Assembly: GCA_964528305.1 (NCBI GenBank) | Contig: CAZGSD010000002.1 | Span: forward strand, 93,409-157,408 | Reading direction: 5' to 3' | Length of the DNA: 64,000 nt | Source: an uncultured Candidatus Peribacteria bacterium | GTDB taxonomy: Bacteria; Patescibacteriota; Gracilibacteria; UBA1369 | In this document: positions 1-64,000 of the stretch, in pieces | Layout: every line of letters begins with the position of its first letter | How positions within the stretch are numbered: position 1 is the first letter of the stretch | The notes under the pieces: generated by a model | The model's input: the letters and a program-made list of their open reading frames with translations, nothing else | The model's database searches: none | Told to the model about the DNA's origin: nothing | Program-made: the position numbers and the translations under genes

Positions 1-954
1 AGGCTCATAAACATCTTCTATAGTCCCACTGTCTTCACTGGTCGCAGCCGCGATGGTATTCAATCCCACCGGTCCACCATGAAATTTTTCAATAATAGAA
101 GCCAATATACTCCTATCTCCATCATCTAAGCCCAATTCATCTATTCCCAGCATCTGTAAACACTTATTCGTTGCTGAAACCGTCACAACCCGCTCTCCAT
201 GAACCAAGGCATAATCCCTCACCCGACGCAGCAAACGATTAGCTATTCTAGGAGTTTGCCGGGCAGATTTAGCTATAATTTCAGCCGCATCATTTTCCAG
301 TTCCACCCCCAAAATACCAGCGGACCGCAAAACAATCTGCTTCACATGCTCACGCTCATAAAATTGCAATCGATACACCGCTCCAAAACGATCGCGCAAA
401 GGAGAAGATAGCATGCTAACCTTAGTAGTAGCTCCAATTAAAGTAAAACGGGGGAGCTTTAAACGCATAATTTTAGCAGCAGGCCCCTTACCAATAACCA
501 AATCAATAGCAAAATCTTCCATGGCCGAATAAAGTATTTCTTCCACAGCCGGCTTCAGGCGATGAATTTCATCAATAAACAAAATATCATTTTGCTTCAA
601 ATTGGTAATAATCGAAGCAATATCTCCTTGCTTTTCCAATGCTGGACCAGCCGTCACCCGCAAATTCACCCCCATCTCCTGAGCAATAATATTAGCCAAA
701 GTTGTTTTTCCCAAGCCAGGCGGCCCATGCAACAATAAATGATCCAAGGGCTCTTGCCGCAACCGAGCAGACTCTATCAAATAGCGTAGATTAGCCTTCA
801 CTTCATCCTGACCTATATAATCGGCCAAGCAACCAGGCCTCAGAGTTTGTTCCATGGTAATATCACTGTCGCTCACCGACAAATCACCAGACACGGAACG
901 CACGGCTCCAGTCTCCACCCCCTGATTTTGTTTATTAATTCTTTTTATCGTCAA
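1..954 (-). CDS. ruvB: Holliday junction ATPase RuvB, 3' end beyond window; start TTG 954 (or ATG 855)
   Basis: Minus-strand translation gives [23 protein letters not shown] (Walker A), [10 protein letters not shown] (Walker B) and [16 protein letters not shown]. It is absent from the ORF track because no stop lies inside the window. Confidence 0.9.
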
Positions 955-976
955 AAGAAAATCTTACGGCCAAACC

Positions 977-985
977 ACTATAACA
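977..985 (-). promoter_or_regulatory. extended -10 box TGTTATAGT upstream of ruvB
   Basis: The reverse complement of actataaca is TGTTATAGT, 23 nt upstream of the TTG at 954. It matches the TGnTAnAnT motif that recurs before other genes here. Confidence 0.35.
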
Positions 986-988
986 AAA

Positions 989-1570
989 CTATTCTCGACT
1001 GGCCACTTTACTATTTGTAGATTCCATTTTCTGGATAAAATTCGGCGCTTTTGTTTCTCGCCCCTGATATTTCGCCATATTGAGCGACCAATGTTTTCTG
1101 GACAGATTGGTTACAAAAAATTTAATCCCTTCCGGATCCGGAGCTTCATGAAAGGTAATTACCGTTTTAGTCGAAGCCGTTTCCACCAAAAACTCTCCAA
1201 AATCGAACAATTTAATATTAGACAAAAATCCGTTTTCTTTGGATTCAATATTTTGAATATCATTTAGCATAGCCTGAGTCTCCTGATATTTAAAAGGACT
1301 AATCCAATCTAAATGAACTATTCGCTGATTGGTCAAAACCAGCGTATCCAAATAATACATCATGAAATCATAGGCATAAACCAAAGCAAAAAGCACCAGC
1401 ACACTTACCACTATCGTTACAGTCACCATTCGAGGCAACACAGCACTAAATAGAGCCGCCAAAAAAAAGAATGGCAAGCTAGCCATCCACAACTTCACCC
1501 CACGCATAACAAAACAAAAGAAATTATGATGATAAACTTTCACTATTTTCTCATCTGGCTGCAATTTCAT
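989..1570 (-). CDS. membrane protein with two TM helices and a possible bacterial PH-like domain
   Basis: ORF 989..1615. The first ATG is at 1570 (MKLQPDEKIV...); the codon at 1615 is TTG. Two hydrophobic helices are followed by a soluble domain. The family call is tentative. Confidence 0.5.
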   Translation of the reverse strand: MKLQPDEKIVKVYHHNFFCFVMRGVKLWMASLPFFFLAALFSAVLPRMVTVTIVVSVLVLFALVYAYDFMMYYLDTLVLTNQRIVHLDWISPFKYQETQAMLNDIQNIESKENGFLSNIKLFDFGEFLVETASTKTVITFHEAPDPEGIKFFVTNLSRKHWSLNMAKYQGRETKAPNFIQKMESTNSKVASRE

Positions 1571-1723
1571 GAAACTTGCGCTAAAATCACTTATAATTCT
1601 AACATCACTCGACAAAAAAGCAAATCAGGATAATCCCAAACAGGAAAGGAATATAAAAAAATCCACAACAACAATGGTTTCAACACCAAAACCCTCACAG
1701 TTAATCTTATACAAGGCGCCAAC

Positions 1724-1771
1724 AAAAAATATTCTGAGACAGTATGATTAATACGGCTCAGGATATTTTTT
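1724..1771. terminator. AT-rich 15-bp hairpin flanked by an A-run and a T-run, downstream of tRNA-Arg
   Basis: aaaaaatattctgag (1724-1738) pairs with ctcaggatatttttt (1757-1771) with one non-Watson-Crick position. The stem is weak. Confidence 0.3.
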
Positions 1772-1808
1772 GTGCAGCAACGCAGTATAAAATAAACTAA
1801 TCACTTTC

Positions 1809-1885
1809 TGGTGCGCCCGACACGATTCGAACGTGTGACCTTTGCCTTAGAAGGGCACTGCTCTATCCAACTGAGCTACGGGCGC
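1809..1885 (-). tRNA. tRNA-Arg (anticodon UCU), CCA encoded
   Basis: The reverse complement GCGCCCGTAGCTCAGTTGGATAGAGCAGTGCCCTTCTAAGGCAAAGGTCACACGTTCGAATCGTGTCGGGCGCACCA folds as a cloverleaf. The anticodon loop is CTTCTAA. Confidence 0.9.
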
Positions 1886-1897
1886 TTAACGCCAGGG

Positions 1898-1926
1898 ATT
1901 CTAATGCAAAACCACACCACCAGCAA
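1898..1926 (-). promoter_or_regulatory. sigma70-type promoter TTGCTG-17-TAGAAT for tRNA-Arg
   Basis: The minus strand reads ttgctg gtggtgtggttttgcat tagaat, followed by 12 nt and then tRNA position 1. Confidence 0.55.
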
Positions 1927-1933
1927 CCTCAAT

Positions 1934-3880
1934 TTATTTTACCAAATAAAACTCCCGAGCCTTATCATCTGACACAGTAACAACATCATCAAAAACAGTA
2001 GCAGCACTTATTTTTATCACAACCATGCGGTAAATAATCTGGGCAACCTCGCCGCGAGTAATAAACTCATTCGGTTTAAACTTTTCCCGTCCTCCATCAA
2101 TCAAACCTTTTTCTTTGGCCATAGCGATGTAACCACTATACCAAGAATCAGTGGTAACATCGGCAAAAGGACGACTAGCTGGCTTAAAATCACCAACATT
2201 CATTCCAGCAGCTTCCATCAACATTTTCAAAAATTCAGCACGAGTCACATTACTGGCCGGTTTAAATTTATTACCCACATAACCTTTAACAACACCATCC
2301 ATTTGAGCCGCTAAAACATATTTAGCATACCAAGCGCCAGAATCCGTATCCGCAAATTCCAACAAACCACGATTAACTAAAGCTTTATTCAAGCCCTCAT
2401 AAATCAATTTCACAGCCTCTACGCGAGTTACTGGATTTTGCTGTTTAAAAGTACCATCAGAATACCCATTAATCACTCCATGCTCTTTCAAAAAATCAAC
2501 AGCCTTATAATTAACATCATCTTTTAACAAATCCTTAAAGAAGGATTCTTTAATCACCTCAGACACAGCAGCAATGCGGCCATCAGTCACCCCCAAACGC
2601 AAACCAAAAGACACAGTAGGGGTATATAGAACTTCTGCTTTTCCATCAACAAAGTCATCAGCATTCAAATAGGTTTTAGCTAAACTAGCACCACCGTTTT
2701 CCACTTTCACTTCTAATTCTTTTTCAGGTTTATAATTAGAAATAACCTGACCATCTTTATCCAAAGCCACCACTTTCAACTTTCCAGCCACACCGACATT
2801 GAAACTATCCTCATGCTGCAAAGCAAAACTAGCCAATTCTTTCACCTCCGGTTTCGCCACCACAGCAGGCTGAACAGTCACGCTAACTGGCGTTACAGGA
2901 GCATTAGTTACCTCTGAGGATGGTTCCGGAGCAGGCTTACTTTCTACAGGTTTTACCTCCGGCTGCTCACTAACAATTGAAGTGCTTGTTTCCACGCCAG
3001 CTCCGCCAAAATTTCGATATTTCTGCACATAAAGCAGAGGATGTATTGTCGTGGCTAAAGCCTTGTCTTTACCGAGTCCTACATTAACACCATCCCAAAA
3101 TCCGACTTTAGCATCAGCCGCATCCTTGGAAGTAAAAGGCCAATACAAATGCCAAGGAGCCTGATCATTATCTATTTGAAAATGCAAATGTGGCGTAGTA
3201 GCCGTACCCGAATTACCACTATAACCAATCAATTGCCCCTTATTCACTTGATCTCCTTCAGCCACCACAAAACTTCCCAAATGAGCATATCCAGAATAAT
3301 AAGTAGTTTTCACAGTAGCATCCGCAAGTGACGGTACCTCATCATGCCTAAGTACCACATGATAACCAAAACCAGAAGACTGATTAACAGCTTTAACAAC
3401 AACCGCATTGGCAATAGCATAAACAGGAGTTCCAGCAGGCAATTTAATATCCACAGCCAAATGACTACCAGCATATTCTTGCCCATCCAACTTATAATTC
3501 CCCATGTAAGGCGTGCTATAAGTCACCTGAGCATTTCTAATATTCTTGTCACTAAATTTGCTAAAATTCAAACTACTGAAAGGCACAGACAACTGAGCTG
3601 GATTATATTCCGGCATGTCCACAAACTTATCCAGTGGAATATCGATATAAGACGCCTTCCATTCTGCCGAAGTCAAATCTACCCAATTAGGCACTTTCTT
3701 AACCGGATAAACCGTACCATCAAAAATTGCTGATTTTTTGGCTGTCAACACATTGGCCTGAAAGTCCTGCCAACCGATGTTAACCATGCCTCCAGCCACA
3801 ATAAAAGCAGCTGCAACCAGCAAGATTTCTCTTCCACGTGTTTTCAAAAATTTATTTTCTCTAAACATCATCTTGAACAT
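1934..3880 (-). CDS. secreted M23 (LytM-type) peptidase with three C-terminal SLH domains
   Basis: An N-terminal signal anchor is present. M23 motifs are HLAVDI, GYHVVLRH and TTPHLHFQI. Three repeats of the type F.D...WY..Y......G...GY.....FKP...TR.E occupy the last ~200 aa. Confidence 0.85.
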   Translation of the reverse strand: MFKMMFRENKFLKTRGREILLVAAAFIVAGGMVNIGWQDFQANVLTAKKSAIFDGTVYPVKKVPNWVDLTSAEWKASYIDIPLDKFVDMPEYNPAQLSVPFSSLNFSKFSDKNIRNAQVTYSTPYMGNYKLDGQEYAGSHLAVDIKLPAGTPVYAIANAVVVKAVNQSSGFGYHVVLRHDEVPSLADATVKTTYYSGYAHLGSFVVAEGDQVNKGQLIGYSGNSGTATTPHLHFQIDNDQAPWHLYWPFTSKDAADAKVGFWDGVNVGLGKDKALATTIHPLLYVQKYRNFGGAGVETSTSIVSEQPEVKPVESKPAPEPSSEVTNAPVTPVSVTVQPAVVAKPEVKELASFALQHEDSFNVGVAGKLKVVALDKDGQVISNYKPEKELEVKVENGGASLAKTYLNADDFVDGKAEVLYTPTVSFGLRLGVTDGRIAAVSEVIKESFFKDLLKDDVNYKAVDFLKEHGVINGYSDGTFKQQNPVTRVEAVKLIYEGLNKALVNRGLLEFADTDSGAWYAKYVLAAQMDGVVKGYVGNKFKPASNVTRAEFLKMLMEAAGMNVGDFKPASRPFADVTTDSWYSGYIAMAKEKGLIDGGREKFKPNEFITRGEVAQIIYRMVVIKISAATVFDDVVTVSDDKAREFYLVK

Positions 3881-3912
3881 TTTGATTTTGGGTTTTTTTT
3901 ATGTATCGTTAA

Positions 3913-3921
3913 ATTATAGCA
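3913..3921 (-). promoter_or_regulatory. extended -10 box TGCTATAAT upstream of the M23 peptidase gene
   Basis: The reverse complement of attatagca is TGCTATAAT, 32 nt upstream of the ATG at 3880. Confidence 0.45.
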
Positions 3922-3955
3922 GAAAAACACCACTTTACCAAGCTTTAAGCCACCC

Positions 3956-4417
3956 ATGAATCCCCCTATCTCCCTACAATTTGAGGAACAGAGTTTAGCC
4001 GACCTAAAATCCCTTTCTAGCCAAATTAAAGATTTGCTGAATCCACCGAGCTTACTGCTCTTATCAGGCCCTCTAGGAGCTGGAAAAACCACCTTAGTCA
4101 AAGCCCTGATGGAACAATACGACTTACCGGCACGTCAAGTCAAAAGTCCAACATTCAGCCTGATTAATATTTATCAGACAAAAACCAGCCGCGTTGCTCA
4201 CCTGGATCTTTATCGTTTAACAGATGAGGACCCACTATTAATCGAAGAAATAAAAGAATTGCTGCAGGATCCAACCAGCATTGTTATTGTTGAATGGCCA
4301 GAAAAACTTGATCTATCAAGCCTTCACCCATACGCCAACCAAATCATCAATTTAAAATTGGCTTTCACGGCCAAAAATTTCAGGAATATCTCTCTACATG
4401 TTACAAATAACCTATAG
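3956..4417 (+). CDS. tsaE: tRNA t6A37 biosynthesis ATPase TsaE
   Basis: LLLLSGPLGAGKTTLVKAL (P-loop), VKSPTFSLINIY and HLDLYRL. The size is typical at 153 aa. Confidence 0.85.
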   Translation: MNPPISLQFEEQSLADLKSLSSQIKDLLNPPSLLLLSGPLGAGKTTLVKALMEQYDLPARQVKSPTFSLINIYQTKTSRVAHLDLYRLTDEDPLLIEEIKELLQDPTSIVIVEWPEKLDLSSLHPYANQIINLKLAFTAKNFRNISLHVTNNL

Positions 4418-4431
4418 ACACTCCCACAAAC

Positions 4432-7400
4432 ATGTTCATCCACCTCAACACTCACTCACATTACAGTCTTCTAGACGCTCTAGGTACACCCAAAGACATA
4501 GTCAAAAAAGCCAAGGAATTTGGCAGCCCAGCCATAGGTCTCACCGACAACTCCTATCTCTATGGAGCTGTCGAGTTTTATAAAGCCGCCAAAGACGCAG
4601 GCATCAAAGCAATTATAGGTTGTGATTTTCACTTCACCAGCGAATCCCGCTTTGAACATTCTCCCGAATCGGCTAAAAACACCTCCCGTCTAACCATAAT
4701 TGCCTACAACAATACTGGCTATCAAAATCTACTACAATTAAGCACACTTGCCTCATTGGAAGGACAGTTTTTACAAACCCCACGCCTAGATCTAGACCTA
4801 CTTCGTAAGTATAACGAAGGCTTGACAGTACTGAGCGGCAGCTTAAAAGGCGCCATCGGCCAGCAATTGGAACAGGGGAATTATCAAGCAGCTTCAGAAT
4901 TAGCCAAACAGTTTAAAGATATTTTCGGCGACAATTACTATTTAGAAATACAAAGACATCCAGAAATCCCAGCCTATGCCAATATTGAAGCTGATACTTT
5001 GCGTTTATCAAAGGACTTAAACATTCCTATTGTCGCCACCCAAAACGCCCATTATCTAAAACCCCAAGACGCTCCCCCCCACGACATACTGCTCTGCATT
5101 GGCAATCAAACCAATTTAAACAACCCTGATCGCCCCCGTTACGCCAGCGATTTTTCACTCAAACAGCCGAAGCTCATGACTGAAATATTTGCTGACCTGC
5201 CAGAAGCCTGTCTCAACACAGTCAAAATCGCTGACCAATGTGACGTCAAACTAACATTCGGCCAATACCTAATTCCCCAATTCAAAACTCCCAAACAACA
5301 AAGTTCCAAAGATTACTTGCGTGAGTTATGTCTGCAAGGCATGCAAGAACTATATCCCAAAGATGAGCATGAAAAAGCCTTAAAACAATTAGATTATGAA
5401 TTGGAAGTGGTCGACAAAATGGGCTTCAATGACTACTTCCTAATCGTTTGGGATTTTATCCATTATGCCAAAAGTAATGGTATCGTGGTCGGCCCCGGCC
5501 GCGGTTCCGCGGCCGGGGCGATAATCGCCTACACGCTAAAAATCACCGAGCTCGACCCACTAGCTCACGGACTGGTTTTCGAACGCTTTCTCAATCCCGA
5601 TCGTATCTCCATGCCGGATATCGATATTGATTTTGCTGACACTCGCAGACATGAAGTACTAGAATACACTATTCGCAAATATGGCCAAGAATGCGTATCA
5701 CAAGTGATCACTTACGGCACCATGTCAGCCAAAGCCGCCGTCCGCGATGTCGGGCGAGGTATGGGCTATCCTTATTCCGAAGTAGATTTAATCGCCAAAG
5801 CAGTACCCAACCCCATACTGGGCAAACATACCCCACTGGCTATTTCTATCGAAAAAGATCCAAATCTCAGCGAAATCTACAAAATGAACGCCCGAGCCAA
5901 AGAGTTGCTCGACAATGCCATCAAACTAGAGGGTACCGTCCGCAATGCGGGAACTCATGCCTGCGCAGTAATTATCGCCGATCGCCCACTAGTCAATTTC
6001 ACCCCACTACAAAAAGCTACCGACGGCAGCAATGGTCAGATTACCCAGTATTCCATGAAATATCTGGAAGATATTGGACTTCTGAAGATGGACTTTTTGG
6101 GACTTAAAAATCTAACCATTATCGAACAAGCGCTTAAACTTGTTCAAGCACGTACCGGAGAGCAAATCAACATCAGCCAAATCCCACTAGACGACAGTAA
6201 AACTTTTGAATTACTACAAAGAGGGGATACTACTGGTGTTTTTCAGTTAGAATCCTCCGGCATGCGACGCTACATACGAGAATTAAAACCAACTCATTTC
6301 GAAGATATCGTCGCTATGATCTCGCTTTACCGGCCCGGCCCCATGGAGTGGATACCCGCCTATATCGAGGGCAAACATAATCCCGAAAAAGTCACCTATC
6401 AGGACGAATCTTTTCAAAACATCCTCAAAGAAACCAACGGCATAGCCATTTATCAGGAGCAAATTCTACTGATCGCCAGACAATTCGCCGGCTTTTCACT
6501 TGGTGAAGCTGACATACTTCGCCGCGCTGTAGGTAAAAAAGATCCCAAAGCTCTGGCAGAACAAAAAGACAAATTCATCAGTGGAAGCACAAATCAGGGA
6601 CATTCCGAAAGTCACGCCAAAAATATTTTTGAAAAAGTCATTGAGCCTTTTGCAGGTTACGGTTTCAACAAAGCTCACGCGGCCTGCTACGCCATGATTT
6701 CCTACCGCACATCCTATTTGAAAGCACACTACCCCACAGAATTAATGGCCGCCTTACTCACTTCCGATAGTGATAATACAGAAAAAATTGCTCAGGAAAT
6801 GTCCGACTGTGAAAATATGGGCATACAAGTACTACCTCCCTCCATCAACGAATCAGAAGCGGGCTTCGCCGTCATCGAAGAAGGGAAAATACGTTTTGGC
6901 CTTGGCGCCATCAAAGGCCTCGGTGAGGGCGCCATACAGCAAATCATCGATAGTCGCAATCAACAAGGACGCTTCACTAGTTTAGAAAATTTTGCCAGCC
7001 GCCTACCAGCCAAACTAATTAATAAAAAAACTATTGAATGTCTGGCTTATTCCGGCGCATTGGACGAATTCGATGAAAGAACAAAAATTGCTGAAAATTA
7101 TGAAGCAATCAGTGAATTCGCCAAAAATATCGACCGCGCCAAACATGACGACCAACATCAAACCGACCTCTTTGACATGTCCGATCAAGCCGCAGAAGAA
7201 TTCCAACAAAAATTAAACCTCAAATCCGTCTCTCCCGCCGGACTAATGGAAAGATTAAACAAAGAAAAAGATTTTCTTGGATTATATGTTTCTTCACGAC
7301 CACTCAAAGGCTTGGGCCGATATTTAAAAAGCAAAGCCAAATTCATCGGTGATTTCACCGAACGAGACATCGGCAAAAATCACAAAGTGGCAGGACTCCT

Positions 7401-8004
7401 CACCTCTATTCGCACGGTCATCACCAAATCAGGCAGTCCCATGGCTTATGCCGAACTCGAAGACCCAACCAGTAAAATCAGTTTAACCATTTTCCCCAAA
7501 ATCTATCAGGAATATAAATTTAAATTAAAAGAAAATCAGATATTGATAGTTGATGGCAAACTAGAATATCGCAAAGGTTATTTGCAAATGGCCGTCTTTG
7601 AGTTGAAAACAGTTTCCTTGGAAACCATGATTAAAAACGCCAAAGAAGCTGGAATTTACGATTTAAATGAGAAAATTACCCGCCATACACCAATCATCAA
7701 CGCCGATAAACTCAAACCAACTGAAGACAAAGATAATTCAGAAAAAAAGACCCCACCCGCAACTTCATCCCCCAAACATCATCAACACATCAGTGGTGAC
7801 CAAACCCAAATCCTCATCCACATCCCCACACAATTTTCACCAACCAACTTTGACCGCTTAAAAACCCTGCTCACCAGCATGCCAGGCCCCACGCCAGTCA
7901 GCCTCAAAATCGAGCAAAATCAAGGTTACCAAACACTCAAAACACCAATTTCCATAGAAACATCCAGTCAAAATCTACAATCCATTGAAAAATTCTTTGG
8001 ATAA
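4432..8004 (+). CDS. dnaE: DNA polymerase III alpha subunit
   Basis: 1190 aa. PHP domain start FIHLNTHSHYSLLDA, then GPGRGSAAGA, MPDIDIDF, and an OB fold near the C-terminus. The C-terminal tail is low-complexity and rich in P, T, Q and H. Confidence 0.95.
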   Translation: MFIHLNTHSHYSLLDALGTPKDIVKKAKEFGSPAIGLTDNSYLYGAVEFYKAAKDAGIKAIIGCDFHFTSESRFEHSPESAKNTSRLTIIAYNNTGYQNLLQLSTLASLEGQFLQTPRLDLDLLRKYNEGLTVLSGSLKGAIGQQLEQGNYQAASELAKQFKDIFGDNYYLEIQRHPEIPAYANIEADTLRLSKDLNIPIVATQNAHYLKPQDAPPHDILLCIGNQTNLNNPDRPRYASDFSLKQPKLMTEIFADLPEACLNTVKIADQCDVKLTFGQYLIPQFKTPKQQSSKDYLRELCLQGMQELYPKDEHEKALKQLDYELEVVDKMGFNDYFLIVWDFIHYAKSNGIVVGPGRGSAAGAIIAYTLKITELDPLAHGLVFERFLNPDRISMPDIDIDFADTRRHEVLEYTIRKYGQECVSQVITYGTMSAKAAVRDVGRGMGYPYSEVDLIAKAVPNPILGKHTPLAISIEKDPNLSEIYKMNARAKELLDNAIKLEGTVRNAGTHACAVIIADRPLVNFTPLQKATDGSNGQITQYSMKYLEDIGLLKMDFLGLKNLTIIEQALKLVQARTGEQINISQIPLDDSKTFELLQRGDTTGVFQLESSGMRRYIRELKPTHFEDIVAMISLYRPGPMEWIPAYIEGKHNPEKVTYQDESFQNILKETNGIAIYQEQILLIARQFAGFSLGEADILRRAVGKKDPKALAEQKDKFISGSTNQGHSESHAKNIFEKVIEPFAGYGFNKAHAACYAMISYRTSYLKAHYPTELMAALLTSDSDNTEKIAQEMSDCENMGIQVLPPSINESEAGFAVIEEGKIRFGLGAIKGLGEGAIQQIIDSRNQQGRFTSLENFASRLPAKLINKKTIECLAYSGALDEFDERTKIAENYEAISEFAKNIDRAKHDDQHQTDLFDMSDQAAEEFQQKLNLKSVSPAGLMERLNKEKDFLGLYVSSRPLKGLGRYLKSKAKFIGDFTERDIGKNHKVAGLLTSIRTVITKSGSPMAYAELEDPTSKISLTIFPKIYQEYKFKLKENQILIVDGKLEYRKGYLQMAVFELKTVSLETMIKNAKEAGIYDLNEKITRHTPIINADKLKPTEDKDNSEKKTPPATSSPKHHQHISGDQTQILIHIPTQFSPTNFDRLKTLLTSMPGPTPVSLKIEQNQGYQTLKTPISIETSSQNLQSIEKFFG

Positions 8005-8066
8005 ACGCCTAAAACAATTATAATTCTGGCGCTTTGAAAGCATTTTAAACCGCACAAAAAACTACC

Positions 8067-9839
8067 ATGCTCCGAACACATACCAACAATGAACTAACGC
8101 TCAAGCATCTCAATCAAAAAGTAACTCTCACCGGCTGGGTGCATCGCCGCCGCGACCATGGAGGAGTTATTTTCATTGATTTACGCGATCGCTATGGACT
8201 AACTCAAATAGTTACCGATCCTGTCACTTACAATCAAGCTCATCAAACAGCCAATGAGGTGCGCCCAGAATATGTAGTAAAAGTCACCGGTACAGTACGT
8301 GAGCGCCCAGCCGGCCAAGCCAATACGCATCTGGCCACAGGAGAAATCGAAGTAGTGATAGAAGAATTCACCATACTTAATCGCGCCAAAACTCCACCTT
8401 TTGAAATCGACCATGAAATAGCCGTTAACGAAGAACTGCGCCTCAAATATCGTTATCTGGATTTACGCCGCGACCGCCTACAAAAAAACATCATCAAACG
8501 CCATCAAATAGTCAAAATGATGCGCGACATTCTAGATAGACAAGATTTCATTGAAGTAGAAACACCTATTTTGATCAAAGGCACACCCGAAGGCAGCCGC
8601 GAATATTTAGTGCCATCCCGCATTTATCCGGGTACATTTTTTGTTCTCCCCCAATCACCACAACAACTCAAACAGTTGCTGATGGTGGCCGGATTCGACC
8701 GCTATTTCCAAATAGCCCGTTGTTTCCGCGACGAAGATTTAAGAGGGGACAGACAACCTGAATTCACCCAACTCGACCTGGAAATGTCTTTTATCGAACA
8801 AGAAGACGTCATGCAAATCATTGAAAGCATGATGATTGAAATCAGTCAAAAATTGGTTGGACACAAACAAATTCAACAAACTCCTTTCCCACGTATCACC
8901 TGGCAAGAGGCAATGGAACAATACGGCTCAGACAAACCAGATATACGCTTCGACATGAAAATCGTCGACATTACCGATTTGGCCTCCAACTGTAATTTTA
9001 GCGTTTTCAAAAATGCCATACAGGCCGGAGGAGTCGTCAAATGTCTACGAGTAGAAAATGGCCTAGAACTAACCCGCAAGGAAATAGACGATCTCACCGA
9101 ATTGGCTAAAACCCACGGAGCCAAGGGCCTAGCCTATATACAGTTAGCCGAAGACGGCCCTAAATCAGCACTAGTCAAACACTTTACTGCTGAAGAAATT
9201 CAGTCTTTCGTCACACGCGCCAGCGCCAAGATCGGCGATATACTATTCTTCGCAGCCGACACCTTTGAAATAGCCTGCAACAGTCTCGGCCAAGTACGCC
9301 TGGCCTGTGGCAATCGCTTTAATCTACGACCTGCTGACAAACTAGCCTATCTCTGGGTAGAAAATTTCCCCTTATTCGAAAAAGATCCCGTCAGCGGACA
9401 ACTAGCTGCTGCCCATCATCCCTTTACCTCTCCACTAGACAGCGAGCTCAACACTCTGCATTCCGACACCCCAGAGAAAACCATCGCCAAAGCCTATGAT
9501 ATTGTACTGAATGGCTATGAAATCGGCGGTGGCAGCATTCGTATTCACGATCAACAATTACAGAAAAAAATATTTGAACTACTCAATATCACTGACGCTG
9601 ATGCCGAAAAAAGATTTGGACACATATTAGAAGCTTTTGAATATGGCGCTCCACCACATGGCGGACTAGCTTTGGGACTAGAACGCATCATCATGATTTT
9701 TCAGGACGAACCCAATATTCGCGAAGTAATGGCATTTCCCAAAGACTCCAAAGCCAAAGACTTAATGCTCGGAGCCCCCTCCAGCATGCCCACAGAAACT
9801 ATCGAAGAATTAAATTTGGAAATCAAACACAAACAATAA
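8067..9839 (+). CDS. aspS: aspartate--tRNA ligase, bacterial type with insertion domain
   Basis: 590 aa. QSPQQLKQLLMVAGFDRYFQIARCFRDEDLRGDRQPEFTQLDLE (motif 2 region) and GGGSIRIH..GAPPHGGLALGLERI (motif 3). Confidence 0.95.
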   Translation: MLRTHTNNELTLKHLNQKVTLTGWVHRRRDHGGVIFIDLRDRYGLTQIVTDPVTYNQAHQTANEVRPEYVVKVTGTVRERPAGQANTHLATGEIEVVIEEFTILNRAKTPPFEIDHEIAVNEELRLKYRYLDLRRDRLQKNIIKRHQIVKMMRDILDRQDFIEVETPILIKGTPEGSREYLVPSRIYPGTFFVLPQSPQQLKQLLMVAGFDRYFQIARCFRDEDLRGDRQPEFTQLDLEMSFIEQEDVMQIIESMMIEISQKLVGHKQIQQTPFPRITWQEAMEQYGSDKPDIRFDMKIVDITDLASNCNFSVFKNAIQAGGVVKCLRVENGLELTRKEIDDLTELAKTHGAKGLAYIQLAEDGPKSALVKHFTAEEIQSFVTRASAKIGDILFFAADTFEIACNSLGQVRLACGNRFNLRPADKLAYLWVENFPLFEKDPVSGQLAAAHHPFTSPLDSELNTLHSDTPEKTIAKAYDIVLNGYEIGGGSIRIHDQQLQKKIFELLNITDADAEKRFGHILEAFEYGAPPHGGLALGLERIIMIFQDEPNIREVMAFPKDSKAKDLMLGAPSSMPTETIEELNLEIKHKQ

Positions 9840-12317
9840 ATGCTTGAATTAATTATCATCAATCTCATTCTCATCGCGGCCGGAGCATTATCGCTCTATG
9901 GCATATTCTGGCTAGCCAAAGAAAAATACCTGGAGCACCGCAACTTCCAGCGTTCACTCAACCTGGTTTTTCTAAAAGTGCAAATGGCTAAAAAAGAGTC
10001 CAAAGAAGAACAGGATCAGGAGCAAAATTCAGGCGCCAAAGACTTCAAAGAAGCCATTAGCATCATGGCCCAGATGTACGACTCACTACATTCCATCTAT
10101 TCAGGTGACTGGAAAAACCGTTTTACCGGAGAAGATTTTCTCTCACTAGAATACGTTGTACAGCAGGAACAGATTTATTTTTACATGGTAGTACCATCCA
10201 AACTCGTCTCTCTCATAGAAAAACAGATCACCGGTCTTTTCCCAGATGCCTATGTCGATCAAACCGAAGAGTATAACATTTTCCAACCGGATTCCTGCAC
10301 AGCAGCCAAAGCTCTCACTTTGAGCAAAAATTTCATGTACCCAATTCGTACTTTTCAACGTCTCAGTTCCGATCCAATTAACAATCTAACCAACGCTCTC
10401 TCCAAATTATCCAGCGAAGACGGAGCCGCCATACAAATCATGATACGTCCTACCGATGACTGGCAAAAAGCCGGCCGGGACGAAGCCAAAAATATACTCA
10501 ATCAAAAACCCAAGAAAAACAAAACCCACCCCCTCAACCCCATCAAGTGGATTGGCGCTTTTTTCCAATTCATGATGGGACAGGAATCAAAAGATAAATC
10601 ATCAGGCCCCGAAGCACCAGACCGCACTACCCCCATGACTGACGAAGAAGTCAAAGATTTGGAACAAAAAAACACCAGCAAAGGTTATGAAACAATCATT
10701 CGCGTCATTTGCGCAGCCAAAGATGCCCATGAGGCCAAATCCAATCTTACCAATATTGTCAGCACTTTCGCCCAATATTCATCACCAACCGCCAATAAAT
10801 TCTCTAGCGTCAAACGATACCCAGAGGAAAAAATCATCAACGATTACATTTTACGCCGCTTCACTTATCCCTGGTATCAACGCATTAAAAGAAAACTGAC
10901 TATTTTATCCAGCGAGGAATTAGCCTCAATTTTCCACTTCCCTAATACTCGCTTCAACAAAACTCCCAATATTCACTGGCAAAGCTACAAAATCGCTGCC
11001 ACACCCAAAAACATGCCCAAAGAAGGTCTACTTTTGGGACATAATCATTTCCGTGGTATCACCACCGAAATACGCATGAAAAGAGAAGATCGTTTCCGCC
11101 ACTTCTACGTTATCGGTCAAACCGGTACCGGTAAATCATCTATTTTTCAAATCATGGCCCGCCAGGATTTACGCAATAATGACGGCCTGGCCGTGGTCGA
11201 TCCCCACGGTGAATTAATCGATACCTTACTACCATTTGTTCCCAAACATCGAGCCGATGATGTTATTTATTTCAGTCCTGCGGATCAAGCCCGCCCCATG
11301 GGGCTCAACCTCCTAGAAGCTGATTCAGATGATGAAAAAGAATTGGTTGCCCTAGATGCCATGAATATCATGATTAAATTATTCGGCAATGAAATTTTCG
11401 GACCACGCATACAAGATTATTTTCGCAATGGTTGTCTCACGCTAATGTCCCATCCAGAAGGCGGCACTATCGTAGACATAGTTCGACTCTTCACCGACGA
11501 CGATTTCCAGCAGGAAAAAATGCAATATGTTAAAAACCCAGTGGTAAAATCTTTCTGGACGGATCAAATGGCCAAAACTGGCGCCCGGGAAAAACAGGAA
11601 ATCATACCCTATTTTGCCGCTAAATTCGGTCAATTTATCACTAACTCCATGATGCGCAACATCATCGGACAAACCCGCTCCGCTTTCGATTTTATCGATG
11701 TTATGCAACAAAAAAAGATTCTATTCATGAATCTTTCCAAAGGTGAAATCGGTGACATCAACTCCAAATTACTCGGTTTAATCATCGTTTCCAAACTTCA
11801 AATGGCCGCCCTCCGCCGCCAAAGATTTGCCAAAGAAGATCGTCAGGACTTCTTTATGTACATCGATGAATTCCAAAACTACATCACCGATTCCATCGAA
11901 AGCATACTATCTGAAGCTAGAAAATACCGTCTCTCACTCAATATGGCTCACCAATACATCGCCCAATTAGAAGGCGAAGATGGCAAGTCCAGAGTAAAAG
12001 ACGCTGTTTTCGGCAATGTCGGAACCATGATGTGCTACAAAATAGGCGCAACTGACGCAGAATTCATGGCCAAAGAAATGGCCCCAGTCTTCTCAGCCCA
12101 AGACATGATCAATGTTGATGCTTTTAAAGGTATAATGAAATTATCCATAGACGGACAACCTTCCGTACCTTTCTCCATCTCCGTCCCCTTACCTTGGCTC
12201 GAAAAAGGCGATAAAAAGGTCGGTGAAGCTGTACGCCAGCTCTCACGCCTCAAATTTGGCCGCGATCGTGAGTTTGTGGAGAGAGAAATCACCCGTAGAA
12301 TTGGCATTATTGAATAA
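9840..12317 (+). CDS. membrane-anchored VirD4/TraD-like (type IV coupling protein family) P-loop ATPase, paralog 1
   Basis: N-terminal TM helix, Walker A GQTGTGKSS, DPHGEL, RPMGLNLLE, Walker B FMYIDEFQN and EARKYRLSLNMAHQY. The ATG directly abuts the aspS TAA. I do not recognise the N-terminal ~400 aa. Confidence 0.7.
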   Translation: MLELIIINLILIAAGALSLYGIFWLAKEKYLEHRNFQRSLNLVFLKVQMAKKESKEEQDQEQNSGAKDFKEAISIMAQMYDSLHSIYSGDWKNRFTGEDFLSLEYVVQQEQIYFYMVVPSKLVSLIEKQITGLFPDAYVDQTEEYNIFQPDSCTAAKALTLSKNFMYPIRTFQRLSSDPINNLTNALSKLSSEDGAAIQIMIRPTDDWQKAGRDEAKNILNQKPKKNKTHPLNPIKWIGAFFQFMMGQESKDKSSGPEAPDRTTPMTDEEVKDLEQKNTSKGYETIIRVICAAKDAHEAKSNLTNIVSTFAQYSSPTANKFSSVKRYPEEKIINDYILRRFTYPWYQRIKRKLTILSSEELASIFHFPNTRFNKTPNIHWQSYKIAATPKNMPKEGLLLGHNHFRGITTEIRMKREDRFRHFYVIGQTGTGKSSIFQIMARQDLRNNDGLAVVDPHGELIDTLLPFVPKHRADDVIYFSPADQARPMGLNLLEADSDDEKELVALDAMNIMIKLFGNEIFGPRIQDYFRNGCLTLMSHPEGGTIVDIVRLFTDDDFQQEKMQYVKNPVVKSFWTDQMAKTGAREKQEIIPYFAAKFGQFITNSMMRNIIGQTRSAFDFIDVMQQKKILFMNLSKGEIGDINSKLLGLIIVSKLQMAALRRQRFAKEDRQDFFMYIDEFQNYITDSIESILSEARKYRLSLNMAHQYIAQLEGEDGKSRVKDAVFGNVGTMMCYKIGATDAEFMAKEMAPVFSAQDMINVDAFKGIMKLSIDGQPSVPFSISVPLPWLEKGDKKVGEAVRQLSRLKFGRDREFVEREITRRIGIIE

Positions 12318-12387
12318 GAAAGCAACTCAAATTAAACCATTTTTCTAAAAACCGTCAACACCTACTCCCAGCTTGACCTTCATCTTC

Positions 12388-12396
12388 TGCTATAAT
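12388..12396 (+). promoter_or_regulatory. extended -10 box TGCTATAAT
   Basis: tgctataat lies 30 nt upstream of the ATG at 12426. There is no good -35 at 17-nt spacing. Confidence 0.45.
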
Positions 12397-12425
12397 ATAA
12401 GGATTGCCTTAAATCTTTGCAGAAC

Positions 12426-13763
12426 ATGAAAATATTTTCAGGCTCCAAAACTATCCATAAGCAGATACTTGGTGTGCTCTGCTGTTACAATTTGTTTCTG
12501 CCATTAGCAATGGCTCAAAGCGTAGAGGCCGAAAAGCCTATAGTTTTCACTAACAAACTCACCTCAAGCGAGACTATCTCAGAAGATATCGAAACCGAAA
12601 CATCCATTTCTGAAGTCCATCCAACCCCAGACACTCCAGCACCAGCCCCATCTGAATCCAACTCCAATAATGAGCAAATTTACCCATATCAACAGACTTT
12701 CACCATTACCGCCTACTACTCACCAATAGAAGGCCAAAAACGTTACATCAGGGGCTCCCTGGCTGCTGACAAGAAACTTAATGGGCGAGGCACCAACGGT
12801 GCTGACGGCACCCCAGTCTACCCTGGCATGATAGCCGCCCCCAAATCCATAGCCTTTGGCACCAAAATGGATATTCCAGGGCTGGGAACGGTAGCCGTAC
12901 ACGATCGCGGTGGAGCCATAGTTCCGGCAGGGGAGCGGGGCCAACGTTTCGACCGCCTGGACGTCTGGATGGGCCATGGAGACGAAGGACTTAATCGAGC
13001 CCTACGATGGGGACGCCGTAACGTCAATGTAACTGTACACGGCCAAAACGAATCTATTCCTGAAAACATCGATTTATCCAGTATATCTGGAGCTGATCTA
13101 CCAATAAATACCACTAGCAACACCAGCTCCAATCAAGAATTCGGTTTAGACGATGAAAACGAGCAAATCAGCCAAATCAAAAAAAACTTCGCTCAATTGA
13201 AATACTATCAAGGTGAAATCAACAATCAATTCGACGAAAACTTACGCCAAGCCGTAGTCAAATTTCAATTAGAATATGAGGTAATTGACCAAGAAAACGA
13301 CTTTGGCGCAGGTTATTTCGGCCCCCAAACCAGAAAAACACTAGAAAAAGCTTTACAGGGACTTAGTCCAGCCAAAAATCATCAACAAAACCTCATTCCA
13401 CTAGCCCAAGCCAGTCCTCGCGATCAAATCGCCCAAAACATTGAATTTGCTGGTAATGGTCTAGCTTTCCTTGATGACGACCTATCTCTAGGCGATTCAG
13501 GTCAAGCAGTCATAGAATTACAAACCGAATTAGCCAAATTAAATCTATTCGGACTTACCCCAACAGGCTATTACGGTGAATTAACCGCCCATGCCGTCTA
13601 TAAATTCCAGCAGAGCAGGGGAATAGTAATCAACAAAGAAGCCCCTGGAGCCGGCGCCTTCGGTCCTTCCACCCGCGCCCAAATGACCATAATAGTCAGC
13701 AACCGCATCGAAAATCGCCGACTAATAGCTCAAAAAAGCCCACAATTACTGGCACAGAAATAA
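12426..13763 (+). CDS. secreted 3D-domain cell-wall hydrolase with two peptidoglycan-binding (PG_binding_1-like) repeats
   Basis: Signal peptide present. 3D-domain signature FTITAYYSP..G..TNGADGTPVYPGMIAAP..I.FGT..DIPGLG...VHDRGGAI. C-terminal repeats LRQAVVKFQ...GYFGPQTR and TAHAVYKFQ..GAFGPSTR. The ORF track starts at TTG 12417; I prefer the ATG at 12426. Confidence 0.75.
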   Translation: MKIFSGSKTIHKQILGVLCCYNLFLPLAMAQSVEAEKPIVFTNKLTSSETISEDIETETSISEVHPTPDTPAPAPSESNSNNEQIYPYQQTFTITAYYSPIEGQKRYIRGSLAADKKLNGRGTNGADGTPVYPGMIAAPKSIAFGTKMDIPGLGTVAVHDRGGAIVPAGERGQRFDRLDVWMGHGDEGLNRALRWGRRNVNVTVHGQNESIPENIDLSSISGADLPINTTSNTSSNQEFGLDDENEQISQIKKNFAQLKYYQGEINNQFDENLRQAVVKFQLEYEVIDQENDFGAGYFGPQTRKTLEKALQGLSPAKNHQQNLIPLAQASPRDQIAQNIEFAGNGLAFLDDDLSLGDSGQAVIELQTELAKLNLFGLTPTGYYGELTAHAVYKFQQSRGIVINKEAPGAGAFGPSTRAQMTIIVSNRIENRRLIAQKSPQLLAQK

Positions 13764-13776
13764 TATAGAAATCCTG

Positions 13777-14211
13777 TTATTTAGCAAAATACTTTTTAAA
13801 CGCCTTATCCTCATCAGGATGAAAAAAGTCCTCTAAAGAAAACTTCCAATTAGTCGGATCTATCCATTCCATTTCCTCATGATCTTGAGAGATTATGGCT
13901 TCACCATCTAAATACTTCGCCTCATAAACAGTAACAAAAACCGAATAACCTTGATCAAAAAAATATCTCCTATACTGAAATAAGGGGCCTCCAACCTCTA
14001 TTTTAAAATTCTTACCAAGTTCTTCATTAATCTCCCGCTGTAGCACTTCCATCAAATCACTATCTCTTTCATCAACATTAATTCTTCCTCCAGGTAAATC
14101 CAAACGCCCACTTGGATGATGTTTCAGAAGCAAAAACTTCCCATCTCTCCAAATCAAGGCTTTTAGCCCAATCTGATAAGAAGCATGTTCTAACACATCT
14201 CTATTAACCAT
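13777..14211 (-). CDS. NUDIX hydrolase
   Basis: Nudix box GGRINVDERDSDLMEVLQREINEELG. Confidence 0.85.
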   Translation of the reverse strand: MVNRDVLEHASYQIGLKALIWRDGKFLLLKHHPSGRLDLPGGRINVDERDSDLMEVLQREINEELGKNFKIEVGGPLFQYRRYFFDQGYSVFVTVYEAKYLDGEAIISQDHEEMEWIDPTNWKFSLEDFFHPDEDKAFKKYFAK

Positions 14212-14227
14212 TTATTTCTCAAAGTTA

Positions 14228-14632
14228 TTAATCAGCAACTAACTCCATCACCCAATCATTATTAGAAATTTTCTGTGAATCTTTAACCAAGTCTCTGCCA
14301 GCCTCATAGCCAGTAGCCGCAATATTAGTCACCTCATTAATAATCCCCATCGGGATTACTATCACACCATTATTATCTGACTTTCCCTTCCACTCTTGCC
14401 CATCAGTATCGCAGGGCGTCGTAATACATCTAATACCATTGTCGCTATAAATATTCACATCAGTATTGGCAATAGCCTGCTTTGAAAGAGCATTCAATAA
14501 CTTTACTTTTATAATTCCATTTTGGGTTACAGGAACAGCACCTTTTTCACCAAAAACAAAATACCCCACACCCACACCAAGAAGTAAGCCCACTAACAAA
14601 ATCACTAAAACTTTTTTATGCATATTTTTCAC
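14228..14632 (-). CDS. small signal-anchored protein of unknown function (beta-rich)
   Basis: 134-aa ORF with an N-terminal hydrophobic helix (VLVILLVGLLLGVGVGYFVF). No recognisable motif. Confidence 0.5.
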   Translation of the reverse strand: MKNMHKKVLVILLVGLLLGVGVGYFVFGEKGAVPVTQNGIIKVKLLNALSKQAIANTDVNIYSDNGIRCITTPCDTDGQEWKGKSDNNGVIVIPMGIINEVTNIAATGYEAGRDLVKDSQKISNNDWVMELVAD

Positions 14633-14653
14633 TTCTTATCTTCAGTCTTCATT

Positions 14654-14738
14654 TGGTGCTGGGGAGAGGACTCGAACCTCCATGCTTTTAGGCGCTAGCT
14701 CCTAAGGCTAGTGTGTCTACCAGTTCCACCACCCCAGC
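14654..14738 (-). tRNA. tRNA-Leu (anticodon UAG), long variable arm, CCA encoded
   Basis: The reverse complement is GCTGGGGTGGTGGAACTGGTAGACACACTAGCCTTAGGAGCTAGCGCCTAAAAGCATGGAGGTTCGAGTCCTCTCCCCAGCACCA. The anticodon stem CTAGC/GCTAG encloses the loop CTTAGGA. Confidence 0.9.
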
Positions 14739-14751
14739 GTAAAACGAGTGC

Positions 14752-14780
14752 AATATAGAGAAAATTTCTATAAAATGCAA
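14752..14780 (-). promoter_or_regulatory. sigma70-type promoter TTGCAT-17-TATATT for tRNA-Leu(UAG)
   Basis: The minus strand reads ttgcat tttatagaaattttctc tatatt, followed by 13 nt and then tRNA position 1. Confidence 0.5.
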
Positions 14781-14798
14781 AAATTCCTGCCTTTTTTC

Positions 14799-15113
14799 TT
14801 ATACCTCGCCCAGCAAATGCAAATGTATATGGAAAATTTCTTGCCCCCCTTTTTCACCGACATTAAATAGCAGTTTATAGCCAGATAAACCCAACTTACG
14901 GCCCATATCACGCGCCACCAGCATCAAATGCCCCAATAAAGCCTGATCTTCATCGGCAGCTGCCATAATAGTCGGTATTTCTTTTTTAGGAATAATCAAC
15001 AGATGCACTGGAGCTTTGGGATATTTGTCATGAATTACCACACAGAATTCATCTTCATACTCTATCTGAGCTGGAATTTCCCTCTGAATAATTTTAGTAA
15101 AAATTGATGTCAT
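14799..15113 (-). CDS. HIT-family (histidine triad) nucleotide hydrolase
   Basis: HIHLHLLG triad at the C-terminus. MTSIFTKIIQREIPA is a typical HinT N-terminus. The upstream extension in the ORF track (to 15161) is unlikely to be real. Confidence 0.85.
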   Translation of the reverse strand: MTSIFTKIIQREIPAQIEYEDEFCVVIHDKYPKAPVHLLIIPKKEIPTIMAAADEDQALLGHLMLVARDMGRKLGLSGYKLLFNVGEKGGQEIFHIHLHLLGEV

Positions 15114-15184
15114 CGGATAATAAATAATACTACAACACCAGCATAGTTTTTCATTACCCAAAATTCAAACCAATTTCAAACTTC

Positions 15185-16294
15185 TTATGCTGTTCTCATC
15201 GCTTCATCCAAAGCATAAACCGCACGACCAACACGCACAAATTGGGGATTCTTTTGCAAATTAAGAGAAATAGTACCTTTTTTCACTCTTCGTTGCTTCA
15301 TCACCCCAGCAATAATTTCTTGCTTGCTCATTGGAGATTTCTTACGCAACAAATTCTCAATCACATCTGCCACAGTTCCTTTCTTATATCCCCATTCTTT
15401 CAAAGCATACAAACCGCGGCCAACCAATACAAACTGATCATAACGTATCAATTCATTATGAACGGCCTGAGTTGTTACCAACTTTTTATCAAAACCAGCC
15501 GCCGCAATACGATTAGCAATTTCCACAAAATGAAGAGGTTCAGTTGATTTTTTTAATACTATATAAGCTTTATCACGAATACTACGAGGATTAATATGTC
15601 GCCAAGAAGTCAATCCAAAGCCCTCAGCAACTTTTTTCACTCTTTTGTCTACTTCCATCGCTGAAAGTATCAAAAGCATATCGACAGTCTTACCACGTTC
15701 GGCAAAAACCGCCTGTATCTCACGTCCCAATTCAGCATCAACAACAATATCCCCCTTCTTATTCAATAAGGCTATACCATGATTAATAGCAGCCTTAATA
15801 TCTTCAAAAGCAATAGAGCTTAATTTCCAAAACGGTTTATAAATATTGCTCTTTTCACATTGCACTAGATCAGCATTGATATGCAAAGCCAAACGGATGA
15901 TATGAGCATCCACATCCTGCGCATTAGACAATTGATTCAAAAGCTCAGCCACCAAACGGCTCTCTAACATCAAACCTCCATTGTTTTTCAAAATATCTCT
16001 TGCCAATTTATTAATCACACTAAGCCTAGTAGTATCAACCGTACGACGTAGCTTACCAAGAGCAATTTTTTCTATCTGACGAACACGTTCTCTCGTGACA
16101 GAAAAAGATTGTCCTATTTTCTCCAAAGTCTGTCTCGGCTTATTATCCAAACAAAAACGTTTTACTATTACATCTTTTTCTTTTGGAGTAAGAACCATAA
16201 ACATGTCCTCAATCACGTCCATCAAATTCACGCTAACCAACTGTGACACACCAGCTGCGGCTACAGATCCAGAAGATGATAAATCCTGATTCAT
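15185..16294 (-). CDS. sigma-70 region-4 domain protein with two C-terminal HARE-HTH/winged-helix domains, paralog 1
   Basis: LEKIGQSFSVTRERVRQIEKIALGKLRR closely matches the sigma70 region 4.2 HTH. No region 2 is visible. The C-terminus LHFVEIANRI...VHNELIRYDQFVLVGRGLYALKEWGY matches the HARE-HTH pattern and is followed by a second similar repeat. Confidence 0.7.
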   Translation of the reverse strand: MNQDLSSSGSVAAAGVSQLVSVNLMDVIEDMFMVLTPKEKDVIVKRFCLDNKPRQTLEKIGQSFSVTRERVRQIEKIALGKLRRTVDTTRLSVINKLARDILKNNGGLMLESRLVAELLNQLSNAQDVDAHIIRLALHINADLVQCEKSNIYKPFWKLSSIAFEDIKAAINHGIALLNKKGDIVVDAELGREIQAVFAERGKTVDMLLILSAMEVDKRVKKVAEGFGLTSWRHINPRSIRDKAYIVLKKSTEPLHFVEIANRIAAAGFDKKLVTTQAVHNELIRYDQFVLVGRGLYALKEWGYKKGTVADVIENLLRKKSPMSKQEIIAGVMKQRRVKKGTISLNLQKNPQFVRVGRAVYALDEAMRTA

Positions 16295-16359
16295 AAACGT
16301 GATTAATGATTAACTTTTAACTAAATTAGTTGTTTACAACTATATTCCACCGCCTTTAG

Positions 16360-16368
16360 TGCTAGAAT
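16360..16368 (+). promoter_or_regulatory. extended -10 box TGCTAGAAT upstream of a ~190-nt leader and the GT2 gene
   Basis: tgctagaat is identical to the box at 18796. Confidence 0.4.
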
Positions 16369-16570
16369 ATAGGCCCGGAGCATAGTACTGTCAAGCAAGA
16401 AATTTGACACTATTCACAGTTTGTATATTTACAAAACAAAACCGTTCAAACCTATACAAAGGGCCCACAATATAGTTAAATATACTTTAAAAGTCAACTC
16501 CATTTGCTCTAAATTTGCGGGACGCCCCGCCTGTCTTGTATATTCTGACCACCTTTAAACAACCAACAGC

Positions 16571-18229
16571 CTGAACACACATCTGCAAAAACCCGAAACA
16601 CTAAGGAGATCCAGTCCTTACTGGCGTTTACTGGAAATAATTCCCGGCCTACTAACTTGGTCAGCTTTTCTCCTAGTTTTCATAGGATCCTTTCTTTTCC
16701 CAACCATTACAGCCAATTTAATCATCACCTACACCCTTATTTGGGTATTTCGAACCTTTCACTTTTCTTACAACCTTGTTAAATCCTATTATTTCAGCCA
16801 AAGAAGCCTAAAAGTTCCTTGGAACAAGCTGCTCTCCTACTTAGAAACACCTTCCCGCCTAGAATATTTAATTAAAACAAAAAACTTCCAACTAGATCCA
16901 CTTATTTTGAATCTCAAAAACAAACCAGTAGAACCGCAACTATTAGGAAAGATTCACCATTTACAAAAAATCAACCAAACGCTCAAACCATCTGAAGTAG
17001 TACACTGTATTACACTAGTCACCTATAAAGAATCACTAGAAGTCATCAAAACCTCAGTCGAATCATATATTAAAAGCGACTATGACTTAAAAAAAGTCAT
17101 TTTCATGCTAGCCTGCGAAGAATCCGATCGCGCCAACGCCCAAAACATTGCTGACCAAATTCAGCAAAAGTATGGTCATCATTTTATGGATTTTCTCTGC
17201 ACTTTTCACCCACAAAATCTTCCTAATGAATTAAAAGGTCGTGCCGGCAACGCCACCTGGGCAGCCAAACATCTCAAAAACTATCTAGAAAAAAGAAAAA
17301 TTCCTTTTACTTCAGTAATCCTATCCAGTTTTGACGCTGACACAGTAATTAGCCCTACTTTTTTAAGTGAATTAACCTTCCGCTTCTGTATCACAGAAAA
17401 TCGAACCGAAGTAGGCTATCAACCAGTACCATTCTACCATAACAACATCTGGGACGTACCGGTTTTCAACAGGCTAGTAGCCATTTCCTGTTCATTTTGG
17501 CAACTCTCTGTCAGTTTACGCAAAGACGAAAACAAAAGCTTTTCTTCACGCTCTATGAGTTTTCAATCAGTACTGGATTTTGGCTACTGGGACACGCGAG
17601 TCGTCCAAGACGACTCGCGCCAGTTCTGGACAGCATTTTTCGTCTATCAAGGACGCCATTATCTAGAAAACATCTACAGCCCCGTCTATATGGACGCCGT
17701 ACTCAGTGAATCCTATCTCGACACCATCAAAAGCCAATACAAACAACTAAGACGTTGGGCCTGGGGAGTGAGCGATTATCCATTTATAGTAACCAATTTA
17801 TGGCATAGCCCACATATTCCCTGGAAAAGAAAAGTATATGAAAGCCTACATTTCCTAGAAAGTGTCTTTTTCTGGGCTACAGGCCCTATGATACTACTTT
17901 TCGCAGGTTTTATACCCGGCACTATTAATCAAAACTTCAGCATCACCGTACTCAGCCACAATTTACCAATTATGATGAGTATTCTAATGAATATCGCCTC
18001 CATCGGCATAGTAGTCTGTCTGATTATCACTACTCAAATCATCCCTTTTGACCAACAACGAAGCTTGATCAAAAAAGTATCTCTTTTCCTACAATGGCTG
18101 CTTGTACCAATAGTTTCAGTCACTCTCAGCTCTATACCAGCCATCGACGCCCAAACCAGACTAATGTTAAACAAACGTCTGGACTTTCAGGTAACACAAA
18201 AAAGCCGTAAAAAAGCTTTAAAAGCCTAA
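16571..18229 (+). CDS. processive family-2 glycosyltransferase (cellulose/chitin-synthase-like), start uncertain
   Basis: SFDADT (DxD), VQDDSRQFW and QLRRW (QxxRW), plus C-terminal TM helices. The frame is open from 16559 and encodes two further N-terminal TM helices. The first ATG/GTG/TTG in that frame is TTG 16907; 16571 is an in-frame CTG. Confidence 0.7.
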   Translation: MNTHLQKPETLRRSSPYWRLLEIIPGLLTWSAFLLVFIGSFLFPTITANLIITYTLIWVFRTFHFSYNLVKSYYFSQRSLKVPWNKLLSYLETPSRLEYLIKTKNFQLDPLILNLKNKPVEPQLLGKIHHLQKINQTLKPSEVVHCITLVTYKESLEVIKTSVESYIKSDYDLKKVIFMLACEESDRANAQNIADQIQQKYGHHFMDFLCTFHPQNLPNELKGRAGNATWAAKHLKNYLEKRKIPFTSVILSSFDADTVISPTFLSELTFRFCITENRTEVGYQPVPFYHNNIWDVPVFNRLVAISCSFWQLSVSLRKDENKSFSSRSMSFQSVLDFGYWDTRVVQDDSRQFWTAFFVYQGRHYLENIYSPVYMDAVLSESYLDTIKSQYKQLRRWAWGVSDYPFIVTNLWHSPHIPWKRKVYESLHFLESVFFWATGPMILLFAGFIPGTINQNFSITVLSHNLPIMMSILMNIASIGIVVCLIITTQIIPFDQQRSLIKKVSLFLQWLLVPIVSVTLSSIPAIDAQTRLMLNKRLDFQVTQKSRKKALKA

Positions 18230-18241
18230 TAAAATCAGTTT

Positions 18242-18748
18242 CTAACTAGATTTCTGACAGAATTGCTTCCACAGCCCAATCACAAAATCCTCAGCCACTT
18301 TAGCGGCACGTTGCAATTGCTGTAACAAACCAGCCAAAACCCTGGCCCTCTTAACTTTGTCATTGAGCAGATGCGGCTTATTTTTACTCTTCATCATTAC
18401 TTTAATCTCTTTCTCGACACTATTTAATTCAACTTTAATCGCAGTCACAGTCTGCCCCATCATAATTTCAATACTCGGCAAATCCCTCACCACAGTACGC
18501 TTCAGAACTTTACCAGCCTTACCAGAAGCCCCTCCTTTATTCTCACCAGCCTTAGAACTGTTTTTCTCACTAAATACACCGACCTCTTCAATCCCTTCAG
18601 CAGCTATATCTACTCCTTCATTCACGGTACTGATCACCTTTCCCAGCTCGGCAAAACCGGCATTACTATCAACCCCACGATCCATTCGATTATCAGCAGA
18701 CGATCTATCTAAAGGGTTTTTACCGGGTTGTAACAGTTTTTTATCCAT
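18242..18748 (-). CDS. hypothetical protein (charged, coiled-coil-like C-terminal half)
   Basis: The 196-aa ORF is trimmed to MDKKLLQPG. An extended -10 box lies just upstream. A competing + strand ORF (18357..18836) is low-complexity and would run over the next promoter. Confidence 0.45.
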   Translation of the reverse strand: MDKKLLQPGKNPLDRSSADNRMDRGVDSNAGFAELGKVISTVNEGVDIAAEGIEEVGVFSEKNSSKAGENKGGASGKAGKVLKRTVVRDLPSIEIMMGQTVTAIKVELNSVEKEIKVMMKSKNKPHLLNDKVKRARVLAGLLQQLQRAAKVAEDFVIGLWKQFCQKSS

Positions 18749-18758
18749 ATCTAGACAC

Positions 18759-18767
18759 ATTTTACCA
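18759..18767 (-). promoter_or_regulatory. extended -10 box TGGTAAAAT, 10 nt before the ATG at 18748 (near-leaderless)
   Basis: The reverse complement of attttacca is TGGTAAAAT. Confidence 0.35.
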
Positions 18768-18795
18768 CAAAAAAGTAAACAAAAGAACCTAAATA

Positions 18796-18804
18796 TGCTA
18801 GAAT
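18796..18804 (+). promoter_or_regulatory. extended -10 box TGCTAGAAT
   Basis: tgctagaat lies 37 nt upstream of the ATG at 18841. Confidence 0.45.
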
Positions 18805-18840
18805 ATATAGATAAACAAAAGTCAAACACCATTTAGCGCT

Positions 18841-19758
18841 ATGAATTCTCTCAAAGAAATAGAACAACAGGTCAAAATCCTAATAGCATCTGAAAAATGG
18901 GCGCAAGCACATCAAATATGCCTGCAAATACTTCAATATGACCCGGAAAATTCCACTTTTCTCAAATTTAAAACTTCCATAGAAAAAACAGTCAACCAAA
19001 TCAATCAAAAAGCTATTCGCGAAGAATTGAAGAAGCTCGACCCCTTATTGCACAACAAACAATATGAAAGCTATCTACAACAAATTGCACCACTGCAGAA
19101 TTATATAAAAGATTATCCAGAAATCAGCAAAAAAATTCTATTAGCCCAACAATTACTAGAACAATCATATCAAGAGAAAGTTCAGCAAACTGTAGAAGAA
19201 GTCCAACAGATTTTTCTTAAAAATAAAAATCACCTGAATTTCGAAAATTTACGCCAACAATTAAATTATCTACATAAACAAGCCCCTCACGAAAAACGCA
19301 TCTCTCAATTACTGAACAAAATTACTAAACAACATATTAAAAACGAACTCCAACAACAAAAACCGCTCCTAGAAAGCAATCATTTTGAAGATATAATTAT
19401 TTTTCTACTTCGCCTGCAAAAACTAGACCCAAACAACAACACCCTAAAAAATCAGATTGAAAAAATCAAACAGCGCTACCAAATCGAAAAAATAGAAAAT
19501 CAAAGAGATTTTATTTTCAAAACTTTGGAAGAAGCAAAGCTGCTCTTTATCAGGAAAAAATACGATCTCTGCATGGAACTATGCGAAAGAGTCTTGAGTA
19601 TAGATCCACACAATCCAGCAGCCATAACCTATCTACAAAAAAGCACCAATAAAGCCAGTCAAGCTTCGGAAAACCTAATTATCACTCAACTTCTAGCCAA
19701 CTATAAAAACTTTCCACAAAGCAGCAACTATCAGGAAAAAAACTATATAAGAATTTGA
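18841..19758 (+). CDS. hypothetical Q/K/N-rich protein with TPR-like ends and a coiled-coil middle
   Basis: 305-aa ORF. ICLQILQYDPENSTF and LCERVLSIDPHNPAAITYL resemble TPR helices. Confidence 0.5.
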   Translation: MNSLKEIEQQVKILIASEKWAQAHQICLQILQYDPENSTFLKFKTSIEKTVNQINQKAIREELKKLDPLLHNKQYESYLQQIAPLQNYIKDYPEISKKILLAQQLLEQSYQEKVQQTVEEVQQIFLKNKNHLNFENLRQQLNYLHKQAPHEKRISQLLNKITKQHIKNELQQQKPLLESNHFEDIIIFLLRLQKLDPNNNTLKNQIEKIKQRYQIEKIENQRDFIFKTLEEAKLLFIRKKYDLCMELCERVLSIDPHNPAAITYLQKSTNKASQASENLIITQLLANYKNFPQSSNYQEKNYIRI

Positions 19759-19779
19759 TCAGATTAAAAGAAACCCGCT

Positions 19780-20814
19780 TTAAGCAGCCTTCAGAGCATA
19801 CTGCTTACGTCCAACCCTCACAAACTGATCTTTATTTTTCAAACTCAAAACTATAGTAATAGGCTTCACCTGACGCTGCTTTAATACCTCAGCCACTATG
19901 TCTTCCTGTGACATAGAGTCTTTACCATGCAAAATACCGGCAATAACATCAGCCACAGTGCCAGATTTAAAGCCCCATTCAGCCAAACTATAAATACCAC
20001 GACCAATCAACACAAACTCATCATGACGTATCAGCTCATTATGAACAGCTTGAAGATTAATTTTCTTCCTATCGAAATTACATTCGATAATTTTATTGGC
20101 TATATCGACAAAATGCATTGGTTGCTTTTTCATACGCAACACAAAATAAATTTTGTCACGCAAAGTCCGAGGGTTGATATGGCGCCATTCAAAAAGTCCC
20201 ACCAGTCCACCGTCCAAAACTTTAATTTTCTTATCCACTCGAATCAGAGACTGATAAGTTTCTAGAGTCATAGACACCTTACTTCCAGTTATAACTGCCG
20301 CATACAAATCCTCCAAAGACATTACCTGTTTTGCTTTAGCCAAAGCATCAACCGTCTGTTCACAAACCCCCTCCAAATCTGATTGGAGCAAAGCCACCAT
20401 TTTCAGATAAGGAAAATAAGATACAGTATTAGGAATTCTATTGAAACGTTTATCTATGGATAAAATCAATTGCAGAGCTTCAACAGGATAATCAACATGA
20501 ACCTTGATTAATTCATTAAGTAAGGTCTCTTCCTTAATTACTCCACCAGCTGTCTCAATCAAATCATATGCCATATTCGCCACTGCAAACAAACCACAAT
20601 TCTCTAAATTTCTCTTCAATTTACCTAGAGCATTTTTTTCTATCTGCCTTACTCTTTCTCTGGTAACAGAAAACTTTTGTCCTATTTCTTCAAGCGTAGC
20701 TCTCTCTTGCTGATCCAGATTGAAACGTCTCTCCACAACAAACCTTTCTTTCTGAGTTAACAACAATAAAAAGTCCTGTACCTGTTTAACAAAATCTTCT
20801 GTGACCATGCTCAT
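19780..20814 (-). CDS. sigma-70 region-4 domain protein with two C-terminal HARE-HTH/winged-helix domains, paralog 2
   Basis: LEEIGQKFSVTRERVRQIEKNALGKLKR, then MHFVDIANKI...VHNELIRHDEFVLIGRGIYSLAEWGF and a second repeat. Colinear with 15185..16294. Confidence 0.7.
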   Translation of the reverse strand: MSMVTEDFVKQVQDFLLLLTQKERFVVERRFNLDQQERATLEEIGQKFSVTRERVRQIEKNALGKLKRNLENCGLFAVANMAYDLIETAGGVIKEETLLNELIKVHVDYPVEALQLILSIDKRFNRIPNTVSYFPYLKMVALLQSDLEGVCEQTVDALAKAKQVMSLEDLYAAVITGSKVSMTLETYQSLIRVDKKIKVLDGGLVGLFEWRHINPRTLRDKIYFVLRMKKQPMHFVDIANKIIECNFDRKKINLQAVHNELIRHDEFVLIGRGIYSLAEWGFKSGTVADVIAGILHGKDSMSQEDIVAEVLKQRQVKPITIVLSLKNKDQFVRVGRKQYALKAA

Positions 20815-20864
20815 AATCTGTTTTTAAAGTATATATTTATTTTAAGGCCAAAATTCAAATAACA

Positions 20865-20873
20865 ATTTTAGCA
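20865..20873 (-). promoter_or_regulatory. extended -10 box TGCTAAAAT upstream of sigma-4/HARE paralog 2
   Basis: The reverse complement of attttagca is TGCTAAAAT, about 50 nt upstream of the ATG at 20814. Confidence 0.4.
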
Positions 20874-20957
20874 ACCACACGTTTCAGTATATGCAAAGCA
20901 GAACTTAAAAAAAGAAAATAAACTTGTGAAACACCCAAAAAACATTTCTGATACATA

Positions 20958-21620
20958 TCACTCCAAAATATAACCGCTACAGGGAACAGTTTTAATCATA
21001 TCATCTACATCAAAACTAGCCTTCAAAATTTTACGTAACTTACTTACATGCACATCCACGGTATTGGTCGAAACAATAAAATTCATATCCCAAACATTTT
21101 CCAAAATATTATTCCTGCTCAAAACCCGACCTCTATTTCTAGCCAAATACAACAACAACTCAAACTCTTTATTTGGTAAAAAAACTTCAGCACGCCCATC
21201 ACCAACAACCCGCCTGTTTAAATTCAACTTTAAAACTCCCAATTCCAAAGAGTCTTTAAGCAAATAATTTTTCACTCCAACTATAGACTGTAAATCATCT
21301 AACAATAATTGATAATTCAAGGGCCAAAAATAACATCTCATGACACCATCAGCTAATCGCCCCAAATTTTCACTCGGAGTAGGCAGTCCATCCATTAAAA
21401 AAAACTTTTCCATTGGCAAAGAAATTTTCATTAAATCAACCCAAATTTCTCCAACACGATCAAATAAAATCACATCACAACTCAATTCCACAGTACCCGC
21501 CCCCACATATCTCCTAAAATACTCAACCCCCATCCTTTCAACTATCACCTTATTTTTCATCAAATATCTGCACACCCCCTCCACCTCACTAATTTTATCC
21601 GAAACCATCAATAATTTCAT
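20958..21620 (-). CDS. OmpR/PhoB-type winged-helix regulator with a degenerate receiver domain
   Basis: The C-terminus LPNKEFELLLYLARNRGRVLSRNNILENVWD...TNTVDVHVSKLRKIL is a Trans_reg_C signature. The N-terminal receiver keeps DVILFD, but the conserved Lys-Pro position reads WPL. Confidence 0.7.
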   Translation of the reverse strand: MKLLMVSDKISEVEGVCRYLMKNKVIVERMGVEYFRRYVGAGTVELSCDVILFDRVGEIWVDLMKISLPMEKFFLMDGLPTPSENLGRLADGVMRCYFWPLNYQLLLDDLQSIVGVKNYLLKDSLELGVLKLNLNRRVVGDGRAEVFLPNKEFELLLYLARNRGRVLSRNNILENVWDMNFIVSTNTVDVHVSKLRKILKASFDVDDMIKTVPCSGYILE

Positions 21621-21757
21621 AAAATAAAATTACAGGAGATCAAGATAACCCCATTCACCCACACCAAGCAAACCCGCACACTCCCCAAATCAATTATTTC
21701 CTCTAGTCAAAAAGCAAAAACCCACGTAATATCCTGTCGTCCAAAATTGGACAACAG

Positions 21758-22777
21758 ATGAAAACACCAGCCGAAATACAACACGCGCTTAAACAGCTCA
21801 ACCTGCCAATTTTCCGTCAAAAGCAAATCAGCAGTGCTGTCTTCGAACAGGGGATTACCAGCTATCAAGACATTACAACTCTACCAGCCACAGCCAAACA
21901 AACACTCGCCACCCATCTTCCTATCCTGTCCATTACACCAGTAATTCATGTCGTCTCTCAAAAAAAGGACACGGAAAAAGCCCTCTTTGAAATAGCAGGC
22001 GGATTAAAAATCGAGGCGGTATTAATGAAATTTCGAGATGGACGCAATTCCATTTGCGTTTCCAGCCAGGCCGGCTGTCAAATGGGTTGTAAATTCTGCG
22101 CCACAGGTACAATGAAATTTGGCCGCAACCTTACCGCTGAGGAAATTTTCGATCAGGTGCTTTATTTTCATTGCCAACTAGTCAAAAGTGGTGAGCATAT
22201 TTCCAATATTGTCTTCATGGGCATGGGAGAACCATTTATGAATTACGATCACGTCATGAGTGCTGTCAGAAGAATAAATTCTCCAGAAGAACTCGGCATA
22301 GCGGCCCGCCGCATCACACTTTCTACTTCCGGATTGGTAGATGGTATTGAAAAACTCACAGCGGATCCCTTGCAAGTCAATTTGGCCGTATCGCTACACG
22401 CCCCCAATCAAGCCGCCCGCGAAAAAATCATGCCAGTAGCCAGACTTTGGCCATTAGAAAAACTTTTATCTGCCATTCACCAATATACTGAAAAAACTCA
22501 TCGCCGCGTGTCTTTTGAGTATGTCATGCTCAAAAACATCAACGATTCCACTGCTATGGCAGAAGAACTTGCTCAGATTAGCAACAATAAATTGATTCAC
22601 ATCAATATCATTCCTTACAATCAAACCTCCATTGAAAACATTTCCGGCAGTGACAGACAAACTATTTTAAATTTTCAAAAAATCTTACAAAATGCCGGCA
22701 TCAGTGCTACAGTCAGAGTAACCATGGGGGAGGACATTGCAGCAGCCTGTGGACAATTAGCCAATAAAAATAGTTAA
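21758..22777 (+). CDS. rlmN: 23S rRNA/tRNA A2503 methyltransferase RlmN (radical SAM)
   Basis: SSQAGCQMGCKFCATG (CxxxCxxC), FMGMGEPFMNY and the C-terminal catalytic Cys in AACGQL. Confidence 0.9.
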   Translation: MKTPAEIQHALKQLNLPIFRQKQISSAVFEQGITSYQDITTLPATAKQTLATHLPILSITPVIHVVSQKKDTEKALFEIAGGLKIEAVLMKFRDGRNSICVSSQAGCQMGCKFCATGTMKFGRNLTAEEIFDQVLYFHCQLVKSGEHISNIVFMGMGEPFMNYDHVMSAVRRINSPEELGIAARRITLSTSGLVDGIEKLTADPLQVNLAVSLHAPNQAAREKIMPVARLWPLEKLLSAIHQYTEKTHRRVSFEYVMLKNINDSTAMAEELAQISNNKLIHINIIPYNQTSIENISGSDRQTILNFQKILQNAGISATVRVTMGEDIAAACGQLANKNS

Positions 22778-22793
22778 ATTAATAATTAATCCT

Positions 22794-23102
22794 ATGACAC
22801 AACCACACAATCAACAACCAGCAGGAAATCCACAAAATCCAGCTCAACCAGCCGGAGCATCTCCCAAAATCAATTTAAAAATCGAAGCCGCCCAAGAGCA
22901 GGGGAGTTACGCTAATGCTATTTCCATACATGTTAATCACAATGAGGTCATTCTAGATTTCGGCTACATGATGCCAAATCAAGACCCTCTAACAGTGAAA
23001 CTAGTCAGCCGCGTCAATCTCACCCACAGTACCGCCGAAAGCCTACTCAGCGTACTATCAAACGCTATGCTAGACTGGCGCAATAAAAACAAGAAATCTT
23101 AA
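22794..23102 (+). CDS. DUF3467-like small protein
   Basis: 102 aa. YANAISIHVNHNEVILDFGYM matches my memory of the DUF3467 core. Tentative. Confidence 0.5.
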   Translation: MTQPHNQQPAGNPQNPAQPAGASPKINLKIEAAQEQGSYANAISIHVNHNEVILDFGYMMPNQDPLTVKLVSRVNLTHSTAESLLSVLSNAMLDWRNKNKKS

Positions 23103-23119
23103 TTAAGACCATCAACATC

Positions 23120-24535
23120 ATGAGTATCGAGAACAACATGGATCACATTATTTCACTTTGCAAAAGACGCGGCTTCATCTTCCCAGGATCAGAAATATAC
23201 GGAGGGTTGGCAAATAGCTGGGATTACGGCCCTCTTGGTTCTCAATTGAAAAAAAATATTCAGGACATCTGGTGGAAAACTTTTGTAGAAAATCGACTAG
23301 ATATGGTTGGCCTAGATAGTGCTATTTTAATGAATCCAACTATTTGGGAAGCTTCTGGTCATGTAGCTGGTTTTAGCGACCCTTTGATGGATTGTAAAAA
23401 ATGTAAATCTCGAGAAAGAGCCGATAAGCTAATTGAAACCTGGATACATGAGAATAAATCCAACGAAAAACCCGCTAATTGGGCTGGAGAAAAAACCCCT
23501 CCTGCTGATTTATTGGACTTTATAATGGAGAAAAGAATTCTTTGCCCCATCTGTCAGGCCTGCGACTGGAGTGAGCCCAAAGCTTTCAATCTAATGTACA
23601 AAACAAAACAGGGAGTAGTAGAAGGCGAAGGCAAAGATATCTATCTACGCCCAGAAACAGCTCAGGGTATTTTTGTAAATTTCAAAAATGTACTGGATAC
23701 CAGCCGCAAAAAACTCCCCTTTGGCATAGCACAAATCGGTAAAGCTTTTCGCAATGAAATTACACCTGGAAATTTCATATTCCGTACGCGTGAATTCGAA
23801 CAAATGGAAATAGAGTATTTTTTCGACCCCGAAAACACTCCCTGGACAAGCATTTTCGAGCAATGGAAACAAGACAGTATGAATTTCGTGGTTAATAAAT
23901 TAAATATTTCCGCAGAAAAACTCCGTCTACGTGACCATGATCCTGATGAATTATCGCATTATTCCAAAGGTACCACCGATATAGAATATCACTTTCCTTT
24001 TGGCTGGGGAGAACTAGTAGCTGCCGGAGCATACCGCACCGATTTTGATCTCAAACAACACGAAAAATATTCCGGTCAAAAGCTAACTTATCTGGATCCG
24101 CAAACCAATCGTGTCTTCACGCCACATGTCATGGAACCAAGCTTTGGTTTAACCCGTCTAACTTTGGCAGTATTATTAGATGCTTATCACGAAGAAAAAC
24201 TAGCTGATGATGATAGCCGCATAGTAATGAAATTCAAACCATCCCTCGCCCCCATCTCCGTAGCAGTTCTACCACTGGTCAATAAACTCAACACCCCAGC
24301 CCAGGAACTGGCTCAAAATCTACTGCAGGATTTCCGCGTCGATTTCGACACCTCCGGCACCATCGGCAAACGTTATCGCCGTCAGGATGAAATTGGCACA
24401 CCTTTCTGCGTTACTTTCGATTTTGAAAGCTTGGAAGATCAATCTGTTACAGTTCGAGATCGTGATACAATGCAACAGGAGAGAATTCCTCTCGCTCAAT
24501 TAAAAACATATCTACAAAACAAATTAAATCAATAA
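23120..24535 (+). CDS. glyQS: glycine--tRNA ligase (alpha2 type)
   Basis: 471 aa. RRGFIFPGSEIYGGLANSWDYGPLG, LRPETAQGIFVNF, FRNEITPGNFIFRTREFEQMEIEYF and the C-terminal anticodon-binding domain. Confidence 0.95.
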   Translation: MSIENNMDHIISLCKRRGFIFPGSEIYGGLANSWDYGPLGSQLKKNIQDIWWKTFVENRLDMVGLDSAILMNPTIWEASGHVAGFSDPLMDCKKCKSRERADKLIETWIHENKSNEKPANWAGEKTPPADLLDFIMEKRILCPICQACDWSEPKAFNLMYKTKQGVVEGEGKDIYLRPETAQGIFVNFKNVLDTSRKKLPFGIAQIGKAFRNEITPGNFIFRTREFEQMEIEYFFDPENTPWTSIFEQWKQDSMNFVVNKLNISAEKLRLRDHDPDELSHYSKGTTDIEYHFPFGWGELVAAGAYRTDFDLKQHEKYSGQKLTYLDPQTNRVFTPHVMEPSFGLTRLTLAVLLDAYHEEKLADDDSRIVMKFKPSLAPISVAVLPLVNKLNTPAQELAQNLLQDFRVDFDTSGTIGKRYRRQDEIGTPFCVTFDFESLEDQSVTVRDRDTMQQERIPLAQLKTYLQNKLNQ

Positions 24536-24541
24536 AAACCA

Positions 24542-27073
24542 ATGCCAGAACTGGCTAATCCACTAGAACAAATACTTGAAGGCGACATTATGCTGGGCCT
24601 GCTCAACTTACTGATCTGGGGCGCTATCATCATTATAGGCCTCAAATTACTGCGCAAATTTGCCCGTGATATTTTTATACTTCATCAAAATCGCAGTCAC
24701 GTCTGCCTAAAAATTCGCGTACCGCGTGAAGATTCCACTAAAGACAACGAAAAAAAAGAGGACAAAGATTTCAAAGAAAAAGTCAGCCTGATGGAACAGT
24801 GTTTTCGTAATATACATGAACTGTCCGAACTCAGTCTCACCAATATCATTCGTACCACACTCTTTGATTCCAATATTATTTCTTTTGAAATAGTCGCTCA
24901 GAAAAAAGTAATTGATTTTTATCTGATCACACCCGCCATCTATCGTGAATTGCTGGAAAAACAAATCACTGCCTACTATCAGGACGCCGACATCATTCCC
25001 GTAGAAAACTACCAAATCACCAGCCCGGGTCAGCATTTACGCATGTATTTTGCCTATCTTACCCAACCTTTCTGGTTTCCCTTCAAAACCTACAAAACCA
25101 CCGAAAACGACCCCCTCAATGATCTCACCAACATTTTTTCCAAGCTGGAAGACAATGAAATAGCCGGATTACAGGTGACACTTCGACCAATTCGCAGCCG
25201 CAAATACAATAAAATCATCGAACAAACTGCCTCAACATTATTCAAAGGCAAAAAAGTCAATCGTTTCCATATTCCAGGATTGGGCTTCCTCAACAATATC
25301 ATTGTCGGCCTCTTTTTTGGCTATGACAAAATCATCAAAGACAAACCGGAAGATCAGGGTGGTTTCGTCCGCATGCTCCAACCTCTGGAAGAGCGAGCAA
25401 AAAAGATGGGGGAAAAAGCCGCCCAACCATTGTTTCGCACTGTGATAAGATTTTTCGCTTCTGCCAGCACCACCCGCCGCGCCGAAGAAATCACTAACAA
25501 TGTCAATTTAGCTTTCAGCATGTTTCGCGACGAATCCTCCAACTGGTTTCAGACTCGGCGCGTGGTGCCAATCGACGCCATCAATAACCACTTCATGGCC
25601 TTCAACTACCGCAACAGGTTGATTGATACTTCTTTTGGGCCCTTTGGAGAAAAAAACAGTATCAACGGTCCAGAAGAAATCGCCTCCATCTTTCACCTAC
25701 CCTGTAGCCGCTACAATCACACCCCAGCCATCAATTGGCTGCCCTACAAAGTACTTCCAGCCCCAATAGAAACACCAAAAGAGGGAATTTTACTCGGCTA
25801 CAACTTGCACCGTGGCGTAAAAAAAGAAATTCGCATGCTACGTAAAGATCGCACCAGACATCATTACTGCATCGGTAAATCTGGTTCCGGAAAATCTGTT
25901 TTCTTAAGCTTCTTAGCCCGTCAAGATATTTTGGCTGGCGATGGAGTCGGTGTAATCGACCCACATGGAGATCTCATTGAAGAATTAACCAATTTCGTGC
26001 CAAAAGAACGGGCTAAAAACTGTATTATCTTTAATCCATCCGATTCCGAACGCCCCATGGGCTTAAACATACTAGAAGCCAAAACTCCCGAAGAAATGGA
26101 TATGGCCTCCAGCCAAGCCACCGAAATTTTCATCAAACTTTTCGGTGACGAAATTTTCGGACCACGCATCCAACATTATTTCCGCAACGCTTGCCTTACC
26201 TTGATGGAAGACCAAGAAGAAGGCGCCACCCTGATCGACGTCCCACGCGTTTTCGTCGACGATGAGTTCATGAAATACAAAGTCAGCAAAGTCAAAAACC
26301 CCGTGGTCCGCTCTTTTTGGGAACATGAATATGCCCACACCGGCGATCGCGAGAAACAAGAAATGATTCCTTACTTCTCCGCAAAATTCGGTCCATTCAT
26401 CACTAATTCCATCATGAGAAATACTATTGGGCAGACCAAATCTGCTTTCAATTTCCGTGAAGCGATGGATAAACAACAGATTTTGCTGATCAATCTCTCC
26501 AAAGGTAAAATCGGTGATCTCAACACACAACTCCTGGGACTGGTAATGGTTGCCAGAATTCAAATGGCCGCCATGAGCCGCGTGGACATACCAGAAGAAG
26601 CCCGCAAAGATTTTTATCTCTATGTAGATGAATTCCAAAATTTTTCCACCGACAGTTTCTGCTCCATTCTCTCCGAAGCTCGTAAATATCACCTGGCCCT
26701 GATCATGGCCAATCAATATATCAAACAGCTGGAAAAGAAAAATGACACCTCCATACGTGACGCTGTCTTTGGTAACGTCGGTACCATGATGTCTTTCAAA
26801 GTTGGTGCTGATGATGGCGAATATCTGGCCAAAGAATACGCACCAGTACTCACCGAACAGGACATCATCTCCATCGCCAATTTCAAAGCTTATATCAAGC
26901 TCAACATCAATAACACCACTTCACGACCATTTTCACTGGAAACAGTTTATGACATGAGTGGAGCCAACAAAAAAATCGGTGAAATCGTCACCCAGTATTC
27001 CCGCATCAAATATGGCCGTAAAAAAGAATTTGTCGATCAAGAAATTCGCGCCCGCATCGGCATAGAAGTTTAG
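24542..27073 (+). CDS. membrane-anchored VirD4/TraD-like P-loop ATPase, paralog 2
   Basis: N-terminal TM helix, Walker A GKSGSGKSV, DPHGDL, RPMGLNILE, Walker B YLYVDEFQN and EARKYHLALIMANQY. Long colinear blocks are shared with 9840..12317. It starts 6 nt after the glyQS stop. Confidence 0.7.
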   Translation: MPELANPLEQILEGDIMLGLLNLLIWGAIIIIGLKLLRKFARDIFILHQNRSHVCLKIRVPREDSTKDNEKKEDKDFKEKVSLMEQCFRNIHELSELSLTNIIRTTLFDSNIISFEIVAQKKVIDFYLITPAIYRELLEKQITAYYQDADIIPVENYQITSPGQHLRMYFAYLTQPFWFPFKTYKTTENDPLNDLTNIFSKLEDNEIAGLQVTLRPIRSRKYNKIIEQTASTLFKGKKVNRFHIPGLGFLNNIIVGLFFGYDKIIKDKPEDQGGFVRMLQPLEERAKKMGEKAAQPLFRTVIRFFASASTTRRAEEITNNVNLAFSMFRDESSNWFQTRRVVPIDAINNHFMAFNYRNRLIDTSFGPFGEKNSINGPEEIASIFHLPCSRYNHTPAINWLPYKVLPAPIETPKEGILLGYNLHRGVKKEIRMLRKDRTRHHYCIGKSGSGKSVFLSFLARQDILAGDGVGVIDPHGDLIEELTNFVPKERAKNCIIFNPSDSERPMGLNILEAKTPEEMDMASSQATEIFIKLFGDEIFGPRIQHYFRNACLTLMEDQEEGATLIDVPRVFVDDEFMKYKVSKVKNPVVRSFWEHEYAHTGDREKQEMIPYFSAKFGPFITNSIMRNTIGQTKSAFNFREAMDKQQILLINLSKGKIGDLNTQLLGLVMVARIQMAAMSRVDIPEEARKDFYLYVDEFQNFSTDSFCSILSEARKYHLALIMANQYIKQLEKKNDTSIRDAVFGNVGTMMSFKVGADDGEYLAKEYAPVLTEQDIISIANFKAYIKLNINNTTSRPFSLETVYDMSGANKKIGEIVTQYSRIKYGRKKEFVDQEIRARIGIEV

Positions 27074-27090
27074 CCGCACATTTACCAAAC

Positions 27091-28287
27091 ATGGATCCAT
27101 CCAATAAACAAATATCAAAATTAAAATTCTACTCCTTCCTATTCGCCTTTATTTTGCTACTGCAAATTATCGGGGTTGCTTTTTTTCTGCGTAATTCCAA
27201 CCGCCTACATTCCGCTAGTCTCAATCAAATCAATTCCCTGATCAGCGAAGTAGGCACACTCAAAGAAGAAAACCTACTACTCAATACCAGTCTCAATCAG
27301 GAGAAAAATCTGAATCAATTAAATGAACAAACCATTCGCCAAATCTACTTAAGCGTGGCAGCCAATCAATCCAACACCAAAGATTTGCAAACCAATCTAC
27401 TTAGCTATCAAAATTTTTTAGAAAATGAACGTCGCAAATTATCAGCAGAAAAGACATTACTCAACACCACCATACAAAATCAACAAAACACCATTCAGCA
27501 GTTGAAACAAAAAGAACAGGCCCAAGCAGCCAGCAATGAATTAAATGATAAAATCGACGCCATACTGTTTTTAGGAGAAAATCAAAAATTAACCGACACC
27601 ATACAATTAGCTATAATCAATCCACAAAAACAACAGACAACCCTGATCAGCATTCCACGCGATCTATACTTCGAAGGACGAAAAATCAATGAATATTACA
27701 AATTTTACGGTATAGAAAAAACCGCCGAGGTCGTTAACAAAATCACTAACATTAAAATTGATCATTATGTTAGCCTCAATTTCCAGGCTTTTATCGAATT
27801 AATCGATCTGCTGGGAGGACTTGATATTCAAATAGATAAAGCTCTACTAGATAATGCCTACCCAACAGCAAACGGCGGCTACAAAATAGTAACCTTCACG
27901 CCCGGCCTAGAACATATGACAGGGGAGCGCGTACTGGAATATGCCCGTTCCAGAAAAAGCACCAGTGATTTTGATCGCAGCCTGCGCCAACAAAAAATTC
28001 TGCAGGCCATAAGAGACAAATTAGCCAGTCTCAATATTATGAAAAATATTCAATTTTACCTGACCGCCTTTCAAAGTCTGCAAAAAAATCTACAAACCGA
28101 TTTCAATATCCTGGAAGCCATCGAACTTTTCGAACAACACAAAGCCAATCAGCTTTCCACCGGCCATAGCTTAAGCAACAGCAATTACCTCTATTCCTCA
28201 ACCAGCCTCCAGGGCCAATCAATACTCCTGCCAAAAGACGGCAACTTCCAGGCTTTCCAAAAATATTTAGCGGAATTGATTAACTAA
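27091..28287 (+). CDS. LytR-CpsA-Psr (LCP) family cell-wall polymer transferase with an N-terminal TM helix and coiled coil
   Basis: TDTIQLAIINP...LISIPRDLYF, IDHYVSLNFQAFIELIDLLGG and EYARSRKSTSDFDRSLRQQ. Confidence 0.85.
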   Translation: MDPSNKQISKLKFYSFLFAFILLLQIIGVAFFLRNSNRLHSASLNQINSLISEVGTLKEENLLLNTSLNQEKNLNQLNEQTIRQIYLSVAANQSNTKDLQTNLLSYQNFLENERRKLSAEKTLLNTTIQNQQNTIQQLKQKEQAQAASNELNDKIDAILFLGENQKLTDTIQLAIINPQKQQTTLISIPRDLYFEGRKINEYYKFYGIEKTAEVVNKITNIKIDHYVSLNFQAFIELIDLLGGLDIQIDKALLDNAYPTANGGYKIVTFTPGLEHMTGERVLEYARSRKSTSDFDRSLRQQKILQAIRDKLASLNIMKNIQFYLTAFQSLQKNLQTDFNILEAIELFEQHKANQLSTGHSLSNSNYLYSSTSLQGQSILLPKDGNFQAFQKYLAELIN

Positions 28288-29404
28288 GTAGACGGCGCTG
28301 TCTATAATCGGCAATTTCTTTCAGCGTCTTTTCAATAGAGTCAGTCAATTCTGGAAATACACCTTTATACAAATCACCATGCCAACGCAAAACAGCAGTT
28401 ATATTCTCCATAGATAAAGAATCCACATTTCGCATTAATAAACGCAATTTTTCCCTTCTATAGCGACTAATTATCTCCTGCCACGAAGCATCAGTAAACA
28501 CTCTATGAAGTATTCTCAAACTTTCAATTTGCGCAAAAGACAGTCCCTCAGCCATGACAGTGTCAAAACCCAGCATCTTAAACACGCTCTCTACCTGATC
28601 AGAGGCCAGCAGCAGTCTTTCAAGCCCAGCTCCATCCACAACAAGACACCTATCCCATGACCGCACATCAGTCACATAGTTAATCCCATCCCTATTCACC
28701 ACTACTGGAAACCATAACAAACACTCTATGGTGGCAATATCCAAATAGGATCCATTATCTAATTTATATAAAATTTCATTCCTATATCCCCAGGGAGCCA
28801 CTGTCACATCCCAATTACTAGTCAAAAAAGTATCTCTAGAATGATCCGGCTGCATCTGATCAGCAGTTAAACCAGCCTCCAACCAATACTTATACCACGG
28901 ATCAGCCGGTATTTCGAAATCAGCTTCAATTTTCAAATGACTACCAGATTTTTTAGCACCAGCTTCAACTTGCCTAGCAACCACATGGCCAGCACAATAA
29001 CTCACCAATAACCGCTCTTTTTTAAGACCAACATAATCAGTTAAAAATTTCATCACCCCAAATACAGAATTTCTATACAACCCTTCCGCCTCACTTCTAG
29101 CCATAATATGACCACCATTAATGGTTGTCATGGTAAACAAGCCCAAATGATGTGGCGATTTATCTTTCGAACTAAAATAATGTTGAAAATCAGCCAAGCG
29201 TATCGATGGCTGAATTTTCAAAAAATGTTCATCATCATAGATATTTACAAAATCCCCATATTTCTCATAAATATGAATCTCATCCAAACAATAATTAAAT
29301 TGTCCAGGAAACAAAGGAGAGACCACACTACTCCTCTCTATAGTAGGCCAAGGCAAAGTATTGTGATATAACTTCAACACCCCCAACATTGCGGCCAAAT
29401 CCAT
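28280..29404 (-). CDS. divergent stand-alone homolog of the class IIc alanyl-tRNA synthetase catalytic core
   Basis: By-eye alignment to E. coli AlaRS residues ~1-400: QPSIR vs QRCVR, [10 protein letters not shown] vs [18 protein letters not shown] vs [25 protein letters not shown] vs [31 protein letters not shown] vs VDTGMGLERIA. Many catalytic positions are changed. Confidence 0.5.
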   Translation of the reverse strand: [374 protein letters not shown]

Positions 29405-29427
29405 ACATTTAAATAAAAATCCCGAAT

Positions 29428-29436
29428 ACTATATCA
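29428..29436 (-). promoter_or_regulatory. extended -10 box TGATATAGT upstream of the AlaRS-like gene
   Basis: The reverse complement of actatatca is TGATATAGT, 24 nt upstream of the ATG at 29404. Confidence 0.4.
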
Positions 29437-29446
29437 TAAAACTATA

Positions 29447-30028
29447 TCACCACCAGACCTTTTTCCAACCGATTAAATAAGCCAGTAAATTGGCCCCCAA
29501 ATGCAACAGGGGAGTGATGAGCAGTGCAGCAATCAAAACCGGCCAGGTTATTTGCCATGAAATCAAAAGTCCTGACCATATCCAGGCCCCAATAATAAAA
29601 TCCACTTGATCAAAAATCAGCCAGACCCGCCCGGGCGCAATATTTAAACGTCTTTTAAAAAAACTTTTGGCGACGTCTCCACTGATAGCCGCCAACCCCA
29701 AACCTCCACCAATCAGCAAAGCTATCCACCAATTTCCCCACCAGCCAGCCATTACTCCCATCCATTCATATCCACCTCCAAACAGCCCCATCAACCACAA
29801 AACCACTCCACCAAAAGCCCCACCCAGAGCAGCACTCAGCACCCCCGCCCACGTCTTATGATCACCCAAAACCCTTTTCCCACGCCACATCGCCCCACCG
29901 TCCAGCGGTAGCCAAAGCCCCTTAAACATACCCAGCCCATGCAACACCACCGGCGCCGCATTACCCAGATAAGCCGGTAAAAACAGTAGCAACACCTCAA
30001 TCAATATCCGTCCGAAATCATTTAGCAT
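29447..30028 (-). CDS. CarS-family (CDP-archaeol synthase-like, DUF46) integral membrane CTP-transferase
   Basis: FLPAYLGNAAPVV...PLDGG..WRGKRVLGDHKTWAGVL matches the CarS pattern LPAY.AN..PV...P.D.G....G.R.LGD.KTW.G. There are five or so TM helices. Confidence 0.7.
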   Translation of the reverse strand: MLNDFGRILIEVLLLFLPAYLGNAAPVVLHGLGMFKGLWLPLDGGAMWRGKRVLGDHKTWAGVLSAALGGAFGGVVLWLMGLFGGGYEWMGVMAGWWGNWWIALLIGGGLGLAAISGDVAKSFFKRRLNIAPGRVWLIFDQVDFIIGAWIWSGLLISWQITWPVLIAALLITPLLHLGANLLAYLIGWKKVWW

Positions 30029-30596
30029 AATACAAATCCACTATGGAAAATAAATTAGTAATAGACAGCACAACAGCCCAAAACAGCAAAACAGGATCCA
30101 GAATATTCCCACCACCCAGCCAGACCACCAGCCAAGCAAAATAAACAAAATATTTACTAAAAGAAAAAGGATAACGCCCAACTTCAATACCAAAACGCAA
30201 ATAATTCACGAAATAACTAACCACTATTTGCAGCATATAAAAGGCTGCCCAAAAAGCATCAGCCAAACCCCAAAAAATCAACCCCAGCATCAGCGGCACC
30301 ACATAAAAATTATCTATACAAACATCCAACGCCCGCCCCCGAATGCTAGCCCGCCCGGACACTCTAGCCAACACACCATCCACTCCATCCAGCAAATAAT
30401 TAGCCAGTAAAATCACCAGCACCAGCCAGGGAGCATACCCCAAAGCAAAAAACATCGGCACCACCAAACAGGCTCGAAACCAGGACACTTGATCGGCAGT
30501 TACCCCCACAGACAAGAGGCCTTTGGCCGGTTTATCCAGGACCCTATCCCTCCAAATTTTGGCCGAATTATAATACCATAGTAAATCTTTTTTCAT
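30018..30596 (-). CDS. CDP-alcohol phosphatidyltransferase
   Basis: Complete D(x)2DG(x)2AR(x)8G(x)3D(x)3D motif: LDGVDGVLARVSGRASIRGRALDVCID. It overlaps the CarS-like gene by 11 nt. Confidence 0.85.
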   Translation of the reverse strand: MKKDLLWYYNSAKIWRDRVLDKPAKGLLSVGVTADQVSWFRACLVVPMFFALGYAPWLVLVILLANYLLDGVDGVLARVSGRASIRGRALDVCIDNFYVVPLMLGLIFWGLADAFWAAFYMLQIVVSYFVNYLRFGIEVGRYPFSFSKYFVYFAWLVVWLGGGNILDPVLLFWAVVLSITNLFSIVDLYYAK

Positions 30597-30646
30597 CTAT
30601 AAAAATTCAAGACAACCACAGCATAATCAATCTCATCAGAAATGTC

Positions 30647-30675
30647 TTGTCTTTTTGGCCAAAAATTCCTAGAAT
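30647..30675 (+). promoter_or_regulatory. sigma70-type promoter TTGTCT-17-TAGAAT for tRNA-Met
   Basis: ttgtct ttttggccaaaaattcc tagaat, followed by 12 nt and then tRNA position 1. Confidence 0.55.
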
Positions 30676-30687
30676 ACGCCAGTATTC

Positions 30688-30764
30688 GGCTGGGTAGCTC
30701 AGTTGGTTAGAGCGTGGGACTCATAAGCCCAAGGTCGAGAGTTCGATTCTCTCCCCAGCCACCA
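30688..30764 (+). tRNA. tRNA with CAU anticodon, elongator Met type (tRNA-Ile2/lysidine cannot be excluded), CCA encoded
   Basis: GGCTGGGTAGCTCAGTTGGTTAGAGCGTGGGACTCATAAGCCCAAGGTCGAGAGTTCGATTCTCTCCCCAGCCACCA. The 1-72 pair is G-C, so it is not an initiator. Confidence 0.85.
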
Positions 30765-30857
30765 AGAACAAGACGCCTCATTAAAAAGGCTCTTTTAAAG
30801 AATATTATAAAAGCACCTCCACGCAAGCTATAACACATCAAAAAATCCTTTTAATTC

Positions 30858-30932
30858 TGGTTGCGGGGGTTGGATTCGAACCAACGACCTCCGGGTTATG
30901 AGCCCGACGAGCTGCCTCTGCTCTACCCCGCG
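30858..30932 (-). tRNA. initiator tRNA-fMet (CAU), CCA encoded
   Basis: The reverse complement CGCGGGGTAGAGCAGAGGCAGCTCGTCGGGCTCATAACCCGGAGGTCGTTGGTTCGAATCCAACCCCCGCAACCA has a C1/A72 mismatch and GGG/CCC in the anticodon stem. It is near-identical to E. coli tRNA-fMet. Confidence 0.9.
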
Positions 30933-30942
30933 TTGCCCGTAG

Positions 30943-30971
30943 AATCTACTGCAAAGAATAGTTTCTGTCAA
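30943..30971 (-). promoter_or_regulatory. sigma70-type promoter TTGACA-17-TAGATT for tRNA-fMet, embedded in the 3' end of the upstream CDS
   Basis: The minus strand reads ttgaca gaaactattctttgcag tagatt, followed by 10 nt and then tRNA position 1. Confidence 0.55.
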
Positions 30972-31356
30972 AGAAAAAGACCCACCATTTCTGCCCATTA
31001 CTGAGCCCCGCCAAATTACTATCCCGCTCATCCTGTAGAGACTGAAGCCCATCCGTTACCGGTGCCTGATTAGAAAGTATAATCACCTCCTCACCCGGAT
31101 TGACCAAACCAAGATTTTGCTTAGCAATCTTTTCTATATAATTAGAAGAAGTGAAATATTCATAATCTTCTGACTTCTGACGATTTTCAGACTCTATCCT
31201 GCGATTTTCAGATTCAAAATCAGCTATCACCCGGTCAATCTGATAACCACGATAAACCGATACGGTCAAAGTATTAAGCAGATAAATAACCAAAATCAGC
31301 TCTACAACTATCACTAATTTTGCTATATTCGAGGTCGGACTAAACTTAAAAGGCAT
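30946..31356 (-). CDS. FtsB/DivIC-like septum formation initiator (single TM helix plus coiled coil)
   Basis: TM helix IAKLVIVVELILVIYLL, then a coiled coil and YIEKIAKQNLGLVNPGEEVI, a typical family ending. I prefer the ATG at 31356 over the TTG at 31374. Confidence 0.6.
   Translation of the reverse strand: MPFKFSPTSNIAKLVIVVELILVIYLLNTLTVSVYRGYQIDRVIADFESENRRIESENRQKSEDYEYFTSSNYIEKIAKQNLGLVNPGEEVIILSNQAPVTDGLQSLQDERDSNLAGLSNGQKWWVFFFDRNYSLQ
31321..31329 (+). promoter_or_regulatory. extended -10 box TGCTATATT for murC, located inside the divergent ftsB-like CDS
   Basis: tgctatatt lies 34 nt upstream of the ATG at 31363. Confidence 0.4.
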
Positions 31357-31362
31357 AACCCA

Positions 31363-32760
31363 ATGTCTCATCAAACTTTAAAAGCTTTCCAAAAATACCA
31401 GAACATTCATTTTATTGGAATTGGCGGAATAGGAATAAGTGCTCTTGCTAGAATTTTGGCCAGGACAGGCCATCATATTACCGGATCAGACAACAGCACC
31501 AGCCACAACAGTGAATTACTTCAACAAGAAGGGATTATCCTTCACTCTGTGCATCAGGCGGAAAACATTCCACCACAAACCAACTTAGTGATACACACCA
31601 CGGCTATAGCCGATGATAATGTTGAGTTGCAGGCAGCTCGAAACAGGGGACTCACTATACTGACTTACCCACAGGCCATTGGTTTACTCACTAAGTCCTA
31701 TCGCAGTATTTGTATAGCAGGCACACATGGCAAAACCACCACCACGGCCATGCTGGGACTGATGATGGCAGCAGAACAAACGGATCCAACGGTCATTGTC
31801 GGAAGTCTGATCAAAGAGTTTGATCAGAAAAATGAAAGGCTAGGCAAGTCTCCTTGGCTGGTATTGGAATCCTGTGAATACAAAGACGCTTTTCTCAATT
31901 ATCAACCAGAAATAATTGTACTTACCTGTATTGATCCCGAACATCTGGATTATTTTAAAACAACAGAAAATTACCTGCAGGCTTTCATCAACTTCCTGTC
32001 CCGGCTGCCAGAAACAGGTGTATTGATAGCCAATATAGACGATGCCAATATCAAAAAAATTATTCAAGAAAATAACTGGAAATTCTCAATCATCACCTAT
32101 GGCACATCGCCCATAGCTGATTTTCAATTAAACCAGCATCAATTAAAATTACCATCCGGAAAAACATTAGAAGTAAATTTATCAATTCCCGGCCAACACA
32201 ATTTACACAATGCCTCAGCTGCTCTGACCGCATTACTACATCTACAGGGAAACAACACAGCGCCAAAACAGGCCCTAACTGCTTTAAACAACTTTCGTGG
32301 AGCCGCACGACGCTTCGAAATCAAAGGCCAACTTGGTAAAACTACGATTATAGACGACTACGCCCACACTCCCATGGAAATCCAGGCCACCATGCAGGGA
32401 GCTAGAGAACGGTTTGGCACAGAAGCAAAAATATTAGTTATCTTTCAGCCCCACCAATATTCCCGAACACATTTTTTCCTCAAAGAATTCGGACAATCTT
32501 TCCAAAACGCCGACCATGTATTCATCCCCAACATTTACCGCACCCGCGACAGTGAAGAAGATGTAAGCAAAGTCAACGTTGATCTATTGGTAGCAGAAAT
32601 CAACAAAAATCACCCCACCACCGCCCGCGCCTCCAACACCCACAGCCTCCCTGAAACATTACAAAAAACCCTCTCCATCGCCACACAATTTGACGTAATC
32701 CTCACCATCGGCGCGGGCGACATCACCAAACTCAGCGATCAGATTCTCTCAAGCTCCTGA
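31363..32760 (+). CDS. murC: UDP-N-acetylmuramate--L-alanine ligase
   Basis: IHFIGIGGIGISALARIL, CIAGTHGKTTTTAM, and the Mur ligase middle and C-terminal domains (DDYAHTP). Confidence 0.9.
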   Translation: MSHQTLKAFQKYQNIHFIGIGGIGISALARILARTGHHITGSDNSTSHNSELLQQEGIILHSVHQAENIPPQTNLVIHTTAIADDNVELQAARNRGLTILTYPQAIGLLTKSYRSICIAGTHGKTTTTAMLGLMMAAEQTDPTVIVGSLIKEFDQKNERLGKSPWLVLESCEYKDAFLNYQPEIIVLTCIDPEHLDYFKTTENYLQAFINFLSRLPETGVLIANIDDANIKKIIQENNWKFSIITYGTSPIADFQLNQHQLKLPSGKTLEVNLSIPGQHNLHNASAALTALLHLQGNNTAPKQALTALNNFRGAARRFEIKGQLGKTTIIDDYAHTPMEIQATMQGARERFGTEAKILVIFQPHQYSRTHFFLKEFGQSFQNADHVFIPNIYRTRDSEEDVSKVNVDLLVAEINKNHPTTARASNTHSLPETLQKTLSIATQFDVILTIGAGDITKLSDQILSSS

Positions 32761-34142
32761 GACCCATCTGGAGAGTCTTTCACCACATATCCTAAGCCTT
32801 TAATTGCTTCACGCAAGCGATCTGATTCAGCAAAATCTTTTTTCTGTCGAGCCAGCCCTCTCTCCGCTAATAATTTTGTCAATTCAATATCCACCACCAT
32901 TTCAGATTCAACCACATCCAACCCCAATCCAAACACTCGATCAAAATCCAAAACCGTCGCCAATTTAACAGCATCACTCAAATCAGACTTCAAAACTTCC
33001 CACAATACGCCCAAAGCCTCCGCTGTATTTAAATCATTATTAATAACTTCCATAAATTTAGCCCGATACGACGCATCAATCTCACCCGGAGCAACAAGTT
33101 TCTGCAGTTCCGTAACCTTACGACGCAACCTCTTCAATGCCGTCTGCGCCCCCTCCAAAGCCTCCCAGGTGAAATTCAACTGAATTCGATAATGCGTTCC
33201 CAAATTCAAATAACGAAAAGCCAAAGGATCAAAACCTTTATCAATCACATCCTGCACTAGATAAGCATTCCCTTCAGATTTCCCCATACGTCGACCATCC
33301 ACCATCATAAATTCTCCATGCAGCCAGTAATTCACATATTTCTCACCGTTAGCCGCTTCACTCTGAGCTATCTCATTTTCATGATGTATGGCTATGTGAT
33401 CAACCCCACCACAATGCACATCAAAATGCCTCCCCAAATATTTCATACTCATGGCACTACACTCTATATGCCAACCAGGAAAGCCTTTACGCCCCCAAGG
33501 AGAATCCCATTCCATCTGACGTTTCTCTCCCGCAGGCGTAAATTTCCAAAGAGCAAAATCAAAAGGATTTCTCTTATCTTCATTCAATTCCACTCGAGCC
33601 CCAACTTTTTTTTCAGCCAATTTTTGCCCGGATAATTTCCCATAATCCTGCCATTTACTGACATCAAAATAAATTCCATCAGAAGTTTGATAAGCATATC
33701 CCTTCTTTTCCAAATCAACCACCATAGCCAACTGTTCCTCAATATGATCAGTAGCACGAGGCATCAAAGCCGCTTTTTCAACATTTAATTTTCGGAGATC
33801 CGTCTCAAAAGCTTCTGTATAAAACCGGGCTATTTCCCAAGCATCACGCCCCTCCTTACGAGCAGCTTTCTCCATTCTATCCTCTCCACTATCTGCATCT
33901 CCCAAATTATCTCCGGTCAAATGCCCCACATCAGTAATATTCACAATCTGTTTCACCACCAAATCGTTATATTCAAACATTCGGCGCAAAATATCTTCAA
34001 ACAGATACATTCGCATATTTCCTAAATGCGCATAAGCATAAACAGTCGGTCCACAGCAATACATGGCCACCTTACCCGATTCAAGAGGAACAAATTCCTG
34101 CATTGACCGCCCCAAAGTATTAAAAAGTTTAATTGAATTCAT
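32739..34142 (-). CDS. cysS: cysteine--tRNA ligase
   Basis: CGPTVYAYAHLGNMR (HIGH region), GWHIECSAM (zinc site) and RMGKSEGN (KMSKS). The 3' end overlaps murC by 22 nt. Confidence 0.95.
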   Translation of the reverse strand: MNSIKLFNTLGRSMQEFVPLESGKVAMYCCGPTVYAYAHLGNMRMYLFEDILRRMFEYNDLVVKQIVNITDVGHLTGDNLGDADSGEDRMEKAARKEGRDAWEIARFYTEAFETDLRKLNVEKAALMPRATDHIEEQLAMVVDLEKKGYAYQTSDGIYFDVSKWQDYGKLSGQKLAEKKVGARVELNEDKRNPFDFALWKFTPAGEKRQMEWDSPWGRKGFPGWHIECSAMSMKYLGRHFDVHCGGVDHIAIHHENEIAQSEAANGEKYVNYWLHGEFMMVDGRRMGKSEGNAYLVQDVIDKGFDPLAFRYLNLGTHYRIQLNFTWEALEGAQTALKRLRRKVTELQKLVAPGEIDASYRAKFMEVINNDLNTAEALGVLWEVLKSDLSDAVKLATVLDFDRVFGLGLDVVESEMVVDIELTKLLAERGLARQKKDFAESDRLREAIKGLGYVVKDSPDGSQELERI

Positions 34143-34163
34143 AAAACATCAAAAAGTGGCCCC

Positions 34164-34202
34164 AGTTTATCAGGCAGCCACTCAAAAATCCATATTTTAT
34201 CA
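34164..34202 (-). promoter_or_regulatory. two tandem extended -10 boxes (TGATAAAAT and TGATAAACT) upstream of cysS
   Basis: The minus strand reads cctgataaaat (34194-34202) and cctgataaact (34164-34172), 52 and 21 nt before the ATG. Confidence 0.4.
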
Positions 34203-34222
34203 GGACCTTACCCCTCTACTTT

Positions 34223-34345
34223 AAGGAAGCTCTAAAAATCAGTTTTTACAAGGCGTCAAAAAAAAACTGAGGAGACAGTGTGCGTTACACGGCGACGATG
34301 ATTTTTTGAAGACAACGCAGTAAAAACTAATTTTTAGAGCTTCCT
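34223..34345. repeat. 123-nt element with 26-nt terminal inverted repeats; long hairpin after the surface-protein gene
   Basis: aaggaagctctaaaaatcagttttta (34223-34248) against taaaaactaatttttagagcttcctt (34320-34345). The single non-complementary position is a G-U pair in the minus-strand RNA. The inner tcaaaaaa/ttttttga stem extends the hairpin. Confidence 0.8.
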
Positions 34346-36538
34346 TCGCACCTTTTTTTTAGTAGTCCATACAGCACCCAAAGCAGCACTCGCCCCAAAC
34401 ACTAATAGCAGTTCAGGTCCAGTTTTCGCAGTATTATCTGGAAATGGTCCACTATAAGCAGCAGGCCTCAAACCATTGTCCAAGGGTTGCACAGGGAAAT
34501 CCGTCAAAGCAGTATTAATTTCCAAAGCAAATGGAATACTACTGATTATTTCACTACGCAAAGAACTTTCCTTACCCTCATCATCGATAGCCGTCACCGC
34601 AAAGAAATATTCCTTACCATTTTCTAAACCAGGCACATACCAGGTAGTACTAGCATCTTTGGTCAAAACAACCTGGGACAAAGATTTCACATCACTGCCA
34701 TAATATACTTTATAATTTTTAACCATTTTATCATCAGTAGCGGCATTCCATACCAAAGTAACGCGCTTATCGGATCCATACCCGATCAAACCATTTACTT
34801 GGGACGGAGCACCTGCCACAGGTTGCAATTCACCACCATTAGTAGGCGTCGCCCCAGTAGAGCCAGCATTGGCCACTGGACCTTTAACACTATTATCAAT
34901 CACAGCCCCAGCGGAATCGACAGTTATTTTGGCAGCCGCCTCATAAGTTTTTTCATTTTGCAATTCATCCACCAAAAGCACGCTCAAACTATAAGCTCCC
35001 GCGTCAGCTGGCGCTTGAATAGTACCGACATACACACTTGGATCATCAATACTGGCCGTCAGTTTGATAATATCAAAATTAAATAGTACTGCCGCCTGAG
35101 CCAAGCTTTTTTCACTATAAACCTTCACATTAATCACCGAACCAGCTTTGATGCCAGTACTTGGCTCCAAGACTAAATCTTCCAGCAGGGGAGCTTTAGT
35201 ATCTATATTTACACTAACAGGCTCAGAAGTACCGACTATAGCTGCAGTAATAGTATCCACATTGGTAACATACAAACTATGTGCACCATCGGTCAAAGCT
35301 GGCGTCTGAAAAGTAAATTTACCATTAGGTCCAACCGGCACAGATCCAATTTCCTGTGAATTATCAAATATTTTCATGGTTGAACTGGTTTTACCTGTAC
35401 CAGTCACAGTCTGCTCAGCTTGACTATAAGTCCCAGGTACTGGAGCGGTAATCATCGGTTTAACAGAACCAGCAGGTGCTGCGACAACAGCCCCACCATC
35501 ACCAACGACCACAGTCTTTTCTGCTTTTTTAAATTTATCCAACAAATCATTTACTACTATTTTATAAGTACCAGCCTTGGCAAAACTTAAGCCCAAATTA
35601 AACTGATGCTCACCTTGATCAGTAGCCAAAAACTTATAATTCGCTGGCAAAGTCACACCAGAGCTATTCTCACCTTCAGCTGAAAATCTAACAGTACCAG
35701 TATAATCAGACACTTTGACATTTTTCGAATCCACAGCCCGCACCTTGAAACTGACATTTTCATTGGGCTTAATGGTATTGGGCACATCCAATATTTCAAA
35801 TCCAGCCAAAGCCCCAGCATCCTGCGCATGAGCCCTCTGTATCACGTCTCCACCAATATCAGCCGTCAAAATAACATCATCCACAAAAGACACGGTAGGA
35901 CGTGCATCCAACAAAACATCTTCTCCTACATCCATCAAAGACAAATAAGACAGACCGGCCGCCCTACTTCGCACAGTAAAGTCAGCTTCACCGTTTTTAT
36001 CAGTATCAATTGTTGCAGGTTTAATTTCATCAGCTTTTCTGGAAGAAATTAGTTTCACAGCATGTCCATCCAACAAATTATTATAAGCATCTCTTAAAAC
36101 AACTTTCATTTCAAATGAATCCTGCCCATCAGCTTGTATTACAGTACGCCCATATTCCAAAGTAGAATTAAAGGCATCCACAGCAGCCGGGAAAACCATA
36201 AAACTGGTTTTATTAGTAAAACCATGGCGAATCGAATTTTCCGCCATTACATAATAAATTCCAGCTTTCTGAGTATGATAACCATCCAAATAAGCCACAG
36301 CACGACCAGAAGCGTCAGCTTTTACCGACATGTTAATGTTTAAACCATCGGCCTTTTCCACAACAAAATTCACTAACTGATTAGGAGGAAAATTACTGGC
36401 TTTCAAAATTGTTTCTTCACCAGCTATAGTGTCATTTCCAACCACATTGGCCGTATTTTGGGCAAGAACCACAGCCGTATTGGACAAAAACAGATTCAAG
36501 GCCATCAACATAGGAAGAATTTTTTTCACTGCGAACAT
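34334..36538 (-). CDS. large secreted surface protein with Ig-like (Big_1-type) and FN3 domains and a C-terminal sorting-signal-like anchor
   Basis: Signal peptide MFAVKKILPMLMALNLFLSNTAVVLAQ. Big_1-like segment SFEMKVVLRDAYNNLLDGHAVKL...DKNGEADFTVRS. FN3-like segment VTLVWNAATDD..NYKVYYG...YFFAVTAIDDEGKES. The tail is TAKTG, then a hydrophobic stretch, then KKKVRRKL. Confidence 0.75.
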   Translation of the reverse strand: MFAVKKILPMLMALNLFLSNTAVVLAQNTANVVGNDTIAGEETILKASNFPPNQLVNFVVEKADGLNINMSVKADASGRAVAYLDGYHTQKAGIYYVMAENSIRHGFTNKTSFMVFPAAVDAFNSTLEYGRTVIQADGQDSFEMKVVLRDAYNNLLDGHAVKLISSRKADEIKPATIDTDKNGEADFTVRSRAAGLSYLSLMDVGEDVLLDARPTVSFVDDVILTADIGGDVIQRAHAQDAGALAGFEILDVPNTIKPNENVSFKVRAVDSKNVKVSDYTGTVRFSAEGENSSGVTLPANYKFLATDQGEHQFNLGLSFAKAGTYKIVVNDLLDKFKKAEKTVVVGDGGAVVAAPAGSVKPMITAPVPGTYSQAEQTVTGTGKTSSTMKIFDNSQEIGSVPVGPNGKFTFQTPALTDGAHSLYVTNVDTITAAIVGTSEPVSVNIDTKAPLLEDLVLEPSTGIKAGSVINVKVYSEKSLAQAAVLFNFDIIKLTASIDDPSVYVGTIQAPADAGAYSLSVLLVDELQNEKTYEAAAKITVDSAGAVIDNSVKGPVANAGSTGATPTNGGELQPVAGAPSQVNGLIGYGSDKRVTLVWNAATDDKMVKNYKVYYGSDVKSLSQVVLTKDASTTWYVPGLENGKEYFFAVTAIDDEGKESSLRSEIISSIPFALEINTALTDFPVQPLDNGLRPAAYSGPFPDNTAKTGPELLLVFGASAALGAVWTTKKKVRRKL

Positions 36539-36566
36539 ATTTTTCAGTTTATTTTTAAATCTTCCT

Positions 36567-36575
36567 ATTATATCA
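36567..36575 (-). promoter_or_regulatory. extended -10 box TGATATAAT upstream of the surface-protein gene
   Basis: The reverse complement of attatatca is TGATATAAT, 28 nt before the ATG at 36538. Confidence 0.45.
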
Positions 36576-36610
36576 TAAAAAAGCTTTAAATTCAAACCAC
36601 CAAGCCAGAA

Positions 36611-37357
36611 ATGAGCATTATCAAACACAAACCCCTGCTTTTAGGTGCAGGATTGGCCATTTTAGGCGTAATTCTAGGGCTTTCAGGCCTAATTAGCCAC
36701 ACCATCCAAACCCTAATACTACAAGGATTCCCAGCCCCTTTACTCTATTTAAGCCTATCTTTACCTTTTTTAGGGCTTTTGATCAGCCTAACCAAGATAA
36801 TTATTGGTATGAACATCAACAACAATCTCATCCCAATTAGCCTTATTGGAGGCAGTATATTGATCGGGCCAATCAATAGTGTCAGTATTTTTCTAATCTG
36901 CCTGCTAATCAATTATTTTGCTAAAACAGCGACTAATCTCTTTCACCTTCATGTAGGAGTAAAAAACTCTCTATTTATCAGTATTGGCAGTCTCCTCCTG
37001 ATACTTTACCTCGGATTTTGTAATAACACCCCACAGACAGCCTCCCAAAGCGTTATTTATGGCTTAATTACTGTTTTAATCATCAATGAAAAGTTCCTAA
37101 CCTTCAAAATCAGTAAAACCAGTTTAATTAGCGACCTAAAAACAATAGGCAAAACACTATTTCTCGCTGCTATTGGTTATTTGCTACTAGGCGGCCAACT
37201 ACTTGGCTGGCAATGGCTCGGACTGCAAAACCTAATCATAAACTACCCAGAAAGCAGTTTACTCGCCATACTGGGCACCTTTTTGATCGGACAATATACC
37301 GGCCTACGACTGTCAGAAATCATCCGTTTCCGCAAACTTATCTTTAAAAATCACTGA
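36611..37357 (+). CDS. polytopic (7-8 TM) membrane protein, partner of the downstream ATP-grasp fusion
   Basis: 248 aa, almost entirely hydrophobic helices, ending in GQYTGLRLSEIIRFRKL. The stop overlaps the next ATG (TGATG at 37355-37359). Confidence 0.6.
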   Translation: MSIIKHKPLLLGAGLAILGVILGLSGLISHTIQTLILQGFPAPLLYLSLSLPFLGLLISLTKIIIGMNINNNLIPISLIGGSILIGPINSVSIFLICLLINYFAKTATNLFHLHVGVKNSLFISIGSLLLILYLGFCNNTPQTASQSVIYGLITVLIINEKFLTFKISKTSLISDLKTIGKTLFLAAIGYLLLGGQLLGWQWLGLQNLIINYPESSLLAILGTFLIGQYTGLRLSEIIRFRKLIFKNH

Positions 37358-39723
37358 TGTTTTTCAGAAATAGCGGCATCTTGGGGATTAACGCACGCAA
37401 TCTCCTTTATATCCGCCCCTACAATCAGGAAAAAAGTGTTGAATTTGCGGATGATAAGCTTAAAACCAAAGCATTTTTATCTGCTCGCGGCATTCCCGTA
37501 CCAAAACTTTTATCCGTTATCGGCAGTAAAGCTGAATTGGATAAATTTAATTTTCAAAAACTACATGCCGAATTTGTCCTAAAACCCAATCTGGGATATG
37601 GGGGGCAGGGGATTATACCAATTCTCAAAAAACATCATGGAGAATTCCTTGGCACTAAAGGGCAAATCTATAACAAAAACTATCTAATCGAACACATTCG
37701 CAACATACTCAGTGGCACTTTTGCAATTAATGAACAACAAGACAAAGCCTTTTTTGAAAAACTAATCACCACCGATGATATTTTAGGTAAATTTGCTTTT
37801 AACGGTCTACCAGACATACGTATCATTCTCTATAATCTCGTGCCAGTCATGGCTATGCTTCGCCTACCAACCGAAGAGTCCGATGGCAAAGCTAATCTAC
37901 ACCAAGGCGCTATTGGAGCTGGAATAGATCTCGCCAAAGGAGAGGTCACCCATCTACTACATAAAAACAGTATTATCAAAGAAATTCCTGGTCGCGGACC
38001 AATCAAAGGGTTAAAAATACCCTTCTGGGATGATATTTTACGCATAGCCGGCAAATCTCAATTAGCCTCCAATCTTGGCTATATGGGAGCGGATATCGCT
38101 ATAGACAAACACCACGGTCCAGTTCTACTGGAAATAAATGCCAGAGCAGGAATTAGCATACAAATGGCCAATCTAAGTCCTCTCCGCAAAAGACTGGAAA
38201 AATTAGATGGAATGCAAATCACTAGTGTAGAAAAAGGCATTCGTCTGGCCAAAGACCTCTTCGGCTATTCCATAGAAAAAAACATTAAATCTATTTCCGG
38301 TAAAAAAGTAATTGGTATTTACGAACATATTGATTTTTATCACGATAATCAAACAGTTAGCGCTCTAGCATTTATCAATAGTTCACGCAAAAAAAGCGCC
38401 GTTAGTCCAGATATAGCCAAACAACTGGGATTAATAAAATCAAAAAAACAAAAAGATTTGGAAAAAATAAATCTACGATTGAAATTCAAACTTGGAGGAA
38501 AAAAACTCACATCCATTTTCAAAATCGACAAAACCATAAAGAAAAAATATCAAGTAATTATCGGCAGTCGTGATTTAAGCGGATCTTTTTTATTGGATTC
38601 ATCCATCAACAACATCCTTGGCGAAAAATCCAAAGGGCCTGTTAAACACATTTTCATCAGTAATTACAATCCCATCGAAACTGATCGCCAAATCTGTAAA
38701 ATTAACAATCAATTAAAACTCTTAAGTTATTTCCGCCCATTAAATTTTCATGAAGAAGCAAATAAATTTCGCCAAAACAAAAATTACAACCCTCAATTCA
38801 TCTACAAAGACTACGATCAGGAAACATCCAATCTCAAAAAAACTCTACAAAAAATCAAATATGACGATAGCGACCTGGGCATACTCTTTCACAAAAAAAT
38901 CTCCGAACTAGATAATTATCTCAATCTAATCAAAAGCAGGGGACAGAGGGAGTTTACCGAACTTTCCAAAGAGATTTTTGGATTTCCCTCAAAACAAGAC
39001 TTATTGGAATTATCAGAAAGAATAGATCCAGAAAAAGCAGCCGGCAAACTCAAACAATACACCTCGCTGGAATTGAAACAGATTTTCGAACATATACTAC
39101 ATGACTATGGACTACACGAATGGCGTGTACTGCTCAAAGAAAGCATGCTCAGCAAATGTATCGTCAATCGAAATCGAACCATTATGATCAAAAAAGACTC
39201 GCTATTCAATGAACAACGAGTCCGTGATTTAATCATTCACGAAATAGAAACACATCTCTTCACCACCGAAAACGGCAGTAAACAAAAGTATCGTCTTTTC
39301 CATGTTGGTTTCGCTAATTATTTGGAAACACAGGAAGGTTTAGCCATACACAACGTTCTATCCAGAGGAAGTCTTTACAGCGAAGATGGTCATAAAGAAA
39401 TTCTAACCGAAGCAATCTACCTGGCTGATCAGCTCTCACTAAGCGATCTCTATCAGGAGATAAAACAAAAAGGGTTAAACGAAAAAAGTGCCATGGATAT
39501 CTGCTTTAGAGTTAAAAGAGGTCTGTCAGACACATCACAAGGTGGAGTTTTTAGCAAAGATTATTGTTATTTCAGCGGCAGGAAAAAAATCAAGAAATTC
39601 CTAGATAATGGAGGGGATTTACGAGACTTGTATTTTGGTAAATACAGTGTCGACGACCTCCAGCTAATCAAAAACATCTCTTCATTCCAAACACCGCCCC
39701 TATTACCAAAATGGCTAATCTGA
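37357..39723 (+). CDS. fusion protein: N-terminal RimK/TTL-like ATP-grasp ligase plus C-terminal DUF1704 (MATCAP/QEGLA family) HExxxH metallopeptidase
   Basis: ATP-grasp motifs: FVLKPNLGYGGQGIIPI, DIRIILYNLVPVMAMLRLPTEESDGKANLHQGA and MGADIAIDKHHGPVLLEINARAG. C-terminal half: IIHEIETH (HExxxH, nt 39238-39255) and YLETQEGLAIHN (QEGLA, nt 39331-39345). Confidence 0.75.
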   Translation: MFFRNSGILGINARNLLYIRPYNQEKSVEFADDKLKTKAFLSARGIPVPKLLSVIGSKAELDKFNFQKLHAEFVLKPNLGYGGQGIIPILKKHHGEFLGTKGQIYNKNYLIEHIRNILSGTFAINEQQDKAFFEKLITTDDILGKFAFNGLPDIRIILYNLVPVMAMLRLPTEESDGKANLHQGAIGAGIDLAKGEVTHLLHKNSIIKEIPGRGPIKGLKIPFWDDILRIAGKSQLASNLGYMGADIAIDKHHGPVLLEINARAGISIQMANLSPLRKRLEKLDGMQITSVEKGIRLAKDLFGYSIEKNIKSISGKKVIGIYEHIDFYHDNQTVSALAFINSSRKKSAVSPDIAKQLGLIKSKKQKDLEKINLRLKFKLGGKKLTSIFKIDKTIKKKYQVIIGSRDLSGSFLLDSSINNILGEKSKGPVKHIFISNYNPIETDRQICKINNQLKLLSYFRPLNFHEEANKFRQNKNYNPQFIYKDYDQETSNLKKTLQKIKYDDSDLGILFHKKISELDNYLNLIKSRGQREFTELSKEIFGFPSKQDLLELSERIDPEKAAGKLKQYTSLELKQIFEHILHDYGLHEWRVLLKESMLSKCIVNRNRTIMIKKDSLFNEQRVRDLIIHEIETHLFTTENGSKQKYRLFHVGFANYLETQEGLAIHNVLSRGSLYSEDGHKEILTEAIYLADQLSLSDLYQEIKQKGLNEKSAMDICFRVKRGLSDTSQGGVFSKDYCYFSGRKKIKKFLDNGGDLRDLYFGKYSVDDLQLIKNISSFQTPPLLPKWLI

Positions 39724-39737
39724 ACCCCAACTTGACA

Positions 39738-40754
39738 TCATAAAAGCAACATTCCATCACCAAAAGAAAAAAATCGCCTATTTCGTAATATAGCCAGGCG
39801 ATATAACTGTAAGACTTTATTTTTTCCAATCCAAGCCGCCACCAGCAATAACAACGTACTTTTCGGCAAATGAAAATTAGTAATCAAACCAGAAATAACC
39901 CTCCACCGATAACCTGGCTCAATCATAATCGAAGTCCGATAATCTCCAGCTACAAATAAGCCAAAACGTCCATAATTATCTTCCAACACCCTCACCGCTG
40001 TAGTTCCCACCGCTATAATACGCCGCCGCTGTTTAATATATTTATTCAAACGTATAGCAGTATCACTAGCGATATTATAAGCTTCTTCATGCATATGATG
40101 ATATCGAGTATCACTAGCTTTAACCGGTAAAAAAGTCCCCAATCCTACCTCCAACGTCACAAATTCCAACACTACACCTTTTGCTCTTAAACGCCCCAAT
40201 AATTCGGGAGTAAAGTGTAAACCAGCAGTCGGTGCCGCCACACTTTTCCCATCATGACGAGCATAAACAGTATTATAATCGGCATCCTGAGACTGCCCTG
40301 CGTCTATATATGGCGGCACCGGCATAGCCCCATAACTATATAGATACTCCATCAGCCCAGTCTGCGAGAGATCACAACTCAAATAGCGAAAGCCCTCATC
40401 ATCAATTTTTTCAATCTTAAAATCCACTCCATGCACCTTAACCGTCTGCCCCAGTTGAAAAAACTTCCCAGGACGAACCATCACTTTCCAATAATCACCT
40501 GCCAATTCCAAGAAAAAAATCTGCATTTGACGACCATTCTGTTCAAACAGTAAACGAGCCGGCATCACTCTAGAATCATTAAACACTAAAACATCACCCG
40601 GCCCCAAATATCGAGGCAAATCAAAAAAATGGCCATCATCTATCACCTTACCATCACGTGCCACTACCAACATACGAGCATGATCACGTGGAACAATCGG
40701 CTTTTGCGCTATAAGCTTTTTAGGCAAATCAAAGTCAAAATCAGCAATACGCAT
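39738..40754 (-). CDS. queA: S-adenosylmethionine:tRNA ribosyltransferase-isomerase
   Basis: MRIADFDFDLPKKLIAQKP, PTAGLHFT and AVGTTAVRVLE. Confidence 0.9.
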   Translation of the reverse strand: MRIADFDFDLPKKLIAQKPIVPRDHARMLVVARDGKVIDDGHFFDLPRYLGPGDVLVFNDSRVMPARLLFEQNGRQMQIFFLELAGDYWKVMVRPGKFFQLGQTVKVHGVDFKIEKIDDEGFRYLSCDLSQTGLMEYLYSYGAMPVPPYIDAGQSQDADYNTVYARHDGKSVAAPTAGLHFTPELLGRLRAKGVVLEFVTLEVGLGTFLPVKASDTRYHHMHEEAYNIASDTAIRLNKYIKQRRRIIAVGTTAVRVLEDNYGRFGLFVAGDYRTSIMIEPGYRWRVISGLITNFHLPKSTLLLLVAAWIGKNKVLQLYRLAILRNRRFFSFGDGMLLL

Positions 40755-40802
40755 AATAAAGAAACATTATACCCGCCAATTCTGCCCTAAAATAGCCAAA
40801 AA

Positions 40803-41966
40803 TCAATTTGTTTTTGCCGGTTCAGCACTCCACCGCTCTTGCTTATGATCAATCACAGCCTGACTTTCCACACCGTCCTCTAAACGCTTAATAACAACAA
40901 GTGTAACATCGTCCTCCTGTACATGCTCCTCTACAAATCTGGAAAAATCACGAGCAATATTTCTACTAATATCCTGAGCCCCCCCTTGAGAACCATAAAG
41001 AGATACTAATTGTTTCAACCTTTCCAATCCAAACATTTCCCCCTTCATATTCCTAGCTTCTGTAATACCATCGGTATAAAGCACCATCACGTCACCAACA
41101 GCCATTTCAACTTCCTGTTCTTTCACTATTTTACTATTATCAGCCACCATTCCCAAGGCTATGCCACCGCTAGCAGTAGCAGTAACTTCACCACTAGCAG
41201 CCTTATAAAGAACTAAGTGTTCATGTCCACACCCAACATAAGTCATTTTTCGAATTTCCGCGTCCCATTTAAGCATCAACATGGTCATAAACATCGTAGC
41301 ACGTATGCGCTTTTTTAAACGCCTATTAGTATTCACCACAATTTCCTTTGCAGTTGTGTATATTTCCGCATAAGCATTAATCAAAGTATTTACCATAGTC
41401 ATCACTATCGCTGCTGGCACGCCATGACCAGTCACATCACCCACGTAAAAATAAGTAGATTTACCCACCTGTATAAAATCCAAATTATCTCCTCCTAATT
41501 CCTCAGCAGAACGATTTTTAACAGCTATGTCAAAACCAGTAATAGTCGGCGCCTGCACCGGCATTAACTCTTTTTGTAATTGTCCAGCCGTCCTCAGTTC
41601 TCCAGACACTCTACGACTTTCAGACAATTCATCAGTTACTTTTTCCAAACTAGCGGTAATTTCATTGAAAAAATGCGCAAAAATACCGATTTCATCAGTA
41701 CGTTCAGTATATATTTTCTTATATTTCCGCCCCGTCAAAATAGCCTTTACCTGATCTAAAACGGCTCTTAGAGGAACAACCATATCCACATAATAAACCA
41801 AGACCGCCAAGAGCAAACAAAAGACCATCAATATCATTACCTCCACCCAATTAAATACAGCTTTTCCTAACAAATAAGATATTCCTCCAACTATCACCGA
41901 TATAGCCGCCATCAGCAGCAAGAAATGTACATAAATTTTCTTTTTTAAATAAGCCTTACTCAGCAT
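40803..41966 (-). CDS. membrane-bound PP2C/SpoIIE-type phosphatase with HAMP domain (RsbU-like)
   Basis: Two TM helices. HAMP signature TDEIGIFAHFFNEI. PP2C signatures GGDNLDFI, YFYVGDVTGHGVPAAIVM and LYTDGITEA. Confidence 0.85.
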   Translation of the reverse strand: MLSKAYLKKKIYVHFLLLMAAISVIVGGISYLLGKAVFNWVEVMILMVFCLLLAVLVYYVDMVVPLRAVLDQVKAILTGRKYKKIYTERTDEIGIFAHFFNEITASLEKVTDELSESRRVSGELRTAGQLQKELMPVQAPTITGFDIAVKNRSAEELGGDNLDFIQVGKSTYFYVGDVTGHGVPAAIVMTMVNTLINAYAEIYTTAKEIVVNTNRRLKKRIRATMFMTMLMLKWDAEIRKMTYVGCGHEHLVLYKAASGEVTATASGGIALGMVADNSKIVKEQEVEMAVGDVMVLYTDGITEARNMKGEMFGLERLKQLVSLYGSQGGAQDISRNIARDFSRFVEEHVQEDDVTLVVIKRLEDGVESQAVIDHKQERWSAEPAKTN

Positions 41967-42324
41967 AGTCTATACTGGTTAAACACTCAGAAAGCCCATC
42001 ATAATGATGCACAGTTTCCAAAATACCAACCACTCGAAGCACATCCAAAACCTGTTTAACCGCCCCAACCAAAACTAGATTAGCATTACGGGTTTTTAAA
42101 GTCTCGTTGATCTCTAAAAGCAATCCAATCCCTTCGCTATTAATAAATTCTAATTTCGAAAAATCCAAAATCAAAAATTTCCCATGGAAATCGCTTACCA
42201 ATCGGGAAATTTCATTTCTATGAAGTTTCAATCCAAAGGAATCCAAAGCCCCAACAAAAGAAATCAAACAAACCTTCGGTTTAAAATTTGAGTCAACCTG
42301 TAACGATAAATGTTCCTGTGACAT
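41956..42324 (-). CDS. STAS-domain anti-sigma-factor antagonist (RsbV/SpoIIAA-like), copy 1
   Basis: 122 aa. ILDFSKLEFINSEGIGLLL contains the phosphorylatable Ser position. It overlaps the phosphatase gene by 11 nt. Confidence 0.8.
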   Translation of the reverse strand: MSQEHLSLQVDSNFKPKVCLISFVGALDSFGLKLHRNEISRLVSDFHGKFLILDFSKLEFINSEGIGLLLEINETLKTRNANLVLVGAVKQVLDVLRVVGILETVHHYDGLSECLTSIDYAE

Positions 42325-42353
42325 GTAATTAATAAGGATGAATAAATCCTGTT

Positions 42354-42362
42354 ATTATATCA
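42354..42362 (-). promoter_or_regulatory. extended -10 box TGATATAAT upstream of the STAS-PP2C operon
   Basis: The reverse complement of attatatca is TGATATAAT, 30 nt before the ATG at 42324. Confidence 0.45.
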
Positions 42363-42372
42363 CAAAAAGCCA

Positions 42373-42960
42373 TTACACATCAAACCGGACAAAACGTACC
42401 ACTTTGATGTTTTCTCCCAATTTAACAATAGATTCCCTCACCAAAGCTTCAATTGTCTTATCTCCATCTTTGATAAAAGCCTGTTTCATCAAGGAAAACT
42501 CCTCTCTGGCTTTTTTCTCTTTATTCTCCAAAATCATGGCTATTTTATCCTCCGGTTTTCCCTCACTTTTCAACTGTTCAATCCAAATAGACTTTTCTCT
42601 AGCAATAAACTCATCACTAATATCTTCCGGATTCAATGCTTTTGGATTGGCAGCCACCACTTGCATGGCAATATCATTAGCCAATTCAATAAACTGCTCA
42701 TTTTTAGCGACAAAATCAGTTTCACAAGCCAAATGAACCAAGGCTCCAACCTTACGATTACTATGCACATAAGCATGAACCACACCCTGTCCAGTAGTAC
42801 GATCAGATTTTTCCGCAGCCTTAGCTTCGCCCTTTTTACGTAAAGCATCAACAGCTTTTTCAAAATCGCCATTATGTTCCTCCAAAGCCTTCTTACAAGC
42901 CATCATTGAGGCTCCAGTAGCTTCGCGTAAATTTTTCACATCATCAAGAGATACAGTCAT
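42373..42960 (-). CDS. tsf: elongation factor Ts (short form)
   Basis: MTVSLDDVKNLREATGASMMACKKALEE (UBA-like N-terminus) and HSNRKVGALVHLACETDFVAKNEQF. The ORF-track extension to 43188 is low-complexity and overlaps the upstream gene. Confidence 0.9.
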   Translation of the reverse strand: MTVSLDDVKNLREATGASMMACKKALEEHNGDFEKAVDALRKKGEAKAAEKSDRTTGQGVVHAYVHSNRKVGALVHLACETDFVAKNEQFIELANDIAMQVVAANPKALNPEDISDEFIAREKSIWIEQLKSEGKPEDKIAMILENKEKKAREEFSLMKQAFIKDGDKTIEALVRESIVKLGENIKVVRFVRFDV

Positions 42961-42994
42961 GCTTTTATAATTTATTGAATATTTATAATAAAAC

Positions 42995-43873
42995 TTATTT
43001 AGATGGATTCTGCATACCAGCATCAGTAGAAGACGCAGAATTAACTGGTGCCCCCTGAACAGGAGCCGTTGTAGTAGCAGCATTTCCAGCAGATGATGCG
43101 GCTTGAGCAGGAGGCACAGCAGCCGCAACTGGAGCGGTATTTTCTGCCTTCTCCTTCTGCAAAGTATCCTGTCGCACATCATAATCATTTTTCGCTACAC
43201 CAACCTGACCGGTAATATTTTCTTTGGACGTTTTAGCCATCCACTCAATTGGAATTAAATCAGCCACAGGCCCCAATACTGGCATTTTCCACCAAAAACC
43301 ATAAGCAGCCAAATACATGGAGTAAGCTCCTGCAACCAAACAAAACATTGGCACCAAACCAATCAACAAAGCCAAAAACTCTCCTAATGGTCCTAAAACA
43401 GAAGCAATCACAGCAAACATTCCAACAAAGAAAAACAACAATGACAACAATAATCCTTGTTTAGCATGCAACCTAACATAAGCGCTATCAGGCTTGATAA
43501 TAATCGACAACAAAGCCACAAAAGGCAAGTAAGCTAAAGCCGCATAAATCTTGTCTTCCTTATTTACAGGTGGCTGATTACCTTTTTCCGGATTGATTAT
43601 TTGAGACAGAAGACTACCAGCCTTCACAACTCCCGCCTGTCCCAGATTCTGAACCTGCTCTACACCAGCTTTCCCTAGATTAGTCACCTGTGATTTTGCC
43701 TCACCACCGAGATCCTGTAACTTATTTTGAGCTGTTTGAGCTAAATTTTGGGCCTCCTGTTTGACAGTATCTTGCAAACCTGCCGCAGAAGCTCCAGGCT
43801 GCTGACTGGAAACCCCAGAAGCCTCACCAGCAGAGGGTGTAGCACCAGACTGATTATCCATTGTATTTTGCAT
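42995..43873 (-). CDS. membrane protein, DUF4870-like core with repeat-rich N-terminal and A/P/T-rich C-terminal tails
   Basis: KIYAALAYLPFVALLSIIIKPDSAYVRLHAKQGLLLSLLF plus further TM helices. It lies between rpsB and tsf. The family call is tentative. Confidence 0.5.
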   Translation of the reverse strand: MQNTMDNQSGATPSAGEASGVSSQQPGASAAGLQDTVKQEAQNLAQTAQNKLQDLGGEAKSQVTNLGKAGVEQVQNLGQAGVVKAGSLLSQIINPEKGNQPPVNKEDKIYAALAYLPFVALLSIIIKPDSAYVRLHAKQGLLLSLLFFFVGMFAVIASVLGPLGEFLALLIGLVPMFCLVAGAYSMYLAAYGFWWKMPVLGPVADLIPIEWMAKTSKENITGQVGVAKNDYDVRQDTLQKEKAENTAPVAAAVPPAQAASSAGNAATTTAPVQGAPVNSASSTDAGMQNPSK

Positions 43874-43897
43874 GTCTATTGCTGTTATAAAGTTGTT

Positions 43898-44590
43898 TTA
43901 TTTTTTATCTCCCTTTTTCCCTTCTACTAAAGACTTTTGCACACGGGAAACTACATAAGTCAAAGCAGACAAAGCGTCATCATTAGCCGGGATAACATAA
44001 TCAACCCCATCCGGATCCGCATTTGAATCAGTGATAGCCACCACTTTAATATTCATTTTATTGGCTTCCTTGACCACAATCTTATCTCTCACTACATCGG
44101 CCACGAAAACCACCGCAGGCAATCTATCCATCTCTCTCACCCCACCGAAAGCATCCTGTAGCTTAACTAGTTCTTTTTTAATACGAGCTATCTCTTTTTT
44201 AGTATATTTCTCCAGCTCACCACTTTTCTCTTGTGCCAGCAAGTCATTAAAATACTTAATGCGCTTTTTGATAGTAGAAAAATTAGTCAAAAGTCCAGGC
44301 ATCCATTTATTCACAACATATGGCATACCAGTCGCCTTAGCAGCATCCATAATCAAACGAGCCGCTTGTGGTTTGGTACTAGCCAACATGACAGTTTTCC
44401 CACTAGCCGAAGCCTGTTTGAGAAACTCCATAGCCTCATCCAAGTAAGCAGCGGTCTTATCCAAATCAAAAATATGAATACCGCTTTTGGATCCATATAG
44501 AAAAGGTTTCATCTTTGGATTCCACCTTTGAGTTTGATGGCCAAAATGCATGGCCGCATCCATCATTTCCTTTACCGTTGTTTTTGACAT
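43898..44590 (-). CDS. rpsB: 30S ribosomal protein S2
   Basis: MMDAAMHFGHQTQRWNPKMKPFLYG and VFVADVVRDKIVVKEANKMNIKVVAITDSNADPDGVDYVIPANDD. Confidence 0.95.
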   Translation of the reverse strand: MSKTTVKEMMDAAMHFGHQTQRWNPKMKPFLYGSKSGIHIFDLDKTAAYLDEAMEFLKQASASGKTVMLASTKPQAARLIMDAAKATGMPYVVNKWMPGLLTNFSTIKKRIKYFNDLLAQEKSGELEKYTKKEIARIKKELVKLQDAFGGVREMDRLPAVVFVADVVRDKIVVKEANKMNIKVVAITDSNADPDGVDYVIPANDDALSALTYVVSRVQKSLVEGKKGDKK

Positions 44591-44768
44591 ATATCCTTTT
44601 GGTTAATTTATCCCTTCTTCTTGCGCATTGCCTATGACGCACCGCCACAGGAGGATTTCGCAATCCGGAGATAAACTTGAAATAAAACAAGACGAATCTA
44701 TTATATTTGAACGGTAAAAGCAAGCCTTTCCAATGACTTTCAGAGGTTTTGACAAAAATCCCATAAAC

Positions 44769-44777
44769 TGATATGAT
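44769..44777 (+). promoter_or_regulatory. extended -10-like box TGATATGAT upstream of the rsbW-like gene
   Basis: tgatatgat lies 28 nt before the ATG at 44805. Confidence 0.35.
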
Positions 44778-44804
44778 AATAAGACACCAAAGAGCTCAAA
44801 GCCA

Positions 44805-45371
44805 ATGGAAAACACAGCAACAAATAATAACAACGAAAACACTCAAGCGGCAAGCCAAACTAAGCCGCTACCAGTGGTAATCACTATCAGTATGCCTACT
44901 CAGACTTATTTTGTCTCTGGCATACGGGATTTCACCTTGAATTTGATCAAAAACATGACCAGTTTCAGTGAACAATGGGCTTTCCGATTTCAATCAATAG
45001 TCGATGAACTATGCAATAACGCCATAGAACACGGCTCCCGCACCGGAGAAACCATTAAAATTATTTTCGAAAGCCAGTCACAAGAATACATTCAAATCAC
45101 CGTCGAAGACTCCGGTACAGCAGCCAAACACCTCAAAGCAGCTGAAATCACTAAACTAGTTAATGAAAGAAAATCACAAACCGTCTTAAATGGACTCATT
45201 CGCGGCAGGGGATTACCCAAGATTGTTGCTGAATGGACAGATGAAATGGAATTTTCTGACCTGGCCAATGGTGGCATCAAAGCCAGAGTACGCAAATATC
45301 TCAAAGACCCCGCTTTACAAGAAACATCTCCATCCAGTCTTGAAAGTCCCAGCCATATCGTGCTTAATTAA
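44805..45371 (+). CDS. RsbW/SpoIIAB-type anti-sigma Ser/Thr kinase (HATPase_c)
   Basis: N box ELCNNAIEHG, G1 VEDSGTA and G2 RGRGLPKI. Confidence 0.8.
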   Translation: MENTATNNNNENTQAASQTKPLPVVITISMPTQTYFVSGIRDFTLNLIKNMTSFSEQWAFRFQSIVDELCNNAIEHGSRTGETIKIIFESQSQEYIQITVEDSGTAAKHLKAAEITKLVNERKSQTVLNGLIRGRGLPKIVAEWTDEMEFSDLANGGIKARVRKYLKDPALQETSPSSLESPSHIVLN

Positions 45372-45396
45372 AACAAATAACATTTTTAAAAAAGAC

Positions 45397-45807
45397 ATGA
45401 CAGAAATCAATATCAACATCGAAGACATCCCAGTAACAACAGCGGGTAAAACCGTCAAACTGGTAACATTCAAAGGTCAACTCGACGAAACCAATGTCGA
45501 TGAAAAAGCTAAAACTATTTATAGCCTCATCGAGCAAACCCCACATAACCTCAACCTGCTACTTGATTTTGAGCAACTGGAATACATGAACAGTAAATCA
45601 ATTGGCTATTTGACGGACTGGTACAGTAAAATCTCCGAAGGTGGAGGCAAAGTCGTTATAGCCAAAGCCAGACCAAATATTTTAGATATATTAGAAGTAG
45701 TGGGACTAACCCAGTTGATCACATCTTTCCCCACAACTGATGAAGCAAAACTGGCCCTAGTAGATGCTCCAGCAGCAGGCAGCACCACAGCTTCGCCAGC
45801 CAAATAG
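45397..45807 (+). CDS. STAS-domain anti-sigma-factor antagonist, copy 2
   Basis: MTEININ... start. LLDFEQLEYMNSKSIGYL carries the conserved Ser. PNILDILEVVGL is typical of STAS. The ORF-track start at 45190 overlaps the kinase gene. Confidence 0.8.
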   Translation: MTEININIEDIPVTTAGKTVKLVTFKGQLDETNVDEKAKTIYSLIEQTPHNLNLLLDFEQLEYMNSKSIGYLTDWYSKISEGGGKVVIAKARPNILDILEVVGLTQLITSFPTTDEAKLALVDAPAAGSTTASPAK

Positions 45808-45813
45808 CTTCAT

Positions 45814-46881
45814 ATGCCAAATTTTGAACCACTTTATCTACTTTATGGCGTCTTAGCTTTTCTACCAGCCATCATCTGGATATCTTTTCTATTCAAAAAG
45901 CAACAAGACAAAAAAACTCAAATCCTCATTTTTTTACTTGGATCACTTTCCGTAGCTCCAATTTTTTTACTACAATACCTTTTCAAGCTCTTTCCCAGTT
46001 TAGATATCGTCAGCTTTAGTGAGCAATACATTCAAAATCCCTTTCTACACTTTTTGATAATGTACGCTTGGGTTGGCTTTACCGAAGAATTAATCAAACA
46101 GTGGTTGATACGCGTACTAGATTCACGTTACTTATTAGTACAATCCATCAACGACTCCATTAATTTTAGTTTAATCTCTGCCCTTGGCTTCTCCTTTGCT
46201 GAAAACATCTTTTATTTCTATCACATCGGTACTCAATTAGGCCTAGCTTCATTATTAGTCGCCTATATTTTCCGTTCTTTATTCACCACCTGTGGACATT
46301 TAGTCTTTTCTGGATTTTTTGGTTATTATTATGGGCTGGCAAAATTTTCTACCAGCATTTTCGAACAAGCAAAACTACAAGGAAGAAAATTACCACTATC
46401 GAGAATACTGGGAAGAACACTCAACATTTCACAAATTCAAGCTTTTCAAGAAGTCACCATTTTAAAAGGTTTAATTATTGCCATAGTTTTACATACCATC
46501 TTCAATTTCCTCCTGGAAATGAATAACTACAGCGGACAAGCTGTCTTTACAGCTCTAGCAGCACTTTTCATTTTAATTAATTTCATCATCCTACGCTTGG
46601 TACTAGCACATCGGTCAGGAGGCGTAGAATTAGCACATGGAGAAATAGAGAAAAGCGCCTCAACCATGGACAAAAAAGATGAAGACGTAGTTATAGAATT
46701 ATTGGGCATGTGGTCACAACAAGGAAAATTCGTAGAAGTAATTCAAATCTGTGAACGCCTGCTCAAAAGAGATCCAGACAATAAAATTGTTAAACTCTTC
46801 AAAGCCAAAGCATTAGATGGAATGGATGCTAGCCACCCTTACAAAAACATTCTTAATAAACTGTTCCCCGATCAGGAATAA
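45814..46881 (+). CDS. PrsW-family intramembrane metalloprotease with a C-terminal TPR-like tail
   Basis: Multi-TM protein with GFTEELIKQ (EE motif), CGHLVFSGFFGYYYG and HTIFNFLLE. The tail is ICERLLKRDPDNKIV. Confidence 0.7.
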   Translation: MPNFEPLYLLYGVLAFLPAIIWISFLFKKQQDKKTQILIFLLGSLSVAPIFLLQYLFKLFPSLDIVSFSEQYIQNPFLHFLIMYAWVGFTEELIKQWLIRVLDSRYLLVQSINDSINFSLISALGFSFAENIFYFYHIGTQLGLASLLVAYIFRSLFTTCGHLVFSGFFGYYYGLAKFSTSIFEQAKLQGRKLPLSRILGRTLNISQIQAFQEVTILKGLIIAIVLHTIFNFLLEMNNYSGQAVFTALAALFILINFIILRLVLAHRSGGVELAHGEIEKSASTMDKKDEDVVIELLGMWSQQGKFVEVIQICERLLKRDPDNKIVKLFKAKALDGMDASHPYKNILNKLFPDQE

Positions 46882-46908
46882 TGCTACACTGAACCTGCAT
46901 TTTTCCCT

Positions 46909-48036
46909 GTGGAATTGAAATCATTAGAACAAGCAAAAATAGCCATCATCTGCGACTGGCTAACCGTGGCCGGTGGCGCTGAAAAAGTCATACACGGCTT
47001 ACACCAACTTTTTCCAGCCAGCCCTATTTACAGCACCTTATACAATCCAGACCGCGTCAAAGGTTTTGAGCATGCCCAAATTAAAACCTCTTTTCTGCAA
47101 AAAATCCCCAGAGCCAATCGCCATCACCAATTCTGCCTGCCTCTAATGCCATCTGCCATCGAAAGTTTTGATTTATCTGATTTCGATATAGTTATATCCA
47201 GTTCACATTCATGTGCCAAAGGCGTAATTTTACCACCACACACACTGCATATTAGTTATTGCCATTCTCCCATGCGCTACGCCTGGGACAATTTTCAAAA
47301 TTACATACAGGAATATCGTATTAATAAATTCCTCAAAACTCTAGCAACTCCCTTGATTCATAAAATTCGCATTTGGGACCGCTATAGTGCTGATCGTGTG
47401 GATCACTTCATCAGTAATTCTAAACTGGTTCAACAAAGAATACGCAAATTCTATCGACGTGAAAGTATCATAATCCCACCCTTCATCGAACCAGAAAACT
47501 TCCATTCTCAACCTAAAAAAAATTTTTACCTAGCCGTCGGACGGTTAACAGCCTACAAAAAATTTGACCTAATCATCGAAGCATTCAACAAAAACGGCCT
47601 GCCACTCAAAATTGCTGGAACGGGTAACATGCTTTCACATTTACAAAAAATCGCCGGCCCCAATATTGAATTACTCGGATTTGTCAGCGATCAGGAGTTA
47701 AAACAATTGTATAGTACGGCCAAAGCCTTTATATTTCCACAAATAGAAGATTTCGGTATCACCCCATTGGAGGCCATGGCCAGCGGCTGTCCAGTCATAG
47801 CCATGGGAGCAGGTGGAGCACTAGACACCATCACAGACGGTCAATCAGGATATTTATTTATGGAACAAACAGTCGAAGCCATCAATTCCGCCATCGCTAA
47901 ATTAGAAAAATCCCCTTTATCCGAAAAAAACATTCTGGCTCAAGCCCAAAAATACAGCAAAACAAGATTTAACCAGGATTTCATTGATTTTCTGGAAAAA
48001 GCCTGGCATCAACATCAAGTAACCAATTTGATATGA
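46909..48036 (+). CDS. GT4-family (GT-B) glycosyltransferase, GTG start
   Basis: IAIICDWLTVAGGAEKV at the N-terminus and FIFPQIEDFGITPLEAMASGCPVIA (EX7E region). Confidence 0.85.
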   Translation: MELKSLEQAKIAIICDWLTVAGGAEKVIHGLHQLFPASPIYSTLYNPDRVKGFEHAQIKTSFLQKIPRANRHHQFCLPLMPSAIESFDLSDFDIVISSSHSCAKGVILPPHTLHISYCHSPMRYAWDNFQNYIQEYRINKFLKTLATPLIHKIRIWDRYSADRVDHFISNSKLVQQRIRKFYRRESIIIPPFIEPENFHSQPKKNFYLAVGRLTAYKKFDLIIEAFNKNGLPLKIAGTGNMLSHLQKIAGPNIELLGFVSDQELKQLYSTAKAFIFPQIEDFGITPLEAMASGCPVIAMGAGGALDTITDGQSGYLFMEQTVEAINSAIAKLEKSPLSEKNILAQAQKYSKTRFNQDFIDFLEKAWHQHQVTNLI

Positions 48037-48965
48037 CTATCACAGAATATTTCAAACTTGCTCAAAGAAATTTTTTACTCATCGCTTTTTGTTTATTATG
48101 CGGCAGTACAACTGGTTTTTGGTTGGCCAATAAACAACCAATCAACCTAGTTGAACATTCAATCTTAGTGAATTTGGCCATACAGGACAAAACACGAGCC
48201 ACTAGCGCTCACGACAATCTCCAAGCCGCAGATCATATCACCGAAAGCATACAGGGTTGGCTCAAAAGTCATTCTTTTCAAACAGATCTACAAAACAAAT
48301 TCCCTAATTCTCTAGCTTTTACTGCCAAAAAACAGGAAAAAGATAATTTAGTAATTAGCTTCACCAACACAGATACAGAGCAAGCCCGCGCATTTAGCCA
48401 AAACCTCATCCAACTTATTAACCAATGGATCGAACAATACAATCAGAAATCCGATCTCAATATCATCCTCAACGCCGAACCACTAGCCTCCACGGCTAAA
48501 CCAATTCCACTTACCCTCTACTTAATCATCAGCACTTTGATGGGGCTAATTATCGGCTATTTAGCTAGTTGGTATTATGAAATAATTAACAATAAATTAA
48601 CTTCCGCCCAACAATTTCACTCTATTTTCATAACTACACCATTTAGTTTTAGCAATAGTCGTGATTTCAAAAAACATCATCAGTATTTTTCCAAATATCT
48701 AAATCAAAAATATCAACATCAGCCATTACAAATTCTGGACCTAACCCATAAGAATAAAATCGGCGTAGAAACCATCTCCAAACACGGTCACTTCCAAAGC
48801 ATCAAGTCCTGGAATATCCCGAACGATCTGGAACATATAGCAATCGATCATCCAACTATTATATTAGTAGAACTTGGTTATACTTCAGTACACGATTTAG
48901 CATCACTACATCGTCTAGGCATACAAAAAGTAGAGGGCATTATTTTTGATCACGTGAAACGGTAA
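48033..48965 (+). CDS. Wzz/PCP-like chain-length determinant with a P-loop-less BY-kinase-like C-terminal remnant (tentative)
   Basis: Two TM helices bracket a ~140-aa loop. The C-terminal TIILVELGYTSVHDLASLHRLGIQKVEGIIFDHV resembles the end of Wzc/CpsD kinases, but no Walker A is present. There is a 4-nt overlap with the GT4 gene. Confidence 0.4.
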   Translation: MTITEYFKLAQRNFLLIAFCLLCGSTTGFWLANKQPINLVEHSILVNLAIQDKTRATSAHDNLQAADHITESIQGWLKSHSFQTDLQNKFPNSLAFTAKKQEKDNLVISFTNTDTEQARAFSQNLIQLINQWIEQYNQKSDLNIILNAEPLASTAKPIPLTLYLIISTLMGLIIGYLASWYYEIINNKLTSAQQFHSIFITTPFSFSNSRDFKKHHQYFSKYLNQKYQHQPLQILDLTHKNKIGVETISKHGHFQSIKSWNIPNDLEHIAIDHPTIILVELGYTSVHDLASLHRLGIQKVEGIIFDHVKR

Positions 48966-48978
48966 AAATAGCCAATTT

Positions 48979-50205
48979 TTAGTGGTCTCCCGCGTGAATA
49001 CGACGACCGACATCACTCACAAATATTGACAATATCGTCGCAATCGGAATTGCCAAAACCAATCCCAACACGCCCAACAGCTGAAAACCAACCATTAAAG
49101 CAAAAATAATCACCAACGGACTAAGTCCAACAGCTTTATTCATCAATACTGGCACCAATATATTGTTTTCCAACCAGGACACGGCAAAATAATACACTAT
49201 CAGATATAGACCTAAACCAGGGGACTGATTAATAACAATCGGCAATACCAGAACCGCCGCCACCACCCTTCCAAAAACAGGAACAATCATGCATATACCG
49301 GTAATAACAGCTATCAACAAAGCAAATTCCACCCCAGCCACAACCAAACCAACAAAAGTAATCAGCGCCGCCGCCACAGACACCATCAGTTGCCCACGAA
49401 TCCATTCACCAATTTTCACTTTCACCATGCGCAGACGCTCCGTCACATAGCCCATATGCCGACTTGGGAAAATGCTTGTACAAAAATTTTCTATAGCCAT
49501 TTCATCCACCGTCATGAAAAACACCACAATCAAAATCAACAAGAAATTAAACAGCCCATTGGAAAGTTGAAGCAGTATAAACCAAAGATTGCCACCTAAA
49601 TTGAGTAATTGCCCCGAAATCACCTGCAAAGAAGATTGCAATTGTTCCGCCACTATTTTGATATCCACCGCCCTATACAATTCATCCAAAAAAGACTTCA
49701 AAGTAGGACCAAAAGGCAAATTAGCTGTAGGAGTCTGAGACAATTTCAAAACAAATTCATTAATTGAAACAGCTAAACTAAATAACTGCTGAGCTATTAA
49801 CGGCAGTAAATGGGCAAAAAGCAGAGCCACTAAAACAAAGATCAACACATAAACCAGCAGCACGCCCAAAGCTCTAGGAATTTTCATTTTTTGCAACCAA
49901 TCAATCAACGGATCCAAAGCCGCCGCCACAAAAAAGGCCACAAAAAACATCAGCAAAATCCCCCCCATTTGATAGACCAAATAAGCTCCAACCGACACCC
50001 CCAGCAGCACCAAAGCCGACTGAAACACGGAATAAGGAGAAAGATTTACAGTTTGTTCAGCACCATCACGTCCCTTGTTCAAGGCCTTTCCACGTGGCAA
50101 ACCGGATAATTCCATATTTTTTGCAGCAGGCGCGCGACCATGTTGATGAAAAACTTCTTTCAACCATTCTGACCATTTATTATTTTTATTTTTTTTTGAT
50201 TTCAT
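48979..50205 (-). CDS. AI-2E family (PerM/YhhT, UPF0118) transporter
   Basis: 408 aa with about 8 TM helices. The overall pattern and the C-terminal LGLVLAIPIATIL fit the family. Confidence 0.8.
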   Translation of the reverse strand: MKSKKNKNNKWSEWLKEVFHQHGRAPAAKNMELSGLPRGKALNKGRDGAEQTVNLSPYSVFQSALVLLGVSVGAYLVYQMGGILLMFFVAFFVAAALDPLIDWLQKMKIPRALGVLLVYVLIFVLVALLFAHLLPLIAQQLFSLAVSINEFVLKLSQTPTANLPFGPTLKSFLDELYRAVDIKIVAEQLQSSLQVISGQLLNLGGNLWFILLQLSNGLFNFLLILIVVFFMTVDEMAIENFCTSIFPSRHMGYVTERLRMVKVKIGEWIRGQLMVSVAAALITFVGLVVAGVEFALLIAVITGICMIVPVFGRVVAAVLVLPIVINQSPGLGLYLIVYYFAVSWLENNILVPVLMNKAVGLSPLVIIFALMVGFQLLGVLGLVLAIPIATILSIFVSDVGRRIHAGDH

Positions 50206-50209
50206 AAAT

Positions 50210-50659
50210 TTAACCCGTTAAAGCCGCCATGATAACATTGACTACAGACCAAGCTAAAAAGGCTATAGCCATGCCAATCAGGGCATTAGTAATATATTTT
50301 TTCCCTTTATCTTTATATTCCGAAACCATTCCGCTGGAAATATACATAAATCCACCAATCACAGTGAAAAGCAGTGATAACAAACTAACCAGTCCCAATA
50401 AATAATTACTGAAATAACGTATAAAGTGGGGGACCATGGATAGAGACACGCGGCCAGTTTTAATGGCGCAGCCTAAAATCTGATCCATATCTGAAGCAGC
50501 CTTAGAGGAGTCCTTGGCAAAGCCAGTCAGCAACGCCTCACAATCAGCTCCTCCTGCCTCCGGCAAAATAGTTTTTTGAGCCTGTACCACACCCACGCCC
50601 ACCATCATCACCATCATTATGGCCATGGACACACAATATAATTTTATTTTCGTAAACAT
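50210..50659 (-). CDS. small secreted protein resembling TrbC/VirB2-like T4SS pilins
   Basis: A signal peptide is followed by two C-terminal hydrophobic helices separated by a short charged loop: LLGLVSLLSLLFTVIGGFMYISSG...KGKKYITNALIGMAIAFLAWSVVNVI. Confidence 0.55.
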   Translation of the reverse strand: MFTKIKLYCVSMAIMMVMMVGVGVVQAQKTILPEAGGADCEALLTGFAKDSSKAASDMDQILGCAIKTGRVSLSMVPHFIRYFSNYLLGLVSLLSLLFTVIGGFMYISSGMVSEYKDKGKKYITNALIGMAIAFLAWSVVNVIMAALTG

Positions 50660-50688
50660 ATTTTATTTTTCCTCATTTCTTCAAAAAA

Positions 50689-50697
50689 ATACTAACA
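50689..50697 (-). promoter_or_regulatory. extended -10 box TGTTAGTAT upstream of the pilin-like gene
   Basis: The reverse complement of atactaaca is TGTTAGTAT, 30 nt before the ATG at 50659. Confidence 0.35.
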
Positions 50698-50724
50698 TTC
50701 ATCACCACAAAAACCAAACTTAAG

Positions 50725-51393
50725 TCACCTCAAAGATTTCAGTCCAATACGTATTTCCGACACCCCTTCTGCAATCAAACGCCTAAAATCATCCATGTAA
50801 TTAATCGATAAAATCTCCACCCCTCGATATTTTTGCTGCATCAGTTTAAACATTACCCCAGCTTTACGGGCAGCCGTCGCTTGCATCTTGAGATTACCAA
50901 TATCCGGTATATAAGTATGTAACCCCACCAAGCGCAATCCAGACAGAAGCGCCACTTCCAGGGCCAAAGAATTCACTTCCACCGGCAGCACACCATAACG
51001 CGCATCATCATTCCACACATTAACCTGCAATAAAAGCCTGCTAACACGCCCAACCCTAGCATTCAAATCACTAATTTCCCGCGCTTCCACTAACGATTTA
51101 ACAGTTTCCACTAATTCAAAATTACTCAGCAGGGGAGTGAGACTTTGCCCTTCCACTCCTCCCAAATAATGCTTCTGACAAGGCAAAAGCAAGTTTTCCC
51201 ATTGTAAATACTGATCTAGAGTAGTGAACCCAACCCTCCTTACCCCAGCAGCAATTAATTTATTAATTTGATCATACTCAAGCCCATCAGCTTCAAGCAA
51301 CAACGGAATATCTACGGCATTGCGAAAATTCAATTTGGCAAAATACTGTATTTTATTTACTATTTCCTGTAGTCTGGCCACCTGAAACTCCAT
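50725..51393 (-). CDS. YggS/PROSC-like fold-type III barrel protein lacking the PLP-binding lysine
   Basis: Colinear with the YggS pattern: ...LLAVSK... aligns with PLLLEADG, SMGMSDD with SINYMDD, and RIGTAIFG with RIGLKSLR. The start is set at MEFQV (51393). Confidence 0.55.
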   Translation of the reverse strand: MEFQVARLQEIVNKIQYFAKLNFRNAVDIPLLLEADGLEYDQINKLIAAGVRRVGFTTLDQYLQWENLLLPCQKHYLGGVEGQSLTPLLSNFELVETVKSLVEAREISDLNARVGRVSRLLLQVNVWNDDARYGVLPVEVNSLALEVALLSGLRLVGLHTYIPDIGNLKMQATAARKAGVMFKLMQQKYRGVEILSINYMDDFRRLIAEGVSEIRIGLKSLR

Positions 51394-51397
51394 ACAC

Positions 51398-52771
51398 ATG
51401 AACAATAAATTTAATCACAAATTACCATTCATAGCCATCATTGGTAAACCCAATGTTGGCAAATCCAGCCTCTTTAACCGATTGGTAGGAGAAAAAGTAG
51501 CTATTATTTCTGATCAAGCTGGCACCACTCGCGATCGAGTTTTTCGCAAAATACAATTGGAAAACCTCACAGCTATACTGGTAGACACAGGTGGTTTGGA
51601 ATTTGATAAAAAACAAGATATCGAGGCCGATATGCAATCACAGGCCCGCCTAGCCATAGATGAAGCGGACTTAATTGTCTTTTTAGTGGACGGCAGACAA
51701 AGTCCCACCGCCGACGACCTGGAAACAGCCCAGATACTACGCCGACAATCCAAAAAAATTCTACTGGTAGCCAATAAAATCGATCACGCCAAATCAGCCC
51801 ACAATCTGCTCGTTTGGACCGAACTTGGTTTTGACGAACCAGTTAGTATTTCTGTTATACACAATTTAGGACTAGAAAAATTCCAAAACATCCTAGCCCG
51901 CCATTTAGTAGCAGACGGTTGGACGACTCCAGAAGAAACATCCACTGACCAGAGCGTTAAACTTGCTATCATTGGCCGACCTAATGCTGGAAAATCCTCA
52001 TTGGTCAACGCACTATGTGGAGCAGAGCGCGTAATTGTTTCATCACAAGCCGGCACCACTCGCGACGCCATCGATATCGAATTAGTCCAAGATAATCAAC
52101 ATTTTACATTAATCGACACGGCCGGCCTACGACGACGTGGCAAAATAGAGAAAGGCCTAGAAAAATATTCCAGCTTTCGAACCATCAACGCCATCGAACG
52201 CGCCGACATCGCCTGTCTTGTTCTGGATTACGAGGTAGGTATACGCGCACAAGATCTACATATTTCTTCCTATATTTTAGAAGCCAGCAAAGGCCTCATC
52301 CTCATCGTCAATAAAATTGATTTGATGGAAAACAAAGAGGAAGAACGCAACCGCATCGCCAGACTACTCAAAAGCCGTTTCGACTATCTCTCCTGGGCTC
52401 CCGTACTATTTGTTTCAGCCAAAAATCGCAAAAACCTGGATCATATTTTAATTCACGCCACACAAATAGCCGACGAAAGACGCCGCCAAATCGATCATGA
52501 AGAATTACTGGATTTTCTACGCGAAACTTCTCACAAACATCAACCTCCCACCGCCGGCCGCAACAAATTACTTTTTTATGATTTACAGCAATTCCCAGCC
52601 GCCACTCCCACTTTCGAATATCTGGTCAATAACAAAGACATTGTCCATTTTTCCTATCAACGCTATCTGGAAAACGCTTTTCGCGAACGTTTCGGCTTCA
52701 CCGGCACCAGCCTACGCTTTTTCTTCAAATCCATCGATCCTAAATTGATCAAAAAACAGAAGCCGCTTTAA
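51398..52771 (+). CDS. der: ribosome-associated GTPase Der/EngA
   Basis: Two GTPase domains (GKPNVGKSS..DTGG..NKID and GRPNAGKSS..DTAG..NKID) plus a KH-like C-terminus. Confidence 0.95.
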   Translation: MNNKFNHKLPFIAIIGKPNVGKSSLFNRLVGEKVAIISDQAGTTRDRVFRKIQLENLTAILVDTGGLEFDKKQDIEADMQSQARLAIDEADLIVFLVDGRQSPTADDLETAQILRRQSKKILLVANKIDHAKSAHNLLVWTELGFDEPVSISVIHNLGLEKFQNILARHLVADGWTTPEETSTDQSVKLAIIGRPNAGKSSLVNALCGAERVIVSSQAGTTRDAIDIELVQDNQHFTLIDTAGLRRRGKIEKGLEKYSSFRTINAIERADIACLVLDYEVGIRAQDLHISSYILEASKGLILIVNKIDLMENKEEERNRIARLLKSRFDYLSWAPVLFVSAKNRKNLDHILIHATQIADERRRQIDHEELLDFLRETSHKHQPPTAGRNKLLFYDLQQFPAATPTFEYLVNNKDIVHFSYQRYLENAFRERFGFTGTSLRFFFKSIDPKLIKKQKPL

Positions 52772-53710
52772 AAATTCATCCCGATACTCCCGCCGTTTAT
52801 CATTATTATGATATTTCAAACGGGTTTCACTGACAATCACCGAAGCATTAGCTCCAAGCAAATGTCGTCTTGCCTGAAATCTTTTTTGCAAAACCCTACT
52901 AATTCTCCTTTCCATCCAATCACCAAGTCGCCCAGCTAAAAATCCTTCCACCATTAAAGCCACCCAACTACAGCTATTAGTGAAATCTCCATCCACACGA
53001 ATAGGTTTAGGAAAATACGCCTTCAACCACGCTAAATTAGCGTCCCACATTCCCCGCCAAACCTGACCATCCCCATAAACCGGCCGTAAAGCCAACATCC
53101 AATAAACCATATACACGTCATTTTCTATCAAAACATCCTCCAAATTCAAAGAATCCTCGGCTATATAAAAACTCAAACAAAATCGCCCAGCTATATGACG
53201 ACCATGACGTCTAACGCGCAATAAATGCAACAATACAGTCAGAAAAATTTTAGCTAAAAAAATCCGCCCACTCTTCGTCACCACCAGCAAATCTATATCA
53301 CTATGCTCATCCGCTATCTCCAGAGCAGAGTAATTGCACACCGCTACCAATTTAATAAAAGGCACATAGGGCAATACCCGTGCCAACCACTCAGACCTGG
53401 CCAAAATTTGCCGGGCATATTTCGCCCCATCTTCATCACTAAACACACCCCTATTTTTCAGCCCATATCTGTCATCAGCAAACCCCACTTCATTTTCCAA
53501 TCCCACCAAAGCCTCAGTCACAACCAACTCAGACACCGCCCCTCCCAGTAACCACCCCGCCAATTCCTCCAACTTTAAACGCCGCCCAAAAACATCAAAA
53601 TAAGCCAATGTAGCCAAAATTTTTTGCCGCACCGTCCACCCCTGAATGTCACTCAACTTTATCATCAAATCAAAACAAATATTGGTAGCCCAACCAGGCC
53701 AGACTATCAT
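52712..53710 (-). CDS. hypothetical protein with a Pol-beta-type nucleotidyltransferase-like core (start uncertain: 53710 or 53665)
   Basis: EHSDIDLLVVT resembles the NTase DxD strand. The function is unknown. The 3' end overlaps der by 60 nt. Confidence 0.4.
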   Translation of the reverse strand: MIVWPGWATNICFDLMIKLSDIQGWTVRQKILATLAYFDVFGRRLKLEELAGWLLGGAVSELVVTEALVGLENEVGFADDRYGLKNRGVFSDEDGAKYARQILARSEWLARVLPYVPFIKLVAVCNYSALEIADEHSDIDLLVVTKSGRIFLAKIFLTVLLHLLRVRRHGRHIAGRFCLSFYIAEDSLNLEDVLIENDVYMVYWMLALRPVYGDGQVWRGMWDANLAWLKAYFPKPIRVDGDFTNSCSWVALMVEGFLAGRLGDWMERRISRVLQKRFQARRHLLGANASVIVSETRLKYHNNDKRREYRDEFLKRLLFFDQFRIDGFEEKA

Positions 53711-53744
53711 ATACTATAGCCAGAAGACGATCAAAAACCAATCC

Positions 53745-55985
53745 ATGTCCAATACCTATTTAGAACATTTACGAAAAAACACTCCCCATCAACCAGGCGT
53801 TTATCGCTTCAAAAATAGCGAACAACAAGTCATTTACGTGGGTAAAGCAAAAAACTTACACAAAAGAGTAAACAGCTATTTCAGTGACAGCAAACAACAC
53901 TCCACCAGAACACTTAAAATGCGCGACCAAATCACTGACATAGAATACACCACCGTATCCAGCGAATTAGAAGCATTAATACTGGAAACCAATCTAATCA
54001 AAAACCTGCGCCCCAAATATAATATTTTGATGAAAGACGACAAAAATTTCGCCTACATCAAAATCACTATCAATGAAGATTACCCTCGCATCCTCATAGT
54101 CAGAAAAATACAAAACGACCACGCCCGCTACTTCGGTCCCAAGACAGCAGCCAGTCAAATTTATCGTACACTTAATTTACTCAGAAAAATTTTCCCATTC
54201 CGCACCTGTAACCTGCAAATTGAAAATATCGCCCCCGCCCCCATTGACGACATCAATAAAAAACAACTAGTCAAAGTCAGCAAAGCCACCATCAAATATC
54301 CCTGCCTCGATCTACACATCAAACGCTGTCTGGGCCCCTGCGTTGGCAAAGCAGATCATCAGCAATACCGACAAACTATTGAAAAAATTATCGCCTTTTT
54401 GGATGGGAGATTCGAAGAAGTCGTTGCACATCTCACCACTGAAATGCAAGAAGCTGCTAAAAATAAACGCTTCGAACGGGCGGCCGCATTACGAGACAAA
54501 ATTACCAGCATTCAAAACATTTATCAGCATCAACTGGTCAGCGACCCAACCCAAAAAAATCTCGACGTAGTCAATTATTTCAACGAACATCATCAAGCTT
54601 ATTTCAACGTTTTCCAATTTCGCCAGGGTAAATTAATTGATCAACAAAATCTCATCATTGAGCACGGCGAGACTTTAGGAAAAAACCTTACTCCAGCGGA
54701 ACTAATGGGACAGTTTTTACAACAATTCTACACAGAAAACCCCAACATCCCGGGAGAAATACTACTTCCACATACTGCTGAAGACCAAGAACTGCTAAGC
54801 AAATACCTCCACCAAACAGCCCAGCACAAAGTAATCATCAGTACCCCTCAAAAAGGCAATAAAGATAAACTACTCACACTATCCCTGGAAAACGCCCACA
54901 ATTTCGCCAAACAAAATCGTGCCCGCTGGGAGGGCGCCTCTGTCGATCAAAGACAAAACACCCTGGAAGCCATCGCCCAAACTCTAGGACTACCAGCTCT
55001 TCCTAAAAGAATAGAATGCTTCGACATTTCTCATCTTGCCGGCACCCACACTGTCGCCTCCATGGTTGTGATGGAAAACGGCCTGCCCAAAGCAGACCAG
55101 TACAGGCATTTTAAAATCAACCTCCCCCTACAACCAGGCTCTCCTGACGATTTTCGCAGCATGGAAGAAGTTATCCTCCGCCGCCTCAAATATCTCAAAC
55201 CATCACTGAACTTCAAAGAATTCAAATTAACCAAAATTACCAACAGCAATCCCACAACCTACCGCTTCAAAAAAGGAAAGTCCACTTTGCTGGATATACA
55301 AATACTATCCAGCACAAAATTAAAAACACTAATCGCGCCATTCACATTACCCACTGAAAACATTCCAGCCCTAATACAAAAAATCATTGATAAATTTAAT
55401 AGCAAAAGAATTTATCTAGTCATTCCCAAGAATCAAATCTCCCAATTGGAAGATTTAGGTTTTCAACAAGTCCGTGATCAATTGGACAATTACCAAGATA
55501 CCCCCCCCACAGACGTTGTCGCAGTATATGACAAAACTCGCCATCATCAGGACAATTCATTCCAAAAAGTACCCGATCTGATAGTTATAGATGGTGGTAA
55601 GGGACAACTAGGAAGCGCTGTAAAAGCAATGAAAGAATATAATTTTAAAATTCCCATCGTATCTCTAGCCAAAAAACAAGAAGAGTTCTTCTTGCCAGGC
55701 AAATCAAAATCTATTCAACTAACACCATCCGATCCAGCCCGACTCTTGATACAACAAATAAGAGATGAAGCACATCGTTTTGCCATCGAATACAATAGAA
55801 AATTACGCAAAAACGACTATACTGTCTCTGCCTTGGAACAAATTCCAGGTATTGGTAAAACAACCGCTCAAAAAGTACTCAAAACCTTCGGGTCGATTGA
55901 ACAAGTAAAACAAACCCCGGTAGAAACACTCGCCAAAAGCATCGGCTTGAAAAATGCCATCAAAATTCATTCATTTCTTCAATAA
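53745..55985 (+). CDS. uvrC: excinuclease ABC subunit C with a ~120-aa insertion
   Basis: GIY-YIG (PGVYRFKN..VIYVGKAKNLHKRV), UVR domain (RFERAAALRDKI), RIECFDISH, PDLIVIDGGKGQL and a C-terminal (HhH)2. The start is at MSNTY (53745). Confidence 0.9.
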   Translation: MSNTYLEHLRKNTPHQPGVYRFKNSEQQVIYVGKAKNLHKRVNSYFSDSKQHSTRTLKMRDQITDIEYTTVSSELEALILETNLIKNLRPKYNILMKDDKNFAYIKITINEDYPRILIVRKIQNDHARYFGPKTAASQIYRTLNLLRKIFPFRTCNLQIENIAPAPIDDINKKQLVKVSKATIKYPCLDLHIKRCLGPCVGKADHQQYRQTIEKIIAFLDGRFEEVVAHLTTEMQEAAKNKRFERAAALRDKITSIQNIYQHQLVSDPTQKNLDVVNYFNEHHQAYFNVFQFRQGKLIDQQNLIIEHGETLGKNLTPAELMGQFLQQFYTENPNIPGEILLPHTAEDQELLSKYLHQTAQHKVIISTPQKGNKDKLLTLSLENAHNFAKQNRARWEGASVDQRQNTLEAIAQTLGLPALPKRIECFDISHLAGTHTVASMVVMENGLPKADQYRHFKINLPLQPGSPDDFRSMEEVILRRLKYLKPSLNFKEFKLTKITNSNPTTYRFKKGKSTLLDIQILSSTKLKTLIAPFTLPTENIPALIQKIIDKFNSKRIYLVIPKNQISQLEDLGFQQVRDQLDNYQDTPPTDVVAVYDKTRHHQDNSFQKVPDLIVIDGGKGQLGSAVKAMKEYNFKIPIVSLAKKQEEFFLPGKSKSIQLTPSDPARLLIQQIRDEAHRFAIEYNRKLRKNDYTVSALEQIPGIGKTTAQKVLKTFGSIEQVKQTPVETLAKSIGLKNAIKIHSFLQ

Positions 55986-55999
55986 CCTCTTCAACCATC

Positions 56000-57133
56000 A
56001 TGGATATCACCATCATTCTACTTGTTTTAGCCATCGCTGGACTGGGCTGGCTGATCTATCAAAACCTACAACCCAAAACACCACAAAATCAACAGAGCGA
56101 GAAACTCTTCCTGGAAATGCTAGAAAATCTTCGCCGGGAAATGCATGACACCTCCGTCCGCACACGCCAGGAAATTCAACTTAGCCAAGAAAAAAGTCGC
56201 CATGATGTTCAAACTCAACTAGAAAAAGTCAATGAGCAGCTCTCCAAAGGAATGGTCGAAAACACTAAAACCATCCAAACCCAATTTCAGCAGTCAGCCG
56301 AGATTATCAAAGAAGTTACCTCCAAACTAACCAAACTGGATGAAACCAATAAACAGGTGGTTTCTTTTGCCGAACAAATGAAATCACTGGAAAACATTCT
56401 CAACAATCCCAAACAGCGCGGCATCCTGGGAGAATACTTTTTGGAAACACTTTTAGGCAATATTCTCCCCCCCAATCAGTACAAAATGCAGTATCTTTTC
56501 CAAAACGGTGAAATCGTTGATTCAGTGATCTTTTTCAAAGATAAAATCATTCCCATCGACGCCAAGTTTTCTTTGGAAAATTACAACAAATTGATGCAGG
56601 AAAATGACAGCGCTAAACGCAACAAACTGGAAAAAGAATTCAAACAGGACATCAAAAACCGCATCGACGAAACATCCAAATACATTCGGGCCGAAGAAAA
56701 TACCACCGACTTCGCTTTTATGTTTATACCTGCCGAAGGTATCTACTACAATCTACTAATCTACAAAACTGGCACAGTAGAAATCAACACCCATGATTTA
56801 ATCGAATACGCTTTCAAAAAACACGTCATCATCGTATCTCCAACATCTTTTTATGCTTATTTGGAAACCGTTCTACATGGGTTGAAAGCACTAGAAATGG
56901 AAGAATCAGTCAAAGATGTTATCAAAAGAGTAGGGGAGTTGGGGCGCCATCTCAATTCTTATCAGGATTACATGCAAAAAATGGGCAATCAGCTGGGGAC
57001 TGTCGTCAATACTTACAACAAAGCCTCTGGAGAATTCAAAAAAATTGATAAAGATGTCATAAAAATCAGTGGTGGTACTGAAAAAATCGGCGTGGAATTG
57101 GAATTGTTGGAAAAGCCATCTTTAATGGAATAA
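56000..57133 (+). CDS. rmuC: DNA recombination protein RmuC
   Basis: N-terminal TM helix, coiled coil, then VDSVIFFKDKIIPIDAKFSLENY and FAFMFIPAEGIYY. Confidence 0.85.
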   Translation: MDITIILLVLAIAGLGWLIYQNLQPKTPQNQQSEKLFLEMLENLRREMHDTSVRTRQEIQLSQEKSRHDVQTQLEKVNEQLSKGMVENTKTIQTQFQQSAEIIKEVTSKLTKLDETNKQVVSFAEQMKSLENILNNPKQRGILGEYFLETLLGNILPPNQYKMQYLFQNGEIVDSVIFFKDKIIPIDAKFSLENYNKLMQENDSAKRNKLEKEFKQDIKNRIDETSKYIRAEENTTDFAFMFIPAEGIYYNLLIYKTGTVEINTHDLIEYAFKKHVIIVSPTSFYAYLETVLHGLKALEMEESVKDVIKRVGELGRHLNSYQDYMQKMGNQLGTVVNTYNKASGEFKKIDKDVIKISGGTEKIGVELELLEKPSLME

Positions 57134-57136
57134 CAG

Positions 57137-57216
57137 GAAGCAGAAATAGAAAATTACTTCGGCGACTTTGGGGTAGGGACCGCTCAAGAACCGAAGTGAT
57201 TTTCTATTTCTACTTC
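57137..57216. terminator. 26-bp-stem hairpin between convergent rmuC and tsaC (bidirectional terminator candidate)
   Basis: gaagcagaaatagaaaattacttcgg (57137-57162) against ccgaagtgattttctatttctacttc (57191-57216). There are two non-Watson-Crick positions and a 28-nt loop. Confidence 0.6.
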
Positions 57217-57231
57217 TTTCTAAATTTCCAA

Positions 57232-57870
57232 TCAGATAATTTCTTCATTCAGACATTTTTCTATCTCCACACGGGACACACACCCTTCCCGCAATAGCTT
57301 CACCTGAGCTCCAGTGATATCCACTACCGTCGAAGCCTGGCCCATCATAGAAACATCTATCTCTAGCCGCCCATCCAATGGCTGATCTAAAATAGGCAAA
57401 GTCGGGAATTCACGCTCTATACTAGTTATATCATTCAAAGCCGACTGGCCCGATTTATTAACCGAAGTAGCTATCAAAGGTCGCCCCAAAGCCTCTATAA
57501 GTTGTAGGGGCAAAAAATGATTGGGCCAGCGTACACCAATGGTATCTCCACCAGAAGTAATAGCCTGAGACAAACCCTGCTTAGCCCGCAAAACCATAGT
57601 CAAAGCCCCCGGCCAAAAAGCACAAGCCAAAATCATCTGCCGCTCTTTTATCACACCATCCATTTCCGCAGTAATACCGCTCAACATTTCCAAACCGCCA
57701 ATCAAAGCAATCAAAGGCTTACTATCCGGCCGCCCCTTAATCTCCCGTATTTTTCGCACGGCCTCTTCATTAACACTATCACAAGCTAAACCATAAACAG
57801 TATCCGTCGGCACCACTAACAAATCCCCACGCCGCAAAATTTCCACAGCCTGGTCCAGAGTCACTATCAT
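57232..57870 (-). CDS. tsaC: L-threonylcarbamoyladenylate synthase (YrdC/Sua5 domain only)
   Basis: LRRGDLLVVPTDTVYGLACD, KGRPDSKPLIAL and GDTIGVRWP. The ORF-track N-terminal extension runs through the tRNA-Leu gene and is rejected. Confidence 0.85.
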   Translation of the reverse strand: MIVTLDQAVEILRRGDLLVVPTDTVYGLACDSVNEEAVRKIREIKGRPDSKPLIALIGGLEMLSGITAEMDGVIKERQMILACAFWPGALTMVLRAKQGLSQAITSGGDTIGVRWPNHFLPLQLIEALGRPLIATSVNKSGQSALNDITSIEREFPTLPILDQPLDGRLEIDVSMMGQASTVVDITGAQVKLLREGCVSRVEIEKCLNEEII

Positions 57871-57887
57871 GATTAAAAACTTATATT

Positions 57888-57974
57888 TGGTGCGCAAGGA
57901 GGGACTTGAACCCTCACGCCATTGCTGGCATGCGATTTTGAGTCGCACGCGTCTGCCAGTTCCGCCACTCGCGC
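57888..57974 (-). tRNA. tRNA-Leu (anticodon CAA), long variable arm, CCA encoded
   Basis: The reverse complement is GCGCGAGTGGCGGAACTGGCAGACGCGTGCGACTCAAAATCGCATGCCAGCAATGGCGTGAGGGTTCAAGTCCCTCCTTGCGCACCA. The anticodon stem TGCGA/TCGCA encloses the loop CTCAAAA. Confidence 0.9.
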
Positions 57975-57998
57975 ACAATTTTTCTAGAAAGCAGGCAA

Positions 57999-58027
57999 AT
58001 TCTAGGGACTAGCCAGCAGCAAGTCAA
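57999..58027 (-). promoter_or_regulatory. sigma70-type promoter TTGACT-17-TAGAAT for tRNA-Leu(CAA) and tsaC
   Basis: The minus strand reads ttgact tgctgctggctagtccc tagaat, followed by 24 nt and then tRNA position 1. Confidence 0.55.
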
Positions 58028-58098
58028 CAATATTTGCATTTTAGAGGGAAACAAGGAACAATAAACCCGATTAATTCACGATCAACTATAGCCCAAAT

Positions 58099-59442
58099 AT
58101 GAGCAAATTCTGCGACATCACAATTATTAAATGTATTGCCGGACGAGGTGGCAACGGAGCATCCCATTTTCATCGCGAAAAATACATCGACCATGGAGGC
58201 CCAGACGGCGGCGATGGAGGGAGGGGAGGAGACATTGTTTTTCAAGCTGATGAAAACCTCAACACCCTAATTGAATTTCACACCAAAAAGAAATATCAAG
58301 CCACTGACGGCGGCAATGGTCAGAAGAAACTCATGCACGGTGCCGACGGAGAACATCTTATCCTCCTCGTACCAGTTGGCACACTCATTTATGATCAAGA
58401 AAACAATAATCTACTTGCTGACCTAAAAAATCATGGACAGCAGGCCTTAATAGCCAAAGGTGGCCGAGGTGGATTGGGGAATGCCCACTTCAAAAGCTCC
58501 ACCAATCAAGCCCCCACTTTTGCCGAACACGGTGAAGCGGGAGAACAGCTGGAAATTAAACTTGAATTAAAACTAGTAGCCAATGTCGGCATAATAGGCA
58601 TCCCTTCAGCCGGTAAGTCTACTCTCATCTCCCGCATCTCCAATTCCCGCCCCAAAATAGCCGACTATCCTTTCACCACATTGATCCCCAATCTGGGAGT
58701 AGTAAACATGCAGACTTTCGACAAAAACACTCATTATTCCTTTGTCGTTACCGATATACCAGGACTTATCGCTGGAGCTCATCAAGGCAAAGGTCTCGGC
58801 CACGAGTTCTTACGCCATGTCAGCCGCAACCATTTATTGCTTCATCTCCTCGATGCCACTTCAGCCGACCCCTTAGAGGACTATCTCACCATCAATAGTG
58901 AATTGAAAGCATATGACGAATCTTTAGCCCAAAAAGAGCAGATAGTAGTCATCAATAAAATTGACGCCGTCGACGCTGAAACTCTCAAAAGTCTGATCAA
59001 AAAAATTAAACAAAAAGTTCCTGCCCTCAAAAAAAATCTACACTGTATTTCTGCCGTAACTGGAGAAAATTTAGCGGAATTAATGTTTATTCTAGCCGAT
59101 AAAGTCAAACAGCATCAACACAGCCAACAGCAACTGGAACACCTCGACGATCAAATCGGCCTCATCCAACCAGCTATCAGAAAAAACAAAATCGAGGTAG
59201 AATTCGTGCGCAAAAAAATTGATCCACGCACGGGAAAGGGCAAAATCACTTGGGATATTTTTTCTGAACGCTTTGAGCAATTAGTAAATATGACCGACTT
59301 GGAAGACCGCGAAGGCTTGGAACGTGTTTATCACTTTTTGGAACGCCTGGGCATAAAAAACCTCCTGCGCAAAAAAGGTGCTCAAACTGGTGACCGATTG
59401 CGTATAGGTGGCGTTAATGGCAAAGAAATACGCCTACGCTAA
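58099..59442 (+). CDS. obg: GTPase Obg/CgtA with C-terminal OCT domain
   Basis: GGNGASHFHREKYIDHGGPDGGDGGRGGDIVF (Obg fold), GIPSAGKST and DIPGLI. Confidence 0.95.
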   Translation: MSKFCDITIIKCIAGRGGNGASHFHREKYIDHGGPDGGDGGRGGDIVFQADENLNTLIEFHTKKKYQATDGGNGQKKLMHGADGEHLILLVPVGTLIYDQENNNLLADLKNHGQQALIAKGGRGGLGNAHFKSSTNQAPTFAEHGEAGEQLEIKLELKLVANVGIIGIPSAGKSTLISRISNSRPKIADYPFTTLIPNLGVVNMQTFDKNTHYSFVVTDIPGLIAGAHQGKGLGHEFLRHVSRNHLLLHLLDATSADPLEDYLTINSELKAYDESLAQKEQIVVINKIDAVDAETLKSLIKKIKQKVPALKKNLHCISAVTGENLAELMFILADKVKQHQHSQQQLEHLDDQIGLIQPAIRKNKIEVEFVRKKIDPRTGKGKITWDIFSERFEQLVNMTDLEDREGLERVYHFLERLGIKNLLRKKGAQTGDRLRIGGVNGKEIRLR

Positions 59443-59475
59443 CAAGCCCCACCCTCCTAACCCTGCCAAAACCAC

Positions 59476-60066
59476 ATGAAAAATACAACTATACTCATTG
59501 CTGGACTGGGGAATCCAGGCAATAAATACCAAAAAAACCGTCATAATATCGGCTTCGTAGTCGTGGACACTTTAGCCTACAAATTTCAAGCCGACTTTAG
59601 TTTGAATAAAAAATTCAACGCTGAAATCGCTGAAATTAACCACCCCGATCTACCCGGATTACATCTAATATTGGCCAAACCCCAGACCTATATGAACAAT
59701 TCTGGCTTGGCCATACAAAAAATAGCCGCTTTTCACAAACTCACCCCAGAACAGATTTGGGTAATATTTGATGAATTAGATTTGCCATTAGGCACTATTA
59801 AAATCCGCAAATCAGGTAGTGCCGGAACACATAATGGCATGAAATCAATAGTCAGCCAAATTGGCAAAGAATTTCCTCGTTTCCGTATTGGCATAGAAAG
59901 CAGGGGATCAACCGCATCTACTTTTCAGGACACTCCCTCCTTTGTTCTTAGCGATTTTTTTGGCCCAGAAAAAGAAATGATTATCACAACCGTCAATCAA
60001 ACCGTAGAAGCCATCGAAACCGCCCTCCAATATGGCCTGGATGAAGCCATGAACAAATTCAATTAA
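59476..60066 (+). CDS. pth: peptidyl-tRNA hydrolase
   Basis: LIAGLGNPGNKYQKNRHNIGF, KPQTYMNNSG and GTHNGMKS. Confidence 0.9.
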   Translation: MKNTTILIAGLGNPGNKYQKNRHNIGFVVVDTLAYKFQADFSLNKKFNAEIAEINHPDLPGLHLILAKPQTYMNNSGLAIQKIAAFHKLTPEQIWVIFDELDLPLGTIKIRKSGSAGTHNGMKSIVSQIGKEFPRFRIGIESRGSTASTFQDTPSFVLSDFFGPEKEMIITTVNQTVEAIETALQYGLDEAMNKFN

Positions 60067-60070
60067 TCAC

Positions 60071-60099
60071 TTGCAATCACAGCCATCTTCCATTAAACT
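60071..60099 (+). promoter_or_regulatory. possible promoter TTGCAA-17-TAAACT upstream of rplU
   Basis: ttgcaa tcacagccatcttccat taaact lies about 40 nt before the ATG at 60141. Confidence 0.3.
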
Positions 60100-60140
60100 C
60101 GCAGCGCAAAATGCATAATTAACGTCTTATCAAAGCCAAT

Positions 60141-60449
60141 ATGATTGCCATAGTAGAAGTAGGTGGAAAACAATACAAAGTATCTCCTTCCAGCCAAGTG
60201 CAGGTAGATCTGCTAGACGCCGCAGAAGGGTCTGAAATCAGCCTGGACAAAGTACTACTCAAATCAGACGAAGACGGCTCCAAATGCCAAATTGGCCAAC
60301 CTTACACTGGTGATACTCTTACAGCAAAAGTCATCGAACACGTCAAAGGAGACAAAGTTCGTGTATTTAAATTCAAACCAAAAACTCGTTACGCCAAAAC
60401 CCGCGGTCACCGCCAAAACTACACCGTTCTTGAAATAGGAGCGTTCTAA
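60141..60449 (+). CDS. rplU: 50S ribosomal protein L21
   Basis: MIAIVEVGGKQYKV...KVRVFKFKPKTRYAKTRGHRQNYT. Confidence 0.9.
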   Translation: MIAIVEVGGKQYKVSPSSQVQVDLLDAAEGSEISLDKVLLKSDEDGSKCQIGQPYTGDTLTAKVIEHVKGDKVRVFKFKPKTRYAKTRGHRQNYTVLEIGAF

Positions 60450-60458
60450 AATACCATT

Positions 60459-60489
60459 AAAAATTCTCTAAAATCATTAGAGATTTTTT
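60459..60489. terminator. short A-run/hairpin/T-run between convergent rplU and rluD
   Basis: aaaaattctctaa (60459-60471) against ttagagatttttt (60477-60489), with loop aatca. The second arm covers the rluD stop codon. Confidence 0.4.
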
Positions 60490-61427
60490 AATACCAATTG
60501 CAAATCAGCAGGCAGATCCACCCTCAAATCTACCTGCTTTTTAGTTATCGGATGAGTAAAAGCCAATCTATAAGCATGTAAAAACTGTCGGCTCAAACCA
60601 GTTTTCTCCTCAAACCACTGGTTTATTTTGGTATTTCCATAAGTTTTATCACCAATTAAAGCATGCCGAATCGATTGAAAATGCACACGAATTTGATGAG
60701 TACGCCCTGTCAATAAATGCACATCCACCAAAGTGCTAGCCGACACACCCTTACCATATCGCCTTAACACTTCGAACTCAGTCACCGCCTCACGCGCCCT
60801 AGCCCCATCTATGCTCATCTTTTTCCTGCTAACCGGATGCCGGCCTATGGCTGCTTCAATACGCCCATTATCCACTGACAAATGTCCGGAAACCAAAGCC
60901 TGATATTTCTTCTCTATTTGCCGATTTTTAAACATCTCCACCAGTCTCTGATGAGCCACATCGGTTTTAGCCACCACGATTAAACCGGAAGTATCTTTGT
61001 CCAATCTGTGCACTATACCCGGCCGCAACACCCCACCAATACCCCTCAAACCATCACCGACATGGGCCAAAACAGCATTGACCAGACTTTTCCCCATAAA
61101 TTTACCATGCTCCGCCGGATGCACCACCACGCCAGCATCTTTATCTATCACCAGTAAATATTCATCTTCATAGACAATTTTTAGCGGCAATTCCACCGGC
61201 TCCAACTCCATTTTAACCGGCAATGGATAATCCACAACAATTTCATCACCAAACGCAACTTTATAACTTGGTTTCAAATAAATCCGCCCCTTCCAAACAA
61301 GCTTTTCCTTAAATAGTTTTTGTAAATATTGACGTGAAACTCCAGCCTCATTATCCGCCAAAAACACATCCACTCTCTGCTGGGCAGCCCCTTCCTCCAC
61401 CCTGTAAGTTTTTTTTACTCCCAACAT
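60477..61427 (-). CDS. rluD: RluA-family 23S rRNA pseudouridine synthase (RluD-like) with N-terminal S4 domain
   Basis: HPAEH, VHRLDKDTSGLIVVAKT (catalytic Asp) and LLTGRTHQIRVH. Confidence 0.85.
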   Translation of the reverse strand: MLGVKKTYRVEEGAAQQRVDVFLADNEAGVSRQYLQKLFKEKLVWKGRIYLKPSYKVAFGDEIVVDYPLPVKMELEPVELPLKIVYEDEYLLVIDKDAGVVVHPAEHGKFMGKSLVNAVLAHVGDGLRGIGGVLRPGIVHRLDKDTSGLIVVAKTDVAHQRLVEMFKNRQIEKKYQALVSGHLSVDNGRIEAAIGRHPVSRKKMSIDGARAREAVTEFEVLRRYGKGVSASTLVDVHLLTGRTHQIRVHFQSIRHALIGDKTYGNTKINQWFEEKTGLSRQFLHAYRLAFTHPITKKQVDLRVDLPADLQLVLKNL

Positions 61428-61486
61428 TGATTGTCATTAATAAGCACCTTGCTGTACAATAGCCACAAAAATAGCATATCAAGACC

Positions 61487-62692
61487 ATGAAAGTTAATAA
61501 AGAGCTGATTCACCACATTTTACATCACAATGTATCCGAAGTAATTGACCGTGAAGAGCTGGAAAAAAAACTGCTCTCTGGTAAAAAACTCCGCGTCAAA
61601 TTCGGTATTGATCCCACAGGCGCATTTCTGACCCTGGGACACGCCATAGTACTTCATAAATTAAAAGAGTTTCAAAATGCCGGTCATGATATCTATCTAC
61701 TTTTCGGTAATTTCACAGCTCAAATAGGGGATCCAACAGGCAAATCAGAAACACGCAAACCACTCACGCGTGAACAAGTAGAAAAAAACGCCAATACCTA
61801 CTTGGAACAAGTTGGAAAAATACTCGATCTCAAAAAAATCAAAACCGTCTGGAATGCCGACTGGTTTGAAAAATTCAATTTTCAGGACGTATTACAACTG
61901 GCCGGACAATTCACCGTGGCCCAAATGCTGGAACGTGATATGTTTCAAGAACGCATTAAAAAAGACCAACCAATTGGATTACATGAATTTCTATATCCAT
62001 TGATGCAGGGCTATGATTCAGTTGAATTAAAAGCTGATCTGGAATTGGGTGGCAATGATCAAATGTTCAATATGATGGCCGCCAGACCACTGCAAAAAGC
62101 CGCCAGCCAAACCCCACAAGCCGTCATGACTATGAAAATTTTGGTGGGCACCGACGGAGTCAAAAAAATGGGCAAAAGCGAAAACAATTTCATTGCTCTA
62201 CATGATGCTCCCCGCGACATGTTCGGCAAAATCATGTCTATTCCTGATCATTTAATGCCAACCTATTTCGAAATGTGCAGCCATCTGGAGGACAGGGAAT
62301 TAGCTGAAATTCAAAAACGCTTAGCCGGCTCCGAAAACCCTCGCAATCTCAAAATCGAATTAGCCACTGCCATCACCAGCCTCTACCACGGCCCCCAAGC
62401 CGCCGACCAGGCCGCTATGGAATTTAATAGGGTCTTTAGCCAAGGAGGAACACCAGATGAATTACAAACAATTACTCTCTCAGAGAAAAATCCACCACTA
62501 TTAGACCTATTAATCCATCATCAACTTATCCCTTCTAAAGGCGAAGGAAAAAGATTAATGGATGGGGGAGGACTCAAAGTCAATCAACAAAAAATTAGTG
62601 ATTACAACTTCACACTATCCTCTCATGAAGAATATTTAGTTCAAATCGGTAAACGTAAATTTGTTAAATTTATTCCTCACTCGTTACCTTGA
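61487..62692 (+). CDS. tyrS: tyrosine--tRNA ligase
   Basis: GIDPTGAFLTLGHAIVL (HIGH region), GDPTGKSETR, KMGKSENN (KMSKS) and the C-terminal S4-like GEGKRLMDGGGLKVN. Confidence 0.9.
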   Translation: MKVNKELIHHILHHNVSEVIDREELEKKLLSGKKLRVKFGIDPTGAFLTLGHAIVLHKLKEFQNAGHDIYLLFGNFTAQIGDPTGKSETRKPLTREQVEKNANTYLEQVGKILDLKKIKTVWNADWFEKFNFQDVLQLAGQFTVAQMLERDMFQERIKKDQPIGLHEFLYPLMQGYDSVELKADLELGGNDQMFNMMAARPLQKAASQTPQAVMTMKILVGTDGVKKMGKSENNFIALHDAPRDMFGKIMSIPDHLMPTYFEMCSHLEDRELAEIQKRLAGSENPRNLKIELATAITSLYHGPQAADQAAMEFNRVFSQGGTPDELQTITLSEKNPPLLDLLIHHQLIPSKGEGKRLMDGGGLKVNQQKISDYNFTLSSHEEYLVQIGKRKFVKFIPHSLP

Positions 62693-63234
62693 ATATCAAA
62701 GAGTTAAAAAACATACTTTCCCTGCAAACACTGCAGAAGATCCAGGATAATTATTCTACCGCCCTGGGCATTCCGGTATCAGTTCGTAATTCACATGGAG
62801 AAGCGTTAACCAAACCAAGTAACCCCAGCAAACTTTGGAATTATATTCACAAAAACTCAGCCGCTGAAGACAATCTAATCAAAATACTTCAAGAAGCTAT
62901 TGAAAAATGCAATCGCACCAGCCAGATAGTCATTTTCGAACGACATCCCGATACGAATGCTTTCTTAGCCCCCATGATGGCTAACGGGAAACCAATAGCC
63001 TATTTCGTCGGAGGACTAGTACGCTTTGGCAATCCCAATATGAATATAGCAGAAACCCAAGCCAAATTACTGCATTTAGATATCGACACCTATCTGGACG
63101 CTTATTTACATTTACCATTATTCACCAAAACACGTCTGGAAGCAGCAGCCAATCTTATCAAAACCATCGGCAGTACTATCACCAGCTGTGAAGAAATCAA
63201 AAGCAGTCAGCGTGAATCTCGCCGCAGCAAATAG
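62689..63234 (+). CDS. small protein with a PocR-like sensory domain (tentative), TTG start overlapping the tyrS stop
   Basis: LQKIQDNYSTALGIPVSVRNSHGEALTKPSN resembles the start of PocR ligand-binding domains. No output domain is present. Confidence 0.4.
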   Translation: MNIKELKNILSLQTLQKIQDNYSTALGIPVSVRNSHGEALTKPSNPSKLWNYIHKNSAAEDNLIKILQEAIEKCNRTSQIVIFERHPDTNAFLAPMMANGKPIAYFVGGLVRFGNPNMNIAETQAKLLHLDIDTYLDAYLHLPLFTKTRLEAAANLIKTIGSTITSCEEIKSSQRESRRSK

Positions 63235-63247
63235 CCCTCAATTCAGC

Positions 63248-64000
63248 ATGGATCAGCGCACGCCTCTCAGTAAAATACTCAAAACCACCAAAATCTATCT
63301 ACAAAGATTGGAGAGATTAGAAGTGAAAACAGTAGGGGATTTGCTTAACTATTTCCCACGCACCTATAGTGACCAAAGTAATTTCAGCAAAATCATTGAT
63401 ATACGCACCGATCAAATCAATATTATCCGTGGCAGCTTAAGCCAACTCAGTGAAATACGCACCAAATTTGGCAAAAAATTAATCAAAGCCAAGCTAACTG
63501 ACAATACAGGGTCAGTTGATATCATTTGGTTTAATCAACCTTTTATCACCAGGCTGCTACATAACGGCCAACAAATTATTTTAGCCGGAAAAGCTAAATT
63601 CGAATTAGGCAAAGTAACACTGATCAGCCCTGATTTTGAAGCGGTACAACCTCAACAATTACACACTGCCAGATTAGTTCCCATCTATCACGAAACCGAA
63701 GGCCTCTCTTCCAAATGGCTAAGAGAAAAAATCCATCCACTACTGAAATACACCTCCACACTTTTTACAGAATATCTACCAGCAGAAATCATTACCAAAC
63801 ATCAATTAATAGCTCTAGATCAAGCCATCCGGGAAATACATTTCCCCAGCAATCAAGCCAATTTGGATCAGGCCAAAAAAAGACTGGCTTTCGATGAATT
63901 ATTCCTTTTACAACTACAAACATTACAAAAAAAATGGCAATGGCAAAATAATCAACAAGGCAGACCACATCGCATGATTCGCCATCCTAAACTGGCCTCC
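63248..64000 (+). CDS. recG: ATP-dependent DNA helicase RecG, N-terminal part (continues beyond window)
   Basis: The open frame runs from ATG 63248 to the window end. LQRLERLEVKTVGDLLNYFPRTYSD and the OB/wedge region (DNTGSVDIIWFNQPF) are typical of the RecG N-terminus. Confidence 0.75.
   Translation, partial: MDQRTPLSKILKTTKIYLQRLERLEVKTVGDLLNYFPRTYSDQSNFSKIIDIRTDQINIIRGSLSQLSEIRTKFGKKLIKAKLTDNTGSVDIIWFNQPFITRLLHNGQQIILAGKAKFELGKVTLISPDFEAVQPQQLHTARLVPIYHETEGLSSKWLREKIHPLLKYTSTLFTEYLPAEIITKHQLIALDQAIREIHFPSNQANLDQAKKRLAFDELFLLQLQTLQKKWQWQNNQQGRPHRMIRHPKLAS

Follow-up and report, generated by a model that had tools for sequence, protein, structure and literature searches.

We found that a two-gene, translationally coupled operon in the window (the whole stretch of 64,000 nucleotides that was analysed) was best explained as a compact ligase-peptidase system of the Rlo/Rim type from the candidate phyla radiation (CPR), and we give about an even chance to the joint reading that it works as proposed below. 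Most probably it would work at the membrane, where amino acids would be added to a C-terminal carboxylate at the expense of ATP and also removed. The operon consisted only of two genes on the same (+) strand, 36611..37357 (248 aa) followed by 37357..39723 (788 aa), and contained no precursor-peptide ORF. When the translation was checked, both genes, the TGATG between them and the motifs quoted in an earlier sequence-only reading were located where that reading had placed them. The motifs were far beyond chance, with E-values of 6.8e-61 for PF14397 (ATPgrasp_ST; 206.4 bits against a gathering cutoff of 31.4, model positions 2-276 of 278) and 1e-45 for the MATCAP model PF08014 (156.7 bits against a gathering cutoff of 27). 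The operon had the following features:

36611..37357, + strand: short RloB-type 7TM_transglut membrane protein, 248 aa (ORF, PF14402, family profile)
37289..37333, + strand: conserved C-terminal tail of the membrane protein, residues 227-241, GQYTGLRLSEIIRFR (alignment A4; predicted cytoplasmic)
37355..37359, + strand: TGATG stop/start overlap, in which the TGA of gene 1 shares its A with the ATG of gene 2
37357..39723, + strand: gene for a three-domain cytoplasmic enzyme, 788 aa (ORF, Pfam, NCBIfam, homologs)
37357..38256, + strand: ATP-grasp amino-acid ligase domain, RloC/TIGR02291-like, residues 1-300 (PF14397, TIGR02291, Foldseek)
38302..38601, + strand: retropepsin-like (RimB/RloA-type) domain, residues ~316-415 (AF2 model, Foldseek, PF05618 in relatives)
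38377..38385, + strand: NSS, residues 341-343, replacing the catalytic D-T/S-G of retropepsins (family alignment)
38665..39720, + strand: MATCAP/DUF1704-type zinc metallopeptidase domain, residues ~437-788 (PF08014, phmmer, Foldseek)
39238..39255, + strand: HEIETH, HExxxH zinc-binding and catalytic motif, residues 628-633 (aligned with HEIGTH of human MATCAP)
39331..39345, + strand: QEGLA, residues 659-663 (aligned with EEGLA of human MATCAP)

The first gene product had been read as a 7TM protein. A hydropathy scan revealed a 7TM core, as claimed, but also an additional N-terminal anchor, which brought the number of hydrophobic segments to about eight; all lysine and arginine residues were found on loops predicted to be cytoplasmic. 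Against PF14402, the 248-aa protein alone showed 21.6 bits (E 1.7e-4), under the cutoff of 25, and its upstream homologs showed 79-119 bits. A family profile including the window protein matched residues 309-503 of Legionella RloB with an hhalign probability of 99.3 and an E-value of 2.6e-20, and by such profile comparison the protein belongs to the RloB-type 7TM_transglut family. In alignment A4, an ectodomain of ~280 aa was cleanly missing from the window protein, in which the anchor was joined directly to the 7TM core; judged from this alignment, the gene 1 product is the 7TM core of an RloB-type protein that has lost its ectodomain. Most relatives carry a large PKD-containing ectodomain. 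The extracytoplasmic inactive transglutaminase domain was absent from the 248-aa window protein, and PF14400, the model for that domain, gave no Pfam match in the two long-form CPR relatives scanned, both of which carry PKD. The short form was kept in five other species at 30-44% identity and was also present in unrelated metagenomic lineages. In the C-terminal tail, residues G227, G231, L232, R233, E236, F240 and R241 were invariant in A4, and the tail motif also aligned with Legionella RloB. We regard this tail as a candidate docking site for the enzyme.

The 788-aa enzyme gave an AlphaFold2 model with a mean pLDDT of 82.6 and three folded modules, and in the Foldseek ranking for the whole protein human MATCAP was the top match, followed by RimK. 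The ligase domain, which includes a conserved N-terminal GILGINARNLLYIRPYN motif, matched TIGR02291 with an E-value of 8.8e-83 and 277.9 bits, under the curated cutoff of 314.2 but still by far the best NCBIfam match. The closest annotated ATP-grasp protein was Legionella RloC, with 39% identity over the full length of the domain (E 2e-70). In the structural search, RimK (5zct, E 5e-7) ranked first after the MATCAP matches, and RimK, LysX/ArgX and Ddl each matched the ligase fold with a probability of 1.00. The motifs KPNLGYGGQG (residues 76-85), PDIRII (152-157), ANLHQGA (179-185) and LLEINARAG (257-265) were present; across 121 sequences KPN..GG.G, PDIR, NLHxGA and EINARAG were invariant or nearly so, with K76, G83, G85, D153, R155, D246, E259, N261 and R263 invariant. 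The domain is thus a RimK/LysX/RloC-like ATP-grasp with intact catalytic motifs. The sequence-only reading had called it RimK/TTL-type; the RimK part of this description held, but the TTL part did not, as PF03133 gave no match in the window protein and no TTL was found among the top 50 Foldseek matches. The only trace of TTL was a marginal 21-bit PF03133 match in one relative, L094. Nor was the domain an equivalog of RimK, since it reached 48.9 bits on TIGR00768, whose cutoff is 143.4. The Pfam name of PF14397, 'sugar-transfer associated' ATP-grasp, points to a different acceptor class.

Further Foldseek matches of the ligase were DcsG and the cyanophycin synthetases 7wae and 7ta5. In one cyanophycin synthetase, primers are made by a hydrolase site within the enzyme itself. 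These matches are consistent with a possible, though rather doubtful, alternative in which the ATP-grasp domain makes a free poly-amino acid or short peptide (poly-alpha-glutamate-like) and the 7TM protein translocates it to the envelope; the peptidase domains would then make primers or limit chain length and would not erase a protein mark. In agreement with this alternative, RimK also makes free poly-alpha-L-glutamate, and the rlo phenotypes of Pseudomonas affect its envelope, the shape of its cells and its osmotic tolerance, with the RloA proteases being periplasmic (PMC11957051). In Photobacterium, low salinity co-induces a QEGLA protein, its adjoining GshB-annotated gene and rimK (PMC10308900). 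The large PKD-containing ectodomain of most relatives likewise suggests an extracytoplasmic function, but it is entirely missing in the window form and in several other lineages. It also speaks against polymer export that the 7TM family showed no detectable similarity to solved transporters and has no known transport activity, and that both peptidase-type domains are fused to the cytoplasmic enzyme.

The sequence-only reading had correctly delimited the first ~300 and the last ~350 residues of the enzyme but had missed that the stretch between them, residues ~316-415, is a folded third domain (AF2 pLDDT 81). Foldseek matched this domain to DDI1 RVP, RloA (9g58), RloA2 (9g59) and DUF785 (2pma), each with a probability of 1.00, and all 25 matches at E <=1e-3 were retropepsin-like; RloA 9g58 was aligned over 129 columns with a query TM-score of 0.54. 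The window's own middle-domain sequence gave no Pfam match. At the corresponding position, relatives matched PF05618 with 31-38 bits (cutoff 27), 11 of 19 family members matched gag-asp_proteas, and the hhalign comparison of the family profile with one Legionella RloA was weak (E 0.022). As modelled, the middle domain has a retropepsin fold. Among 121 family members, positions 341-343 were DTG in 40, and the first residue was D in 75, N in 42 and S in 4, so that the DTG equivalent was lost in ~38% of the sequences. A canonical D[TS]G was found in 15 of 80 species genomes, and all five species genomes with a likewise short 7TM gene had N at the catalytic Asp position. Having lost the catalytic Asp, the middle domain of the window protein is probably non-catalytic.

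That the C-terminal half belongs to MATCAP/DUF1704, as had been claimed, was borne out by PF08014, by structure and by the motifs. Using phmmer, we found human MATCAP (7z5g) with an E-value of 1.2e-12 and an identity of ~22%, and the Foldseek matches to 7z5g (E 6.7e-12) and 7z6s ranged from 7e-12 to 9e-11 with target TM-scores of 0.64-0.66; the pLDDT of this domain was mostly 88-97. The HExxxH motif and the Glu of QEG aligned with those of human MATCAP, as did KRGxxDTS...F[ST]KD, residue for residue. H628, E629 and H633, as well as Q659, E660 and G661, were invariant in the 121 sequences, in which the motifs HExxTH, QEGxA, KRG..DTS and F[TS]KD were invariant or nearly so. In the human enzyme, E281 is catalytic and the EEG motif is a putative third metal-binding site (PMC10499314), and by analogy the Glu of QEGLA is the probable third metal ligand. 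On these sequence features, the domain is a member of the MATCAP family with intact catalytic motifs and is predicted to be a carboxypeptidase. It showed ~27% identity to a Sinorhizobium QEGLA protein. An assignment as an equivalog of the proteobacterial QEGLA protein was rejected (TIGR02421, 166 bits against a cutoff of 338.65).

The architecture of ~790 aa recurred in more than 120 full-length homologs and in 80 species genomes, some of them complete chromosomes of 1.3-1.5 Mb, so that the fusion is real and conserved and not an artefact. A 7TM homolog was found directly upstream on the same strand in every related locus with upstream DNA, namely in 76 of 80 (phmmer E 1e-6 to 5e-51, one at 9e-4); the remaining four had <=145 nt of upstream DNA. 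The two genes overlapped or were <=100 nt apart in 61 of the 80 loci, mostly at -1, -4 or a few nt, and the ligase gene adjoined a 7TM_transglut gene in the window, in these 76 loci and in the Legionella operon alike. The idea of an assembly artefact or decaying pseudogene, with mis-joined genes and a short 7TM remnant, arises only from the half-length 7TM protein and the degenerate retropepsin motif, and no support for it was found. It is refuted by the family-wide architecture and the conserved short 7TM form, the catalytic motifs of both ligase and metallopeptidase are all intact, and we consider it vanishingly improbable. The sequence-only reading had named failed fold assignments, a fusion artefact and missing 7TM linkage as grounds against itself, and we found none of these.

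Separation and exchange of the domains were also observed among relatives. In the metagenomic loci L094, L095 and L098, the MATCAP-like gene, the short 7TM gene and a gene for ATP-grasp plus PF05618 were all separate, with intergenic gaps of 2 nt in L094; that the parts occur as separate adjacent genes argues that they work together. P0181 had all three domains above the Pfam cutoffs, P0177 had YdjC, a carbohydrate deacetylase-type domain, in place of MATCAP, and the MATCAP part was missing in L093, L103, P0178 and P0189. This pattern of gene fusion and fission strengthens the proposal of a write/erase or synthesis/trimming mechanism. The conserved ligase-carboxypeptidase fusion and the operon linkage would be equally compatible with a cycle and with a pathway, and only the latter would avoid futile cycling: MATCAP would first cut a specific protein at its C-terminus, taking off a residue or a propeptide and exposing the acceptor that the ATP-grasp then extends. 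In the tubulin cycle, detyrosination precedes re-ligation. TMCP1 produces delta-1 and delta-2 tubulin stepwise (PMC10499314). Such a sequential maturation is nevertheless unlikely in our view, because trimming cannot always have to precede ligation when four relatives lack MATCAP altogether, and no candidate substrate with a conserved C-terminus was found near the operon. None of the neighbouring gene products had a conserved acidic C-terminus. There was also no S6 gene in the window, and the PADLOC defence-protein models matched neither the 248-aa nor the 788-aa protein.

The YdjC domain of P0177 and the name of PF14397 are points in favour of an acceptor other than protein. In this alternative, the carboxylate amidated by the ATP-grasp would be part of an envelope glycopolymer, of a lipid-linked precursor or of a small metabolite such as an osmolyte-type dipeptide, the MATCAP-like domain would act as the matching amidase, and the 7TM protein would present or flip a lipid-linked substrate. 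Ddl, LysX/ArgX and DcsG among the structural matches would fit such an acceptor, as would the proteobacterial QEGLA proteins, which sit with FGase and GshB-like small-molecule enzymes. However, neither a glycosyltransferase gene nor a sugar gene was present in the window operon, peptide- and protein-tail ligases were closest to the ligase in both structure and sequence, with RimK first, and the characterised MATCAP-family enzymes all act on protein C-termini (PMC10499314). We hold this alternative to be quite improbable.

For the preferred ligase-peptidase reading, we infer the following mechanism, both in its chemistry, with the amino acid and the substrate involved, and in the part played by the membrane protein. 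The enzyme would dock on the 7TM protein from the cytoplasmic side, the candidate contacts being the GLRLxExxRFR tail of the latter and the N-terminal GILGINARN segment of the enzyme, which is conserved but poorly modelled. The ATP-grasp domain would attach amino acids to a peptide or protein at its C-terminal carboxylate, or would lengthen a homopolymer. The amino acid would most plausibly be L-glutamate, which is an analogy with RimK, because the literature searched contained no published biochemical activity for any ATPgrasp_ST/TIGR02291 member. The MATCAP domain would take off C-terminal residues and so set or reset the length of the tail, the dead retropepsin-like domain may act as a scaffold, mediate dimerisation or bind the tail, and the membrane partner would localise or gate the two opposing activities. 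Several points weigh against this proposal: no substrate was found near the operon, the TIGR02291 and TIGR02421 scores of the enzyme and the PF14402 score of its partner were under the cutoffs, and the name of PF14397 suggests another acceptor class. With both ligase and peptidase on the same chain, futile cycling would also be expected in the absence of regulation, for which no candidate was evident. A stronger version, in which the operon is a self-contained, membrane-gated 'C-terminal tail code' machine whose writer (the RimK/RloC-like ligase) and eraser (the MATCAP-type carboxypeptidase) of a poly-amino-acid tail are on one polypeptide, switched by its 7TM partner, is speculative and rather unlikely. 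If it were true, MATCAP would have arisen in bacteria as a dedicated antagonist of ATP-grasp tail ligases and would later have been recruited to eukaryotic tubulin tails, and the target of the conserved CPR system would lie in the envelope or in osmotic homeostasis, as Pseudomonas rlo genetics hint.

We compared the operon with known systems. The MATCAP domain shares its fold, HExxxH and [QE]EGLA with human MATCAP/TMCP1 (KIAA0895L) and TMCP2. The eukaryotic enzymes counteract the TTL/TTLL ATP-grasp ligases on the C-terminal tail; TMCP1/2 cut C-terminal Tyr and Glu and can deglutamylate, shortening polyglutamate chains (PMC10499314). In contrast, the bacterial domain shares one polypeptide with the ligase that it presumably opposes, and nothing in its context relates to tubulin or microtubule binding. 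Sinorhizobium pSymB provided an independent case in which an ATP-grasp is paired with a MATCAP homolog (FGase, QEGLA, GshB-like ATP-grasp). Such proteobacterial QEGLA clusters resemble the window operon in that a MATCAP-family peptidase gene adjoins an ATP-grasp ligase gene, but their ATP-grasp is GshB-type (PF02955) and not ATPgrasp_ST, there is no 7TM gene, and an amidohydrolase of the FGase type takes the third place; in Vibrio sp. HDW18 this amidohydrolase and MATCAP form one fusion protein.

The RimK-RimB(-RimA) system of S6 glutamylation likewise pairs a cytoplasmic RimK-like ATP-grasp with a retropepsin-like protein that is also cytoplasmic; RimK glutamylates S6 at its C-terminus, and RimB binds and regulates RimK and trims the Glu tail (PMC11957051). 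It has neither the membrane partner nor the metallopeptidase of the window system. The best annotated homolog was encoded in the Legionella adelaidensis plasmid 5 operon (PF05618, then PF14400+PF14402, then ATPgrasp_ST), in which rloB and rloC overlap by 4 nt. The rloABC systems of Legionella and of Pseudomonas aeruginosa and P. fluorescens (PMC11957051) share with the window an ATPgrasp_ST ligase, a 7TM_transglut partner immediately upstream with a stop/start overlap, and, as far as the modelled fold shows, a retropepsin-like module, probably of PF05618 type. In Pseudomonas, the defects of a triple rloA protease mutant are suppressed when rloB or rloC is lost (PMC11957051), which fits a ligase and a membrane protein that together make a product requiring processing by peptidases. 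The two systems may not share a processed intermediate, since RloA is periplasmic and both peptidase-type domains of the window must be cytoplasmic. The retropepsin-like module is secreted in rloABC, whereas here it is fused to the cytoplasmic ligase and lacks the catalytic Asp; the window membrane protein has no ectodomain, whereas its long-form relatives carry PKD; and a MATCAP-type zinc peptidase has been added. The host is a CPR bacterium, and RloB was reported to be 96% proteobacterial (PMC11957051). The sequence-only reading had seen the locus as a candidate for an uncharacterised system, and its kind is biochemically uncharacterised; the locus is not an orphan, however, as its retropepsin-like third domain and RloB-type 7TM core make it a variant of the rloABC/rimBK kind. 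The bacterial Rlo/Rim ligase-protease systems are a known, although poorly understood, kind, and what is new here is their compact CPR variant.

The sequence-only reading described a small, almost entirely hydrophobic protein whose stop codon overlaps the start of a long ORF. Translation of the window revealed both ORFs on the same strand with a shared base, together with every motif that had been quoted, each in its place:

36611..37357, + strand: 7TM gene, ORF of 248 aa
37355-37359, + strand: TGATG overlap, in which the last base of the TGA stop is the first base of the next ATG
37357..39723, + strand: enzyme gene, ORF of 788 aa
39238-39255, + strand: HEIETH, enzyme residues 628-633
39331-39345, + strand: QEGLA, enzyme residues 659-663

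The hydrophobic character of the smaller protein also held, with approximately eight segments in a hydropathy scan and all Lys and Arg residues on loops that would be cytoplasmic given an N-terminus inside. Promoter and terminator scans at the operon remained at chance level, base composition was unremarkable (GC content of 35-40% in the operon versus 36-44% in the flanks), and defence-system models matched neither the 7TM protein nor the enzyme. Across window positions 30000-46000, the + strand GC skew was negative in each 1-kb window (-0.15 to -0.43), regardless of gene orientation.

Pfam placed ATPgrasp_ST (PF14397) in enzyme residues 14-283 (E 6.8e-61) and MATCAP (PF08014, formerly DUF1704) in residues 471-775 (E 1e-45). 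The top NCBIfam model was TIGR02291 'alpha-L-glutamate ligase-like protein' (E 8.8e-83), and TIGR02421 'QEGLA motif protein' also matched (E 1.4e-48), both under their curated equivalog cutoffs. A phmmer search of PDB sequences matched human MATCAP/KIAA0895L (7z5g, E 1.2e-12), and the alignment paired HEIETH with HEIGTH, TQEGLA with TEEGLA, and KRGLSDTS...FSKDYCYFSG with KRGQTDTS...FSKDQVYLDG. The human protein uses E281 of HExxxH for catalysis, and its EEG motif has been proposed as the third metal ligand (PMC10499314). An AlphaFold2 model of the enzyme, with 121 homologs as input (mean pLDDT 82.6), revealed three folded modules at residues ~30-300, 316-415 and 437-788. When the model was compared with the PDB using Foldseek, human MATCAP was found on top (E 6.7e-12, target TM-score 0.64-0.66), followed by RimK (5zct, E 5e-7) and then by LysX/ArgX, Ddl and cyanophycin synthetases; TTL was absent from the top 50 matches. 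The earlier assignment of the N-terminal half to the ATP-grasp fold and of the C-terminal half to DUF1704/MATCAP was thus borne out. Of the "RimK/TTL-type" label, the RimK part stands; the analogy with TTL was rejected because the Foldseek ranking contained RimK and no TTL in the top 50.

The catalytic motifs of the ATP-grasp and MATCAP domains were invariant or nearly so across the family. Enzyme residues 1-29 were also nearly invariant, yet their pLDDT in the model was only ~32-52, which is what one expects of a segment folding only on a partner. This N-terminal segment (window 37357-37443, GILGINARNLLYIRPYN) is common to the family and Legionella RloC.

The region between the two halves proved to be a conserved third domain with a retropepsin-like fold rather than a linker, and this domain surfaced through family-wide scanning, structure prediction and distant relatives. 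Many family members share the pattern A-K-[IM]-D-T-G-x-x-R-S ... I-I-G-x-R-D-L-x-x-F-L-I-D in this region. Among 19 excised middle domains, Pfam detected gag-asp_proteas in 11 and Asp_protease_2 in 10 (best E 2e-4); the middle domain of the window enzyme, scanned alone, had no Pfam match. Modelled alone (pLDDT 81), the middle domain matched retropepsin-fold proteins only, all with a Foldseek probability of 1.00: DDI1 RVP domains, Pseudomonas RloA (9g58, aligned over 129 columns), RloA2 (9g59) and Legionella DUF785 (2pma). At the same position, distant relatives passed the Pfam threshold of PF05618, the RimB/RloA family. Since an hhalign comparison of the family middle-domain profile with a single Legionella RloA was below significance, assignment of the window domain specifically to PF05618 rests on transitivity and fold.

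The first residue of the D-T/S-G equivalent in 121 sequences was D in 75 (DTG in 40), N in 42 and S in 4, and D[TS]G was kept in only 15 of the 80 species genomes; the window enzyme carries NSS at this position (residues 341-343). The aspartic site, which is not conserved, unlike the ATP-grasp and MATCAP motifs, is therefore dispensable, and the retropepsin-like domain of the window enzyme probably has a structural or binding role. One chain contains an intact RimK/RloC-like ligase, an intact MATCAP zinc peptidase and a degenerate retropepsin-fold domain, and this enzyme, which has no Pfam-detected membrane domain, is presumably cytoplasmic.

A word-indexed search returned more than 120 full-length enzyme homologs (~785-813 aa, 44-98% identity) with the same Pfam pair, on contigs of up to 1.49 Mb. 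Scanning one genome per species revealed 80 full-length loci, complete chromosomes of 1.3-1.5 Mb included, and the closest genome match to the window (locus L001) was 70% identical. Additionally, phmmer yielded 607 proteins at E <=1e-30 when run exhaustively on 1.84 billion cluster representatives, and many of these were three-domain proteins with identity down to 30%. Labels of Peregrinibacteria, Peribacteria, Gracilibacteria, Altimarinota, Patescibacteria group or 'uncultured bacterium' were carried by 79 of the 80 loci. The sole exception, L027 (JAUVQE010000042.1), is a 7.7-kb contig with a Nitrospirota label, in which the fusion is preceded by a long 7TM gene, as it is in Peregrinibacteria loci; misbinning is the probable explanation, not a true occurrence outside the candidate phyla radiation (CPR). 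These labels place the window in a CPR bacterium of the same group. Peregrinibacteria/Gracilibacteria genomes are small, yet most of those sampled retain the system, which suggests an important role.

The proposed linkage with the 7TM gene was conserved in relatives. Of the 80 loci, 76 had a 7TM homolog upstream in the same orientation, and the other four had <=145 nt of upstream sequence; the two genes overlapped or were separated by a few nt in most loci, with a spacing of 1.7 kb in L050. The window protein scored 21.6 bits against Pfam 7TM_transglut, just under the cutoff of 25, and the 7TM family profile matched the 7TM half of a Legionella 'inactive transglutaminase family protein' with an hhalign probability of 99.3 (E 2.6e-20); no relative of the family with a solved structure was found. 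Upstream homologs were ~480-630 aa in most loci and >400 aa in 69 of 76, and the two long forms scanned with Pfam (L005 and L059) contained a PKD domain and 7TM_transglut at 91-119 bits. Among the 80 loci, the short form (~255-276 aa; 248 aa in the window) was found only in the window and in L001-L004 and L008, the five species closest to it. Alignment of the short and long forms revealed a clean deletion of ~280 ectodomain residues that left the N-terminal anchor, the 7TM core and the invariant tail G-x-x-x-G-L-R-x-x-E-x-x-x-F-R. The ectodomain is a PF14400 inactive transglutaminase in the Legionella RloB-like protein, whereas in six aligned CPR long forms (L005, L011, L023, L045, L059 and L069) it consists of PKD and a conserved ~170-aa domain that has no Pfam assignment. 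The enzyme is obligatorily linked to an RloB-type 7TM partner, which lacks the ectodomain in the window. The fusion is therefore a real single polypeptide, given the full-length homologs and species loci; these and the conserved short 7TM form led us to reject an artefact or pseudogene, which is scarcely conceivable.

When a two-domain relative served as the seed for a metagenome scan, loci were recovered in which the components are split. L094, L095 and L098 encode, as separate genes, a MATCAP-like protein (419-426 aa; PF08014 bit scores of 104 for L094 and 75.5 for L095), a short 7TM protein (307-310 aa; PF14402 at 79 bits in L094) and an ATPgrasp_ST + PF05618 protein (428-429 aa); in L094, the three genes are consecutive with 2-nt gaps. 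L093 and L103 contained only a short 7TM gene and the two-domain enzyme, with no detectable MATCAP gene, and L105 contained a short 7TM gene and an ATP-grasp...MATCAP protein. Among the cluster representatives, Pfam detected ATPgrasp_ST + PF05618 in P0189 and P0180, the same two domains with MATCAP in P0181 (916 aa, all three above Pfam cutoffs), and YdjC standing in for MATCAP in P0177. The enzyme is modular at its third position. The C-terminal half of P0202 (854 aa) was unassigned. Looking up cluster members yielded hardly any taxonomy for these variant architectures. Judging from these natural fusions and fissions, the ligase, the retropepsin-fold module and the MATCAP-family carboxypeptidase appear to work physically together, and the same constraints direct experiments to C-terminal addition and removal on the cytoplasmic membrane face.

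The surroundings of the operon include the following genes:

34334..36628, - strand: Big_1/Big_13/fn3 surface protein, 764 aa, upstream and divergent from the 7TM gene
40803-42324, - strand: SpoIIE-family phosphatase and STAS protein, partner-switching type
44805-45807, + strand: HATPase_c_2 (RsbW-like kinase) and STAS protein, partner-switching type

Further upstream of the surface-protein gene are cysS and murC; downstream, the convergent queA ends 14 nt past the enzyme gene and is followed by the SpoIIE phosphatase and STAS protein, a pair syntenic with the operon in 31-56 relatives. The block from cysS through the surface protein, 7TM protein, enzyme and queA to SpoIIE and STAS recurs in 31-56 related loci and, because it also holds cysS and queA, looks like lineage synteny rather than functional linkage. 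The Ig-like surface protein was set aside as a substrate on the same ground and because its C-terminal tails vary. Its C-terminus resembles a sorting signal (TGPE, a hydrophobic helix and a KKKVRRKL tail), a pattern found in this one ORF only in the window. Homologs lie divergently beside the 7TM gene in ~50 related loci, and most complete ones keep [ST]GP[EG]-TM-basic with a variable tail. The GTG at 36628, listed as its start, creates an overlap with the 7TM gene; an ATG at 36538 (MFAVKKILPM..., signal-peptide-like), leaving a divergent intergenic region of 72 nt, is the more likely start. No S6 gene was found in the window by tblastn with an E. coli S6 sequence, and no window ORF had a conserved acidic C-terminus except one unrelated membrane protein.

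We propose that the enzyme would dock onto the 7TM protein at its cytoplasmic face, where the ligase would add amino acids, probably Glu, onto a C-terminal carboxylate, the MATCAP domain would take off C-terminal residues, and the 7TM protein would localise or gate the balance of the two; we give this joint mechanism about an even chance. Synthesis of a free polymer that is exported is possible but distinctly less probable. A sequential pathway that trims and then extends is unlikely, and a non-protein acceptor slightly more so. For docking with C-terminal addition and removal, the enzyme N-terminus and the C-terminal tail of the 7TM protein may be in contact, as residues 1-29 are nearly invariant and poorly modelled and the tail is invariant.

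The closest annotated homolog of the ligase domain was an 'alpha-L-glutamate ligase-like protein' on Legionella adelaidensis plasmid 5 (39% identity across 306 residues, E 2e-70), and the match takes in the N-terminal GILxINxRN motif. The Legionella operon encodes, in order, PF05618 (152 aa), PF14400 + PF14402 (508 aa) and ATPgrasp_ST (314 aa), with a 4-nt overlap between genes 2 and 3, which is the rloA-rloB-rloC arrangement of Pseudomonas (PMC11957051). Pseudomonas RloA proteases are secreted and retropepsin-like, and the osmotic, biofilm and morphology defects seen in a triple rloA mutant are suppressed when rloB or rloC is deleted (PMC11957051). The authors likened the rlo operon to rimBK, in which ribosomal protein S6 is glutamylated by RimK, and RimB both binds RimK and shortens the tail (PMC11957051). 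The name RloC is also borne by an unrelated anticodon nuclease. In Pseudomonas, antibiotic tolerance, biofilm formation, cell shape and survival of hypo-osmotic conditions are all influenced by the rlo operon.

A second pairing was found in Proteobacteria, where unfused MATCAP homologs accompany a different, GshB-type ATP-grasp, in contrast to the ATPgrasp_ST fusion in the window. Sinorhizobium meliloti pSymB (L081, 4406-8207) encodes FGase, QEGLA and a GshB-type ATP-grasp in that order, and Vibrio sp. HDW18 (L082, 5110-7101) encodes an FGase-MATCAP fusion. Proteobacterial MATCAP/QEGLA proteins have an FGase domain or ~250-320 additional residues at the N-terminus. In Photobacterium, the QEGLA gene (RS17025) adjoins RS17020, annotated as glutathione synthase GshB, and both are on the low-salinity-induced gene list with rimK (PMC10308900). 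MATCAP-type peptidases are thus recurrently paired with bacterial ATP-grasp ligases, in at least two independent combinations.

Automatic annotation already shows the domain content: homologs are named 'tyrosine/phenylalanine carboxypeptidase domain-containing protein' or 'alpha-L-glutamate ligase-like protein / TIGR02421 family'. With the 2009 survey of Iyer et al. lying outside our search, no published description was found of the ATP-grasp/retropepsin-like/MATCAP fusion, of its CPR distribution, of the ectodomain-less 7TM form, or of the recurrent bacterial ATP-grasp/MATCAP-type peptidase pairing; literature on DUF1704 or KIAA0895L with ATP-grasp and on ATPgrasp_ST/TIGR02291 contained nothing relevant besides the Rlo preprint. 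The ATP-grasp + 7TM_transglut + peptidase type of system is known from comparative genomics and recent Pseudomonas genetics, and is biochemically uncharacterised. The CPR variant marks the ligase and metallopeptidase as the conserved catalytic centres and the aspartic site and ectodomain as dispensable, and the bacterial pairing gives a prokaryotic context to enzymes whose family has been known solely through the tubulin code. The window system is not categorically new; it is a natural experiment on Rlo-type function and on the origin of the MATCAP family.
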